NCBI GenBank assembly: GCA_976551045.1
Contig: CDPCPM010000180.1
Span: 8,618,001-8,682,000 of the forward strand
DNA: 64,000 bases
Reading direction: 5' to 3'
Source of the DNA: Glaucostegus cemiculus
Lineage: Eukaryota
How positions within the stretch are numbered: the stretch's first letter is position 1; each line of letters begins with the position of its first letter. Under the pieces are notes generated by a model. The model made no database searches. It was not told the DNA's origin and saw only the letters and a list, made by a program, of their open reading frames with translations. This document shows positions 1-64,000 of this stretch, one piece after another. The translations under genes and the position numbers were made by a program.

Positions 1-61
1 ACAATCTTTAAGGGGCTTCCTTACCTGCCCCTGCCCCTCCCTCTCCTATGGCAGAAGAACC

Positions 62-318
62 CTAAACTGTAGTTCTTCCCCACCGAGCCCTTGCATTGGC
101 TGCACCCAGCTTCAGTGCATCCCTCAGCATGTACTCCTGCAGCCTGGAATGTGCCAGTTGGCAGCATTCCCCTACGGACATCTCGCAGTGCTGGGAGGCC
201 AACAAATTTTGTGTAGCCCAAAGGGCGTCTTTCACCGAGCTGATGACCTTTCAGCAGCAGTTGATGTCTGTCTCTGTGTGCGTCCCTGGGAACAGCCTGT
301 AGATCAGAGAATCCTCTA
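62..318 (-). mobile_element. Tx1/L1-clade LINE ORF2 C-terminal fragment (degenerate)
   Basis: Minus-strand translation EDSLIYRLFPGTHTETDINCC*KVISSVKDALWATQNLLASQHCEMSVGECCQLAHSRLQEYMLRDALKLGAANARARWGRTTV* resembles the C-terminus of Tx1-type ORF2 proteins; one internal stop. Confidence 0.65.
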
Positions 319-349
319 GTACTCCACATAATCAGGCTTTAAACAACTG

Positions 350-1920
350 CAATAAAACTTCCTGATTCCTGTAGTCAAATCCTCTCGTAATAAAGATTGA
401 CATACAATTTGCCCTTTTAATTGCTTGCTTATCTATATGCTAGCCTTCAGTGACTTGTGTACAAGCATACCTCAGTCCCTTTGAACATCAACACTACCCA
501 GTCTCACACCATTTAACAAATATTCTGCTCTTCAGTAAGGTAAAACCTAAGTGGATGACCTCACATTGTTCTACATTATATTTCATTGGTCATGTTCTCA
601 CCATTTACTTACCTTGTCTGTATCTTCTTGAAGCCTCTTTAGATCCTCCTCCTTCTTTGCAGTAAATTAGTACTGTCAGCAAATTTGAAATAGGGCATTT
701 AGGCTCTTCAGCCAAATCATTGATGTGGATTGAGACTATCTGACCCGAGCAGCAATCCCTGTGGAAACACACAAATCACAGCCTGCCAATCGGAGAACAA
801 TCTGTTTGCTTTTTATCTAATAACCAGTTCTCAATTCATGTCAGTATATCATCCCCAGTTCTGTGCGTTCTAATCTAGATGACCAACTTCCCATGCAGGA
901 CCTCATCAAACACCTTCCACAAACCCAAATACCTCACTTTCCCTGGTTTTCCCTTGCGCGTTCTACTAGTCACATCTTCAGAGAACTTGTGATTTGTCAA
1001 GCATGATTTTCCTTTCATAAATTCACACTGGCTCTGTTCAGTCCTGTTATTTTTTTCAAGATGTGTTATTACATCCTTCATTATAGATTCCAGTATTTTC
1101 CTACCATGCTAACAGATTAGTAGTTCTCTGTTTTCTCTCTCTCTCCCCCCCCCCCCTTTCTTAAGTAGTGGGGTTTATTTGCTACTGTCCAATCCACAGA
1201 ATCAATTCCAGAATCGATAGAAATTTGGAAAATGATAACCAGACCATCCACAATCCTGGAAAGAGTGGACATAGAATGTTTCCATTAGTATGAGAGCCTA
1301 GGATCCCAGGGCACAGCCTCAGAATAAAGGAACGTCTCTTTAAAACTGTGATGTGGAGGAATTTCTTCAGCCCGAGGGTGGTGAATCTTTGGAATTTGTT
1401 GCTACAAAAAGCTGTGGAGGCCAAGTCATTGGGTGTATTTAAGGCAGAGATTGATAGTTTCTTGATTGGTAAGGGAGTTAAGGGTCATGGGAGAAGGCAG
1501 GAGAATAGGATTGAAAAAAATCAGCCATGATTGAATGGCGGAACAGACTTGATAGGCTAAATAGCCTAATTCTGCTCCGATATCTTATGGTCTTATAGTC
1601 TTATCTCTAAAGTCATCTCTTTCAAAACCTTGGAATGTAAAGTGTTGGGTCTTTGGGACTTATCAGCTTTCAAGCTCACTAGCTTCTCGAGTATTACTTT
1701 TTGACTAAAAGTTGTTACCTCATTTCCTCGTTCTCACTATATTCTTGATTCTTTAATTTTCCTTGAAGACAGACACAATCTATTTGCTTAATTCCTCTGC
1801 CATTTCTTTACTTCCAATTATAAATTCTCCTGTTTCTGTCTTTTCGGGGCTCACACTTTGCCCTTGCTTGTCTTTTCCTTTTTCACATGCCTATAAAACC
1901 TCTCACAGTCCTGATAAACC
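350..1920 (-). mobile_element. Decayed CR1 LINE RT fragment, interrupted by a plus-strand CR1 3' end
   Basis: ORF 875-1081 reads FMKGKSCLTN...VRYLGLWKVFDEVLHGKL, matching the CR1 RT motif GF.KG.SCLTNL...VYLDF.KAFDKVPH. Confidence 0.7.
1255..1605 (+). mobile_element. CR1 LINE 3' end (5'-truncated)
   Basis: Encodes RNFFSPRVVNLWNLL...FKAEIDSFL; typical 3' UTR (gatcagccatgattgaatggcgg-like) and short tcttatg/tcttata tail repeats. Confidence 0.85.
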
Positions 1921-3334
1921 CACTTTTCTGTGGTCTGTTTCAACTGTTCTCATTGGTTTGAATCCTACAGACTAAGTATTACAATCCTGTTGTGTAGTTT
2001 TTCATTCTTTCTTGGGGTGTGGATGTCAGCATCCTTTTTTACACTTGAGAAATTGATAGGGAAGGTACTTCAGAAGTTCTCTTGGGTAGGTAGTTCCCAG
2101 GACTTAAATCTAGTGACAATGAAGGAATGATGGTATGTTTCCAACACAAGATGGTGCATTATTTGTGGAGAGACACACTGGTGATCATGTCACCATGTGC
2201 CAGCTTCCAATGACCTTCTTGTTTGTGGAGGTCATGTGATTGAGAGATGCCATCAGAGAAGTCTTGGTGAATAGCTGTGGTGTCTCCTGTCAATTCAAAA
2301 CATTGCATTTTTTGGAGGAAAGAATTAATATAATCTTGTTGCACTGAGGAAGGCAGAGAGAGTTTTTTTTTAAAGTTCCATTAGTCTCATTTTTAAATCC
2401 AAAACAAAACAGTCTGCTTAAGAGCTCTGAAGATTAAGTAAAGAAAGTAAAAACTAATTTCCAGCATTTCTTTCAAAATTGGAAGTGGGAACTGGAACAA
2501 TTAATGGAACAATTAACGTAAGGCTGCTACTCTGACCCTGAAACAAATATTTTGCAATGTAGTTACAAAAGGGATATTGCAGCAAATCTTTTCCAGTTTG
2601 CTAATTTGGGAGCTGATGCACTGCCTTAAATGCTTTTGGCAAATGTGACTGACAATTGGATTAAAACAATTGGTCCCATTTAGCACTGAATTCAGTGCTC
2701 CCTATCTATATGTTAATTGTCTTAATTGAATTGAATATTCATCTGCTTTGCTCATTTTCACTAGATGTGCTTGAAATACTTCAATGCTCCATTTTATCTC
2801 CAAGGTGTATTAGAAGAGGCATTCATGCAAATCAAACACATTTCTGAAGCCGGGTGGTCATTTTTTGGCAAAGGAGTAAAGTACAGGCTGATCCCACTCT
2901 CTCCTTCTGACTACCTCAAGTCTTCCCTATCCTGATAATCGCTGTTCAGAAGACTTGGTCACTTACAGCTGGATAACCAAATACGAAAGTAACTATCGTC
3001 TTAGAAAATATCCATAGCATCTCCTTTATCATAGCAAAATATCCTAAGGGATATCCTAGAAGCTTATCAAACTAAATGTAACATTGGACCACATTAGAGG
3101 ACAAGTTAAGATTGCAAAAGTGAAGTGGAAAAACTGAGAGGTTTGGGGAGAATTCCAGAGTTTGGGTTCCAGAGTTTTTGCTTCTCCTGCTTTGATGACT
3201 TGCAGTAATATTGAGCTGCGGGCTGGAGTCAGCAGTGACCTGATCCGGACCTGCTGATGTTAAGTGACTGCACATAACTGCCCTTGACTCCAACTCTTTC
3301 TGGTTGTGGTCTGCTTGGCAGCAAGAGCCTTTGA

Positions 3335-3690
3335 AAAGGAGAGAGACAGAAGGGGAGTGAAAATAAAGGATTGGGAAGTGGGGAAGGGAGTGTGAAAGAA
3401 AAGAGAGAGAGAGTAGGTGATGGAGAAAAAAGAGGAGGGGAGAGAAAGGAGAGAGGATGAGAGAGGGAGAGTGGGAACAAGACTGAGGAGGAAAAGCGAG
3501 AGCGAGGCAGGGGAGAGAGGAAATAAAAGGGAGAGAAAAAGGAATGAACGAGAGGCAAGGGAAAGAAAGTCAGTGGAGGTGAGAGGGAAGGGAGGAGGAG
3601 AGAAGAATGGAAGGAGGAATAAGAAAGAGAAAAGAGAGGGGGGTTGAAGGAGGAGGAGAGAGAGAGGGAGAGGATTCAGAGAGAAAGAGA
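3335..3690 (+). repeat. Purine-rich (GA) low-complexity tract
   Basis: About 350 bp almost entirely G/A on the plus strand; it produces spurious E/R/G-rich and S/L/P/F-rich ORFs. Confidence 0.9.
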
Positions 3691-5374
3691 CGTTTTGATC
3701 AAAAGGATTTAGTAGGTCTCCCACTGAAGTGACTATCCAACCAGATTTCTTTGAACAATTAATATACTTTTCCTTAATTTTCTTATTTAAAATATTCTTG
3801 GAAGTCATTTGGATAAGTAGAAATGAGAGGTATCACGCAATATTTCCTTCTACTGTTTTACTGTCAGATCCAAAACATTTTGTAAAAGCGATGTTTGTGG
3901 TGCAGCCCAGTTAACACACTGTCAGCGGCAACTCTGATCCTCTACATGAAAGAAATTGAAAACCATTAGCTTAGTACCACCATATAGGAAGGCACAGCCA
4001 CTAATGCTGGGCATGGTAAAGACACCGACCGGAATTACCTTTTCAACACTGACCTTTGATTGACATTTAATACCTTGAGCAAGAGGCCCTTTATTAAAAC
4101 ACAACTGTAGCATAGAGGGTGTGTGACTATTGTCTAAAGGCATGTGATTACAGGCTAAGTACTTGGAATCTGGCTTCCTCAGTGTAAGAAAATTTCTTAA
4201 TTTGATCCTTTGTGGAAAATAACATATTAGTGGTTTGCAATTACTAAACATATAATTGATTTTATTTTAACAGGTCTGTGATTGTTGCCTGGAGCGTGCC
4301 TTTATATGCTTTTTAATTAATAAAGGTATCAACCTTTAACTTAAAGTCTACAAAAAGCCCTGTTTAGTGGGCAATTACTGCTACATCACGGAGGGCTGCA
4401 CACATGCACTAATTTATCTGTTGTAGCTAGTATTTGTTGGGAACAATCTTAGCTATTTTAAGACTGTATCACGTTAAGGATTGTACCTTATGCAGTTACT
4501 TTCTGGATTGCTGCAACAATTGTATGTGTGGAACCTGCCAAAAGATATCTGGCTCTCTGAGGAATGTCATAGTAAGAATGCTCTCTGTCACTGTGGGTTT
4601 TTATTTAATTTAATAGAGTACCTTAGTTGTATTTGAATTTCTGACTATTTCCCACTACCTTACAGAGAGTAAGAATCTTATGCTGATCTTGTTATTTTCA
4701 GATGAGATAGCTTACCATCTTACCATGCAGAAAACCAGTTGATTTACCATTCACATCATGGATCTAATTAGAAAAGGGCTACATTGTTATGGCTAAAAAA
4801 AATAGTGATCCCTGGCTAATTCTCCCGTCAGTTATGCCAATTGACTACATTGCTGTAAGCAGATTATACACACTACTTGGATGTAACTATCCTCCACTCA
4901 CTGCATTTTTCTCAGTGGCAATTACCCTGCTTTCATTTGGAGATTGTTATAGCATTAGCTGCATGTTCTTTTTCCTTTTTTTTAAAGAAGATTCAGCCTT
5001 TATGAGTCTTGTGACAGTTTTCTGCGCAAACAGCTGTCTGCTGTGAGCCGTTTTACTGAGACAGTGTTGTCAATGGAATTTCTGAATGCCAATCTATAAT
5101 AGATAGCACAGTATGATAAGTGATGGCGGTGCTCTGATTCACATGATAATGCATGTTTGCTGTAAATTTTTTCTCTGTCTATCAGATGAATAAACAGTGA
5201 GTATTTTGGATCAATGGTGTGTGCTTTATTTCTTTGGTCACTGCTTATTGGTTACTTGGAACATGGTTAAAAATGCTTGACTTCAGCGCCATGGACATAG
5301 TTTGGAAAGGAGTGGCCATTGCAGTCAGCACGGCCAATTGAAACATCAGCTCCAGACAAATAGGCACCTTAAAT

Positions 5375-5628
5375 ACTTTAAATACTTAATTTATAATGCA
5401 TGGTAACAGGCCCTTCTGGCCCAACGAGTCCACGCTGTCCAATTACATCCGTGTTAACCTACAAACCCCATAAGTCTTTGGAATGTGGGATAAAACCGGA
5501 GCACCCGGAGGTAACCCATGCAGTCATGAGGAGAATGTATAAACTCCTTACAGATAGTGGTGGGAATTGAACCCCAATTGCTGGCGCTGTAATTGTGTTA
5601 TGCTAACCGCTACGCTACCATGCCACCT
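5375..5628 (-). mobile_element. tRNA-derived V-SINE (HE1-like), CR1-type tail
   Basis: Minus strand shows an A-box-like TAGCGTAGCGG, a B-box-like GGTTCAATTCC, the V-domain (gggttacctccgggtgctccggttttatcccacattccaaagac) and a tail gactcgttgggccagaagggcctgttacc. Confidence 0.85.
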
Positions 5629-6174
5629 GATAAAAATCAAGCAGAATCAACAGGGTACATTACAGTAATGGAAAGGGAGCATCCAGTTTTGTTTTAAGAC
5701 ATGAATGGGATAGAAATGGATTTGAATGGAGGGAGACAAGTGGTGTGGGGGAATGAGAGTTTCCAAATTGAGAATATGTGGGATCTGGAGGGAGAGAGGT
5801 ATATGTAGTCTTTTCCAATTAGCTCCATGGTGTGAATGGTGAACTAACTTGGATGGTTAGCTATCTAATGGGAAGAGGTCAGTGCACAGGGTCTGGATGG
5901 AGAGGGCAGAAGGGTCAGGCTGGACAATAACCAATGGGTGAGAAACAAAGGACCAATGGGTGCATGGTGTCTGGATGGAGAGCCATGGGTGGTCTGATAT
6001 ATTCTGTGGTGCAGGTTAAGACTTGTAGGAATCACTCTAATGAAGTCAAAGAACCTGGAAAGTTCACTGGAAAGTGCAGTATCAGATGTCAGATCAATTC
6101 ACACCAGGTGTAAGAAAAAGATTGCGGAATTTTGTACATAAGTTTTTATGCAAATATTACATCAATGCATATGT

Positions 6175-6308
6175 ATCCTGATGAAGGGTCGCGACTTGAA
6201 ACATTGATTATCCATTTCCCTCCACAGATGCTACCAGACCTACTGAGTTCCTCCAGCATCTTGTTTTTTTGCTCCAGATTCCAGCATCTGCAGTTTCTTG
6301 TATCTCCC
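6175..6308 (+). mobile_element. Penelope-derived terminal repeat with hammerhead-like core
   Basis: CTGATGA-AGGGTC-GC-GACTT-GAAAC followed by cacagatgctaccagacctactgagttcctccagcatc; the same repeat recurs at 62418-62635 and precedes the Penelope ORF remnant at 63588. Confidence 0.65.
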
Positions 6309-9300
6309 ATGCACAACTATCCTTTATCGTTAAAGGAAAACTTGTATTTACATTGGACCTTTTGCAGGTGTGAAGCAACTTACAGCCAATGAAGTATTTT
6401 GGAGTTTCATTCTTGTTAAACAGGAAACACAGGGTTGCAATTGGGATCTGGGAAAATAGCTGATTTCCCATTCCTTAAGTTAAAACAACAGCACTACAGT
6501 CATATTTAATGTAAGAAAGGTTATAAGGCATGAGTAAAAACATTAAGCTCTCAATTAATTTGAAGAAATTTCTCAAATAACTTCAGAGACATATTTGATT
6601 TAGAATGAGAGTACAACAAACACTGTGAGTATGCTATGATGAAAGATTCCCCTCTCTACTGGCTGCCAGGGACCTATATGAAGTGATTTTGGGCAAATCT
6701 CAACCCAGTTGACATATCGCATGATTCTGTCCATAATATGGCACTAATTGGTACCAAGCTGTCATACCTTGTCAGCAAGGCCACAGAGATGACTGGCTAT
6801 AAGAAATAAAAAATTCATATTGGTGCAGTTTGGGCTGCTGCTAGGTTTGAATGAAGACACATGACTGGGGCAGAGGAAAGGCAGAGAGGTGTTCTTTGCA
6901 TCTGGCTGTAATCTTCATGACCTTACAGAATGTGCGACTGACAATCATAGCCAAGGTGCTAAGGAGTTCCATTCTACAGTGCTGACATCTTTTACACTGA
7001 TGAGCACACACAAAAAACACCACTGTGTCATTTATTACAATTTTAACTTCCAGAAGCTGAATCAGACAGGCCAACATTTATGAAAACAGAATAATTCTCA
7101 ATTGAAATGTATTAATGATGTAGAAACAATTCGAAGGAAGTTGCAATTCATATTCTATCAGTTTATGTTTTAGTTCCACATTCTGAAAACCCAGGATACT
7201 TTTCAGACTGGACTGGGAATACCCAGACTGCAACTTCCTCAGGCCCTACGACCTTCCATGTTCATGTGGTTCTCTATTCCAGTCTGTTGTGCATTCCTGA
7301 TTTTCTTCACTTCACCTTTGATAGCTGTGCCTATGTTGGAATAGGCACGGGCTTTGGAATTCTCTTCCTAAAACTTTCTACCTCACCACCTCCCTTTCAT
7401 CCTTTAGGACAGTCCTTAAACCCTCTGTCTTTGAACGCGCATCTGCACTGACCCTGGCTACCTTTGGTCCATGGCCAGTTAAACTGGAAAGGAGCATTCA
7501 GAATAGCACTGAGGACCATGAGACCATGCATCAGGAGGACACAGAAGCCCTGTGTAAGCAGCAGAAGGAGCACACCACCTTATAAACTACTCACCTGTGT
7601 GTCCTGTCAGCCACCTCCTGCCCCATCTACTGAAAGGTCCGCTGTTCCTGTCAGTTACCTCAGAATGCACAAAACTGGAATGGAAGCTCGATTGCAAGGA
7701 ACTGCTGAAGAAGAGGAAGAAGACAAAGAAGAAGTAGATCACTTGCACTCAGTGTGTTCCATAAACATCAGTCATAGAATAACAGAACATTTGCAACACA
7801 CAAGGTGGCTATTCAGCCCATCTTGTCTGTGCTAGTTGAAAAACTTCTACCTAAATTAATCCCACCTTCCAGCACTTGGTCCCTTGCCCTGTGGCTCTTC
7901 GTGCATATCTAAGTACCTGATGAACTGTAGTGAGAATTTCTATCTCTACCACTCAGGGCAGTGAGTTCCAAGACAAATTCTACCAAAGAGATAATCAGGT
8001 TTCTTTTGGAATTGTTGACTAAGGGATAAGATTTTAGCAAGGATACCAGATGGTTTCTGAATCCCATGCCTTTTCCAGCACAGGCACAGCTGCCAGAGTG
8101 ATGTAATGAGACTCAGGAACGTGCAACAGACAAGACAAGATAAGACAAGATATCTTTATTAGTCACATGTACATCGAAACACACAATGAAATGCATCTTA
8201 TGTGTAGCGTGTTCTGGGGTTCTACAGTCAGGGGAAGGCAGCTGAGAATTTGGGAAATGGAAAAGTGTTTTTACGTGGATCTGTGTTTCCACAACAACAG
8301 AACCAGTACATTTTTTAGGAGTAGAGAGTTGTTTGTTTTCTTGGACCAACCTCCATTGATCACAGAGTTGTACCACGATATTTGAAGCTTGTTTAACGTT
8401 GACCCGTATACATTTTCAACTGCATCACTGAGGAGTGCATCAGAGCTGAAACAATTGGAATTAGATTTGTGATATCGTTGGTGTGTACTGAGGAAGTAAT
8501 GTAGGCACTGGGCACAAGACAAGTTCTCAGTCATTATAAAAGCAAAGAAAAGATGGGAGAGCACTCTACGTCAAGGAAATAACAAAGACACTGGCAATGT
8601 CGAACAGTATTTCCTTTGTTCTCTGAAACAGCAGCAGCAAATTGAAATTATTCATTTATATCTATGCCTTTCTTACTACAATAATAACAGATCTGCTCTT
8701 ACAATGTGCTTAATTCGAGGAAGTTCAGTGACAGTGGGTTGGACTTGCATTTCTATTGAGTCTTTTATGCGCTGAGTGTGGCTAAAATTTCTGTGGCCAA
8801 TTGTGTTGTCAGGAATCTATCTGAAACTGTCCATTTCTTATTGAAAACCTATCGGCTGTTCATTATATCATCTTTGGTTTCTCCTGTATATTTGATTCTG
8901 TTACCCAACATTTAAATCTTCTCATTAATTTAGATTGACTTACTGACTGCATCAACATAATGAATGACAGGTCACTATTTACCCTCCTTTTCTCTATCTT
9001 TTAGTCTTCATGATTATAATGTGTCCTTCTTATGATAGAACATGGTACAGCGGGGTAGAAATTCATCACTGATTGCTTGTGTTAAATGTTTGCTGCAGCA
9101 GCTGTTATTATTGTATATAGTTTTTTTTTCATGAATAAAGTTTATTTTGTTAAAAAAAAGCTGTTGTATTCAGCTTCCCAAATTTGGCACTGTTGATTTC
9201 AAATTTTGAAAGCAGAATGCAACTCATAGCTCCTACTATATCACGCATGTGCAGCTAATCAACTAGAACTACGCAGGCAATGAAAAACAGAGCAATTGTT

Positions 9301-9385
9301 CTCTGTTCCTGCAGTTAGTTAAGGATGACAGGTGTCAATGCCAAGGTGCTCATGAGGTGATGAGGTCCATTTGATTGGAAGCTGA

Positions 9386-9557
9386 NNNNNNNNNNNNNNN
9401 NNNNNNNNNNNNNNNNNNNNNNNNNNNNNNNNNNNNNNNNNNNNNNNNNNNNNNNNNNNNNNNNNNNNNNNNNNNNNNNNNNNNNNNNNNNNNNNNNNNN
9501 NNNNNNNNNNNNNNNNNNNNNNNNNNNNNNNNNNNNNNNNNNNNNNNNNNNNNNNNN
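9386..9557. other. Assembly gap (N run)
   Basis: 172 consecutive N. Confidence 0.99.
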
Positions 9558-11319
9558 GGAGATTGAAAAATATGGAGAATGTTGTGAGAGAAAACTTTTG
9601 GGACTATTGATCCAAAGAACCATGTGCAATAGCTGGTGAGCTGCTCTGTTGAATTGCTACATATCGTGTATGAGGAATTGTGACAACTGAATTGGCTGGT
9701 CTATTTTCAGAGGGCAGTTAAGCCAACCACATTACTCTGGATGTGGAGTCAGAATTAGCCCAGATCAGGTTAAAGATATCAGATTTCCTTTCTTACAATC
9801 GCAAGACCAAAGGAGTGATTTTTTGAAAAATTAATCCTGTTGTTTCCTGATCATCATTAATGAGACCAGCATCTTCTTCAAGATTTTATTTAACTATAGA
9901 TTTGAATTTCTCATTTGCCATGAGAACATGGAACTGACTGTCATTTCTGCAGGCTTCTGGATCCACTAGTCTAGTAACATAGCCACTGTGCTCCTGTCTC
10001 CATCTCTGGAATTAGTTCCACACATCTTCAATAAAACTGGAGAAAGTCAGATACAGAAGGCAATACTCCAGATCATGAGAGGTTGTTTTTATTACATTGC
10101 TGTGTTATACAAGTTGATAAATGACTGCATGAGTCATAAAAGTAGTATTTCTACTGCTTATAAAAAGGTGACTGATGACACTGTATTTGAGGAGATCCAG
10201 ATTTATAACTGTGGCATTCTCTGGTGGTTCTTCTCTAGGATGTGTGAGACTGAAGGAATAATGTTCACTCTGCAGGTAACCAGTTTTATCTCACAGTGAA
10301 CAAATGCAAGACTGATTTGTATTCTCATTAAGAAAATCAATTGTGCAAGAGCATGGAATCAAATCTATTTCTTGTGCTGCTCAAGGTGGAGGTAGCTGCT
10401 TCGTCACTTCATTAATTGTATCTGAGATTAAATTGCCTGTGGGAATGCAGCATTTTTGGAAGATAAATAATAATCTAAAGTGGCAGTGTCCATTTCATAT
10501 TATTGATCCAGTTTAAGAGCAGCACATGGACAGGTTTGACAGGTGAAGCTGGAGATTTTTGGAAAGATATTTTGAGTTCGTCAGATCCCAGTGCCATCAT
10601 ATTTGAGTCCGTTGCTTGTGTGTAATGATGGATTTGTACATGGGAGAAGTTTGACTGGGATTAACTTTGATGTTCAAGATTCTCTCCTGACACTATGTTT
10701 CCCCTGCAATGCAATATCCCAGTAAACAAACTGTCACAGTCAGTATTTAGAGTATACTCCAAAAATATGTATGTAACACAGTGAATTAGCAAAAACTGCT
10801 GCAGACCCAGTTAAACTTCTAACTTGACACTAAAAAGTGATATAACCATATCCCACATATAAGCTTATGACAAGCAGTGTTGCATTACTGTTACTAAATA
10901 AGTTAAATTCTGTCTTTATGACATGGGGTTAGAGTTTACACGGATGTATTCCTTAAGCCAATGTATTGCTCTGTTAAAACTGAAATGTAATGATCAAGAA
11001 ATGTAAAGTTATTGACACACTGAGCAGATAGTGGGGCATGTGTCTCAATAAATGAAACTATGACCATCTAATGTTCAATTAGCTTTCAAAAGCAAAATGA
11101 GGTGAAGTAAAGCTTAGATATTTTTAGAATTTGGGAGAGCATGGGGCATGGGTTTTGTTCCCTCAGATGACAGAGGAAGAGGACATTTTGAATTTATTGG
11201 TACATTTTATTGCCTTTGAGGGCAGAAATTTCTCAAAATCAACCATTTGTTTAATTTCTCAGTTGAATCTTTCTATCTTTATCTGCCAAACATCCAGGTG
11301 GTTTGTGGCCAGTCCCAAG

Positions 11320-11480
11320 AAAGACATACATTTTTATAGTGCCTTTTATAGCCTCAAAATGTCCTGAAGTGCTTTACAGCCAAGGAATTACTGCTTAATG
11401 TGCACTCACAGTTGCAATGTAGGTAACACAGCAGTATAGTTTGTGCACAGCAAGCTTTGACAAACAGCAGTGTGGTAAAT
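11320..11480. mobile_element. Ancient DeuSINE/SacSINE-like fragment
   Basis: catttttatagtgcctttt...gtgctttacagccaagga...gttgcaatgtaggtaacacagcag...gcacagcaag; related pieces at ~6335-6450, 22110-22480, 25020-25190 and 46095-46122/50700-50810. Confidence 0.5.
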
Positions 11481-14091
11481 ACGCAGGTAATTACCCTCAT
11501 TTTGTAATGTTCTCACAACCACTTCCATTTATTTAACATTTAGATTTGCAAAACATCTTAAAATACTTCACAAGAGTATTATTGAATGAAAATTAATGGC
11601 ACATATGGGGAGCTAGGTAGAAGTCTGATTGAAGTGAGAGGTCTTAAGAAAGAAAGAAGTGGAAAGAGGCTGAGGGCTTCATGGAGGGAATTTCTGTGCT
11701 TGGTATTTGAAGACGGCAACAATCATATAGCCTCTTTCACTCTTCAGAGACATTTTAGACCTCATTCTTTCAGATATTTCTTGCACCCATGATGGTATTT
11801 ACCAAATGCGGATTTCTGGTACACTGCATCCATTTCGATGATGCATCCTGCTTGAAAGATAGTGAGAAGATCAAGATCATCTTTCTCAAGAGCTTCCGCC
11901 AGATGAGTTTGTTCAAGGTTCTGGTGGGTACATAAATAGGACATAAGATACTATTTACCATGTGAGTTAGTGAGCCAGTAGTCCAAAAAGCTGATTATAT
12001 CTCCAAATATGTCCAATCCCTACGTTACTTGTTCAAATTGACAAATCCACACAAACACTTTGTTTAAGGTGCTTATTTGGGAAATAAATAGTCCTGGAGA
12101 GTAAACCTCTTCATATAGTGAAATTTAAAACAACTGAAGAATCACAGCCTTGGAGGTAATTCCACAATGTGCAGCAGAGTTATGGTAAATCAACTTCTAG
12201 TGCAAAGCTGGTTGAAAAGCCTTAACAAAAGAACCATTCACTATTGACTTTAAATGCAAACATTTCCATAATATACACAGTACATTTCACTTTTATATTC
12301 TGAGAGCTTTGTATTTTGATCTTTAGTCATATTCTGCTATTTCCGACAGAATACATTTTCCCCAGTAATATTATTGCAATTTCATCTCCAACTAAATTGC
12401 CTATTTAGAGTAACAGAGCAGTACAGTGCTTTGTTGTAAAAGTAAATTGGCATGCTTTCGTCTGCAAAGCATGCTTAAGTTTTTGCAACCATTGTAATGC
12501 ATGACCCTTATTTTTTGGGTTGGTGATGAAGAAAGTATGTTTATTGCTCAATATGGTGACAGCTACCCACATACTTTTTGAATTCTTTGGAGCAGCAACT
12601 TGCTCTGATCCAACACCACATTCCATGCAACACACTGTGAGAAATGGGACACTTGTGTGCAGGACAATAAACAGTGTGGTTCTTCAACCAATCAGATTGA
12701 AGTATCCTCACATGGCCACATGGAGTCCAAAGAGGGAAGTATAAACTAGGAAAGAAAGTGAAATAAAGAAAGGGAAGGACAGATAGGGTGAAGAGTGATT
12801 GCTAATAGAAACACAGAAGCAAAATAGAAATTATATAGTTTGTTTTAAATTCAAGACCTTTAAGGCTCTTTGGGAGTAATAATCACTTGATCTTGAACAC
12901 ACCAGCCATAGCTTTTTTAGTCACTTTGAGCTGTCAATATGTGGCCAGTTTGCCCAAGTTTAACCTATTGCATTTATTTTAATTGGGAACACTGGTGTTG
13001 ATGATCACATGCAGAGGAGCAGGACATCATTGTGTCTCCCAGACTTTGGTGTTGAACTCCACTGGAAGTTGCAGCCTGTTTTGCCAATAATGAAAGTGAG
13101 CAGTTAGTTTATCAGTGAGCCATTGGACAGCCCATTGTACTGACTTTAAGTTTTCAGCACAGAATACGGTCTGGACTGAATGTAACTTATACAATATAAA
13201 AGAGAGTAAGCTCCGTAAGCGTTTGGAGTTTTCAGTCTTGCTAAGTCCACCATTTTTGGTTAAAAGGTTAAATGCTGATCAAATGCAATTTATTGCTAAG
13301 ATTGATATATACTGAGTGAAAGTAAATCAATATTAAATGTGATTGACCACAAAACAAGAATTCCTAGAAAGTCATCAATATTCATGTAACACAAACTGCA
13401 ATTTCTGGGAATCTGAAATATAAACTGAGAAAGCTTAGTGGTCAGGCAGCTCTTAAGCCAGTGCCACCTATGACTTAGTGAGTAGCATTCTTACAAGTGA
13501 GCTTTTTGGTTCAAGTCTTGCTCTGGAAGCATGGATATTGGTTTTAATTTCTATAAGAAAAAAGTCTTAAGCTGCTTAAGGAAGCAACACGTAAGACAAA
13601 GTTCATGTAGATATTTAACAATTCTTTTTCAGACATACATTGGATGTGGGCATTGCTGTAAAATTAAGTATTTAATGTCCTTCCTTAATTGCCCTTGAGA
13701 AGGTTGGTGAGCCACCTTTTTGAGCTGCAGCAGTCTCAGTGAAGGAATTCCCACTGTTGCTAGGCCGGGAACTCCAGGATTTATACTCAGTGACAATTAA
13801 GATGGTATGTGATTTGGAGAAGAACCCACTGTGGTGGTGATCAAATGTGGTTGATGCTCTTGTCCTTCTTGGTGATAAAGGCTGTGGGTTTGGGAGGTGG
13901 TGTCGCAGTAGTCTGGTTGAGTAATTAATATTTTGGCTGGGGTGCACTATCTTCAACTATTAGTGGTGAACATTCACTGGGACTGCAGTCATCAAATGAG
14001 TATTTCATCAAGTTCCTGTCCCCTCAGGTGCTTTGGACTTCCCACTAACTTGATCTACATCATTAGCTCAGTCAGCAGTAGCCTGTGAAGG

Positions 14092-14309
14092 TATCTTTAT
14101 TAGTCACATGTACATTGAAACACACAGTGCCCATATAGCAACTTCCTAACCGTACATCTTTTGGAATGTGGGAGGCAACTGGAGCACCTGGAGGAAACCC
14201 ACGCAGACACAGGGAGAACTTACAAACTCCTTACAGACAGCGGCTGGAATCGAACCCAGGTCGCTGGTGCTGTAAACCGTTATGCTAACCGTTACACCAC
14301 CGTGCCTGC
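14092..14309 (-). mobile_element. V-SINE, alternative (Rex1/L2-like) tail subfamily, internally deleted
   Basis: V-domain plus tail tatctttattagtcacatgtacattgaaacacacagtg shared with copies at 8128-8220, 22748-23030 and 62791-63094. Confidence 0.8.
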
Positions 14310-16257
14310 TGAAGTCCTAGTCTATGCTCTTCTTACTATCAGTACTTCTTTCAACTGCTGTTCAGTTTGAGCAGCACCATTGAGAAGCATCATCAGAGGG
14401 AGCACAATAGGTAATTAGCAGCTAATTTCCCAGTTCATGTTTGATCTAATGCCATCAGACCTCAGTCCCAAGGCTACTCCCTCACACCCTCACCCTAGCA
14501 TCTACTCTAATGGACATGCCCTACCCGGTCGGTGTAACAGGATTGTAAGGGAAGAATCTAGTGGATTGGCTGCAAGGTGTGAATCTGTGAGAACAACTAA
14601 ATTGGGCTTGATTAGAGACTTCTCTCCAACATAAGAAATCAGTCATTAGTGTATAAATATTTATAGGGGTGATTCTACTGACTTTACCTGGATCAGTAAC
14701 AAATGGTTCACCCATTTTTAATCTTACTCTGTTAATATACAACTGGACTGGATGGTTTAGTCAAACACATTGTTGTCTGACTGGGCCTGGGATTATGTGT
14801 AAACCAGGCTGAATAAAGACATCAGTGAACTAGAAGTAGTTGTAATGGCAATTCAGTGGTTTTCTCTTTAAATTTCAGATTTACTTACTTACACATCTAG
14901 CTTACAAATGCCTGACTTTTGTGCAGCCTGTACATATGAATAAGTGGGAGACCAGCAGGATGGATTTGCTGGATGCTATGGGGCTGCAGGTATCTTCTGC
15001 CGTGTGGGAACTCGGTTCATTGCTGTATTTCTGATGAACAGTTGACAGGAACAGAGCTCTCTCATAACCTGGTGATGGCCTGTATTTGAATTTAAATTCT
15101 CTGACTGGAATGTCGGGATTTGAACTCAAGTGATCAAATATTAGTTCAGGCCCATGCATTACCATTTCAGTAAGTTAACCACCATACCATTGGACCCAGA
15201 GTGACCTGGACAATATTTATGCCTTAAACAAAGCAGATTATATTACTAAAACAAAGCAGATTAGAACATTGCTGTTTGTGGGGCCTTACTGTGAGGAGAT
15301 TTGCTACTTAATTTTCTCCATGATAACACTGACTGCACTGAAAAAAGTTCCTCACTGGCCTAAAGCACTTTAGGACATACTGAAAGGGATGTGAAAGGTG
15401 ATGTTGCAATCCAAGCACCTTCTTTCTTGACCTGTTGACTGTTTCCAGCATTTTCTGTTTTCAGATCCCTTCCTATGTTGTTTAATGTCATTGACCACCA
15501 CCAGAGGGCAGTGAAGTTATAACAACTCAATTGCCAGAAGACTTGCATGCAGAGTTATATGTTTTTAGTGGTTTCACCACGCTGTCAAGAAAGGGATATG
15601 GCTAAATCTTTGTAATGACACTGAAGCTTTTGATGGATCTTCGGACCATGGAATTTAATAATAGCAGAGTCCAATTAAAGAAGGTTTCATTGTGGTTTGT
15701 GGTGAATCAATGCAACTTGTTATCTGATTCCAGTCAGTCTGGAATTAAGCAATGCCTTAAATGTCAAATTTATTTCCCCATTATGCACTTCAGCAATCCC
15801 GAAACCTGTTAAAACAGCATTCAATATTAAAAGCAAGTATAGATAGAAAGGAAGAAAAGTTGCGCAGATTTTCCTACAGACCCAGTTTCATTTTTGAAAA
15901 GTTTTTAGGCATTTCTTTCATGTTTAATCTTATTGCATTCTTAATCCTTTAGGATTGAGCTGTGCCAATTGACTGTTTTTAGCTGTAAGGTTAGTACTTT
16001 TCCCAATGCGTAATTTGGGAATACATGGGACTGCAATTTTCAAGTAGGTATGCAAATACATTCTGTAATGGTGTGATTTCTTCATGTGGTCGGCTCTGTT
16101 TAATCATTAACACATGTACATTTAATTAATTGCCACAGTGGACAGAGGGCGATCATGGTAGTTGCAGTTCAATGCAACATGCTTGTTACTGTCAATGGAT
16201 GATGTTTCTTAAAATAGAGAGGTGAGCTCGGCATGCTTCGCAAGGAAAGCGTGGGGA

Positions 16258-16505
16258 AAGGTGGCACGGTAGCATAGCGGTCAGCATGATGCTATTACAG
16301 CACCAGCAATTGGGGTTCGATTCCCGTTGCTGTCCGTAGGGAGTTTGTACGTTCTCCCATGTCTGCGTGGGTTTCCGCTGGGTGCTCCGGTTTCATCCCA
16401 CATTCTAAAGAGATATGGGTAGGTTAATTTGGGTTTAAAATGGGCAGCATGGACTCGTTGGGCCGGAAGGGCCTGTTACCACGCTGTAAATAAAATAAAA
16501 AAAAT
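16258..16505 (+). mobile_element. tRNA-derived V-SINE (HE1-like), CR1-type tail
   Basis: A-box-like TAGCATAGCGG, B box GGTTCGATTCC, V-domain, and a tail ending in (TAAAA)n. Confidence 0.88.
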
Positions 16506-18089
16506 CTTTAATGCTCAAGGTGCTGCCTGAGGATGAGCAAGGAGGTACACATAATACAAATTTGTAGCAGGTAATCCAAAGACTTGGCTCCTTCCCCAGA
16601 TGTGTGTCCAGCCCTTGTATTATTCATGCCCATTGATAAATCCTTTGTCAATGTGTATTTTATGGAGAGGATGATTTTAGGAAAGTAGACCATTCCACTT
16701 TCTGATATTCAACTTCCAACAGACTTGTCTCCACTCCCATCTGTAGGGCCATGGTTCTTGAGAGTTTCCACAACCTCCGCCAGTCCTGCAAGAGCTCTGT
16801 GCACCTTCGATTCTGACTAGGATTAGTGGCTGTAACTGCAGCAGCCTGCTAACTGAGACACAAGTCGCCTCAATAACTGTTCCACCCTCCAGAAACCAAA
16901 TATCTGGATTTTGCAGAGAGCAAACTTGCGCTGTGTCCCATGACAAGAACAAGAGTGGAACTCAAACTGCTCACATCCCCTCTGCCACTTGGGATCTGAA
17001 AAATAAGTAAAGTTGTCACTGAAGTCAGGTTTGGAGACATTGGTCTCCAAATCTTGGGTCATGGTTAGGGGATTCCTAACCAGCATTTGTAGGTACATTG
17101 GGTGAGGTGTGAGGTAACTGGGCTTCTGTAACTCTGCATCTCCCACAACACTTAATAAAGGTTTCAGAACTCTGCACTTCTAACATAAGTAGCAAAAATC
17201 TGTATTTTTACCTTTCAATACATTGTTCCACATTGGATTTAATGGCTGTAATATTTGATTTTAATTCTGGTTCATTTTTCTGCTCAGCTTTACTTTTGCA
17301 TCGCACTTATTGGGATGGTAGAGGATGTACTCTGCCAACGTTCTGAAGATTCCTGGATTGTTCAGAATCCTTAGAAATAAATGCTGAAAAGGCATTCTGC
17401 TAGAATGAAGAAGGGTGGGAGGAGGAAGAGGCTTTTGTCTATCTAAATGTTTCCAACCTCAAATGAGAATGATCAACAAACATCCTATCTCTGATATGTA
17501 CTTCAAAATGTGCACATTTTCAAATCATAAGAACTATACATATTATTCTTTGATCCCTTCATCTCCTTTAACTACAAGATTATGTTGTTGCAGTATAATA
17601 AAGAGACATAACCATAGCAGATAGTTGCAGATCTGATGTAATGACTTAAAAAGAGTTTGGTTAATCAAAGGAAACTGAAATAATGCTAGCTCTCCTTATT
17701 CTACATTAATAAATAAACATCAAGGCCCTGAAGTTCTAAGGAAACTCTAACAATCTCCAAACATATCAAGTGAGAGACTGCCAGAAAGTTCAGCAAAATA
17801 GCAGGATGACAGTAATTGCCTGTCAATAGCAAGTTAGATTGCCTCAAGTCCTGTTCACCAAAAACCCCTATCTTCGCTAACCGACACTGACTCCCTGAAA
17901 GGCAATATGCCTAGTTTAAAACTCTGAACTTGTTTTCAAAGCCCTCTATTCCCTTTCTATTTTTGCAGTCCAAAAGAGATTTACCAGGCTAATTCCTGGT
18001 ATGAGAGGGTTGTCCTGACAAGAGGGGCCAGACAGCTTGAGTCTGTATTCTTTGTAGTTAAGAAGAATGAGGGTGCCCTTATTCAAACA

Positions 18090-20699
18090 GCAAGGGGCAA
18101 GCAAATAAGCACGGTGGGATTGATGGGTTCATTTCAACACTAGGAGTAATATGGGCAAGGAGGTTGAATGTAGAGTTTGGATCAGTACATGGAATTACTA
18201 TGTTGTTGCCATTACAGAGACCTGGATGTGTGAGGGACAGGTCTGGCAGATGATTTAGATGAGATAGAGAGGGGGTGAAAGAGGTGGAGGGGTTGCCCTA
18301 TTGATAGGGAGATGTCACAGCAGTACCCAGAGAGGACACACTGGAGGGCTCATCCACAGAGACAATTTGGGTGGAGCTCAAAAATAAGAAAGGTGCAGTT
18401 ACATTTGATGGGATTATACTACAGGCACCCCCCCCCAATAGCTACTGAGAGGTGGAGAAACAGGTATATAGACAGATTATGGAAAGATGAATAAACAACA
18501 GGGTTGTCATAGTGGGGGACTTTAACTCCCTCAGTATTGACTGGAACTTACTTAATGCAAAAAGCTTGGGATTTCTTCGGTGCATCCAAGAGGGGGTTCT
18601 TGAAACAGTACATGGAGAGTCCAACTAGAGGAGAGAACATACTGGATCTGGTTTTGGGAAATGATCCAGGCCAGATGACAGACCTGTCAGTAGGTGAACA
18701 TTTTGAGAATAGTGACCACGATTCATTATGCTTTAAGATAGTTATGAGTAAGGATAAAATTGGATCTTCCAAGAATGTACTAAATTGGGGGAGGGAAAAT
18801 TATGACAGGATAAGGCAGGAGCTAAGGGGCGTTGACTGGGAACAGCTGCTGTCGGACAGTCCACTTCTGACAATGTAGGAGTTGTTTAAAGACCAGCTGA
18901 TCAGAGTGCAGGATCAGCATGTTCCAGTAAGGAGTGAGGACAAGGATGGCAAGGTAAGAGAACATTGGATGAACTGAGAGGTCCTAAGTTTAGTCGGGAA
19001 GAAAAAGGAAGCATACATAAGGTTTAGGAAGCTAAAATCAAACAGGGCTCTTGTGGAATATAAAACTAGCAAGAAAGTGCTCAAGCAGTTAATTAGGAAG
19101 GCCAGAAGGGGCCATGAAATGCTCTCAGTGGGTAGGATCAAGGAGAATCCCAAGGCATTTTATACTTAAATAAAGAAAAAGAGGATACTAAGGAGAGGGA
19201 GGTACACTCAAGGATAAAGTGCTTGGAGTCAGAGCAGGTGGCTAAGGTGCTAAATAAGTAATTTGTGTCAGTATTTACCGAGAAGAAGGAATTGGAAGAT
19301 AGGGAAAACAGAGTGGGGCATGGTAATGTGCTGAGATATTTTGAGATTAAGCAGGAGTTAGTGCCTGGTCTTCTGAAAAGCATTAAAGTGGATAAGTCCT
19401 CAGGGCCTAATGGCATATATCTCAGAATATTGAAAGAAGGAAGTCAGGAGATTGCTGGAGCTTTGACAAGGATCTTTGTGTCCTCACTAGCAACAGATGA
19501 GGTCCTGGAGGACCGGAGTGTAGCAAACATTGTGCCTTTTTTCAGGAAGGGAAATAGGGATAATCCAGGTAATTAGAGGCCAGTGAACTTCACGTCAGTC
19601 GTAGGGAAGCTATTGGAGAGGATACTTGAGGGAGAGGATTTATGTGCATTTGGAAAGATGTGGCCTGCTTAGGGGCAGTCAGCATGGCTTTGTGCAGGGC
19701 AGGTCATGTCTTACAAACTTGATTGAGTTTCTTGATGAGGCGACAAAGGTGCTTGATGAAGATAAAGCAGTAGATGTTATCTATGTGGACCTTAGTAAGG
19801 CATTTGATAGGGACAATCATGCTTGCCTTCATTGGTAGGGGTGTTGAGTATTAGAGTAAGGAAGTCATGCTGCATCTGTGTAAAACTTCAGTCAGACTAC
19901 ACTTCCAGCATTGTGCGCAGTTTAAATTAAATTTTAAATTTTATTTACAGCCTGGTAACAGGCCCTTTCGGCCCAACGAGTCCACGCCGCCCCATTTTAA
20001 ACCCCCAAATTAACCTACCCGTATGTCTTTTATAATGTGGGAGGAAACCGGAGCACCCGGAGGAAACCCACGCAGACACGGGAGAACGTACAAACTCCTT
20101 ACAGTCAGCGACGGGAATCGAATCCCGATAGCTGGCGCTGTGACAGCATCGCGCTAACCGCTACGCTATCGCCCTTTAGAAGAATGATGTGGAAACTGTG
20201 GAGAGGGTGCAGAAGAGGTTCACCAGGATGCTGCCAGGATTAGAGGGCATGAGCTATAAGGAAAGGTTGGACAAACTTGGGTTGCTCTCCCTAGAGCATC
20301 GGAGGCTGAGGGGAGACCTGATAGAGGTTTTTAAAATTATGAGATACATAGATAGGGTAGACAGTCAGAATCTTTCCCCCAGGGTAGAAACGCCAAACAC
20401 CAGAGGACATGTTTGTAAGGTTATGTGGAGGCGGAAGGAGTTTAAAGGCAACATGAGAGGCAAGATTTTTACGCAGGGTAGTGGTAGATGCCTGGAATGG
20501 GTTACCAGGGGTAAAAGTGGAATCAGGCGTTTGATAGAGTTTATGGGGCTTTTAGATAGACGCATGAATATGAAGGGAATGGAGGGATATGGATGGTATG
20601 CAGGAAGAGGACATTTGGTATAAATTGGCATCAAGATCGGCACAGATTGGCATCAAGAATGGCCTGTATCGTACAGTACCATTCCATGTTTTATGTTCT
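18090..20699 (+). mobile_element. Degenerate CR1 LINE (APE-RT ORF2 remnants), internally deleted
   Basis: Fragments ITETW, GDFN, ILDLVLGNDPGQ, SDH, QHGFVQGRSCLTNLIEF, YVDLSKAFD, RVQKRFTRMLPGL. Several stops and frameshifts; the FADD region is missing (jump at ~19812); ttatgttcta tail. Confidence 0.9.
19922..20174 (-). mobile_element. V-SINE (young, CpG-rich) nested in CR1
   Basis: Near-identical to copies at 25779-26034, 43710-43972 and 52662-52912; AT-rich tail tttaaattaaattttaaatttt. Confidence 0.9.
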
Positions 20700-22747
20700 A
20701 AACATGTAAGGTCCTAAGGGGGTTTGACAGGGTAAATGTAGAGATGTTTCCAGCAGTGGGAGAGTCACAAACAAACCATGAAATAAGGAGCCAATTGTTT
20801 AAAACTGAGGTGCGAAGTAATTTATTCTTTCAGAGAACCTCTGGAATTCTCTGGCCCCGAGGGCAGTGAAGGCCAGGTCATTAGAAATATTTTAGGATGC
20901 AGAAAGATAAATACTTGAAAGACTGAGAAACTGAGTGTTATGGGGAACTGGGACAGAAGAGGAGTTGAGGCTAGCGGGGCATGCTTCAGGGGCCGAGGGG
21001 CTGAGGGGCCGAGGGGCCTACTCCTGCTGCTATTTTCTCAGGATCTTGTAACCTCCTCCTGCCCTAAAATCCCCATATTTTCATTCTTCTAATCCTGGGG
21101 CTCTGTGGATTTTAGGTGTTTCATCGTCGGGAGCTGACCTTCAGCTGCCATCAAGTCAAGTCCAGTTTATTGTCACGTGCACAGTACGGTGAGGCACAGG
21201 TACAATGAAAAACTTGCTTGCAGCAGCATCACGGGCACCAGGCATGTAGATTCAGACAATAACACACAGAACATAAATTATACAAGACAGTGAAGAAAAA
21301 GTCTGTGCAAAAAAAGACATTAGTGCAAAGAAACACAATCAGAAACAAGTCCATGGTAGTGTAAGAGGCAGTCCATAATTGCTGAGGTAAGATTAGGGTT
21401 GTGCATCACCTTAGCCTCTGAAATTCCCTTTCTAAACCTTTTTACTTCTCTATATACATCTTTTTTAAGGCCCTCATTTGTCTTGGTCTTTTCACTCGCC
21501 TAATTTATACTTCTGTTTGATAGAAGCACTTGTGAAGCAACATGCGAATGGTGCTATATAAATGCAGGTTGTTGATGTTGAAATGTAATTGTACTGAAAT
21601 GCTGTTGTTACAGATTAACCCTTCTGTTTAATGAAAGTGACACATAAAAGATTTGAGGTAAGGGTCAGGGACCATGAAGTCAGGGACCAAGTGACAGAAA
21701 CAGCTTGATAGCTGGCTACAATTCAGAATACTTAGTGCATGAGTTGAAAAAACAGCAAAAGTGATGTTCCTTGTGAATCCGCACTGGAGCAAGGGTCGTT
21801 TACTTTTGACTTAGAAAACACAGCTTTGGTGTCAGAATTTGCAGATCTCTCCAAAGTGGCTGGCAAAGGAATGCATCAAAATACAGAAAAACATAAACTG
21901 ATTTATGAAGTGGGTGCTAAACAGCAAATGAAATTCAATATTGCAAAATGTGAAGTGATTTAATTTGGCAGTGAAAGGAGAAATGAAACATTTATTCTGT
22001 GGGTTCAAGAAACAAAGAGACTTGGGAATGTAGATATATCAATTGCAAAATTAAGCCAGATAACCTGATAATGCCATGAACAGTACCAAGCATCTGAAAG
22101 AAAGCAAAAACTTTCATTTACATAAAACTTGTCACATCCCTTTCAGGAATTTCCAATATACTCTTCAGCCAATAAAATTAATATTAAGGCTTAGTTCCTG
22201 TTCCAATATAATAGTTAAGTTCCATGATCAGATAGCAATTAGATAATTGGTTTTAGTTCTATTGATTGAATAATCTTGAGGTTAATTCTTGTTTAGCACC
22301 ATTGGACATTGTATGTCCCCTTAAGAGTTTACTGTCCCATCCAAAAGACAGGACCTTCAACAGTTTTGTGTTGAAGTACCAGCAAAGAATTTTGTTCTCA
22401 AATATCTGGAGTGGAACTTGAACCCACAATGTATTGAGTTAGACGTAACTTTGCTTCCAATTTAGCCACAGCTGATAACAGGCTAGTCACTAGGAGAAAA
22501 GAATACAGGGTCAGGCAGGCAATACCAAATTTATAAAGAAGAATCGTGCACAACGTTTCTTGTGAAAATGCATTTGAGGGTCTCATGAATGTCATGAGAG
22601 CTCTTTGCAATTGTTAGTTCAACTGCGCTTCATTGTTAAATGGGCTAATGGAGTTCAGTGGAGTGCTGACTTGCTGCAGTTTCTTGTTAGGTGCATTGCC
22701 TCTTTATCAACTCCATTAATTTCAATGCAGAGGCACAGCTTCCAGGA

Positions 22748-23030
22748 AGATAAGATATTTTTATTAGTCACATGTACATCAAAACACGCAGCAGAGTGTT
22801 CTGGGGGCATCCCACAAGTGTCGCCATGCTTCTGGCGCCAACATAGCATGTCCACAACTTCCTAACCCATACATCTTTGGAATGTGGGAGGAAAAATGGA
22901 GCACCCAGAGGAAACCCACACAGCCACAGAGAGAACGTACAACCTCCTTACAGACAGCAGCCGGAATTGAACCTGGGTTGCTGGCACTGTAATAGCATTA
23001 CACTAACCGCTACACTACTGTGCCTGCCCT
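22748..23030 (-). mobile_element. V-SINE, alternative-tail subfamily
   Basis: agataagatattttattagtcacatgtacatc...gtgttctgggggcatcccacaagtgtcgccatgcttctggcgcc tail joined to the V-domain and tRNA-like head. Confidence 0.85.
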
Positions 23031-23419
23031 CTACACTACCATGTAAAGGGTAATCCTTACACCATGTGAGGGGTGCCTTGGAGGTAAATTTACATTATTT
23101 TGAATTGCATGCATTTAATTTGAATTTGCTAAATTTCATTGTTCTCAAGTGTTCTCCTGCTTTAATTGTTTAATTATTTTTATTATTTAAATTTAATTTT
23201 AAACTATTTTAATAGTATGATTAATATTTAATAACCTTTGACTATTTGATAATGTCAGTGACAGCTCTGACTGCTGGTGATTTTACCAGCTGTCATGGCA
23301 TTTCTGGGGAGGGGCTTCACTTTTGTCACAAGGCTTTGTGCTGTGCAGAGCAACTGGATCAGGAGCTGGCTCCTGGGACAAAGTTGACGCTGGAGTTATG
23401 TAAAGGCAGGAGTGACAGA

Positions 23420-23785
23420 GACAGGGAAGTCTGGAGGTTAAGCGGGGGAATGATTGAGGTACATAAAATTATGAGAGATAGATTGCAGGAAACCTTTCCC
23501 TGTACCTGAGGTAGATAGAACTAGAGGTCATAGAGATTTCCGAAGGGATATGAGGTGAGCTTTTTCAGCCAGAGAATAGTGATTATCTGGAACGCACTGC
23601 CTGAGAGATTGGCAGAAGCAGAGTTGCTGATGGCATTTAAGAAGTGTCTAGATGAGCACTTGAATCACCTAGACATAGATGGTTACTTCAAGTACTGGAA
23701 CATGGGATAATTACAAATGGGTTGTCAATGGTTGGCATGGATGTTGTGGACTGAATGGCCCGTTTCCATACTACATGACTCTGTG
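23420..23785 (+). mobile_element. CR1 3' fragment (old)
   Basis: ggaggttaagcgggggaatgattgaggtacataaaattatgaga...actagaggtcat...tttttcagccagaga...ctggaacgcactgcctgag. Confidence 0.7.
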
Positions 23786-24564
23786 GCAGAGACATCCTGT
23801 GGAGTGAAGACCATTTGCTCTGCAGCAACAATATAAAAACCCACTGCACTGTGTGGAGTAATAGCCTCTATACCAGATATTGGAGTACTGGAGAAAGAGC
23901 AGGAGAAGATTTGCAAAGATGATACCAAACATGAGAAGATGCAACAATCAAAAAACGTTGAATGAACTGGGGATCATTTAAATGGAAGAGAAAAGGCTAA
24001 GAGGTGATGTGATAGACAGTTGTTTTTACATTTCCAATTATGAGTATGTAAATTCAAGACAGTTAACAACAAATCAGGAAAAGAATTTCAGAGGAATTTC
24101 TTTACCAAGAGAATGCTTGACTTGCTGTGTAATGGAATGACTGATCCATTGAAGGAGGTGTTTGATGTTTAGTTATGGTGAAAGGGAACAGAGCATTGTA
24201 AGGTGCAGGGGTGAAAGAGGTCTTTCATTGTTGGGGGAATCTTGTGTAAAGTATTAACACCAGCATTGGCCAATTTCTCTGCTGCTGGTTTTATCTGAAT
24301 TATAGGATTATTATATAGAATTACAGAATTCAAAAGAAAATTATTGAAACACATAACCCACTAGTTTGTGGTTGCTAATATCAATCACGGCTTATATTTC
24401 AGATTTAAATTTAAATCCCCTCTCAATGAAAGGATTGTGTCATTTGTCAACATCTCTGTATTAGCAGCCCAGTAATATAACCACTCTACTACCATCCCCC
24501 TCCCTGGCAGCTCACTTTATAAGTGCAGGAGTAATGTTCTTCTCTTTCTGTCTCTCTTCATTAC

Positions 24565-24714
24565 CTTAGCATTCCACATCAAGTAGAATTTGAAGACACC
24601 CATACGGCAACCACATTGAACTGTTTTGTATCCCATGACATAGGATATATCAAATGGTCTATCATTCTGAAACAGGTATTTGGCACACATTTTATTGAAG
24701 TTCAAGCATATTCC
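24565..24714 (-). pseudogene. gad3: GAD pseudo-exon equivalent to GAD1 exon 14 (150 bp, open but diverged)
   Basis: cag|GICLNFNKMCAKYLFQNDRPFDISYVMGYKTVQCGCRMGVFKFYLMWNAK|gtaatg versus GAD1 [50 protein letters not shown]. Confidence 0.93.
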
Positions 24715-25189
24715 CTGCCAAAGAGTACAATTGTTGGCAATATATCAAAGCCTAATTAAAGATAGAACATTTCCTTTAATACAAAGCCATTACTTGCCAG
24801 ACATTCCATTTTGTAATGCAGTTATTAACCTTTATCAATGTTGACTGGTTAGATTTTGCGCTTCAATGTGACTCCAATGTTATCCAGCCCCAAGTAACAT
24901 TTGACACCAAGCCACCAGAAAACATTAGGGGTGGATGGCCAAAGGTTTGATCAAAGAGGAAGGTGTAAAAGAGTGTGTTGAAGGATTATGAGCAGAATGG
25001 TAATGACTATATCATTAATTTTTATTAGCTGATTGGGTGTTAAATACTGGTGAGGATGTCATGAACATCTTTTATGTCTGCCTGAGAGAAAAGACCAGCT
25101 CTTAATTTAATCTTCATTTGAAAGAGGGTATCCCTGACAGTGCAGCATTTGATCGGCACGTTACAGCCTATATTTTTGGTTCTCAAGCC

Positions 25190-25520
25190 TATAGACTACT
25201 CCCAGTAGAGTAACTGCTCCTTTCTTGTTCCTAACTTCCACCCATATTGACTCTAGAGAGAATCTTCCTGCATTATCCACCCTTCCTGCCGCTGTAATAT
25301 TGTCCCTGACCAGTATCCTGCGCCGCCCCTCCTCCTCTTCTCCCCACCTCTCTATCCCTTTTAAAACACGGAAAACCAGGAATATTCAATATCCATTCCT
25401 GCCCTGATGTCAGCCATGTCTCTGTGATAGCCACAATATTGTAGTCCCATGCACTTATCCAAACTCTCCGTTCATCTCCCTTATTCCTGATGCTTCTTGC
25501 ATTTGAGTAAAATGCACTTT
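25190..25520 (-). mobile_element. CR1 APE endonuclease fragment
   Basis: ORF 25273-25584 contains NARSIRNKGDE...WDYNIVAITETWLTSGQEWILNIPGF, close to the intact CR1 ORF2 N-terminus at ~48990. Confidence 0.85.
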
Positions 25521-25778
25521 GAAGACGTATGGCTTGAAACTCAGACTCAGAGGCAAGAGTGCCACAGCTGACAGCTGACACCATTTGGTCTGCCAGCAGC
25601 TTAAGAACAGGTCAAGCACATTTCATCATCTTATCAAGGCCAGCTCACAAGGCTTGTATCGTGCCCAGAAGTGAAAAGGCAAATGACTTTGGTGGATGGA
25701 CAGAAGAAGGAAACATGTGGGAGGAATGCTACCAACCCCAATTCTGGGTAAATTACCATGAAAGGTAATTTGACCCCA

Positions 25779-26034
25779 TTAAATTTATTTTAAATTTTAT
25801 TTACAGCGTGGTAACAGGCCCTTTCGGCCCAACGAGTCCGCACCACCCATTTTAAACCCCCAAGTTAACCTACCCGTACATTTTTTAGAATGTGGGAGGA
25901 AACTGTAGCACCTGGAGGAAACCCACGCAGACGCGGGAGAACGTACAAACTCCTTACAGTCAGCGACGGGAATCAAACCCCAATCGTTGGCGCTGTAACA
26001 GTGTCACGCTAACCGCTACACTATCATGCCGCCC
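25779..26034 (-). mobile_element. V-SINE (young), CR1-type tail
   Basis: Same family as 19922-20174; lies in the intron between pseudo-exons 13 and 14. Confidence 0.9.
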
Positions 26035-26087
26035 CTTAACTTGTGAAATTTCTTCTCCTTTCTATTAGAAGCAAAACATTGAAATAA

Positions 26088-26166
26088 ATTTTCATGGATC
26101 AGAATTGCCAGACACTCCAAGGGAACATCCATTATCCTGTGTGGATTTCAAGTAGTTGAGTTGGTT
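26088..26166 (-). pseudogene. gad3: GAD pseudo-exon equivalent to GAD1 exon 13 (PLP-binding motif; 79 bp)
   Basis: cag|A-TNSTT*NPHRIMDVPLECLAILIHEN|ttattt versus [26 protein letters not shown]. TGA at 26148-26150, K-to-R at 26136-26138, donor GT replaced by TT. Confidence 0.92.
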
Positions 26167-26253
26167 CTGGTACAGAGAACAGTTCATAATGAAAATGCAA
26201 GCAAAAAGCGTAAGACATATATTTAATTTTATAATTATTTTCATGAGGTTTAC

Positions 26254-26313
26254 CCTTCAGTGCCACTTGTAATGATACTTCTGTGGCTTTAATAGTTCAC
26301 CATCCCAAGCTGC
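26254..26313 (-). pseudogene. gad3: GAD pseudo-exon equivalent to GAD1 exon 12 (60 bp vs expected 65)
   Basis: aacag|AAWDGELLKPQKYHYK(frameshift)SGTEG|gtaaac versus [22 protein letters not shown]; a 5-bp deletion gives TGA at 26257-26259. Confidence 0.88.
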
Positions 26314-27228
26314 CTGTTAAAAGAAATTGCAATAATTACTTTAACATGAAAGGGCAATATGTTTCACACTAAGGGAGCTAAATAAGTTTTATTGATTTCA
26401 AATCACTTAAATGCTCAGAAGGATAAAATAGCAGACAGCTGGAAAGATTGTCATTCTCAAAATGAGTGAATTACGCTATGTGGTGAAATGTATGGTGCTT
26501 GTATTTTGTTAGTTGAATACTAAAAGGCTCTCTGAAATGCATCAATATACTACAAACTACCTCTTCCCTTGTGCTTGTTATTCTTTGATGGTTTAATACT
26601 GGTGTCTGAAAATGAAAACAACCACCACATGGATTGGGGTGTTTATACTGGACAGAATAATTGATGGCATTCGCAATAGAAGTTTGTAGTTTGCAATCCC
26701 TCACTCCTGAGGGGTTGTTTGGGTGACTGACTGGTGGATAGATTTAGAAACTCACCCACAGCAGTGGACCATTTACCCCTCATTATTGTTCAATTGCTAT
26801 GAAATCACCTTCCTGTCCTTACCTGGTCTGACCTTCACGTGATTCCAGATCCACTGCAATGCAGTCGACTAAACTGACCTTTGAAAATAATCCAAAAAGT
26901 TACACATTGCAAGAAAAAAATAATGACTGGTATTAAATACAAGTCTTGCCAGTGACAACCACATCATGTAAATTAATTTGCAAAATATAGATTGGATTTA
27001 ATTGCGACACTCATAAAGAACAATTCACACAATCACACAGGGGAACGACTACGTGGTGGATGGTAGTGGGAAGTTCTGCTAACCCCTGTGGAATTGGTTC
27101 TCACCAGTTTCCATAAGCTTTCCAAGCCTACTGGCTTTTCTCCCCTTGTTTCATATAAACTGTGAGTAGATTATATTATAAATTTCAGACCAATGTGTAT
27201 AATCCACTTGATCTTGACTAATATTTAT

Positions 27229-27347
27229 ATCAACATGTTTCCAAAGACTGTGCTTTTCAGATATATCTACAATGTCATTGAGAGGAGGATTAAAGACTCT
27301 TACGCAGTCGTTCCAGCTGTTGCATTGACATACAAAGGAACAAATCT
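27229..27347 (-). pseudogene. gad3: GAD pseudo-exon equivalent to GAD1 exon 11 (119 bp vs expected 117)
   Basis: ttgcag|[15 protein letters not shown](frameshift)RVFNPPLNDIVDISEKHSLWKHVD|ataaat versus [39 protein letters not shown]. TAA at 27300-27302; donor GT replaced by AT. Confidence 0.93.
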
Positions 27348-28439
27348 CTGCAAGAGAAGCTATTATTGGAATCCAGCTTTCAATTGTTGCCATTGTACTT
27401 TTAAACAATATTAACTATGGGCTACATATTCCACCTTTTCATTTTTAAGTAGGTTTGGGATTGTCATGTATAGATCTATCAGACAAATGAGATAATAAGA
27501 GGATGGAATTGTTACATAGGCTAAGAAAGGCATCCTGCACTCCAAGTATGATGAAAGTAAACAAGTTGAGCTATTTCTGTGAAGCCATTATGTAGAGATG
27601 GAAACCGGGAAGCCATACACCTACTTTACACTTCTATGTAGGAACTGGATATTGCAGAAGAAGAGGCTAAAGCCTAGGGAGCAAACTACACCAATGGGTA
27701 AGATTTTGTTTACATTTTAGAAACATGTTGGTGTGGAGGTAACAGTAATCACACCCCTCCCATCCCATTCCAGACTGACTGCCTATCACCTGCCTCTTCT
27801 CTCCATCCCAGATACCCTTCTGGGATATACCTTCAGGATGCAGGATAAGCTAATAATTTTTTTAATTAGCTGAGCTGCCTATGGAAGCATGTGCCACCTA
27901 CCCGATTAACATCAGTAAAGCCCAAGGCCTCCTGGTTTGGGCAAACATTGCAGCCATCATCCTTAGTCCAAACGTAGAACCCAGTGAAGTTTTACATACA
28001 TCAAGAGGCTGAAACAAGAGATGCTAATTAAATAGTGCTCATTTCCCAAAGGGTTATTACTTTGGAATGCAAATAGCCTTCCAGCCTCAGTCTGGCACTT
28101 TCCACTCTTGCATCCCAAAGGCTGTAAGACGGTTGAGAAGAATGTTAAATTCACACAATAAGAGACACAACTGCAGTGTGGTCGCTGACTGGTTATCTTA
28201 CTATTGTTGGTAAAGTGGAGAAAAATCACATTATTTTGATGCATGTCGCTGAGGTACCTTGGCCCATATTTTCCTGGGGTGCCAAAGTGCCTTCATTGTT
28301 AAGCAGAATTATTGATTAAAGGACAGGATATTCTTCTGGTATCCTGACCAACTTTTTTTCTCATATTATCACCAGAATCATATAAATAAGCCAATGATCT
28401 AGGTGCTGGCGCAGCTGAGCATTAGATTTTAGAGTCTAA

Positions 28440-28735
28440 GATTACAAGAGAGCTGGGCAGGATAAATAGCAGGTGCTATTTCCCATGGCAGAGGGGATAA
28501 TAACTAGTAGATATACGTTTAAAATAATTGATAGAAGGGTTAGGAAACAGTTGAAGAAACAATTTCTCATGCAACGTGTGCTGAGGGATTGGCATTCACT
28601 GCCTGTAAAGGTGGTGGCAGTAGAAATTCTCATCACATTTACAAAATACATCAACAAGCACTTGAAGCAGCTAAACCTACAGGCCAACACATTAATAGGC
28701 AAATGACCTCCTTCTATGCTGTAAAGATCTATGAT
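28440..28735 (+). mobile_element. CR1 3' fragment (old)
   Basis: ORF 28473-28706 reads LFPMAEGIITSRYTFKII...KQFLMQRVLRDWHSLPVKVV, matching the CR1 ORF2 C-terminus. Confidence 0.7.
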
Positions 28736-31277
28736 TTAGTGATTCTATTTTGATTTTATTTTGAAGTTGCAGTTTTTGAGATCTTGATGTGCATAAATTC
28801 ACTACCATGTCAAAATGGTATCTAGACTTCCAATAATTAATTGTATGTGAATTACTTTGAGAAACTTCATAGAGACATGTTGTATAAAGTATAAATACTC
28901 TACTTCCTTTGTTTTTTTCTGAAAGCAAACTATAATCGTTATGATCTTTCTTTACTTGTTTTATGTTGTGGTGGACTGTGCCAGCACTTGTTAAGTTATG
29001 ATTACCATGTTGAATTTGTGATGCCAGCTTGGGTTTAAAGTTAGTTCTCAAAGACTTAGTTGATTATCTATTTTTTTTGTACTCATGAATTATAAAGCAG
29101 GTACAATATTGGAGTAATGTCAACAATACTTTGTTCAAGTGAGATTAAAACTGAGTTCCAATGGCTTCACTTGTACGAATGCATGGGGAAGAATTTGATG
29201 CATACTTTGTGGGATTTATATTAGAACAGGAAAAAAACAAGAAGAAGAAGCAGGAGCAGGGGAGCAAGAGCTATGGCCTTGTAAACCAACTCTGCTATTC
29301 AATAAGATCGTGACCGATCATGTTCCTCAAATCCACCCTCCTGCCCAATCATCATATTTCCTATCCCCTTAGTAACCAAAGGGAAATCCTTTTGACCAAT
29401 GTCCAAAGCTTCTACTCACTGGACAGCTCTCCAGTTAGTCCCACCTCTCTACAATTGATAATTGGACCATAATTTGTCCACTTTCCTCTACTTGAAAGCA
29501 AGATCTTAGAGCACAGTAAATATGCAAGGCCTGTTCTTTTGCACAAAATAACTTGGGTCTCAAGAGCAAAAGAATTCTGAATTGTTGGGGGCCCCTTGAC
29601 AAAAGAATACTTGTTGGCCTACAGCACACGGTTTATTTAGTTTTCCTGGCACCAGAAAATTCCCAGGCCTAATTGATTTTGCTGAATAATAGAGTCTCAA
29701 CTGTGAGCCCAATTATACACCCACTTCCACCTCTTTGGTTGACACAATGTTGTCAATATCAATTCTGTTTCTATCATTAGGGAGTCCCACTAGTGGACTT
29801 CTCAATCCCTACAGTCAGGAGAGAACCATTATCTTTTGTCCAATGCAACATGCATTGTAATATCTCTCTCAGAATCAGGTGCATTCACCTGTCATTACTG
29901 AAGACAGATTGATGAACTTTCTTGGGTAACAAAGCATTATTGTAAACCAAAACAGCATTATTTTAAAACAAAATATAGAGATTGGAAGAACAGAACTTAC
30001 ACATTAATTAGTTCCCTATTACTTCTCGATTTATGTGCAACAACATAAGTCCAAGGCATTCTTGATTCTTAGTGAAAATCAATTCTCAAGGTAGCTGTTC
30101 CTAATCTAACCAGCTCCATTGTCTCTAGTAAAGTGTGTGCATTCATGTGCCCAGCCAAGAGTCTTTGCCTGCCCCGGGAGTGAAAGAAAGATCCATTTTT
30201 CTTCCTTGAGCTTGCATACCAATGAAAGCCTTTTTGGTTTTGACAGTCCATAAGGAGTCTTCCACTGACTGAGCAAAAACAAAATAAAAATCATTTCTGT
30301 TGATGATTGAAGATGTTTGTTTCTCAATGTTGTAAGTACTTATCTAATGACTCTTGGGGCTTCCCATTCATTTAGAAGCTGCAGGAACACTGAAAGATAA
30401 GCAGTACCTTGGCTTGATGCCATCCCATCACTAGCCATGAAATGTTAGGGATAGGATGCAGTGGATTGCAATGGTTTCATTTTTAACAACTCCCAGTCTG
30501 GAATGCAAGTCCACTGGCTTTGTGAGTTAACCTCTTAAAGGATGAAAATAACATTACAGCAAACCACATCATTAGCCATAAAGTCCCAAAAGTATAACAG
30601 GATCAACAAAAGGAAATAGTAAAAAAAATGTCAGTCAAAAAGGAATAAAAAAAACTGCATTTGCAGAAGAGATGACACTCAAATTAAGCTGGAAATGCAA
30701 AAATATTCTATCACTCCCAAAGAGAAAGCAAAAGGATCGATACCCATCCATCAGCTCTGCCTTGGTTTCTTACATTATTCCCTCTAAGTATAAACTTTCC
30801 TTCCAGAACTGGAACATAAAGTCTAGACTGATGCTCCGATGGAATACTAAAGGAGCACTGTACTGCTGGGAAGATTACAAAATCAGCCATGGCTGAATGG
30901 CGGAGCAGACTCAATGGGCTGAGCAGCCTAATTCTGCTCCTATATTTTACGGCCTTATGGTCTATGGATGACAAAAAGGCTGAGTGGTCCTTCTGCAATT
31001 CATTGCTTTCAAGGGGTTTTACACCATAAAATATTCACTTCTCAAAGCCTGGGAATCTAATCAACCTGTTCTACACTTGGATAACATCCATACTAATTTT
31101 CAATACTTTCGTATGGAAAAAGCCTGTGAGAAGAATCTGTCACCAGAGGAAAAAGATACGGGGTGTTACTAATTAACCAGTATTCAATTAGACATAGTCA
31201 ATAAGGATTAAGTTTTTTCTCTCTTTGTATGTTTTTATTGCATAATGATACACTTTGATACATTTTAGGGAAGGAAT

Positions 31278-31602
31278 TAGAAACCATAGAACGATACAGC
31301 ACAATACAGGCCCTTCGGCCCACCATGTTGTGCCTTCCATCAAACCTCACACTATCTAACTCTTTCCTCCCACATATCCCTCTATCCCGCATTCCTCCAT
31401 ATGCCTATCCAACAACCTCTTGAACCTGTCCAACGTATCTGCCTCCACCACCACCCCAGGCAGCACATTCCATGCACCAACCACTCTCTGGATGAAAAAC
31501 CTCCTCTGACATCTCCCCTGAACTTTCCACCCAATATCTTAAAGCCATGCCCTCTTGTACTGAGCATCGGTGCCCTGGGAAATAGGCGCTGGCTGTCTAC
31601 TC
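31278..31602 (-). mobile_element. 5'-truncated CR1 copy related to the full-length element at 46123-50698
   Basis: LSTRGHGFKILGGKFRGDVRGGF and 3' UTR closely match 46123-46445. Confidence 0.9.
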
Positions 31603-32620
31603 TACGTGGAATTACGTGGAAAATTTCTGGTTGCCATTTTTATGGCACGTTAAAATAAATAATATTTTGCTTTAAAATCTCTTTGCCGATTGGATAATAA
31701 CATATTCCCATATCACAGTCTGGGATGTGTGTCTATTTTTCCATTATAAGGATTTGGATGCAAGCTTTGTCCTAATGCTTAGTTTTTAGAAATATTTGCC
31801 CAAAGTCTCTTAACTTCAGTAGGCAGCTGAATGAGAAAACAGAACACTTGATAGCCATCTCTAGTTATTCAGAAAGATTCCTCAGAGATTGATGTTATTC
31901 CATATGGCAGCAAAAGGCTGCAAAAGGAATGATATTCCTTTGGCAGAAGGAATAAAGGCTAAAGGCGTAGACTATGTTCCAAATGGGAGTGAATTCAGAA
32001 ATCAGAGGTGCAAAGGGACTTGGGAGTCCTAGTTCAAGATCGCAGGATTCACTAAAGGTTAACTTGCAGGTTGAGTCAGTAGTAAGGAAGACAAGTGCAA
32101 TGTTAGTATTCATTTAGAGAGGACAAGAATGTAAAAGCAAGGATGTAATGCTGAGGCTTTATAAGGCATTGGTCAGACCACATTTGTAGTATTGTGAGCA
32201 GTTTTGGGCCACATATATAAGGAAGGATATGCTGGCGGTGGAGAGGCTGCAGAGGAGGTTTGCAAGAATGATCCCAGGGATGAAAGGGTTAATGTATGAG
32301 GAGCATTTGATGGCTCTGGGCCTACACTCACTGGAGTTTAGAAGGATGAGGGGGAATCTCATTGAAACCTATGGAATATTGAAAGGCCTGGATACAGTGG
32401 ACATGGAGAGGATATTTCCAGTACTGGGAGAGTCTAGGACCAGAGGGCACAGCCTCAGAATAGAAGGACGTCCCTTTAGAACTGAAATGAGGAGGAATTT
32501 CTTTAGCCAGAGGGTGGAGTTCATTGCCACAGGCGGCTGTGGAGGCCAAGTCATTGGGTACATTTAAAGCGGAATTTTACAGGTTCTTGATTAGGAAGGG
32601 CATCAAAGGCTATGGGGAGA

Positions 32621-35600
32621 ATCAGAATCAGAATCAGAATCAGTTTTTATTGTCACAACCATATACATACATAGTATGCATAGGAGCGAGATACCGTCCT
32701 CCTCAGGTGCTCGTCCCATTAAATAACATAACAACTAACAGAGACACACATACACACTTGACAGAATAAACATTACAAAACATTAGACATTAAAAGCTAC
32801 GGAAGTTAAAATTAAATTAGTACGCAGATTAAATTAAAAATGGCCAGTAAATAAATAAATAGTTATTAAAGTGAACGGACTGGTGTCGGGCATTTAAAGT
32901 GCTGGTGCATTTCTGTGCACCTAGCATCTCTTAGTGTTAACAAAGGAAGATGGAGGGATGAGAGAGTTTGCAGTTCTGATGGCTTGCGGAAAGAAGCTAT
33001 TGTTCAGCCTGGTCGTTCTTGCCCTGACACATTTAAGCCTCCTCCCTGATGGCAAAATTGTAAAGAGGTGGTGGGAGGGGTGAGAAGGGTCGGCCATTAT
33101 GCTTTTGGTCTTCCTCACACAACGGTCTTTGTATATGTCTGCGAGGGATGGAAGCGAGACACCTATGATCCACTCTGCAGCCCTAACTATCTTCTGGAGG
33201 GACTTCCGCCCAGCAGCTGAGCAGCTTCCAAACCAAACAGTGATACATTGAGTTAGGATGCTCTCAATGGTCCCCCTATAGAAGGTTTTCATGACGGAGG
33301 GATGGGGGTACGCTTTCCTCAGTCTCTGCAGGAAGTAGAGGCGTTTCTGAGCTTTCTTCGTGAGGGCCGTAATGTTAGTGGACCAGGTCAGGTCGTCGGT
33401 GATGTGCACCCCCAGGAACTTGGTGCTGCGTACTTGTTCCACAGCAGACCCGTTGATGGTCAGTGGGGCGTGCACACGGTGACCCCTCCTAAAATCCACT
33501 ATTATCTCCTTGGTTTTATCCACATTCAAGGAGAGGTTGTTGTCATGGCACCACACGGCTAGTTGTTTCACCTCCTCTCTGTAGTCCGACTCATCGTCAT
33601 TCGTGACAAGACCCACCACTGTCGTGTCATCGGCAAATTTAACAATGCGGTTGGAGCTGGATCTGGCCTCACAGTCGTGAGTCAACAAGGTGAACAGGAG
33701 CGGACTGAGCACACAACCCTGTGGGGAGCCAGTGCTCAGTGTGATGGTGTTTGAGGTGTTTTCACCAATTTTGACTGACTGCGGCCTGCAAGTTAGAAAA
33801 TCCAGTATCCAGTTGCAGAGAGGAGAGTTAATGCCCAGAGCGCTCAACTTCCTGATTAGCTGTTGCGGGATGATGGTATTGAAAGCGGAGCTGAAGTCGA
33901 TGAATAGCAGCCGGCAGTATGAGTCCTTCTTCTCTAAGTGATATAGTGCAGAGTGCATGGCAGAGAAGACTGCATCATTGGTGGATCTGTTTGCCCGATA
34001 AGCATACTGATGAGGATCCAAGGATGAGGGGAGGGAGGCTCTAATGTGCTTCATAACTAGCCTCTCAAAGCATTTCATGACAATCGGTGTTAGAGCTATG
34101 GGACGGTAGTCATTCAGACACATTGGAGGTGACTTCTTAGGAACAGGTATGATGGTGGTAGATTTTAGGCACTTAGGAACAACAGCCTGCTGTAGGGAGA
34201 TGTTGAAGATGTCAGCCAGTACATCTTTAAGCTGGTCCGCACAGTCCCTAAGTATCCGCCCCGGTATGTTATCCGGTCCCGCAGCCTTTCGAGGGTTAAC
34301 CTGTAAAAGGGCTTTCCCCACACTGGTTGGGGTGAGTCTCAAAGCCTGTTCTTTTGGCGAAGGCTGGGCTTTTGAGGCAGGTGTATTGTTCATAGCCTCA
34401 AACCTTGCATAAAATTCATTCAACTGGTCTGGTAGTGATGAGTCACCATCACAAACCTGGGGTGGAGCTTTGTAGTCAGTGATGACCTGGATTCCCTTCC
34501 ACAGGCGCCTCGCATCCCTGTCGTTGGTGAAATTATTATTTATATTTTCTGCGTATTGTCGTTTTGCCTTTTTAATACCCCAAGACAGATCTTTCCTTGC
34601 AGACTTCAGAGCTTCCTCATCCCTCGCCCTGAAAGCTGCATCTCTGGTACGTAGCAGACAGCGAACCTCCCCAGTCATCCAGGGCTTCTGATTTGCCCTC
34701 ACTGTAATCACTTTGTCCACAGTTACATCTTCAGTGCACTTTCTGATGTAGCATAGTACAGAGTCTGTATACTCTTGGATATCAATGTGGTTGTCCTGAG
34801 TGGCTGCCTCTTTGAAGGTGTTCCAGTCTGTAGTTTCCAGGCAATCCTGTAGGGCTAAGACTTTTCCTTCAGGCCAAACCCGAGTCAGTATCTTGACTGG
34901 TTTGTCCAGTTTCACCCCAGGTCTATATGCAGGCTTCAGCAGAATGGAGATGTGATCCGATGAGCCCAGGTGAGGGAGGGGGGATACTCTGTATGCCTCC
35001 TTCACACTGGTGTAAACCTTATCCAGTGTATTATTCTCTCTGGTCGCAAAGTTTATGTGTTGGTGAAACTTAGGCAGGACTGCCTTTAGATCTGTGTGGT
35101 TGAATTCCCCCAATACGATGAAGAATGCATCAGGATGAGCGGTCTGTTGTTTACTGATGGCATCATATAATTCGTTCAGTGTCTCTCTAGCATTGGCACT
35201 GGGAGGGATGTACACCATCCCCATTATAATACTTGTGAAGTCCCTTGGCAGATAGTATGGCCGACACTTTAAGAACAGAGACTCCACTATAGCTGAGCAA
35301 TGCTTATAGACAACCACAGCATCCTGGCACCATGCCTTGTTGATGTATACACAGAGACCACCCCCTCGCGTTTTGCCAGAAAGTGATGCTGTCCTGTCAG
35401 CTCTGTGAAGGGAGAGGCCGTCCAACTGTATGGCTGTGTCCGGAATGTTCTCGTTCAGCCACGTCTCTGTAAAAACCAGGGCACAGCAATCCCTCACCTC
35501 CCGCCGAGTAGTCCTCTGTAATCTCAGCTGGTCCAGTTGCTTGTGCAGTGAGCGGATATTTGCCAACAGAATAGATGGTACAGCCGATCGATGAGGGTTA

Positions 35601-35903
35601 GCCTTCAGCCTAACCCCGATGCCCCCACGCTTGCCACGCTTCCGGGCTCTCTCGCACCACCTCCGGCGCCTTCTCCCTACCTCCTTAGACACTGACGAGT
35701 CCAAGGTCTGTGCTGGACAACGCCAAAGCCCAAGCAGCCTTAACAGTTCCACAGGGACACCTCTGTTACAGGTCTTCCAATGAATCACTGATCTTCCCAC
35801 ATTCATCAAAAACTGTCGACTGTACCTCAGCCCTGAAGTTCCACAGTCAGCCAGCCCGGTTGTTCCGCTTTGGTACCCACGACCCCGGACACCTCCTTGT
35901 CCG
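32621..35903 (-). mobile_element. Rex1/Babar-clade LINE, near full-length, young
   Basis: Single long APE+RT ORF, 3' UTR ending gtgacaataaaaa followed by a (GATTCT)n tail; inserted in a CR1 3' UTR. Confidence 0.93.
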
Positions 35904-35947
35904 GAAGGCAGGAGAATAAGGTTGAGAGGGAAAAATAAATCAGCCAT
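32921..35947 (-). CDS. Rex1/Babar APE endonuclease-reverse transcriptase ORF (1008 aa as called; first ~15 aa derive from flanking CR1)
   Basis: Motifs [25 protein letters not shown] (normally GDFN), LDKVY, SDH; RT motifs [47 protein letters not shown]. No stops. Confidence 0.9.
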
Positions 35948-36977
35948 GATTGAATGGTAGAACAGACTTGATGGGTCGAATGGCCTAATTCTGCTCCTAT
36001 GTTTTATGGAAATACTGCTTCAAACAGGGTACAAAGGGATTGTGCTTTTTATAGGAATCTGGCGATCTGCTGGAGTGCTCTTTTTTATGATTCTCACAAT
36101 TATTTGTGAACAGCAATTACACTATTTCTATCAATAAATTGTTATGATTCTCATTGTTCTGTTGGTATTTTCTCAGCTTTGGAATGAGAAAGCTTAACAA
36201 CAGAATCAAATAAACTGGGAGGAATTTGGTCTGGATTACAAGAATATTTTATTTAAAGTCTTGTGTTGTTCTATTGCTTATGTACATATATAATGCTGTG
36301 AGACTTAACCAGTATAATAAAAAATAAGGTCTTAAGCTGCTTAAGAAAGCAGCACACGTGTGCTTATGTAGATATGTAACATAGTCTTAAATTTGATTCT
36401 TATTCTTACATTGAAAGTGGGCATTGTTGCAAAGGACAGCATTGAATGTCCACCTCTAATTTCCCTTGAGAAGTGGATGTGAGCTGCCTTCCTGAATTGC
36501 TGCTGTTCTTGGGTTGAAGGTATTCCCACAGTACAGTTGTTAGAATCTTCTTGACACAATAATGATATATTTTTAAACAGCATGCTGCCTGACTTTGAGG
36601 GGAACACGGGTGGTTTTCCTAAGTGCCTCTATAGATCCAGAAAAAGAATAGCTGGCGTTCTAATCTGGTTATTGCTAATGGGGAAAGTTATGTAAAGTAT
36701 TGTTGATAAAATGAATTGTAATAATACTAGTCCCATATTAATGTCATGGGCCTGTCACACAATGCGATTGGTCTAAAATAGTATAATAAAAATTTGATTC
36801 ACAGTTCAGCTGCCCAATAATTCATTGGAAAACAATTAAATGTGATTAGACATGTGCAATTTTTTCAGACAAAGATTGTAAATCCCTGTGGAATAATGGC
36901 TATGTAAGCACTTTGGCATTGCACCGGAAACATCCCTGTAACAGTTGTAGCTATTGATGTGTTTTTGCCAGACTTAC

Positions 36978-37090
36978 CAGGTGAAAAAATGCCATCTGTT
37001 TCATCAGATGACCATTCAACCATTGTCGACAATTTCTTCAAAATGATTTCTTCCATGATGGTCAAAACAGGAACTATTTCATTTGTGAAC
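36978..37090 (-). pseudogene. gad3: GAD pseudo-exon equivalent to GAD1 exon 7 (113 bp, open, splice sites intact)
   Basis: tttcaaag|[39 protein letters not shown]|gtaagt versus [38 protein letters not shown]. Confidence 0.93.
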
Positions 37091-37689
37091 CTTTGAAAAA
37101 TAACATAATATGCCAATTATATGCTTTTAAACTCCATTGAGCTATACTTTAAAATATTCAACAAGCAAAATTACTGTGATGATCAGGATAAATCTCGCTA
37201 TGAATCATTATGAGCTATAACAAAGATTTTTCAATGATAACATTTTCAAAATCCTTATCAGAAGGTGATACTTTAACATATATTTGGTTTGCTAGATTTA
37301 AAACATATTGGGAACCTTGCTATTGGGACACTGAAGTGCTTTGTGTCTGATAATGTGTTGTAGTGTCAGAACAAAAGGTCAAAAAAGCACTCTAATATCA
37401 TTTCAGCTTCCTCCATCTGCACTTGTTATATAATAACTGTTCAACATCACATTTGCTGCTTTAAACTATTTAGGCGTAAACAGACTTGATTAGCTTTCAT
37501 GTGTATAAATTTGGTTGAGCATGAATATTAGAAAGGGAAAATCACACAAGAAAATCCAATCTGTGGCATATTGTGAATGGAGGAGACCGAACACAGAGAA
37601 TTTTGAGAGACCCATTTTGCGACACAAAAGATAACAAAACGTGTAGCTTCTGCATATGAAGTGACAACTTTGGAGAGCACGAAAGAAAC

Positions 37690-38676
37690 AATCAGAATCA
37701 GAATCAGTTTTATTGTCACAACCACATACATACAAAGTATGCAGAGGAGCGATATACCGTCCTCCTCAGGTGCTCGTCCCATACAAAAATAACATAACAA
37801 CCAACAGAGAGACACATACACACTTGGCAGAATGCATAGTACAGATCATTACACCTTAAAAGCTAAGGGGATTGAACTTAAATTCAGGATCAATTTATCG
37901 ATTTTCACTTACACGTATACATGTGCAAAAGACATCAAAGACAATAAAGGACACCTGGACAAAAACATCAAAACATTAACAGCCCCCCTGCCTCACCCCG
38001 CACCGACGACCACCTCCAACCCCCTCCAACCCCCGCAGTCCTACAACCTCAGGGCCCACAGACCATCAACAACCTCCGGCCCCGCAGTCCGACCACCTCC
38101 GGCCCCTTCGCCTCCGGCCCCGCAGGCCGACGACCCCCGGCTCCTTCGCCTCCGGCCCCGCAGGCCGACGACCCCCGGCTCCTTCGCCTCCGACTCCGCA
38201 GTCCGACGACCTCCGGCCCCGAATTCCGGCCTCGCAGTCCGACGACCTCCGGCCCCGAATTCCGGCCTCGCAGTCCGACGGCCTCCGGCCCCGAATTCCG
38301 GCCTCGCAGTCCGACGGCCTCCGGCCCCGAATTCCGGCCTCGCAGTCCGACGGCCTCCGGCCCGAATTCCGACTCCGCAGTCCGACGACCTCAAGCCCCG
38401 CAGGCCGACCACCTCCGGCCCGAGCAGCCCCCTCACCACCCGCATCCCGACGCCACCACGAGGCTCCCGGGCCTTCAAGACGCTGCCGCCTCCGATGAGC
38501 TCCGACGAGCCGTCGGAGCCGACAGTACCGACAACGACTCCATAAAACGGCACACAAACATCAAGAACAAAGAACACACAAGAAAAAAACACAGAAAAAC
38601 ACTAGAAGACTAACAAAAAAAGACAAGGACTACAGACCTGGGAGAGGCCGCTGCAACCAGGTGCGCCGCCATCTTA
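37690..38676 (-). mobile_element. Non-autonomous Rex1-derived retroelement with internal GC-rich VNTR
   Basis: The 3' ~145 bp and (GATTCT)n tail are highly similar to the Rex1 3' end at 32621-32770; the 5' end starts AAGATGGCGGCG; no RT remnant seen; the middle is a tandem array. Confidence 0.8.
38070..38430 (+). repeat. CpG-rich minisatellite (36-bp unit x4 plus partial; related 38-bp unit x2)
   Basis: Unit cgcagtccgacggcctccggccccgaattccggcct repeated near-perfectly; upstream unit cttcgcctccggccccgcaggccgacgacccccggctc. Confidence 0.95.
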
Positions 38677-39259
38677 AGTCAACAACATGTTTTAGTAGTT
38701 CTCCATGTCTCTTTCTGATTCATTGTATTCCTGGCACCACACATTGTAAGACATAAGGACCTGCATTTATGTTACAAATTCATGATAGCTATAGGACATA
38801 TGAACCACCACGTGAAAATAAAATGGGTGTTTGTGTCAGGCAATGAGATTTAACTATGAGCTGACAACACTTGTGACCACAGTGGAAGTTCGAAATATTG
38901 GCAGCACTTCTGGGAGCAGCAGTAAACCCTGAGTCCCAATTAAAAAGTGTGGGCATGCAGGTGAATACAGACCATAATTCCATGTAAGATTTGGCTTGAA
39001 AGGCTCTGGGGCAAATGCTTTGGGTAAACACTAGCATGATTCTTGTGGAGAAGAGCAAAGGTACACAAAATCATACAAATAGTGGAGCAAATTTAGGTCT
39101 ATATATACTGCAATTAGAGAACTCCAACAGCTCAATGAAGGGAAATCACATTAAGAAACATTGCAATTAGTTTAATGAGTCACAGGGTGCAATCATTAAG
39201 CTAAATAGACAGTGAGGTGGCAGGAAACTTTACATGTTGTGGTGTGACATTAGCTTTGA

Positions 39260-42200
39260 CAGGAATGGTGTCAGTATAAGAATAGTGTAAAATGTCTGTT
39301 AAGTCTCTAACTGGTTACATTGAAAGTTATTCTGTTAACTGAAGTGGGTTCAAATAGAATAGTAACTTAAGTCTTTTAATGTCACAGAAAGCAAACTATG
39401 TTTTGCTTTATGAATTAGTGCAAATGTTATAGGATAATTTCAATCAGAAATTGTAGAAAGCTACACATTTGGATGTAGGAATCAGAAATCAAGCAATTAT
39501 GTCAACAAGAACATTTTTTTATTGAAGGATGTATCTCAGCGCTTCAACCTTGACATCTTCCACTTCATTACAAAAATGTTTGTGGTTTAATGAACTTACT
39601 TAAGGTTAACAAAAATGTAAGATCTCACACTTGAAATTTCGTGGAACATCACAGAATTCAAGGCATTAAGAGATATTCAAGAAAATTTTCCAAAGCAAGG
39701 TACAAATATCTTGGCAGATTGCAATCATAGAGCAGTCATGAAGATGAGAATTCCAAAGCAGAATCCAGTTATATAGGTGAGTCTGACTTGAGCTGATAGA
39801 ATGGAAGTCAGCCAGTGTACACATGCCAATTCAAAATGGCAAAATGTTTCAACTGTCAGCAAAAATGTACTTAATGTGTAAATCTAAAACCATGATAGCC
39901 AGGCAAGCAACTCAAACCATGTGATTCTTTTTTCACAGTAGGGACGTTTTTGCACTTAGGATACACAGAGGATAAGTTTGCTTTATATTGAAGCTAATGA
40001 GAATGATGGAGATTTGTGCTTATATAATACCAATGACAATGTTGTAAAGCATAAGGAATTCATCACAAAATTATCATTAAATCATCAAAATTATCATTAA
40101 AAAACTTCATCACTGACAGACATCCTAGTGGGAAAGTATGCAGGTAGGTCCAGAATACCTGTGTAGGTCATACAGGTTACAATGTCCATGGCTGTGTCAA
40201 GCAACAAGTATTGAAGAAGAAAATTTTTGAACATTAGGTGTTCAGGTGGCTACGTAAGTGGGTGGCATTGTGGCGCAGCCAGTAGAGCCGCTGTCTCACA
40301 GCACTAGAGATTGGGTTCAATCCTCACCTTAGGTGCTACCTTGTTAAATTTGCATGTTTATCCTGTGACTGCGTGGGTTTCCTCTGGGTGCTCCAGTTTC
40401 CTCCCAGATCCTAAAGACATGCAGGTTGGTAGGTTACTTGGCCACTGTAAATTCTCCCTGATGGGTAGGCAAGTGGTGGAATCTGGGGGAAGTTGATGAG
40501 AATGAAGGGAGAATACAAACTGGGATTAATGCGGTAAAAATGGGTGGTTGATGATTGGCTTTGATTTAGTGTGCTGAAGGGCCTGTTTCTGTCATTTGTT
40601 CTCTCTCTCTCTCTCTCTCTCTCACTCACTCACTCAAGCCATAGAGTGTGATCTATAATTAATCATATAATGGACAATGGTCAAGAAACGACTATTTTGA
40701 TTTTAGCATGTAACAATAAAGAATGAAAGAAACAAACAATGCTCAAATTGAGGAAGAGGCATTAGGAATTGTCCTTGGAATAAAAACATTTCATCACTTT
40801 TTACTGGACAGATGTTTTACTGTGGTCACAGACCATAACGAGCCTTTGTAAGCAGTCCTTGGTCCTGGTAATGCCAACAAAGCTGAAGGTGGCTACGTCA
40901 AGGATGCAGGGGTGGACCGTTTTCATATCACAATATAATTAGTCAATCAAATATAGAACTTCAAATACAATGTGATGGCAGAAATGTTGCAAGATCACAA
41001 GAATTCAGATATAGAGTGTGAGAGCCTGATTTTCACATTGAGGACAGTGGAAGATAATTTTCCAGTTACAGCAATGGAGATAGCTGAGAAGACACAAAGC
41101 CATGCAATCAGTGAACATAGAAATATAATGTTCTTAAAGCACTGTACAAAAAAATACTTTGAAAGGATGGACTGAATCAGACAAATTTCTAAGAAATAAC
41201 ATGACACTATATATACTATAAGAGTTATCAATGGAATAATGTTGTATTAAATGGGGACATAAAATCATTGAGAAGACAGATCTTAGAAGTACTTCAAAAT
41301 TAACATCCTGGCAGATTGCTTCAAAATAAACATTCAATTGCCTATTGTCTTTGATTACTATCTTGTATTAAAAATAGATCTTGAAGAGCAAGGATACTAT
41401 TTGGCAAGATTGCAGATGAACTAGCCAAGGACATCATTATAGAGTGAAAGTGGCCACCGAGACCTTTTCACAGAGTTTAGTGCAACAGTCACTGGAAATG
41501 AATCAAAGTAAATTTGTTGGGTCCTGTACAAAAAAAGAATCCAGATTAATTTTCTCATGTCAGGATTTACCAGATTAGTTAGCCTTTATCTTCAGTTTTT
41601 CATTTTTATTTGAATGCTTTATGAAACAAAATGGTATTAACCGCAGGCTTATTTCATCATACTATCCAGTGTCAAATGGGGCAGCGGAAAGATCTGTGAG
41701 AGCTATCTCTTTCTTGCTTACTTTACAAGATTTACAAGGGGGGTGCTCAAGTTTAACAACAAAACATTGATGAGCAAACATTTTCCTAAACTACAGAACA
41801 ACGCCAGATTCCTCAACAAATTAAATTCCTGCTGATTTATTAATGTGTAGAAGACTCAACATTATTGTGATTAATTCAGCCAAAGCTGGAGGGGAAAGAG
41901 ACACAGTTGAGACAGAAACAAAAGTATGACATAATTTATAGTGAAAGACATTTTAAGCAACATGTTAGAGTTTGTGTATTGGTGCCAAAAAAATCTGACT
42001 TTGGAAGAGATATCTTGTGAAAATAGGAGACAGGAGCATGTAAATCATTTAATTCCTGCTTACAAGAGAATATTGAAGAATTATGTGATCTCAAGTTTAC
42101 TCCAGTGGGGACTGTGAAAGAAGCAATGCATGATTCTACTGATTTGAGTCAAAAGGCAACACCTTTCTCAGGTGAAGAAATGGATACAACACTAATGACT

Positions 42201-42410
42201 CAAGTTCCTTTGAGGAAATCAAAGAGGCTTAGAAAGTCTGCAGAGGGATTAAATCTGTTAACAATGTGAATCACTCTTTTATATCAAATAAGGAAAGAAG
42301 TGCAGTGTATCTAAAGGTCTGATGTACATCCACCTGCATAGTTCAGGTATAGTGGAATAAATAATAAATACAAATTCTCCTTAGTGATTCATTACATTCC
42401 TGACACTATA
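39260..42410 (+). mobile_element. Highly decayed Gypsy/Ty3 LTR retrotransposon
   Basis: Zinc-knuckle remnant (~39800-39890), RNase [21 protein letters not shown]...FTVVTDH (40741-40840), integrase YYPVSNGAAERSV (41660-41700) and FLNYRTTP (41782-41810). Purine tract at ~42285-42300 before a TG-starting putative LTR; possible PBS tggtgtcag at ~39266. Confidence 0.75.
40258..40592 (+). mobile_element. Older V-SINE nested in the Gypsy remnant, followed by (CT)n/(CACT)n microsatellite to ~40635
   Basis: A-box-like TGGCGCAGCCAGTAG, B box GGTTCAATCC, V-domain gcgtgggtttcctctgggtgctccagtttcctccca. Confidence 0.8.
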
Positions 42411-42754
42411 TATATTGCAATAAAGACCCACACCACATTGGGATTATGTTTTTGTGGCTAGGCATTCTCAGTGCAAAGCAACAATCAAAGGTGCCCTGAT
42501 AAGAAAAATTGGACGATTACAATGATGGCTTCTGTGTCCATCAGTTTAAAGCGACAGAAAAAGGAGGAATGGATATCCAAAATTTCCTGGCCAGCCCTCT
42601 CTGGCAACATCCAATTTATAATCCTCAAATTTTTAGTTTTGTTTGTTTCCAAAAATCGCTCTCCCTTTGATAATTGTAAAGATGTTCTGAGTCAAATACT
42701 ATCACCGTTTGATGTACAAAATATTTAACTGGCAGGTGGTCTTGGAGGGAATCA

Positions 42755-43990
42755 GAGAACCCAGAGGGCTAACAGGGGTTATGTAATGTCCTTGGAGAAT
42801 AGGATTAAAGACAATCCCAAAGCATTTTATACATACTTTAAAAACAAAAGGATAGCTTGACAGAGGGTAGAACCAGTCAAAGACAATGGAGGGAATTCAT
42901 GCCTGGAGCCAGGGGAAATGGGCAAGGCACTCAACATGTACCTGGAAGATAGTGAGATCAGGGTGGGCTATGTTGATATTCTAGGACATGTTGATATCAA
43001 AGAGAAGGAGGTGCTGGGTCTCTTGAAGCAGATTCACGTGATTAAGTCCCTAGGTGCTGGCGGGATTGATCCCAGAGAGAAGAGAGAAAAACGCTGGGGC
43101 CTTGATCTTTGTGTCCTCTTTAGCCACGGGCGAGATCCCAGAGGACTGGAGAACAGCCAGTGTTGTTCCTCTGCTAAAGAAGGGCAATAGAGACAAACCA
43201 GGAAATTATAGTCCAGTGAACCTTATATATCAGTGACAGGGAAATTATTGGAGAAGATTCTTAAGGATAGGATCTACTCTGGAAAAAGCATAGACCTATT
43301 TGGAATAGTCAGTATGGCTTTTTTCAGGGGAGGCCATAATCTTACAAATGGATTGATTTAGAGATGGTGCTGAAGTTGTTCGCAGGATGTTACCTGGATT
43401 AGAGAGTGTTAGCTATAAGGAGAAGTTGGACAAACTTGGAGTGCTTGCAGCTAAGCAACAACCTGATAAAAGTATAGTAAATTATATGGCAAGTTTTTTT
43501 ACACAGAAAATGGCAGGTGCCTGGAACACATTGCCAGGGGAAGTGGTGGAAGCAGATCTGATAGCAATGTTTAAAGAGTTTAGATAAGACACATGAACAG
43601 GCAGGGAATTGAAGCATATAGACCATGAGCAGGCAGATGTGCAGTTTAAGTTGGCATTGTGGTCAACACAGACCTTGTGGACTGAAGGGCCAGTTACTGT
43701 GCAGTACGATGGGCGGCACGATAGCGTAGCGGTTAGTGTGGCGTTGTTACAGCGCCAGCGATCAGTGTTTGATTCCCGTCGCTGACTGTAAGGAGTTTGT
43801 ACGTTCTCCCGTATCTGCGTGGGTTTCCTCCGGGTGCTCCAGTTTTCTCCCACATTCTGAAAGACGTACAGGTAGGTTAATTTGGGGGTTTAAACAATGG
43901 GCAGCATGGACTCGTTGGGCCGAAAGGGCCTGTTACCACGCTGTAAATAAAATTTAAAAATTTAATTTAAAAAACTGTTCTATGTTCTAC
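42755..43990 (+). mobile_element. Degenerate CR1 fragments with V-SINE (43710-43972) inserted in the 3' tail
   Basis: IKDNPKAFYTY, PEDWRTASVVPLLKKGNRDKPGNYSPV, MLPGLESVSYKEKLDKLG; tail ctgttctatgttcta resumes after the SINE. Confidence 0.8.
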
Positions 43991-46205
43991 CTTACACATA
44001 TCACCAGAACCACAGTAAAGGAATCCTTATCTCACATTATTTAAAATAATGTGTTTTATTTGAATTATATCTTGAAAATAGAACAGAATTAAGCTTACAA
44101 AAAAAAAGATGAATGTTCATTCTAACTGAGGCAGGAAAGAAAGAAATTGTATTATCCACCTGGGCCTGGGTTTATGCCTTTGTAACAAGCAGGAGCAGGA
44201 AATAAGGCACTTCTTTATCTGTCTCCTTTAGCATGTTCTGTAAAATCTGCCTGTTCTAATGGAGCTTTTGGTTACCTGTTTGAAAGTACCACATTTTATC
44301 TGCTCTTGCAAAGCACCTTAGGGTTTTGTAGTACTATGTGGTGCTATATAAATGCAAATTCCTGCTAAGAAATAAAAAGAAGGCAAAAGACTGTGAATGC
44401 ATTTGATTTTAATTTATATTGTGACAACTGCAAAAAAAGCAAAACAAAACACTTTTGAGAGTGGAAAATTGAAATGACATTAGTAAATGCAGGAAATACT
44501 CTGCAAACCAGATGGCTCCTGTGAAAAGATAAATAGTTTTGTAGGGGAGCTGGACCCCCTGACAAAGTTTGCAAAATAAGGCTGCAGTGTGGGTTTGCAG
44601 AGACAGGAAAGAGGAGGGGTCAAAGGCTGGTAACCACAAAAAGGTGGTATTGTGGACACATAAAGAACATGGATCAGGAGGATATTGCAGAATGTACAGT
44701 ACTTCAGGTTGTGGTGTATGTGTGTGGGAGAAGGCAGGGAAGGTACACAATTGATGGGGTTTTTGGGAGTGGGAGCCTGGTAGAGTTCAGAGGGGGAGAG
44801 ATAATTTCTTTGAAGGACAGGAAGGTGCAGGGCAAATACTCCCATTTCTACTGGCCTGTATGTAGTATTGGAAAAGGCCATATCTGTCACAATGTTGATT
44901 GAAGAGCAAGCTCACAGAGAACCCAAATGCAGCACACTGGTACAAGACTGGAGTCAGGATACTTCCTCAGGACCAAACACAGGCAGCAACTGGAAGGAAA
45001 TCTTGCCTCAGGGATCTGAGTAGTAATCCTAACACAAACTGAATCTTCAAGCAGGAATAGAAAACACAGGACTGCTCTGGAATAGACCATTCTAAGCAGC
45101 TAGGAGCCAACATATACTTGAAGGTTGACCAATCCTCTGGCCACTAGTGCTAGAGAAACCCAGGTACTTATGCTAGGTCCTTGATGGGGCTCAGGTGTGT
45201 GTCATTATGCAATCAGTCCAGGATGGAATCCATGTGCTGTACAATGAGGCATCTAAGGAACAAAATCAAGGGCCAGTACTCAGAATCATGACAATAACTG
45301 ATGAAAGGATTCTTATTATGGAGTTTAACTTTTACCCTGCACCTCCCCCACAACCCTCAGCTGTATTAGATTCTTCTCTTTCATTAGAGTTTTACACTCC
45401 CTTAAATAGCGGCTTTGTAACATTGTCATTAGTGCTATCCTGTAGCCTGTTCATTATTCCGAATTCCAAGTGTCTTGTTTAAAATAACAACTAATGCAAA
45501 ACTGTTAATAAGTTAAAGACACTGATCTCAGCTTTACTGTTGCTCTGGAGTTGTGTCACTGCTTTGTGCATAGAAGCAGTTGTGAAGTGTTAAATTTATA
45601 ATCTGCCTGCTTATTTGTGGTGCGATGGAATGTATCTGTTCCATGCCAGAAGTGGGGCCAATGGTAATATTAATCTGTCACATATGACATTGCCGTATAA
45701 TTGAATGTAATTTAAACATCAAATCAACATTACTCATGCTGGGTTATGTTACGCTCCACTGAATCACCTACGAGTAATGTATTTGCAAAAATTTGCATTA
45801 AATTAAAATGGTACACATGAACTCCTGACTGATGAATATAAACACTGGTCTGCATGTTGGTTTATGTAATTTATTACTTGGTCCTTCTACACCGCAGACC
45901 ATGTGCTACTCCATTTAAGCAACATTCAATTGAAGCCATTGCCTGATAGCTGCTTGGTAAAATGGAATTTAAGAATTGCACATTATGTAGAAATGCTGTT
46001 GCATGAAAGAGTAGAGAAAGAAAGATATTTTTTTCAATAGTACCTTTCATAACCTCTAAATGCCCTTTTTTCCAAATGTAAAATTGGAAATATATCAGCA
46101 AGGTCTCACAAACAGAGGTGGTAAGAACATAGAACATAGAACAATACAGTACAGAACAGGCCCTTCGGCCCATCAAGCTGTGCCATCCTACAAACATCTC
46201 CCATA

Positions 46206-49200
46206 CTAACTCTTTCCACCCTCATATCCTACTATTCCACATTCTTCCATGTGCTTATCTAACAATCTCTTAAACCTGTCCAATGTATCTGCCTCCACTA
46301 CCACCCCAGGCAGTGCATTCCATGCACCAAGCACTCTCTGGGTGAAAAACTTCCCTCTGACATCTCCCCTATACTTTCCACCAATTATCTTAAAGGCATG
46401 CCCTCTCGTCTTGAGCATCTGCGCTCTGGGAAAGAGGCGCTGACTATTAACTCTATCTATTCCTCTCAATACCTTAGACACCTCTATCAAGTCCCCTCTC
46501 ATCCTCCTCCTCTCTAATGAGTAGAGCCCTAGCACCTTAAGCCTCTCTTTATATTCCATACCCTCCAATCCAGGCATCATCATGGTAAATCGCCTCTGCA
46601 CCCTCTCCAACGCCTCCACATCCTTCCTATAATGCAGCGACCAGAACTGAACACAATATTCCAAGTGCGGCCTAACTAGAGTTTTGTAAAGCAGCATCAT
46701 CACCTCTCTGCTCTTGAACTCAATCCCTTTATTTATAAAAGCCAACATCCCATAAGCCTTCTTAACAGCCCTATCCACCTGCGAGGCAACTTTGAGTGAA
46801 CTGTGGATATGAACCCCCAGGTCCCTCTGCTCCTCTACACTGCCAAGAACCTTGCCATTTACCTTATACTCTGTCCTGGAGTTTGTCCTCCCAAAGTGCA
46901 CCACCTCACACTTCTCTGGATTAAACTCCATCTGCCACCTGTCAGCCCGGTTCTGCATCCCATCAATATCCCCCTGTAAGCTCCTACAGTCCTCCACACT
47001 ATCTACCACACCACCGATCTTGGTGTCATCTGCAAACTTACCAACCCATCCCTCCACTCCTTCATCTAAATCATCTATGAATATAACAAAGAGTAGAGGC
47101 CCCAGAACCGATCCCTGCGGGACTCCACTAGTCACAGCCCTCCAATCCGAGGGCACTCCCTCCACCACAACCCTCTGCCTTCTACAGGAAAGCCAATTTC
47201 TTATCCACACAGCCAACCTCCCCTGGATACCTCGACCTCTGATCTTGTGAAGAAGCCTGCCTTGATGAACCTTATCGAACTCCTTACTAAAATCCATGTA
47301 CACTACACCCACCGCCCTGCCCTCATCAAGCTTCCTCGTCACCTCCTCAAAGAACTCTATCAGGCTCGTGAGGCAAGATCTTTTTTTCACAAAGCCATGC
47401 TGACTGTCCCTAATCAGTTCATGACTCTCCAAGTACTCATAGATCCTATCCCTCAAAATCCTTTCCAACAGCTTACCTACCACAGACGTGAGACTCACCG
47501 GTCTGTAATTTCCCAGACTATCTCTACTGCCCTTCTTAAACAAGGGAACAACATTCGCTACCCGCCAATCTTCCGGCACCATCCCCGTGGACAACGAGGA
47601 CTCAAAGATCCTCACCAGCAGATCAACAATCTCCTCCCTCGCCTCCCGAAGCAGCCTGGGGAATATTCCATCGGGCCCCGGAGACTTATCAGTCTTGATA
47701 TTACTTAACAATTTCATCACCTCCTCCCTCTCTATAGCTACATACTCAAGAACATTACCCTTGTCAGCACTCACCGTCACATCATCAAGGCCCCTCTCCT
47801 TGGTGAATACAGAGGAGAAGTATTCATTTAGTACCTCCCCTACCTCTGCTGCCTCCAGGCACATCCTCCCACCTTTGTCCTTAATAGGACCTACCTTTAC
47901 CCTAGTCATCCTTCTGCCCTTCACATAAGAGAAAAAAGCCTTGGGATTTTCCTTAACCCTACGAGCCAACATCTTTTCATGTCCCCTTCTAGCTTTCCTC
48001 AGCTCTTTCTTAAGTTCCCTTCTCACTATACTATACTCCTCACGGGCCACATCAGAGCCTTGCCGCTTACACCTTACGTAAGCCTCCTTCTTCCTCCTAA
48101 CCAGTCTTTCCACCTCTCTTGTCACCCACGGTTCCTTCACTATTCCATTCTTCCTCCGTCTTGCCGGAACATATTTGTCCCCAACATCCTGTAAAACATC
48201 CCTGAACAACGTCCACATCTCTACAGTACACATTCCCTCAAAAAGGACTTCCCAATTTACACTCCCAAGTTCTTTCCTTATAGCCTCATAGTCTGCCCTA
48301 CCCCAATTGAATATCTTCCTATGCTCCCTGCACCTATGTCTGTCCATGACAATTCTAAAGCTTATCGAGGAATGATCACTGTCTCCCAGAGGCTCACCCA
48401 CTAGTAGATCTCTCACCTGTCCCAGTTCATTTCCTAAAACCAGATCCAACACAGCATTCCCTCTAGTCGGTTTGTCAACATACTGCTCCAGAAATCTATC
48501 CTGGACACACTTAACAAACTCATTCCCATCCAAGCCTCTGGCACTGAGCATGTCCCAGTCTACATTCGGGAAGTTGAAATCACCCATTATTACAACTCTA
48601 TTATCTTTGCTTCTGTCCAAGCACTGCCTGCCAATCTGCTCCTCTATATCCCTACTGCTACCTGGGGGCCTATAGTATACTCCCAGCAGCGTAACCACAC
48701 TTTTCCTATTCCTCACTTCCACCCACACCGACTCGAAAGAGGATCCTTCCGCAAACTCAGCCCTTTCCGCAGCTGTAACATCATCCCTGACCAATATTGC
48801 CACCCCTCCTCCTCTTCTCCCCCCTTCCCTATCCTTTTTAAAACACTGAAAACCAGGAATGTTCAATACCCACTCCTGCCCTGACGACAGCCATGTCTCA
48901 GTTATGGCTACAATATCATAATCCCCCATATTTATCCAAGCTCTCAATTCATCACCCTTATTCCTAACACTTCTTGCATTAAAGTAAACACACTTTAGTC
49001 CATCCACTTTAACCCTTTTATAGCCTTCATTCTGCCTCTCCCTCCCCAAAGCCTCACCACCTGCTCGATGCAACTCCTCTCCATCTTCACTACACGTCGA
49101 CTTGATCCTGCATACCTCCTCCTCTAAGCCAAGTTGGTTTCCTTTGCCTTGCCTGTTTAGTTTATCCACCTTTTTACTATTACTGCCTGTACACTGCTTC

Positions 49201-49307
49201 TCCTTCCTCAAAGCAACTCTATCTGTCAGATCTGCCTTTTCTGTAATCCCTACATCCTCTGACCAGCCTTCCTGGTTCCCAACCCCCATCCCAACTAGTT
49301 TAAACAC
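46206..49307 (-). CDS. CR1 ORF2: APE endonuclease + reverse transcriptase (1033 aa, uninterrupted)
   Basis: FNARS, ITETWL, YYRPP, GDFN, LDLVL, SDH; KSPGPDG, NYRPVSLTS, QHGF, YMDFSKEFD, PQGSVLGP, KFADD, DLGV. The called start is GTG; first ATG at codon 7. Confidence 0.95.
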   Translation of the reverse strand: MFKLVGMGVGNQEGWSEDVGITEKADLTDRVALRKEKQCTGSNSKKVDKLNRQGKGNQLGLEEEVCRIKSTCSEDGEELHRAGGEALGRERQNEGYKRVKVDGLKCVYFNARSVRNKGDELRAWINMGDYDIVAITETWLSSGQEWVLNIPGFQCFKKDREGGRRGGGVAILVRDDVTAAERAEFAEGSSFESVWVEVRNRKSVVTLLGVYYRPPGSSRDIEEQIGRQCLDRSKDNRVVIMGDFNFPNVDWDMLSARGLDGNEFVKCVQDRFLEQYVDKPTRGNAVLDLVLGNELGQVRDLLVGEPLGDSDHSSISFRIVMDRHRCREHRKIFNWGRADYEAIRKELGSVNWEVLFEGMCTVEMWTLFRDVLQDVGDKYVPARRRKNGIVKEPWVTREVERLVRRKKEAYVRCKRQGSDVAREEYSIVRRELKKELRKARRGHEKMLARRVKENPKAFFSYVKGRRMTRVKVGPIKDKGGRMCLEAAEVGEVLNEYFSSVFTKERGLDDVTVSADKGNVLEYVAIEREEVMKLLSNIKTDKSPGPDGIFPRLLREAREEIVDLLVRIFESSLSTGMVPEDWRVANVVPLFKKGSRDSLGNYRPVSLTSVVGKLLERILRDRIYEYLESHELIRDSQHGFVKKRSCLTSLIEFFEEVTRKLDEGRAVGVVYMDFSKEFDKVHQGRLLHKIRGRGIQGRLAVWIRNWLSCRRQRVVVEGVPSDWRAVTSGVPQGSVLGPLLFVIFIDDLDEGVEGWVGKFADDTKIGGVVDSVEDCRSLQGDIDGMQNRADRWQMEFNPEKCEVVHFGRTNSRTEYKVNGKVLGSVEEQRDLGVHIHSSLKVASQVDRAVKKAYGMLAFINKGIEFKSREVMMLLYKTLVRPHLEYCVQFWSLHYRKDVEALERVQRRFTMMMPGLEGMEYKERLKVLGLYSLERRRMRGDLIEVSKVLRGIDRVNSQRLFPRAQMLKTRGHAFKIIGGKYRGDVRGKFFTQRVLGAWNALPGVVVEADTLDRFKRLLDKHMEECGIVGYEGGKS

Positions 49308-50267
49308 TCATCAACCAACCAAGCATACCGTGCTGCCAGGATATTTGCCCCCCCACCGGTTGGGGTGTAACCAGTCCTCGCTGTACAGGTTCCACCTTCC
49401 CCAGAAGAGATCCCAATTACCCAAAAATCGAAATCCCTCTACACTGCACCACTCTCTCAGCCACGTATTTAACTGCCACCTCTCCCTGTTCCTAACTTTC
49501 CTATCACGTGGCACCGGGGGTAATCCAGAGATTACTACCCTTGAGGTCCTGGTCTTCAGCTTTCTGCCTAGCTCCCTGAACTCCCTTTGCAGGACCTCAT
49601 CCCTCTTTCTACCTATGTCGTTGGTACCAACATGAACCACGACTACTGGCTGCTCTCCCTCCTGCTTGAGAATCCTGGGAACCCGATCAGTAATATCCTG
49701 GACCCTGGCACCAGGGAGGCAACATACCCGGTATTCATGATCACTTCCACAGAATCTCCTATCTGTTTCCCTGACTATCGAGTCTCCTATCACCACTGCA
49801 TTACTCTTCACCTTCTTCCCCATCTGAGCAGTAGTACTGGTCATGGTGCCAGTGACCTGGGTACTAGTGCTTGGTCCCTGCAGGCTATCCCCCTCTACAG
49901 TTTCCAAAGTTGAAAACCTGTTACTGAGGGGAACAGCCCCCGGGGTGTCCTGCTCTACCCGCCTGTCTGCCTTCTTCTTCCTCTTCTCTCCCCTGACAGT
50001 CACCATTCTGTCTGATACCTGAGCTACAGTAGAACCTGCTCTAAGGGGGGTGACTGTCTCCTGATGAACTGTATCTACATAGCTCTCTCCCTCCCGTATG
50101 CTGCGCAGTGTCTGCAGCTGCGACTCCAGCTCAACAACTCTGAGCCGAAGTTCCTCCAGCCACACACACTTGCTGCAGATGTAGTCAGTGTGGACCGCAG
50201 TACGGTTCACGACCTCCCACGTCAAGCAGCTGCAGCATACGAGCCTGTCCTCCCCCTGACTGTCCAT
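49295..50267 (-). CDS. CR1 ORF1: Cys-rich zinc finger/leucine zipper + SGNH esterase domain (one extra G near the C-terminus)
   Basis: ATG at 50267; CCSC...CSKC, LEELRLRVVELESQL, GDSIVR, VHVGTNDIG, DWLHPN. As assembled it stops at 49311; removing one G from the G7 run (49348-49354) restores WGANILAARYAWLVDECLN* ending at 49295. Confidence 0.88.
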
Positions 50268-51169
50268 CTTTGACCTGGCTAAATCGGACCCACAAACTGT
50301 AATAGGCGACAAAGAAACCTTACCTCCGTCTACTTACCAGATACTTACTTACTCGCCTTGCCCCTTCTCGCCGAAACCCCTTGAGCCTAAGCCCAGGTCA
50401 CTCTGCTTCCTCTCACTCCGCTGCCCGCTCTGACGCTGCCCACTCTACAGGCCGGTTGCCTTTTTAAGCTGCCCGCGCCACGCCTGCGCAGACCAGCCCC
50501 CACTCAAGCACTTAAAAACTTTTACAACCCTACTCAATTACCTTAAATAAACACACTAACCCTAGTTAATTCTACCCCTAATGGAATCTAACCCTTACTC
50601 TTACGATCTAATAAAAAGGATAGAAAGAAAACACTTAACTGCCCTGAAGACCTCCGAAGCCTTCCGAAGTCCCCCAAGTCGAAACACTAATCCCCCGATT
50701 AGTTTTTTAAGGCAATGCTGTTTGAGGGATAAATGTGAGCTCGAGGACAGCAGGGACAATGCCTCTACTTTTCTTCAAAATAATGTCAATGTGTATTCTA
50801 TGCCAAATGGAAAGAGCAGACGACTGACGACCCCTGTGTTACTGTTGTTTAGGTTATGGAAATTTGCCATTACAGAATTCACCAGTCACTATCTAAAAAT
50901 GTGAGAAATGGAATAAAATTCACTATCATGGAATTTGTGTTAAAAAAGTAACTAAGTCAGCACAAAATTTATATCTTTTTTACCTTGCAGATGACGCAGC
51001 TCTGTATCATGCAAAATCGTGATTTGGCTCACTTTCTAGGAACACCCCCCCCTGTAATGTGAGGGTCTCCTGTACTGGCATTATATCCAGTGTATATTGC
51101 TCCAAAGAGGGTGCAGCAACAGATCTCAGCTGAAAAAATAAACGTATGGTATGGACATGTAACTTACAA

Positions 51170-52045
51170 ATGACCTCGACAGAGATAAATGTGAGATGAT
51201 GCATTTTGGCAACAAGAATGCAAAGGCTGCATTACCTTTGGCAAGTGAAAAGCTTAATGGCATAAAGAACCAGAAGGATGGTGCATTTTCACAAAATGGT
51301 AAAAGCAGCAATGCAGATTAACAAAATAAACTGCGCCGCCTTTGCACGTGGCCTCCCCCCCCCCCACCGCCAGGGTAGGTTGGTGCTCAGTTCAGCCAAC
51401 ATGCCCCTTGCCAAGGGCATAAAATAATCCATTGAAGTCCTCAATTTCATTTGCAGGAGAATAGAATTAAAAACAGAGAAGTAATACTAAGATTTATATA
51501 TTACTTTTGTTTGACCTCACTATTTCTTTCTTCATAGTTCTTTCTGCCAAATCACAAACATTATATGAAGATATTGGAGAAGGTACAAAGAAGATTTACA
51601 AGGATAATGTCATTTCTGAGAGGTTGTAGCTATCAGGCAACTCCAAATATGTTGAGGACCTTTTCTTGAGAAGAGAGAAGATGAGGGGTGTCCTGAGAGA
51701 GATTTTTCAAATCACGAGAAGATTTCATAAGGAAGGAAGAAACTATTTCCATTTGTGGCTGAGACGGGTCTATAAATATAAAATAGTCATTCATTAGTAC
51801 AATAGAATGTTCAGGAGAAATTTCTTTAAGCAGAGATTGTGGCAAATGGAATAGGGGACATGCTACTTTGACAAGATGTGGAGTCAAATAGTATGATTAC
51901 ATTTCAGAAGCTAGTTAAATACACAGGAGAGAGGGATCACATGTTATGATGAGAGGATTTGATTAAGTAAGGTGCAAAAGGTTCATGCAGAGCATAAGTA
52001 GTGACCTTAACTATTTGGGCCATTCCTGTACCACAAATTCTATTC
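51170..52045 (+). mobile_element. Old, decayed CR1 3' portion
   Basis: ataaatgtgagatgatgcattttggc, ttggagaaggtacaaagaagatttacaaggataat, aggagaaatttctttaagcagaga. Confidence 0.7.
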
Positions 52046-52156
52046 AAAAGCTTGAAAGCCTCACAGCTTAATTAAACTGGTTATTCCAAGGATGATTATT
52101 TAAAACCATTCAGTTAGTCTGGAAGAAATAACGTGGGGAACTTGAGTTAGGTTTAC

Positions 52157-52399
52157 CTGTTTTGTTTCCATATGTTAGTGCATCCTGCAGTCGACAAGAA
52201 GTTGTTGTAGAAATTCTAGATGATCAGTCTATTCCAGGCTGAAACTCTCCATCCCCTCCAGAAACCACTGAGGATGGTGAAAATCCCGAACCTTTGATGC
52301 TTGCTCTAATGTTTTTCCAATTTAATTTAGCAGAAGTTCAACAACATTTCATTAAAAACTGTGTAGTGCAGTCTTCACCAGTTGTAGCTGGTAACAAAT
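52157..52399 (-). pseudogene. gad3: GAD pseudo-exon equivalent to GAD1 exon 5 (243 bp)
   Basis: cacag|LLPATTGEDCTTQFLMK(+1)[51 protein letters not shown](-1)DALTYGNKT-G|gtaaac versus [81 protein letters not shown]. Stops at 52322-52324 and 52229-52231. Confidence 0.95.
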
Positions 52400-52661
52400 C
52401 TGTGAACCAACCTCATGGGAATAATTATTTCGTTATGGTAAAATAACTAAAAAAAATCCATTTTACTCTTATCCAGAGTATTTTGTATTTTTAATTAAAA
52501 ATAAAGTCATTGTGTTATTTTTTAAGTTTCTCAAGTTGAAAATGAGAAAAGTGTCAGGTCTGGAGAGATGAACAGTGTATTTTTAGAATAGTGATTGATC
52601 TTACAATACCTTATTCTCCATTGAAGGAGAAAACTGATTTACATACCCCTAACAACAAGGA

Positions 52662-52912
52662 CTTTAGATTTTTAGATTTAGATTTTATTTACAGAGTGGT
52701 AACAGGCCCTTTCGGCCCAACGTGTACACGCCGCCCATTTTAAACCACCAAATTAACCTACCCGTATGTCTTTCAGAATGTGGGAGGAAACCGTAGCACC
52801 CAGAGGAAACCCACGCAGACACGGGAGAACGTACAAACTCCTTGCAGTCAGCAACAGGAATCAAACCCCGATCGTTGGCACTGTAACAGTGTCGTGCTAA
52901 CCGCTACGCTAT
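52662..52912 (-). mobile_element. V-SINE (young), CR1-type tail
   Basis: Same family as 19922-20174, with tttaga repeats in the tail. Confidence 0.88.
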
Positions 52913-53239
52913 CAATCCAAAAGCAATATACAGTGGATACTGGAAACCTGTATTATGGCTACATTATGGCTAGGTGAGAGACAGGAACAAAATTGGGTAT
53001 TTTGAAGATCAGGTAAGTACAGATAGTTATCAAGAACAAATCTTGGATTGATGTGAATGAGTTGAACAGACTGGTACCATCTAGAGTCAACTCATGCATC
53101 AAATAACATGTGTGATAGAAACAATCCCACCAAACTCTGAACTGAGCATAAGCCACTGTGGATAAGTAACCAGTCACTGAGATGTGTATATGACAAACAA
53201 GAAGAAAATGTGGACACAAAGACTAATCATGCCAGGCTT

Positions 53240-54495
53240 CCTGTGACAGGGAGATTTGATAGAGGGGAATCTGTGGATGTAGTGTATTTAGATTTACAAA
53301 AGGTATTTGACAAGCTGCCACATAATGGGCTGGTGCATAAGTTAAGAGCCCAAGGTATTGGAGAAAGTATGTTAACATGGATTGAAAACTGGCTGTAATA
53401 TAGAAAGCAAAGGGTTGGAATAAATTGACCCTTTTCAGGCTGGAGGGATGTAATTAGTGGGCTACCCCAGGGATCGGTTCTTGGCCCACAATTATTTACT
53501 GTTTACATCAATGAACTGGTGAAGGGAATGGAATGTGAGATTTACAAGTTTGCTAATGATACAAAAATAAGTGGAAGGGCATGTTATGATGGGGACATTG
53601 TGATACTTAAATGAGATATAAATAGATTTAGTGAATGGGTGAAAATCTGGCAAATGGAGTTTAATGTGAGGAGATATGAGGTTATGCACTTCGGTAAGAG
53701 GAATCAAAAGGTGGATTATTACCTATAGGGAGAGAGACTGCAAATGACTGATCTGGGTGAACACCAGAAGGATCTAAGTGTTCCAGTGGATGGATCACTA
53801 AATTGTAGCAGATAGGTCCAGCAAGTGGTTAACAAGGCAAATGGCATGTTGACTTTTATTGCAAAGGGGGTGAAGTTTAAGAATAAGGAGTTTGTAATAA
53901 GAACAAGTTTTTCAGGGTGTTGGTGAGGCCATATCTGGAATACTGTATGCAGGTTTGGTACCCTTGTCTAAAAAAGGATATAATAGCATTACTTGCAGTC
54001 CAAAGGAGACTCATCACACTAATTCCTGAAATGAGGAAGTTATTCTATTAAGAGAAGTTAGATAGTCTGGGTCTGTATTCCTTTGAGTTCAGAAGAATGA
54101 AAGGTAGCTTCATTCAAAAATATAAGATTCTAAGGGGGCTTGACAGGCAAGATGTTGAGATGTTTTCACTGGTGGGAGAATCATGAACAAGGGGACAAGG
54201 TTACAAAATAAGGGAATGGTCTTTTAAAGTTCCGGTGCATACAGCTTCTTCTCCCAGAGGGTAGTGACTCACTGGAATTTTCTGCCCCGGAGACTGGTGG
54301 AATCTAGATCATAAGAAACATTTAAGATGGAGATAGATAAATATTTGAAAGATTGAGGAATTGGGGTTTACAGGGAACTGGTACAGAAGAGGAATTGAGG
54401 CCAGCATAGATCAGCCATGATCCTGTTGAATCACAAGGCAGGCTTCAGGGGTCAGGTGGTCCTCTCCTGCTCCAATTTTCTTCTGATCTTGTTCT
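53240..54495 (+). mobile_element. Degenerate CR1 RT and 3' end
   Basis: VDVVYLDLQKVFDKLPH, PQGSVLGP, KFAND, stops and frameshifts; 3' UTR gatcagccatgatc. Confidence 0.88.
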
Positions 54496-54906
54496 GGAGG
54501 ATAAGGGCAGAAGGGTGCTTGTCTTACAAGAATAAGACATCCAAAAACTTCGACATAAATTAATTACCACTTCAGCAATCATGTTGCTTAAGTTCCAGGA
54601 CAGATCGACATGTGTTTAAGTTGTTTGTTAAGATGATCTCTGTGAAAAATGACAGAGTAGAAATCTGACCTCTGTTGCATGTACTAAATATACAAGAGAG
54701 TAACAAGTTGACCTCCACACCACTGAAGCAGACTTTAAAAAACACACATGTCACTACACATTGTCTATAATGCATACAAGCAAGGACAGTCTTTATCCTA
54801 GTGTAACTGTGCCTTTCTGCCAAGACAAATACAGATTTATGAAACTAGTACCATATGGAGATGCAAAAGTCATCAACAATTCCCGCAGCATGACAGGGGT
54901 TCTTAC

Positions 54907-55011
54907 GTTTAGAATAAATCTGCTGACTCTCAGCTAATAAGGAATTTAATTTCTCCTTTCATTCTGTGGTCTTACATGTCTCCTGATAAGATTTGCTTTT
55001 AAAAAGCGAAT
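54907..55011 (-). pseudogene. gad3: Tentative GAD pseudo-exon equivalent to GAD1 exon 4 (105 bp)
   Basis: gacag|SLFKSKSYQETCKTTE*KEKLNSLLAESQQIYSK-C|gtaaga; the phase-1 donor joins exon 5 in frame and IYSK aligns with the LFAR that precedes DLLPA in GAD1. N-terminal similarity is otherwise weak. Confidence 0.45.
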
Positions 55012-55139
55012 CTGTCAGTGTGCCAAGGGGAGTTACAGTGTTGGTGAAATAAGGATCCCAATATAGTACCAGAAAAATAACTGTCAAACCTTTACAAGAA
55101 GGAACCACCCTCCAGAAAATAAAGTTGCAACCTGACTGA

Positions 55140-56560
55140 ATCATAGAATCACAGACAATGTACAGTTGTGAAGGAGGCCATTTGGCCTATCCAGAATGTG
55201 CTGATTGAAAAAGATTTACTCCCACCTTCCATCATTAGGTCCATAGCTCTGCAGGTTAAGTCTCTAAACACAGATTCAAACTCTGTTTAAGTGTGATCAG
55301 ATTTCTACCCTTAACCCCCCATTTTAGACGACAGAGTGTAAAACATTTTTCTCAACTACCCTTTAATGCTATACCTATGCAATAGCTTCTTCCCTCAAGC
55401 TATTAGAACTGTGAACTCCCTCATCCCTCCATCACTCCCGCTAACACTTAAGGATGCTAGGCGTACAGAAACGCACCAGCTCTTTAAATGCCCGCTGCCA
55501 GTACGCTCACTTTAAGATTTTTTATTTAAGTTGTATAATTTAATTTTGTGGTTCTAATGATTTTAGGGTCTTTCTGTCTTTGTGTCTCTCAGTGTTTGTT
55601 TCTCTCTTTTTTTAATGTGACGTACACCTTGACCTGTGGAGTACGGTATTTCGCTCCTATGCATACTGTATGTGTGTATGGTAGTGATAATAAAACTGAT
55701 TCTGATGTCCTTAAGGCTCTTAATTTTATATACCTCGGTTAAATCTCCCCTCAGCCTCTTCTGTTTCAGAGAAAACAATATTAGCCACAATTTTCCAGAG
55801 CCCTCATAAATCTCTTCTTTACTGTGTGAAATGCAATCACATCTTTCCTATAATGCAGTGACTGGAATTGCAATAAGTACTCAGTTGTTATATAGTTTTA
55901 GCCTAACTTCCCAGCTCTTGCATTCCATGCATTAACTAATTAAGGAAAGTATCGCGTGTGTCATTTTAGCCACCTTGTTGATCTGTCCTATTGCCTTTCA
56001 GGATCTGTAGACATGCTTTCCAAGATCCCTCTGTTCCTCCCACCTCTCAATATCTTTCTCTTTATTGTGAGTTCCCTGATTGTGAATTCCCTGGGCTTAT
56101 TGCATCTCCCCAAATCCATTACTTCACACATCTTTGATCTTCCAGTCCTGTTCCACAACTCCTTAGTCAGAGTAGACTGAAAAGAATGTGTCAGAGCCTC
56201 TGCAATTTTCTCCCTTCAGTCAGACCAGGATTGTTTCATCTGGACCTGATCATTTATTCATTTTCAAAGATGATAAATCTCTTAGTACTTCCTTTTTTAC
56301 TTTGGCTATCACGTCCAATGTTAGATACCTGTATTTGCTTACCTTAAACACGTTGTAATGCAACATTACAACATTGTACTGTTAAAATATTGTAACAATA
56401 ACATTGGTATTATTTCCCCCCTTTTCTGTAGTTACTAAATGTTCATTAAACATATATTCCACCTTTCCATGCTGGTTACCTTTTAGGTCTCTAATATGTC
56501 CTAATATTTCTTTAATTATCTTCTTGCCCTTAATGTACTAATTAAATGTCTTTGGACTTC
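55140..56560 (-). mobile_element. Old CR1 fragments (interrupted by a Rex1 3' end)
   Basis: LFSLKQKRLRGDLTEVYKI (55563-55790), tail gaatcatagaatca at ~55138-55150, and further decayed RT pieces. Confidence 0.65.
55379..55706 (+). mobile_element. 5'-truncated Rex1/Babar copy
   Basis: [18 protein letters not shown] matches the end of the 1008-aa ORF; ends gtgataataaaactgattctgat. Confidence 0.9.
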
Positions 56561-57064
56561 TTTTGGTCTTACATGTGGTTATTTTATTAAACCCTTTCTG
56601 CTTTCTTTGGGAGCACCTGTGTGTAAATAGGTCTTGTTGTACCACGGGCCATTGCTGTTACAGCTCATGTCCATTTCCCAGTTTCTGCATGGTAGTCAGT
56701 GTTCCAGAGTGGAGGGGAAACCTCATGGTAGCAAGGCCCCTTGTCCTAATAACAGTCACATGCACTGGTGTGAGGCTGAGTGGTAATCATGTAAATCTCC
56801 CAAAAAGTAAGAAAGACCCTCTTAGATGACACATCTGATTGTCTTACAAGCAGCAGGAAATTTTATCCTTTATGGACAGCTAACAGGTTGTGTGGCAGCT
56901 AAGTCAGACACTGGATGTCCAAGATCAAAATCAAAGTTAAGTTTATTGTCAAATGCACAAGTGCATGTGTGTACAGGTGCAATGAAAAACTTACTTGCAG
57001 AGGCATCATGGGTACATAGCATCAAATAAGCAGAATTCACAAGAAAAACTAAATTAAGACAGCG

Positions 57065-57625
57065 ACGCAGCATGGATTCAGGAAAGGCAGGTTCTGTTTG
57101 ACAAACCTACTGGAGCTCTATGAGGATATAGTAAGAGCAGTGGATAAAGTAGATTTGTAGAAGGCATTTGATAAGGTACCACATAAAAGACTTATCTGTA
57201 AGATAAGGATGCATGGAGTTGCGAGTAATGTTTCAGTATGGATAAAGTATTAGTTAACCAATAGAAGGCAGTGAGTTGGAATAAATGGGTGTTTCTTTGG
57301 TTGGCAATCAGTAGTGAGTGGGCAGTTGGGGGTGGGCCCACAACTGTTCACGATATACATTAACAGTTTGGAACAGAGGACAGAGTGTAGCATATCCAAG
57401 TTTGCTGGTGACACTAACCTGAGTGAAAAAGCAAATTGTGCAGAGGATGCGGAGAGTCTGCAGAGAGATATAGATAGGTAAGTGAGTGGGCAAGGGTCTG
57501 GTAGATGGAGTACAATGTTGGTAAATGCGAGGTCATCCACTTTGGAAGAAAAAATAGAAGACCAGATTGTTGTTTAAATGGTGAAAGATTACAGCATACT
57601 GTTGTGCAGGGGGACTTGGGAGGAT
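57065..57625 (+). mobile_element. CR1 RT fragment (degenerate)
   Basis: QHGFRKGRFCLTNLLELYE, KAFDKVPH, GPQLFTIYIN, SKFAGDT. Confidence 0.85.
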
Positions 57626-59029
57626 CGACATTGATCTAAGCCTGCCAACGTATGATGATCTGCTGCCTCCAGCCACAGGTTTCCTGGTTTCTGGTCCTGA
57701 TACACACTGCAGTTCAGATTGGCACATCATGAACAGAAGCTCTCTGTTGGCTGCAAAGTGCATAGGGATGTTCAGAAAGAGATATGTAAGGTGCTATAAA
57801 AATGCAAAACTTCCTTTTCTTCTAAGGTCTTAATTTCAATCACTGCGGTCTGATTTTAAAAGACTGGAAATGACATTTAGAATCTAGGCAAAACTATTGG
57901 GCTGCTGTTTAGAAAATTAGAATAAAACATATTTTTTTAAAAAGCACATCCTTATGGAGGTCTGTGTGTCTAAAGAAGAGGCTTAATATTCAGAGTCTCA
58001 TTGAAGGCCCACAATCAGCATCATTAGTGAAAAGTTAATATGGTGATTAACTGGACTTGGATGTTGGCTATTTTTATGTGTTGGACGAAAGTGTGGTGTG
58101 ATGCTTTTAAAGCCAGTGCAAATGATAAGAGAAATACAGTTTACACTGAATGCAATTCCTTCGGATTAACTCTACTAATTTCCGGTAAATTGTGCCAGTG
58201 AACCACACATGAGTGTAATTTTTGTGCCACTCTTCTGATAAGATAAATGTATTTTTGGCGAATTTATCATTAAAAGTAATGAACAGAAAATTAAAGAGAT
58301 TTTCTTTTACTGGGTATATACTGTTCCATACATGGGAACTGGTGTAAACATTAGCCCCACAGGCATGTTCTGCCCATCACTCTGATCACGGCTGATTTGT
58401 TATGTAATTTCATGTTCACACTTCTGTCCCTTATCGCTTAGTTCCATTGGTTAACAAACATCTATCAGTCTTATAAGTCACAATAGATCTGGCATAAATG
58501 GCCGCTTTTAGAGAAAACTTCAAATTTCTACTACTGTATGCAAATAGATGTTCTTCCTTATTTCATTTCTGAACGATCTGGCTTTAATTTTTTGATTGTG
58601 CCTTTAGACCAAGATTCACCAGCCAATGGAAATAGTTTCTCTGCTATTGGTTTTCCATAATGTTTTGAAACTTACAAACTAATAGGCCCATAACCTTTTA
58701 ACTTCCTAGGAATGCTACCCTAGTTTTGTTACAACTTTAAAAATTCATTTAGTAATGTAGCACATGGCTGACCCAAAGATGTCTAAGTACAATATCAAGA
58801 AAAAAATGTCCCAAAATAGAAGCTTGCTCTTCGATCTGGTAGTTATCAGATGCTGTAGTGCAAGGCATTAGGATCATTAAGCTCTTGAACCTTGTGAAGA
58901 ATATTGATTTAAGAATGAATCCACAACACCCCATTTAACTGCCAACTGGAAATTTACCATCTATGTTGAGAATGATATTAAATTCTTTAATTCAGTTCAC
59001 ATGAACTTTTTTAAAATGCATTTATTTTT

Positions 59030-59640
59030 CGAGGTCTGAACTTGCCTGGCAAGGTCTGCATTTATTGCCCATTCCTAGTATCCCTTGAGAAGATGGCGAG
59101 CTGCATTCTTGAAATGTTGCAGTCCTTCTGGTGAGGGTACACCCACACAGCTCCCATGCTGGGGAAGGAGTTCCAGCATTTAGACCCAGTGACCCAATAA
59201 AGGGCCGGCAATGTATTTCCAAATTATGATAGAGCGCACCAAGGAATCCTTGCAGGCTGTGGTGTTTCTATGCACCTGCTGCCTTTGTCCTTCTTGGTGG
59301 TAGAAGTCATGGGTTTGAAAGGTGTCTGTTGGAGGATTTTGGTTCAGCACCTGCAGTGGATTTTGTAGATATTAAATTCTTGCACTATAGCCACTGCATG
59401 CCAGGGGAGAGAGAATGAATGTTTAGGGTGGTTGACAGAATGTCAGTCACATGGGCTCGTCCTGGGTGGTGTCAGTCATCTTGAGTGTTGTTGAGTGTTG
59501 TTGGAGCTGCACTTATTCAGGCAGGCGGAGAGTATTCCATCATCCTCCTGACCTATGCCCCATATGGGCTCAGGTAGTGAGTCGGACATCACAGGATACC
59601 CACTTTCTGACCTGCTCTTGCAGCAGTGGTATTCATATGG
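59030..59640. mobile_element. Ancient interspersed repeat (LINE 3' end-like)
   Basis: ggcaaggtctgcatttattgcccattcctagtatcccttgagaagatgg...; related copies at ~1990-2350, 13645-13960 and 36415-36610. Confidence 0.55.
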
Positions 59641-62417
59641 TACTGTCCCTGTGGACTTTGTATGTTATTCCAGTGACTGCATGGGCTTCCTTTGGGCGAC
59701 CTGGTTTTCTTCCCCATCTCAATGAGTGTAGAATGGGGAGGGAGGTGGGGTGGAGGGTGGTCCTATTAGGAATCTATGAAATAGGATTGCTCTGTGAGCT
59801 GGCATAGACTTAATGGGCTGAATAGTCTCCTTCTATGTTGCAAGGAAATATGGCACTATGTCACCACACCACAACAATGGGGCAGACACTTTATTGGCCT
59901 CTGAAAGTGTCCAGCACACTATTTTTTCAAGTGCAATTGAGAATAGCCAATGTGTGACAGACTTGTCAGTCACCACATACTCCATGCATGAATAGAAAGC
60001 AAGTCTCACACTTTGTAAAGTTTAAGATGACTACGAAAGTCTGGTTTACCTCAAGTTAGGAAAAAATTGCTAATTTATAAGATTTCACCTTGACTTTCTT
60101 TAAATTCTCTCTATAAAGTTATCCAATTAAGAATGAGCTCACTCCTAGGTTTAGTCATGGAAACTCATTAAGATATCTCTGCTTTGAAAATAATGGCACA
60201 AGACTGTGCATAATATACATAAAACAATTTGTAGGTTACCTTAAATACTAATCTACTTGATCAAACAGTAATACACTCCATTCAGGGAGATAATTGTGTA
60301 GCTGTAAATCGCCCTGAATACTGATGGCAGTTCCAAGCACGTCATCTGTGGCTCGGTGAGCAGAACCCTTGCCTCTGGCTCAGAAGGTTGGGGCTTCAAT
60401 TTCCACCCTAGCACAGACAATGTTGCTTCAAGGAAGAGCCCTCAAGAATAGCCTGTCTTACACAAACAACCCATTGAGCTGAAACATGCTGAGGCAAGTA
60501 ACTTCAACTTCTTTTTTGGTCAGAAGGAACAAGAGTAACTCTGAAAACATATGTGAAACCTGGATATCCCCAGCCTTAGGTTTGCCTCTTTCTTTCCGTT
60601 CCAACAGTCCTCTTCCACAGACTTAACATCTTCTTGTGATCTGATTCCTTTGTTTCTCAGTTTGCTCAGATTGTTGACTAAATATGCCTTAGTTCTCTGC
60701 ACCTCCCTTGCCAGTTTTTGGTGGAGATGCAAACTACTTTAGTTATATGTGGCCTAGGATTAAAATAGCTCGTGTTTCTTACTTGGCTCATGTTTAATGG
60801 CTCATGGCTTTAATGACTCGTGTATCTCCCTGCCTGCAATATGCCCTGCACACTTGCAGATTTGCAGTTTGGTGAATCACTGAATGGTTGTTTGGAACTT
60901 CCTGACATAGAGAGCCATGAATTCAGGAAACGTAGACAGCTTGGTACAGCATTTGACATCAGCTCATTGTTAATTCCAGATCTATGACTAATAGATTTTT
61001 AACCAATGTAAGGAGTAGGCTTGATGGAGGACAAAAGTAGTATATGGAGCCTGGATACTGATTAGCCATGATCTCTTGGAATGACTAAGCACAGTTGAGG
61101 GGCTGAACAGTCTCCCTCCAATTCCATGTCCCTAAACATAAGCCTCATGGATGGTGCAAACAATAACACATTTTGCAGTATCTTTAATTAGGCAAAATGG
61201 TCAAAGGTGGTTTACAGGACGGTCATCAAACAAAATCTGACACAGACCAAAATAAGGATATATCAGAGAAGAGGACTAACTGCTCATTCTAGGATGTAAA
61301 TGTAAGGAAGCATCAGAAATAAATGGAGACGGAGGGAGGAATATCAAGGCTTACCATCTCCAGTGGTGGAGCAATTAAAATTGGGGTTAATCAACAGGCC
61401 AGAAGTAGAATATAAATATCATAGGGGGTAATAAAAACAGAGGCAATAGCAGAAATTAGGATAGATGAGACTCCTGAGAGGTTTGAAGGCAAGAGTAAGA
61501 ACTTTAAAAAAAATCATGTGATATGTGTGTTGGAAAGATGGAAAAGTTATATTTTGTCTATTTGGATACTCTCTAGCAACAGACTGGGAACTTGATATTC
61601 CAAACTCTCATTCTAGCTTCACTCTTGTCAATAGTCAAGTGATTGGAAGTTTAGTCACAAACTTACTGGTTTTCTTACAGGTGAAGATCACTCCCAATTC
61701 AACATTTCTTAGGGCATCTCCCACTCCCATGATAACACTCACAAGGCTAAAGTTTGTTGTAATTTATGGCAATGAGGGCAGTAGCTGGGGTGTGTGTGTG
61801 TGAGCCACAATGTATCCGTGACATGGAGAAACCTTAAATGATTGGTTCCAACAATGCATAAGAAAGGAGCTGTACGTCAGTGATTAATACCATAAATTGT
61901 ACTTGCCAAATCTGAAATATTTCACAGAACATGGGAAGAGAGGAAACTATGATTGCAGTTTAATATAATGTGGCAATGATCCATGCAATGACAGTGATCT
62001 GACACTGTACATTCTCAGTAGGATTGCCGTAGTGTTGCTGGGAGGAGAACAAGTTGCTTCTATTGATTTAAGCTGACCTCTGGAAAGTGATTAATTCCTT
62101 GTCATCCAATAGCTGCTGGGAGAACGCTGCAACAGAAGCAGTTCAGTAGTTTGTAAGTGAAAGGACCACAAGAAATGAGAGTGGGATTTCAGCGAGGTGA
62201 TCCAGATAAGAAATCTCTCACATACAGTGGCAACAATTATGGATGTTATCTAGTGGCTCATTGGAATAATGCCAGAACTGAGAGGATATATTTATGCATG
62301 AAAAGTAAGCACAGAAAATGTCAGGTGGCCTGATCATAATCTTCGAGATATTGAGTTTGATCTGGAGTCTGTGGAGATGAATCTGCCATGAGAGTAAAAA
62401 AATTATTGGGGCCTGAA

Positions 62418-62635
62418 GCAAACAAATAAAATGCTGGAGGAACTCAGTGGGTCAGGCAGCATCTGTGGAATGGTCAATGTTTCAGGTCACAGCCCTGCAT
62501 CAAGACTCCTAATGCAGGATCTTGATCTGAAACGCTGACCATCCTTTTGCCTACACAGATGCATCTGACCTGCTGAGTTCCTGCAGCAGTTTGTTTTTTG
62601 CTCCCGATTCCAGCATCTATAGTCTCCTGTTCTCC
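62418..62635. repeat. Imperfect inverted repeat of the Penelope-derived terminal repeat
   Basis: Left arm tgctggaggaactcagtgggtcaggcagcatctgtg...tggtcaatgtttcaggtc...ctgcatca is reverse-complementary to right arm taatgcagg...gatctgaaacgctgacca...cacagatgcatctgacctgctgagttcctgcagca. Confidence 0.8.
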
Positions 62636-62790
62636 AAGTGGCACCTGGATTTTCTAGAGGACTGCTGGCAGCGGTTGTTTGGAATTCACATGGGGCAGCA
62701 GATTAGCGCAGTTTCTTTATGTTCCAGTGACCAAGATTCAGTTCTGACCTCCAGTGCTGTGTGGAGTTTGCATGTTCTCTCTGTGACCAT

Positions 62791-63094
62791 GTAAGATAAG
62801 AGATATCTTTATTAGTCACATGTACATCAAAACACACAGTGAAATACATCTTTTGCATAGAGTGTTCTGGGGACAGCCCGCAAGTGTCACCACGCTTCCG
62901 GTGCCAACATAGCATGCCCACAACCTCCTAACCTGTACGTCTTTGGAATGTGGGAGGAAACCGGAGCACCCGGATGAAACCCACACAGACACGGGGAAAA
63001 TGTACAAACTCCTTACTGACAGTGGCTGGAATTGAACCCAGGTCGCTGGCGCTGTAATAGCATTACGCTAACCACTACACTACCATGCCTGCCC
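62791..63094 (-). mobile_element. V-SINE (alternative tail) nested inside an older plus-strand V-SINE (62690-62790 and 63095-63335)
   Basis: Complete head, V-domain and tail; the host SINE V-domain gtgtggagtttgcatgttctctctgtgaccatgt resumes as tactctagtttcctccaaaaccccaaagacgtgc. Confidence 0.85.
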
Positions 63095-63587
63095 TCTAGT
63101 GCCTGTACTCTAGTTTCCTCCAAAACCCCAAAGACGTGCCGGTTGGAAGATTAATTGTCCACTGTGAATAACCCCTAGCGAAGGTGGCCAGTGGGGAACC
63201 AGGGACGTATTAATGACATGCATGAGAGAATAACTTTTGGGGAGGTTAATAGGGGAGTGGTGTTGATGGGATTGCTTTGAAAGCTGCAAAAGACTTGATG
63301 GGTTTAAAGGCTTCATTCTGTGCCTTAAAGAAATATGAAAATATGAAACAAGGAAGTCATGAAAACCTTGAAAGGTTCTGGGCAGTAATTTCTTGCCTTC
63401 CATGGTGGAGTTCCAATCTCCAGTAACCAGGCCTGCTGAACTACAACACATTAGACCTGGCAGTGGTTCAGTGACTCCATTCATTCTAGTGGAGAGAAAG
63501 TGAGTGCATTTGAACTATTTAAATTTTTAAGTTAATTGAGTTAATTTAAATATTTTTTACATTTTCAGGCAGAAGTTTCAAAAAAAG

Positions 63588-64000
63588 AAGTGCAGATACT
63601 GGAAATCTAAAATAAAACCAGAAAATGCTGCAAATTCTTAGCAGGTCAGACAATATTTACAGAGTTCCCTCTGGGACGTCTTCCCTTTCCTGAGTTCTGT
63701 TTTCACCTCTGTCACAGTTGACAAGACTCTCAAATGTCCTGCACTTCTGCTATCATACTTCTCCCTCCATCCCACCAGCCTCCACATTTAATGGATCATC
63801 CTCTGTGATTTCCATCACCGTCAATAAAATTCCACCACTGGCTACATTTTTCATTCTCCTGTTTCAGGTTACTGAAGGGACCATTCCCTTCACCACTCCC
63901 TGGCTCCCATTTCCATCTCTCGCTGCTTGTCATGGCACTTTCCCATGCAACTGCAGGAAGTACAACATCCTCCCTTTTACTCCTTCTGTTCCCACCATCA
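63588..64000 (+). mobile_element. Penelope-like element remnant (RT-GIY-YIG linker region)
   Basis: Decayed HPTSLHI.WIIL..FHH...RDHSL..SL...HGTFPCNCRKYNILPFT resembles the Penelope linker with its Cys motif; preceded by an inverted terminal-repeat piece (tgcagatactggaaatct...gaaaatgctg). Confidence 0.7.

Follow-up and report, generated by a model that had tools for sequence, protein, structure and literature searches.

A candidate Rex1-derived non-autonomous retroelement with an internal CpG-rich tandem array in Glaucostegus cemiculus

Anatomy of the element and of its Rex1-type neighbors

We analyzed a stretch of 64,000 nucleotides from Glaucostegus cemiculus, referred to here as the window, which harbors a minus-strand unit running from 38676 to 37690. 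The unit opens with TAAGATGGCGGCG and continues through a T-rich stretch and a GC-rich middle to a tail of GATTCT repeats. Its parts, together with the Rex1-type sequences that bear on it, are as follows:

37690 to 38676, minus strand: whole element, 987 nt, inserted as one unit, as delimited by empty orthologous sites and by the fall in contig depth past 38676
38610 to 38676, minus strand: head, assigned from its sequence to the Rex1 5' end; ATG at 38672, 20 codons (MAAHLVAAASPRSVVLVFFC), then TAG
38541 to 38635, minus strand: T-rich stretch, 62% T, with weak tblastn matches to Rex1-type N-termini
38422 to 38540, minus strand: GC-rich non-tandem spacer, GC 0.70, CpG observed/expected 1.12
38034 to 38421, minus strand: GC/CpG-rich tandem array of about 11 units sharing one core
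38033 to 37981, minus strand: G-rich degenerate array edge, part of the segment 37885 to 38033
37980 to 37885, minus strand: T-rich 3' segment, 96 nt, without counterpart in the neighboring Rex1, whose 3' UTR alignment ends at 37884
37690 to 37884, minus strand: Rex1-type 3' tail ending in AATAAAACT(GATTCT)2GATT; presumed recognition and priming signal
32618 to 35903, minus strand: neighboring Rex1-type LINE, 5'-truncated, with an open, stop-free 993-aa frame
35656 to 35676, minus strand: arginine-codon run within the N-terminal basic motif of Rex1, a candidate source of the array core by an ungapped 21-mer match
55380 to 55706, plus strand: third Rex1-type 3' fragment, belonging to a subfamily that is more distant, 69.7% identical over 380 columns to the 3' end of the neighboring LINE

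The first-pass annotation had described a minus-strand unit of about 1 kb with a T-rich stretch, in agreement with the length of 987 nt and with a T content of 62% over 90 nt. Its statement that RT sequence is missing also holds, as no RT or other Pfam domain was detected in the two minus-strand frames tested. ARAGORN called no tRNA in the element and Rfam gave no match on either strand. Of the Pol III boxes, neither of which had been obvious to the first-pass annotation, the A box is absent, and the sole B-box-like 9-mer sits in the tail at 37877. Read from the head ATG, all three frames are closed within 37 codons, the first ending at 20 codons, and none extends to the array. The longest ATG frame in the sense direction spans 134 codons across the array without a Pfam hit, and an antisense frame of 250 aa has no homolog in a protein search of 8000 candidates. 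Folding of the whole element was not better than that of shuffled sequences (z -0.69). A reading as a MITE was dropped because the element has no terminal inverted repeats of note.

TRF placed the middle of the element as the top array of the window, far ahead of the others, with a period of 36, 8.9 copies, 89% matches and a score of 377. When cut at the core, and where measurable, the array yields units of 23, 23 and 35 nt, four of 36 nt, three of 38 nt and two more of 26 and 23 nt, the first boundary being approximate. Its GC content is 0.74 and its CpG observed/expected ratio 1.18, compared with ratios of 0.28 for the window and 0.45 for the neighboring Rex1 frame. The period, the unit sizes and the GC content uphold the earlier description of a GC/CpG-rich tandem array of related 36- and 38-nt units. 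The accompanying claim of almost no CpG decay is correct for the eight central units, which hold 5-6 CpG each, but not for the two units at the 3' edge, which hold 1 CpG and 3-5 TpG each; these CpG-poor, TpG-bearing units imply that CpG decay has begun at the edge of the array. One G-quadruplex-type pattern was observed at the border between spacer and array (38420-38448, minus strand).

Other repeats are present in the window. At 46206-50333 (minus strand) lies a CR1-type LINE with two ORFs, both open: ORF1 encodes a 340-aa GDSL esterase/OSK protein, and ORF2 a 1033-aa protein with endonuclease and RT. A SINE-like family of about 250 bp is represented by nine or more complete or incomplete copies with 75-90% likeness (19921-20171, 25779-26034, 43711-43970, 52677-52914, 16260-16513, 5369-5628, 14139-14309, 22747-23033 and 62793-63098), in which ARAGORN calls no tRNA. 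This family may be a V-SINE with a CR1-type tail of the HE1 kind.

The frame of the neighboring LINE matches RVT_1 (E 1e-35) and ALKBH8_N (E 1e-13) in Pfam, and RT proteins of fish reach 70% identity to its protein (best 120 of 213). Pfam called no endonuclease in this LINE, and many of its homologs carry PF03372. The peptide of the Rex1 forward primer, FSSAFNT, is matched at 7/7 positions, compared with 3/7 at the corresponding position of the CR1-type ORF, and that of the reverse primer at 3/6 at best (primers from the relevant part of PMC4635592). Between this ORF and the CR1-type ORF2, identity is 23% over 867 columns, endonuclease region included. The 3' UTR followed by a (GATTCT)4.3 tail fits the description of Rex1 given in the excerpts of PMC6274825 that concern it. 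The Rex1 clade label is well supported by these likenesses but not proven, since none of the best 120 of 213 homologs bears the name Rex1.

The first-pass annotation had regarded this LINE, 5 kb from the element, as autonomous. Its frame counts 89 residues ahead of GKRGG, where 32 homologs have 77-124, and it lacks roughly 10-15 codons at its 5' end, so that it is not a complete autonomous copy. Because the neighbor lacks its own 5' end, the head and the tail of the element are not traceable to one parent. It sits inside a high-copy repeat, the intact form of which is found at 1255-1590, and its junction shows only a short TTC overlap. Four short joints in contigs of the sequencing runs X1 and X3 (sides of 21-25 nt) link the end of this host repeat at 36009 to a GATTCT tail (37690-37693), which may reflect a preference of Rex1-tailed elements for the microsatellite end of the repeat or may be an artefact.

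The tail of the element shares 86.7% identity with the neighboring Rex1 (32626-32818) across 196 nt and 75.9% with the third copy (55575-55706) across 133 nt. It ends in 2.7 GATTCT units, compared with 4.3 in the neighbor, and the earlier description of the two tails as nearly identical was too strong. Since the tail is only 87% identical, the neighboring Rex1 is a relative and not the parent of the element. The first ~95 nt of the neighbor's 3' UTR do not align to the element. In other contigs, longer GATTCT runs lead into different flanks (a loose end at 37690, 57 contigs). Loose ends in X1 at 37730-37833 resemble the variant tail of the fragment at 55380-55706, which indicates that the last ~100 nt are common to several subfamilies. 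Hairpins predicted in the three tails have z-scores of -1.9, -0.8 and -2.8; given that the structures differ and that double changes occur in 0/23 pairs, no conserved tail structure is shown. By tail comparison, the neighboring LINE would be a relative of the presumed driver, which we infer to be a Rex1 subfamily closer to the element than this neighbor.

Insertion and copy number

Contigs of four out of 14 runs (X1, X3, X8 and X12) were placed on positions 35400-39000 at 85% likeness, run X1 possibly being derived from the window's own sample. In a contig of organism B (X3), 37640 and 38684 are separated by 56 nt, corresponding to the 49 and 7 flank bases of the window; this empty allele confirms the boundaries first proposed. 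In organism C (X8) a contig leaves 4 nt between 37691 and 38684, and for organism E (X12) no join across the site is listed. The element was inserted as one piece, and its site is empty in two of the three other organisms compared; the empty sites that the first-pass annotation had suggested looking for are those of X3 and X8. Considering that the flanks differ by 4-9% between organisms, the insertion most likely postdates their splits. The junction displays no clean target-site duplication, with TGACT before the element and TGATT at its end, and at both this junction and that of the neighboring Rex1 only a short likeness between tail and target is seen.

The flanks of the element have a depth of 3-5 in X1. 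Depth reaches 30,454 in the head, 36,541 in the spacer and 22,640-47,604 in the array, without a dip from head to array and with a fall to flank level just past 38676. The 3' segment reaches 95,106 and 155,442 in its bins and the tail 748,125. The 5' coding bins of the neighboring Rex1 lie at 1,757-4,284, the head being 7-17 times deeper. Over the whole stretch X1 contributes 19,639 contigs, 5,177 of them at least 99% alike. Summed contig depth, which over head, spacer and array amounts to some 4,500-9,400 times that of the flanks, is not equal to copy number, and it was calibrated with simulated k=31 unitigs (random sequence, error-free, star-shaped) that are not themselves Logan contigs. The simulated overcount was 4.5- to 24-fold, with a ceiling of 31-fold. 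The ratio of ~6,000 for the head translates by this simulation, which ignores read errors, indels, ploidy and Logan contig simplification, into about 250-700 copies, and at least ~200 before ploidy caveats. From this model, the number of copies would be roughly of the order of 100-1,000.

That head, array and tail are linked in other copies is suggested by a depth that stays even between head and array and by the sharp 5' edge; no contig spans the element. Within the array, joints in X1 contigs skip 77, 78, 106, 110, 142, 144 and 223 nt (sides of 20-24 nt), approximately multiples of the unit. Short contigs in tandem repeats can yield similar joints by mis-placement, and these joints may reflect either variation in unit number between copies or such mis-placement. 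In X3, X8 and X12 the bins at 37820-38545 have zero cover, which does not prove that these organisms lack the family, and tail depths are 22,846, 6,388 and 590, respectively.

A second full copy of the element was not retrieved from the collections searched. Scans with exact patterns gave no occurrence of the head in metagenome contigs and none of the tail in viral contigs, and scans for related loci returned 9 + 1 loci, none of which matches the element by blastn. A separate observation concerns a 1-kb contig (L010, 1-1007) in a bacterial metagenome-assembled genome, which carries a Rex1-type RT fragment (54% identity) and is probably contamination with host DNA.

The presence of a single full copy in the window, with none retrieved elsewhere, is what a one-off event would leave, in which a full Rex1 inserted and, once its middle was lost, a minisatellite expanded locally. 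Nevertheless, the spacer, which is not tandem, and the 3' segment absent from the neighbor are found at 7,000-31,000 times flank depth, which makes such an event very improbable. With every segment at thousands of times flank depth, the single-copy or one-off-deletion outcome that the first-pass annotation had named as contrary to its proposal is ruled out.

Probable derivation from Rex1 and origin of the array

Rex1-type homologs open with a MAARxxAAAS-like sequence. A profile of N-termini was built from 56 homologs with at least 70 residues before the basic motif, reduced to the 39 with a M-A/V/T-A/T/V start; 32 of the 39 sequences picked by this rule start with MAA. Using this profile, the element head ranks first among 3767 six-frame segments of the window and is alone above the threshold (E 0.004). 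The head is also the best of 2130 window tiles when compared with the first 80 nt of the element at locus L003 (43 vs 28 elsewhere), and it is not singled out in the same test with the start of locus L001 (24 vs a best of 30). Both loci begin reading frames at GATGGCGGCGC. Judged by its sequence, AAGATGGCGGCG spans the start codon of Rex1-type LINEs (K-M-A-A) and is not a generic LINE promoter, AAGATGGCG being read as the codons for K-M-A. The profile and the L003 comparison replace the independent LINE-like promoter head first envisaged with the 5' end and start codon of Rex1 itself. AAGATGGCG also resembles the YY1 consensus and is a candidate YY1 site. In L1, YY1 positions transcription starts (PMC7778262, in the portion dealing with them). 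With the filter off, tblastn aligns the T-rich stretch weakly to P0070, P0243 and P0244 at their N-termini (E 0.002-0.02). The stretch probably consists of decayed codons of the hydrophobic N-terminal segment present in many Rex1-type proteins.

We consider it probable, at about 78%, that the element is a multi-copy non-autonomous derivative of Rex1, whichever origin is given to its array. The best reading is that of a full-length copy of a young bipartite (5' plus 3') Rex1 derivative with an internal CpG-rich array. Since the head, and possibly the array, come from Rex1, a bipartite deletion derivative describes the element better than an SVA-type assembly of foreign parts. The element had been proposed to be a young, Rex1-mobilised composite; it does appear to be young, multi-copy and non-coding, most likely riding on Rex1 enzymes, but a composite with an independent LINE-like head is not supported, given a head that is the start of Rex1.

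According to this reading, an internal deletion in a Rex1/Babar-type LINE would have kept the first ~130 nt, comprising the start codon and hydrophobic N-terminal codons that have since been closed by stops, together with the Rex1 3' tail. Transcription by Pol II would proceed from signals in the kept 5' end. The endonuclease-RT of an autonomous Rex1 subfamily would then bind the shared 3' tail in trans and produce copies by target-primed reverse transcription; mobilisation in trans is suggested by the tail that the element has in common with the Rex1 copies. Pairing of the (GATTCT)n end with a few target bases would explain the junctions seen, which lack a clean target-site duplication. The depth profile would be explained if copying often halts near the GC-rich array, leaving 3' parts more numerous than heads, or alternatively if the deeper 3' segment is shared with an unseen sister LINE. 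The array itself may have grown by slippage, and its CpG richness would result from its youth and from turnover of the central units, while the edge units decay.

A candidate source for the array is the arginine-codon run of the Rex1 basic motif. The array unit at 38112-38092 matches Rex1 at 35676-35656 in 19/21 bases, on the same strand and with arginine codons in both, which is the best ungapped 21-mer for the middle of the element in the rest of the window (63 kb, both strands). A score of 19 was reached by 0/300 dinucleotide shuffles in each of two tests. In gapped tests of array and spacer against the basic-motif region, 1-8/500 shuffles reached the observed score; the best window tile of the spacer is this same region (8/500), the tile in these tests of array origin having been chosen post hoc out of 1259. 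The runner-up 21-mer (18/21, opposite strand) lies within the same Rex1. A G-rich run in L003 also matches in 18/21 bases, and L001 in only 15; matches of 18/21 elsewhere indicate that composition contributes to the likeness. The array escaped detection by a protein profile of the basic motif, for which the best value was E 0.13 with composition correction off. A different source, the first 100 nt of the neighboring Rex1, was rejected for the array unit, with a score of 19 against a window best of 27 (rank 9/1259).

Among 270 relatives, 43 show both the start and the basic motif, 70-120 aa apart. None of these 43 has such an array between the two, and two have a tiny repeat, which implies that the array is not a normal Rex1 feature in that sample; the sample holds no close relative of the element's own lineage. 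A search with the N-terminal 144 aa of Rex1 gave nothing closer than 67% and nothing with an array among the 150 of 669 matches listed, and no close shorter relative of this N-terminus was found in a protein search of 568 candidates. On these sequence comparisons, growth of the array by slippage from the parent's own arginine-codon run has somewhat better than even chances.

The strongest competitor keeps the same family and the same mobilisation and assigns array and spacer to foreign DNA, a GC-rich minisatellite or a piece of host sequence having been taken up between the two Rex1 ends through template switching or recombination. It is a weakened form of the SVA-like composite and departs from the best explanation solely on where the array came from. 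The blindness of the basic-motif profile to the array agrees with a foreign origin, as do a DNA likeness that amounts to one 21-mer in G-rich sequence, matched at 18/21 elsewhere, and the absence from the neighboring Rex1 of the 96-nt segment at 37885-37980 as well. Against it, nothing else in 63 kb matches the middle as well as the Rex1 N-terminal run, on the same strand, with arginine codons in both and at a level unreached by shuffles, and the best tile of the spacer falls in the same run. We regard capture of a foreign array as a real possibility, at about one chance in three.

The array could instead be normal in an unseen autonomous Rex1 subfamily, either in its N-terminal region or in its 3' UTR, with that subfamily as the main source of depth and the present copy as a deletion product. 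We consider this unlikely; an array normal to an autonomous Rex1 was the other outcome that the first-pass annotation had named as contrary to its proposal. The real driver was not found, the tail being 87% identical, and a subfamily less than 85% like the neighbor would escape the Rex1 depth bins; moreover, a 3' segment 3-5 times deeper than the head is what an autonomous sister sharing that segment would produce. Nevertheless, array depth equals head depth, whereas an array in a 3' UTR would exceed it through 5'-truncated copies, and the six best-supported loose ends in X1 (858 over all runs) give no exit from the array into unrelated sequence. The nearly complete N-terminus of the neighbor has no array, nor do any of the 43 relatives, and all ATG frames of the present copy are closed. 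A conventional Pol III SINE carrying a Rex1 tail, of which the tRNA-headed SINE2-5_NV is an example, would share the LINE tail and a non-coding body, but is barely credible for an element with no tRNA, Rfam match or A box, a lone B-box-like 9-mer that lies in the tail at 37877, and a head accounted for as the start of Rex1.

Significance and comparison with known systems

In its relevant sections, Kojima 2018 (PMC5786205) reports bipartite ORF-less non-autonomous LINEs from no more than four clades (RTE, Ingi, Vingi and R2), and leaves open whether this limitation is due to biology or sampling. A bipartite case of the Rex1 type favors sampling, and it bears on what the 5' end of a LINE must supply. 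Each copy of the element would add about 560 nt with a CpG observed/expected ratio near 1.1-1.2 to a setting in which the window ratio is 0.28, making the family a tractable test of whether such CpG patches are methylated or act as promoters. Scoring its presence or absence at orthologous sites would let the element serve to mark lineages. Its interest lies with specialists in mobile elements. As a tentative overall proposal, which we hold to be appreciably less than an even bet, a Rex1-type LINE would have founded a successful passenger family when its own arginine-codon run became a complex CpG-rich minisatellite; this would be a fifth bipartite clade, an independent SVA-type array outside apes, and a lineage-specific source, not yet described, of hundreds of CpG-dense patches in a CpG-depleted genome.

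The literature searched holds neither a non-autonomous Rex1 derivative of such kind nor an SVA-like element from fish, and the portions of PMC7599744, PMC7245038 and PMC4350176 covered contain no Rex1 derivative; Repbase Reports, Dfam and supplements were outside the search and may hold the family. The sea anemone SINE2-5_NV, whose head is tRNA-derived and which is paired with Rex1-24_NV (PMC3747384, in the part devoted to it), is likewise non-autonomous and dependent on a Rex1 tail, whereas the element has no tRNA-derived head. Rex1/Babar elements have a conserved 3' UTR followed by an oligonucleotide repeat (PMC6274825, same excerpts). The element resembles them in that its head and tail match Rex1-type sequences, and differs in having no endonuclease or RT, in its length of about 1 kb instead of about 3.3 kb, and in its array, which is absent from 43 relatives.

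Elements of the SVA type end in poly(A) and have a long target-site duplication. The present element has no poly(A), ending instead in GATTCT repeats without a clean target-site duplication. The VNTR composites SVA, LAVA, PVA and FVA depend on L1 and are, in the passages of Lupan 2015 (PMC4432496) that treat them, the only non-LTR retrotransposons known to those authors with complex internal tandem repeats. Like them, the element has a central array that combines several types of related GC-rich units of 30-50 bp, its own measuring 35, 36 and 38 nt at a GC content of 0.74. In contrast to them, it has neither a CT-hexamer nor an Alu-like 5' domain (there is no hexamer array in the head and no Rfam match), it is neither L1-driven nor from a primate, and both its ends come from one LINE type. 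The architectural convergence with SVA that had been proposed is consequently retained for the central multi-unit GC-rich array and not for the 5' domain, the ends or the driver; the element is SVA-like in layout only, and its origin is different. Given that the same passages of Lupan 2015 offer no non-primate parallel for the evolution of complex GC-rich arrays in retrotransposons, the element family would be an independent one with a testable candidate source.

The bipartite ORF-less LINEs, exemplified by RIME/ingi, NARTc/L1Tc, Bov-A, RTE-N2_Lch and the Vingi derivatives (PMC5786205, same sections), likewise keep only the 5' and 3' ends of a LINE, encode no protein, and are presumed to be transcribed by Pol II and moved in trans. 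The element differs from them in being of the Rex1 type, in a 5' part that is mostly former coding sequence, and in the complex array of ~390 nt in its middle. What it has in common with this group is a LINE 5' end, a LINE 3' end, no LINE protein, and insertion as a unit together with amplification.

Follow-up and report, generated by a model that had tools for sequence, protein, structure and literature searches.

A conserved recoding-like signal at the ORF1-ORF2 junction of esterase-type CR1 retrotransposons and its predicted role in -1 ribosomal frameshifting

Introduction

How the second open reading frame (ORF2) of non-LTR retrotransposons is translated has been called an open question (PMC3894237). 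Mammalian L1 and silkworm SART1 share with CR1 a bicistronic LINE RNA and low ORF2 output. The ORFs of L1 are separated by a spacer and its ORF2 initiation is thought to be AUG-independent (PMC5009743), and those of SART1 are coupled by an overlapping UAAUG together with a downstream structure (PMC3894237). Both L1 and SART1 yield a free ORF2p, whereas the layout of CR1 predicts a fusion. Frameshifting does have precedent in non-LTR elements, since ORF2 of the APE-type Dictyostelium elements TRE5-A and TRE3-A lies in the -1 frame, as in CR1, and is stated in a review to require a -1 frameshift (PMC5911963), and since the ORFs of the APE-type Drosophila element R1B likewise overlap with a -1 shift (PMC2718515). 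These elements differ from CR1 in belonging to other clades and in having other ORF1 types, and the consulted sections of the two papers mention no G-run for them.

Viral systems provide the closest parallels at the nucleotide level. The coronavirus IBV shifts frame between ORF1a and ORF1b at U_UUA_AAC, a heptamer that ranks with the most shift-prone (PMC5009743); CR1 carries the identical heptamer, in the same phase and with the -1 frame leading to the polymerase. CR1 differs from IBV in that it has no common downstream pseudoknot or hairpin, in that the stop codon abuts the heptamer, and in being a cellular retrotransposon. In PRRSV, nsp1beta/PCBP trans-activates the nsp2 frameshift at CCCANCUCC, a motif that lies 11 nt 3' of the slippery site and imitates a structured stimulator once protein is bound (PMC5009743). 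CR1 resembles it in having a short low-complexity motif, a G-run at +11, although the CR1 motif is G-rich and that of PRRSV C-rich, and we draw this parallel from the spacing alone. Frameshifting stimulated by G-quadruplexes has been reported in synthetic constructs (PMC5009743) and for HDAC1 (PMC12809536).

CR1-group elements are the dominant retrotransposons in most vertebrates (PMC13343379). Canonical vertebrate CR1 elements have a type IVB ORF1 (zf/lz plus esterase), with the same domain order as the element described here and with homologues of it (PMC4120745, PMC13343379). The parts consulted of PMC13343379, PMC3905857 and PMC4120745 contain no mention of frameshifting and leave ORF2 translation unaddressed. 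No published proposal of CR1 frameshifting was found in titles and abstract openings; the 1997-2003 descriptions of chicken and turtle CR1, in which the ORF overlap or a shift may already be mentioned, lay outside this scope. Here we analyse the junction of a CR1 element from Glaucostegus cemiculus and compare it with other CR1 groups.

A young CR1 element and its ORF1-ORF2 junction

The window, a 64,000-nt stretch of the G. cemiculus genome, contains on its minus strand a young and nearly intact esterase-type CR1 LINE of a cartilaginous fish. Its features, in the direction of the element, are as follows.

49295..50267, minus strand: CR1 ORF1, with a zinc-finger-like N-terminus, a predicted coiled coil and an SGNH/GDSL esterase (PF13472, E 4.8e-15; N-terminal layout from alignment and from type IVB of PMC4120745)
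49298..49304, minus strand: T TTA AAC, the slippery heptamer, read in the ORF1 frame as X XXY YYZ (sequence and restored ORF1 frame)
49295..49297, minus strand: ORF1 stop TAG, immediately 3' of the heptamer; TAA in other families, rarely TGA (sequence and family comparison)
49288..49294, minus strand: 7-nt spacer from the stop to the G5 run, variable in sequence and fixed in length (family comparison)
49278..49287, minus strand: conserved G5-N2-G3 motif at +11 to +20 after the heptamer, a candidate 3' stimulator (family comparison, published consensus sequences and the metagenome locus L121)
49287..49289, minus strand: ATG specific to this family, replaced by GAG in its sister family; ORF2 frame, G at -3 and +4 (copy comparison)
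49267..49292, minus strand: four-tract G-quadruplex pattern of the window family, of which the fourth GGG is lost in the window copy (A at 49269) (copy comparison)
48987..49304, minus strand: open hydrophilic linker, 106 codons long in the -1 frame, leading up to the APE motif YFNARS (translation)
46206..49307, minus strand: ORF2 frame, APE endonuclease followed by reverse transcriptase, 1,033 codons from stop to stop (PF03372, E 4.5e-20; PF00078, E 2e-29)
46124..46205, minus strand: short 3' UTR ending in short TTCTA-type repeats, without poly(A) (sequence)

The element was labelled CR1 on the agreement of its junction and ORF1 end with published consensus rows named CR1. A short 3' UTR with terminal short repeats is a CR1 feature. 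Poly(A) is described as absent outside Zenon (PMC13343379). The nearest ORF1 homologues are from rays and sharks, and the esterase domain was also recognised in a second copy (L009; PF13472, E 8.7e-17). The family is young and abundant, with 1,864 candidate copies, 40 of which were scored, at 97-98% identity.

ORF1 of the window copy is broken by one surplus G within the G-run at 49348-49354, 50 nt upstream of the junction. However, ORF1 is open over 346 codons in 7 of 30 close copies; there it ends in E-C-L-N-stop and reads the heptamer as X XXY YYZ, and the phase that the first-pass annotation had restored across the break is therefore the true one. The exact 15-nt junction is kept in 28 of these 30 copies. 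Another copy (L002; G000:C19:23562614-23562963) has a 47-codon short upstream frame like that of the window copy and likely shares its G-run insertion.

The minus-strand junction reads as that annotation had described it, with the heptamer in phase just before the ORF1 stop, then the TAG, G-tracts (49292-49290, 49287-49283 and 49280-49278) and an ATG 5 nt past the TAG. The -1 frame, said to be the ORF2 frame with about 100 codons before APE, was found open for 1,033 codons, 106 of them ahead of YFNARS. As a gauge of chance, an in-phase X XXY YYZ site is present twice in the 1,032 ORF2 codons, and ORF1 has one only at its last position. The other TTTAAACTAG in the window, at 17920 on the minus strand, has neither a G-run at +11 nor a junction context.

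Conservation of the heptamer across CR1 groups

Since retention of the heptamer among 97%-identical copies says little, other CR1 families were sampled without using the junction. The esterase motif DGLHLN, used as the sampling pattern, gave 7,864 genome matches against 126 control matches, and 90 sites taken from 100 listed of the 7,864 represented 78 distinct loci. A match to TTTAAACTAR with at most two mismatches lay 67-81 nt downstream of DGLHLN in 70 of these 78 loci, 48 of which had the exact heptamer, and 8 loci had no match. Further loci were anchored on the APE motif, matched a divergent ORF1 query or came from one metagenome contig (L121); a junction match was present within 500 nt at 20 of 30 APE-anchored loci. 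Among related loci elsewhere, 13 metagenome matches gave a single CR1 (L121), 5 prokaryote matches were GDSL-like, and viral contigs gave none. Identical decayed CR1 copies recur at regular intervals along one contig (G000:C1; for example L038/L043/L058, L039/L046/L061 and L045/L060), an arrangement that suggests large tandem segmental duplications. Since these repeats inflate raw counts, loci were de-duplicated.

Hand sorting placed 119 of 121 distinct copies (L032 and L105 were left out) in 12 CR1 groups, 11 from the Glaucostegus genome and one from the metagenome contig. T-TTA-AAC was kept at the end of ORF1, as last codons NNT TTA AAC, in 12 of 12 groups, a count to which related groups contribute (pairs at 84-90% identity) and which the finding of junctions by fuzzy heptamer search favours. 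Counted by copy, the exact heptamer was present in 90 of 119. Conservation of the heptamer and its phase across CR1 families, which the first-pass annotation had named as a check on its reading, was thus found both between the groups and among the close copies of the window family.

The codons used at the junction were then compared with those used elsewhere. The residue preceding the terminal Leu is C, G, R, S, A or H, and the last base of its codon is T in every one of the 12 groups. The terminal Leu is likewise TTA throughout, a codon that accounts for 25 of 184 Leu codons upstream, and the terminal Asn is AAC throughout, which accounts for 39 of 76 upstream Asn codons. None of 8 other conserved Leu columns keeps a single codon, and only one of 24 other near-invariant columns overall does so; third positions between groups are 29-82% identical. 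A fixed NNT TTA AAC despite six different preceding residues and varied codons elsewhere points to constraint on the nucleotides themselves, with an extent that coincides exactly with the heptamer of X XXY YYZ.

Two deviations from the heptamer recur. Five decayed copies (L097, L098, L111, L115 and L103) share T TTA CAC, several of them with an offset linker, and are possibly a non-autonomous lineage mobilised in trans. Copies L068, L070, L089, L114 and L117 have G TTA AAC; in equine arteritis virus, G_UU(A) is a tolerated first-codon re-pairing (PMC5009743).

A G-rich motif at fixed distance from the heptamer

The stop codon is followed by seven variable bases and then by G at +11 to +15 and at +18 to +19/20 (G5-N2-G2/3), so that a conserved 3' element is present at fixed spacing. 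G occupies +11, +13, +14 and +15 in 12, 12, 11 and 11 of 12 groups, respectively, against a background of 33%, and is the majority base in 10-12 of the 12 groups at every position from +11 to +15. A run of at least four G starting at +11 was present in 69 of 121 copies. Genome-wide, in counts of copies and not of independent events, TTTAAACTAR-N7-GGGGG gave 9,987 matches, compared with 8 for the control and 62 for a 5-nt spacer, two bases shorter; variants with TGA or TGG instead of TAR gave 67 and 248 matches. A stop-less TGG subfamily would separate frameshifting from restart, and we considered the 248 matches as a candidate, but they were scattered over many families, a pattern that fits decay.

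The codon that ends with the G at +11 specifies Met, Gln, Leu, Glu or Lys, and the next one, at +12 to +14, encodes Gly as GGG. In two intact ORF2s, GGG is used for 27 of 91 and 21 of 75 glycines. The G motif therefore looks like an RNA-level signal, too.

A conserved hairpin or pseudoknot-like stimulator 5-9 nt downstream of the heptamer was not found by minimum free energy (MFE) scores or RNAalifold, with pseudoknots not explicitly modelled. MFE z-scores against shuffles ranged from -0.69 to +1.54 in 12 representatives, and RNAalifold on 16 representatives, with or without G-quadruplexes, returned no consensus fold. Two small hairpins had been suggested as stimulators in the window copy; they can be drawn, but are no stabler than shuffles (z = -0.30) and are not common to the families. 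A search for a long-range partner of the G-run in 15 elements placed the best duplexes at scattered sites, and a recurring site in the N-terminal region of the reverse transcriptase was rejected as weak and coding-constrained. L121 has almost no C nearby with which its G-run could pair.

A three-tier G-quadruplex pattern was present in 19 of the 27 window-family copies versus 2 of 92 copies in other groups, and a two-tier pattern was not general across groups. The local G4Hunter score, which reflects the G-run itself, was in the top 0-8% within each of 10 elements. The earlier proposal of a G-tract stimulator thus holds for the conserved G5-N2-G2/3 in its fixed register and fails for a general G-quadruplex, a pattern rare in other groups and without its fourth tract in the window copy itself.

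The CR1 G-run, short, unstructured and located about 11 nt 3' of the heptamer, matches the arrangement seen in PRRSV. In the absence of a shared fold, the G motif would most likely act through a bound protein, a reading by analogy to which we give somewhat less than an even chance. Action as a G-quadruplex together with further tracts is possible but less probable, and a similarly tentative standing is given to pairing of a kind not detected here. Protein binding is ranked slightly above the G-quadruplex on the agreement of the G-run spacing with that of the protein-bound PRRSV motif.

The ORF2 frame and the restart alternatives

The position of the APE motif was assessed over 13 groups, one of the 12 having been divided for the purpose. 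In 10 of them it was in the -1 frame relative to the heptamer; of the other three, one lacked a recognisable motif and two showed an offset, and in those two the better-preserved copies are -1 and open (L204, L206, L208; L166; L238). Of the 121 copies examined, many of them decayed, 82 had a recognisable APE motif, and 58 of these had it in the -1 frame. The linker from the heptamer to the APE motif was open in the -1 frame in 8 groups, with 0 stops over 33-114 codons, compared with up to 20 stops in the other frames. The linker gave pN/pS values of 0.60 (-1 frame) and 0.68 and 1.03 (other frames), which do not tell the frames apart; the value for APE was 0.48. One small subfamily (L217-L219; G000:C31, C65 and C310) has TGA after the heptamer, a G-run at +11 and a 114-codon linker with one common stop.

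Five of the 8 open-linker groups have no ATG before the APE motif, and a sixth has none until codon 48. These absences are compatible with the main rival reading, AUG-independent termination-reinitiation similar to that proposed for L1, in which ribosomes would restart near the ORF1 stop in the ORF2 frame while the G-run holds the 40S subunit. The near-constant retention of the stop right at the junction is also in its favour, as is the occurrence, in several groups, of CTG, TTG or GTG no more than six codons from the heptamer. However, there is no common start-like codon, since +9 to +11 is ATG, CAG, TTG, CTG, GAG or AAG and the first 12 codons of L121 contain no near-cognate codon. Nor does such a restart explain why three silent positions are fixed so as to form an in-phase X XXY YYZ site, or why ORF2 is constantly in the -1 frame. 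We consider it improbable.

The alternative offered by the first-pass annotation was that ribosomes stop and restart at the ATG 5 nt past the TAG; this would resemble the coupling described for SART1. Within the window family all 27 copies carry this ATG, in good context: each has G at -3, and +4 is also G. As a general mechanism it does not survive the comparison with other groups: besides the 5 open groups without an ATG, the sister family (L224, L232 and L242), whose linker is homologous, has GAG in its place, and L242 remains open for 102 codons without a Met. The ATG is thus a trait of one family and not the mechanism of the clade, and even in the window family it is very unlikely to be what makes ORF2p. 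That it serves there, and only there, as a second route beside the frameshift is doubtful, though less so.

Other taxa and published consensus sequences

Among CR1-type (HL-type) ORF1 homologues with the esterase end motif near the C-terminus, 55 of 63 end in Leu-Asn, and these come from sharks, rays, coelacanth, turtles, the frog Leptobrachium and the mormyrid Paramormyrops. All 17 HP-type proteins, which come mainly from teleosts and bichir and which we infer to be L2-clade (L2 esterases are described in PMC13343379), lack the Leu-Asn end. Two CR1 ORF1 homologues, P0009 and P0102, are deposited under a bacterium and a plant and are likely vertebrate contamination of those records.

We searched the first 400 letters of each consensus row in Supplementary Table 2 of PMC13343379 for TTTAAACTAR and obtained at least 20 matches. 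Seventeen of these were at ORF1 ends by reading, in rows from alligator, crocodile, chimaera, sawfish, stingray, catshark, dogfish, bowfin, bullfrog and coelacanth and in one row labelled Crack. A G5 exactly covering +11 to +15 was present in 6 of the 17 and was otherwise shifted or absent, in rows that are often gappy. Heptamer and stop together, with G5 at +11 in several cases, are shared by L121 and the published alligator, crocodile, chimaera and shark consensus sequences. The remaining matches among the 20 were two in the 5' region of Squalus CR1s and one in an AT-rich L2 row. In the supplement of PMC4316615 (without file 1), matches were found only near the ORF2 3' end, and the supplement of PMC8665684 gave none.

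In SquAca_CR1-3 and SquAca_CR1-18, the heptamer-plus-stop decamer precedes ORF1, in the 5' region, and no G5 follows at +11. This location, and the palindromic nature of TTTAAA, would suit a DNA or RNA signal unrelated to decoding (an internal promoter, splice acceptor, packaging signal or site of polymerase slippage), but such a signal has no need of ORF1 phase, an abutting stop or an open -1 linker, TAA in place of TAG in 4 of 12 groups leaves no conserved AG acceptor, and the other non-decoding explanation, a protein constraint on the terminal Leu-Asn, would fix neither TTA nor the preceding T, so that this whole class of explanations is highly improbable.

Proposed mechanism and implications

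By comparison of sequences, the CR1 junction is a real, conserved recoding-like signal. The silent-site conservation of the heptamer, the -1 position of ORF2 and the lack of a conserved ATG together lend strong comparative support to the main suggestion of the first-pass annotation, that a -1 frameshift joins ORF1 to ORF2. We consider it probable that CR1 ORF1 and ORF2 are fused by -1 programmed ribosomal frameshifting, resembling that of retroviruses, both in this element and in the other esterase-type families compared.

Under this proposal, most ribosomes would stop at the end of ORF1 and release ORF1p. A minority would pause with the Leu and Asn tRNAs on UUA AAC and re-pair on UUU AAA by tandem slippage; the pause would likely come from the abutting stop and from the G5-N2-G2/3 motif just outside the mRNA entry channel. 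Slipped ribosomes would then translate the hydrophilic linker of 33-114 codons into APE-RT, yielding a minor ORF1p-ORF2p fusion at a set ratio. As no protease domain was found in ORF1 or ORF2, ORF2p would be expected to stay uncleaved and tethered to the esterase.

Several observations count against the frameshift. The usual structured stimulator is missing, with no shared hairpin, pseudoknot-like fold, G-quadruplex or long-range partner found; the heptamer is replaced by T TTA CAC in one sampled subfamily and by G TTA AAC in some copies; and the two of 20 consensus matches in Squalus 5' regions are at a position where an ORF1/ORF2 shift is impossible. Among longer homologues, no natural single-ORF fusion of ORF1 and ORF2 was found, the 293 candidates yielding one unrelated chimeric gene model, which is weak evidence.

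A broader and more tentative proposal is that the esterase-type CR1s of jawed vertebrates have kept, over more than 400 million years, a -1 frameshift trans-activated by a protein that binds the unstructured G-run at +11, the G-rich counterpart of the PRRSV mechanism, together with an uncleaved esterase-APE-RT replicase that co-assembles with free ORF1p.

The 27-nt junction signal makes the question of ORF2 translation directly testable. If the frameshift reading is correct, the CR1 replicase begins at the ORF1 ATG, so that annotation of ORF2 from an internal Met would be wrong, and expression of CR1 ORF2 alone would miss the natural protein. The fusion would then offer a possible answer to the question of how esterase ORF1 proteins enter stable RNPs (raised in PMC3905857), and the G-run would represent a kind of natural, G-rich frameshift stimulator not described before.

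Other features of the window

Two further features were noted outside the CR1 element. A second LINE at 32921-36019 (minus strand), which we take to be Rex1-like, is an apparently intact, uninterrupted single ORF of 1,032 codons in which APE- and RT-like motifs can be seen by eye. A CpG-rich tandem repeat at about 37700-38700 yields several long repetitive ORFs.
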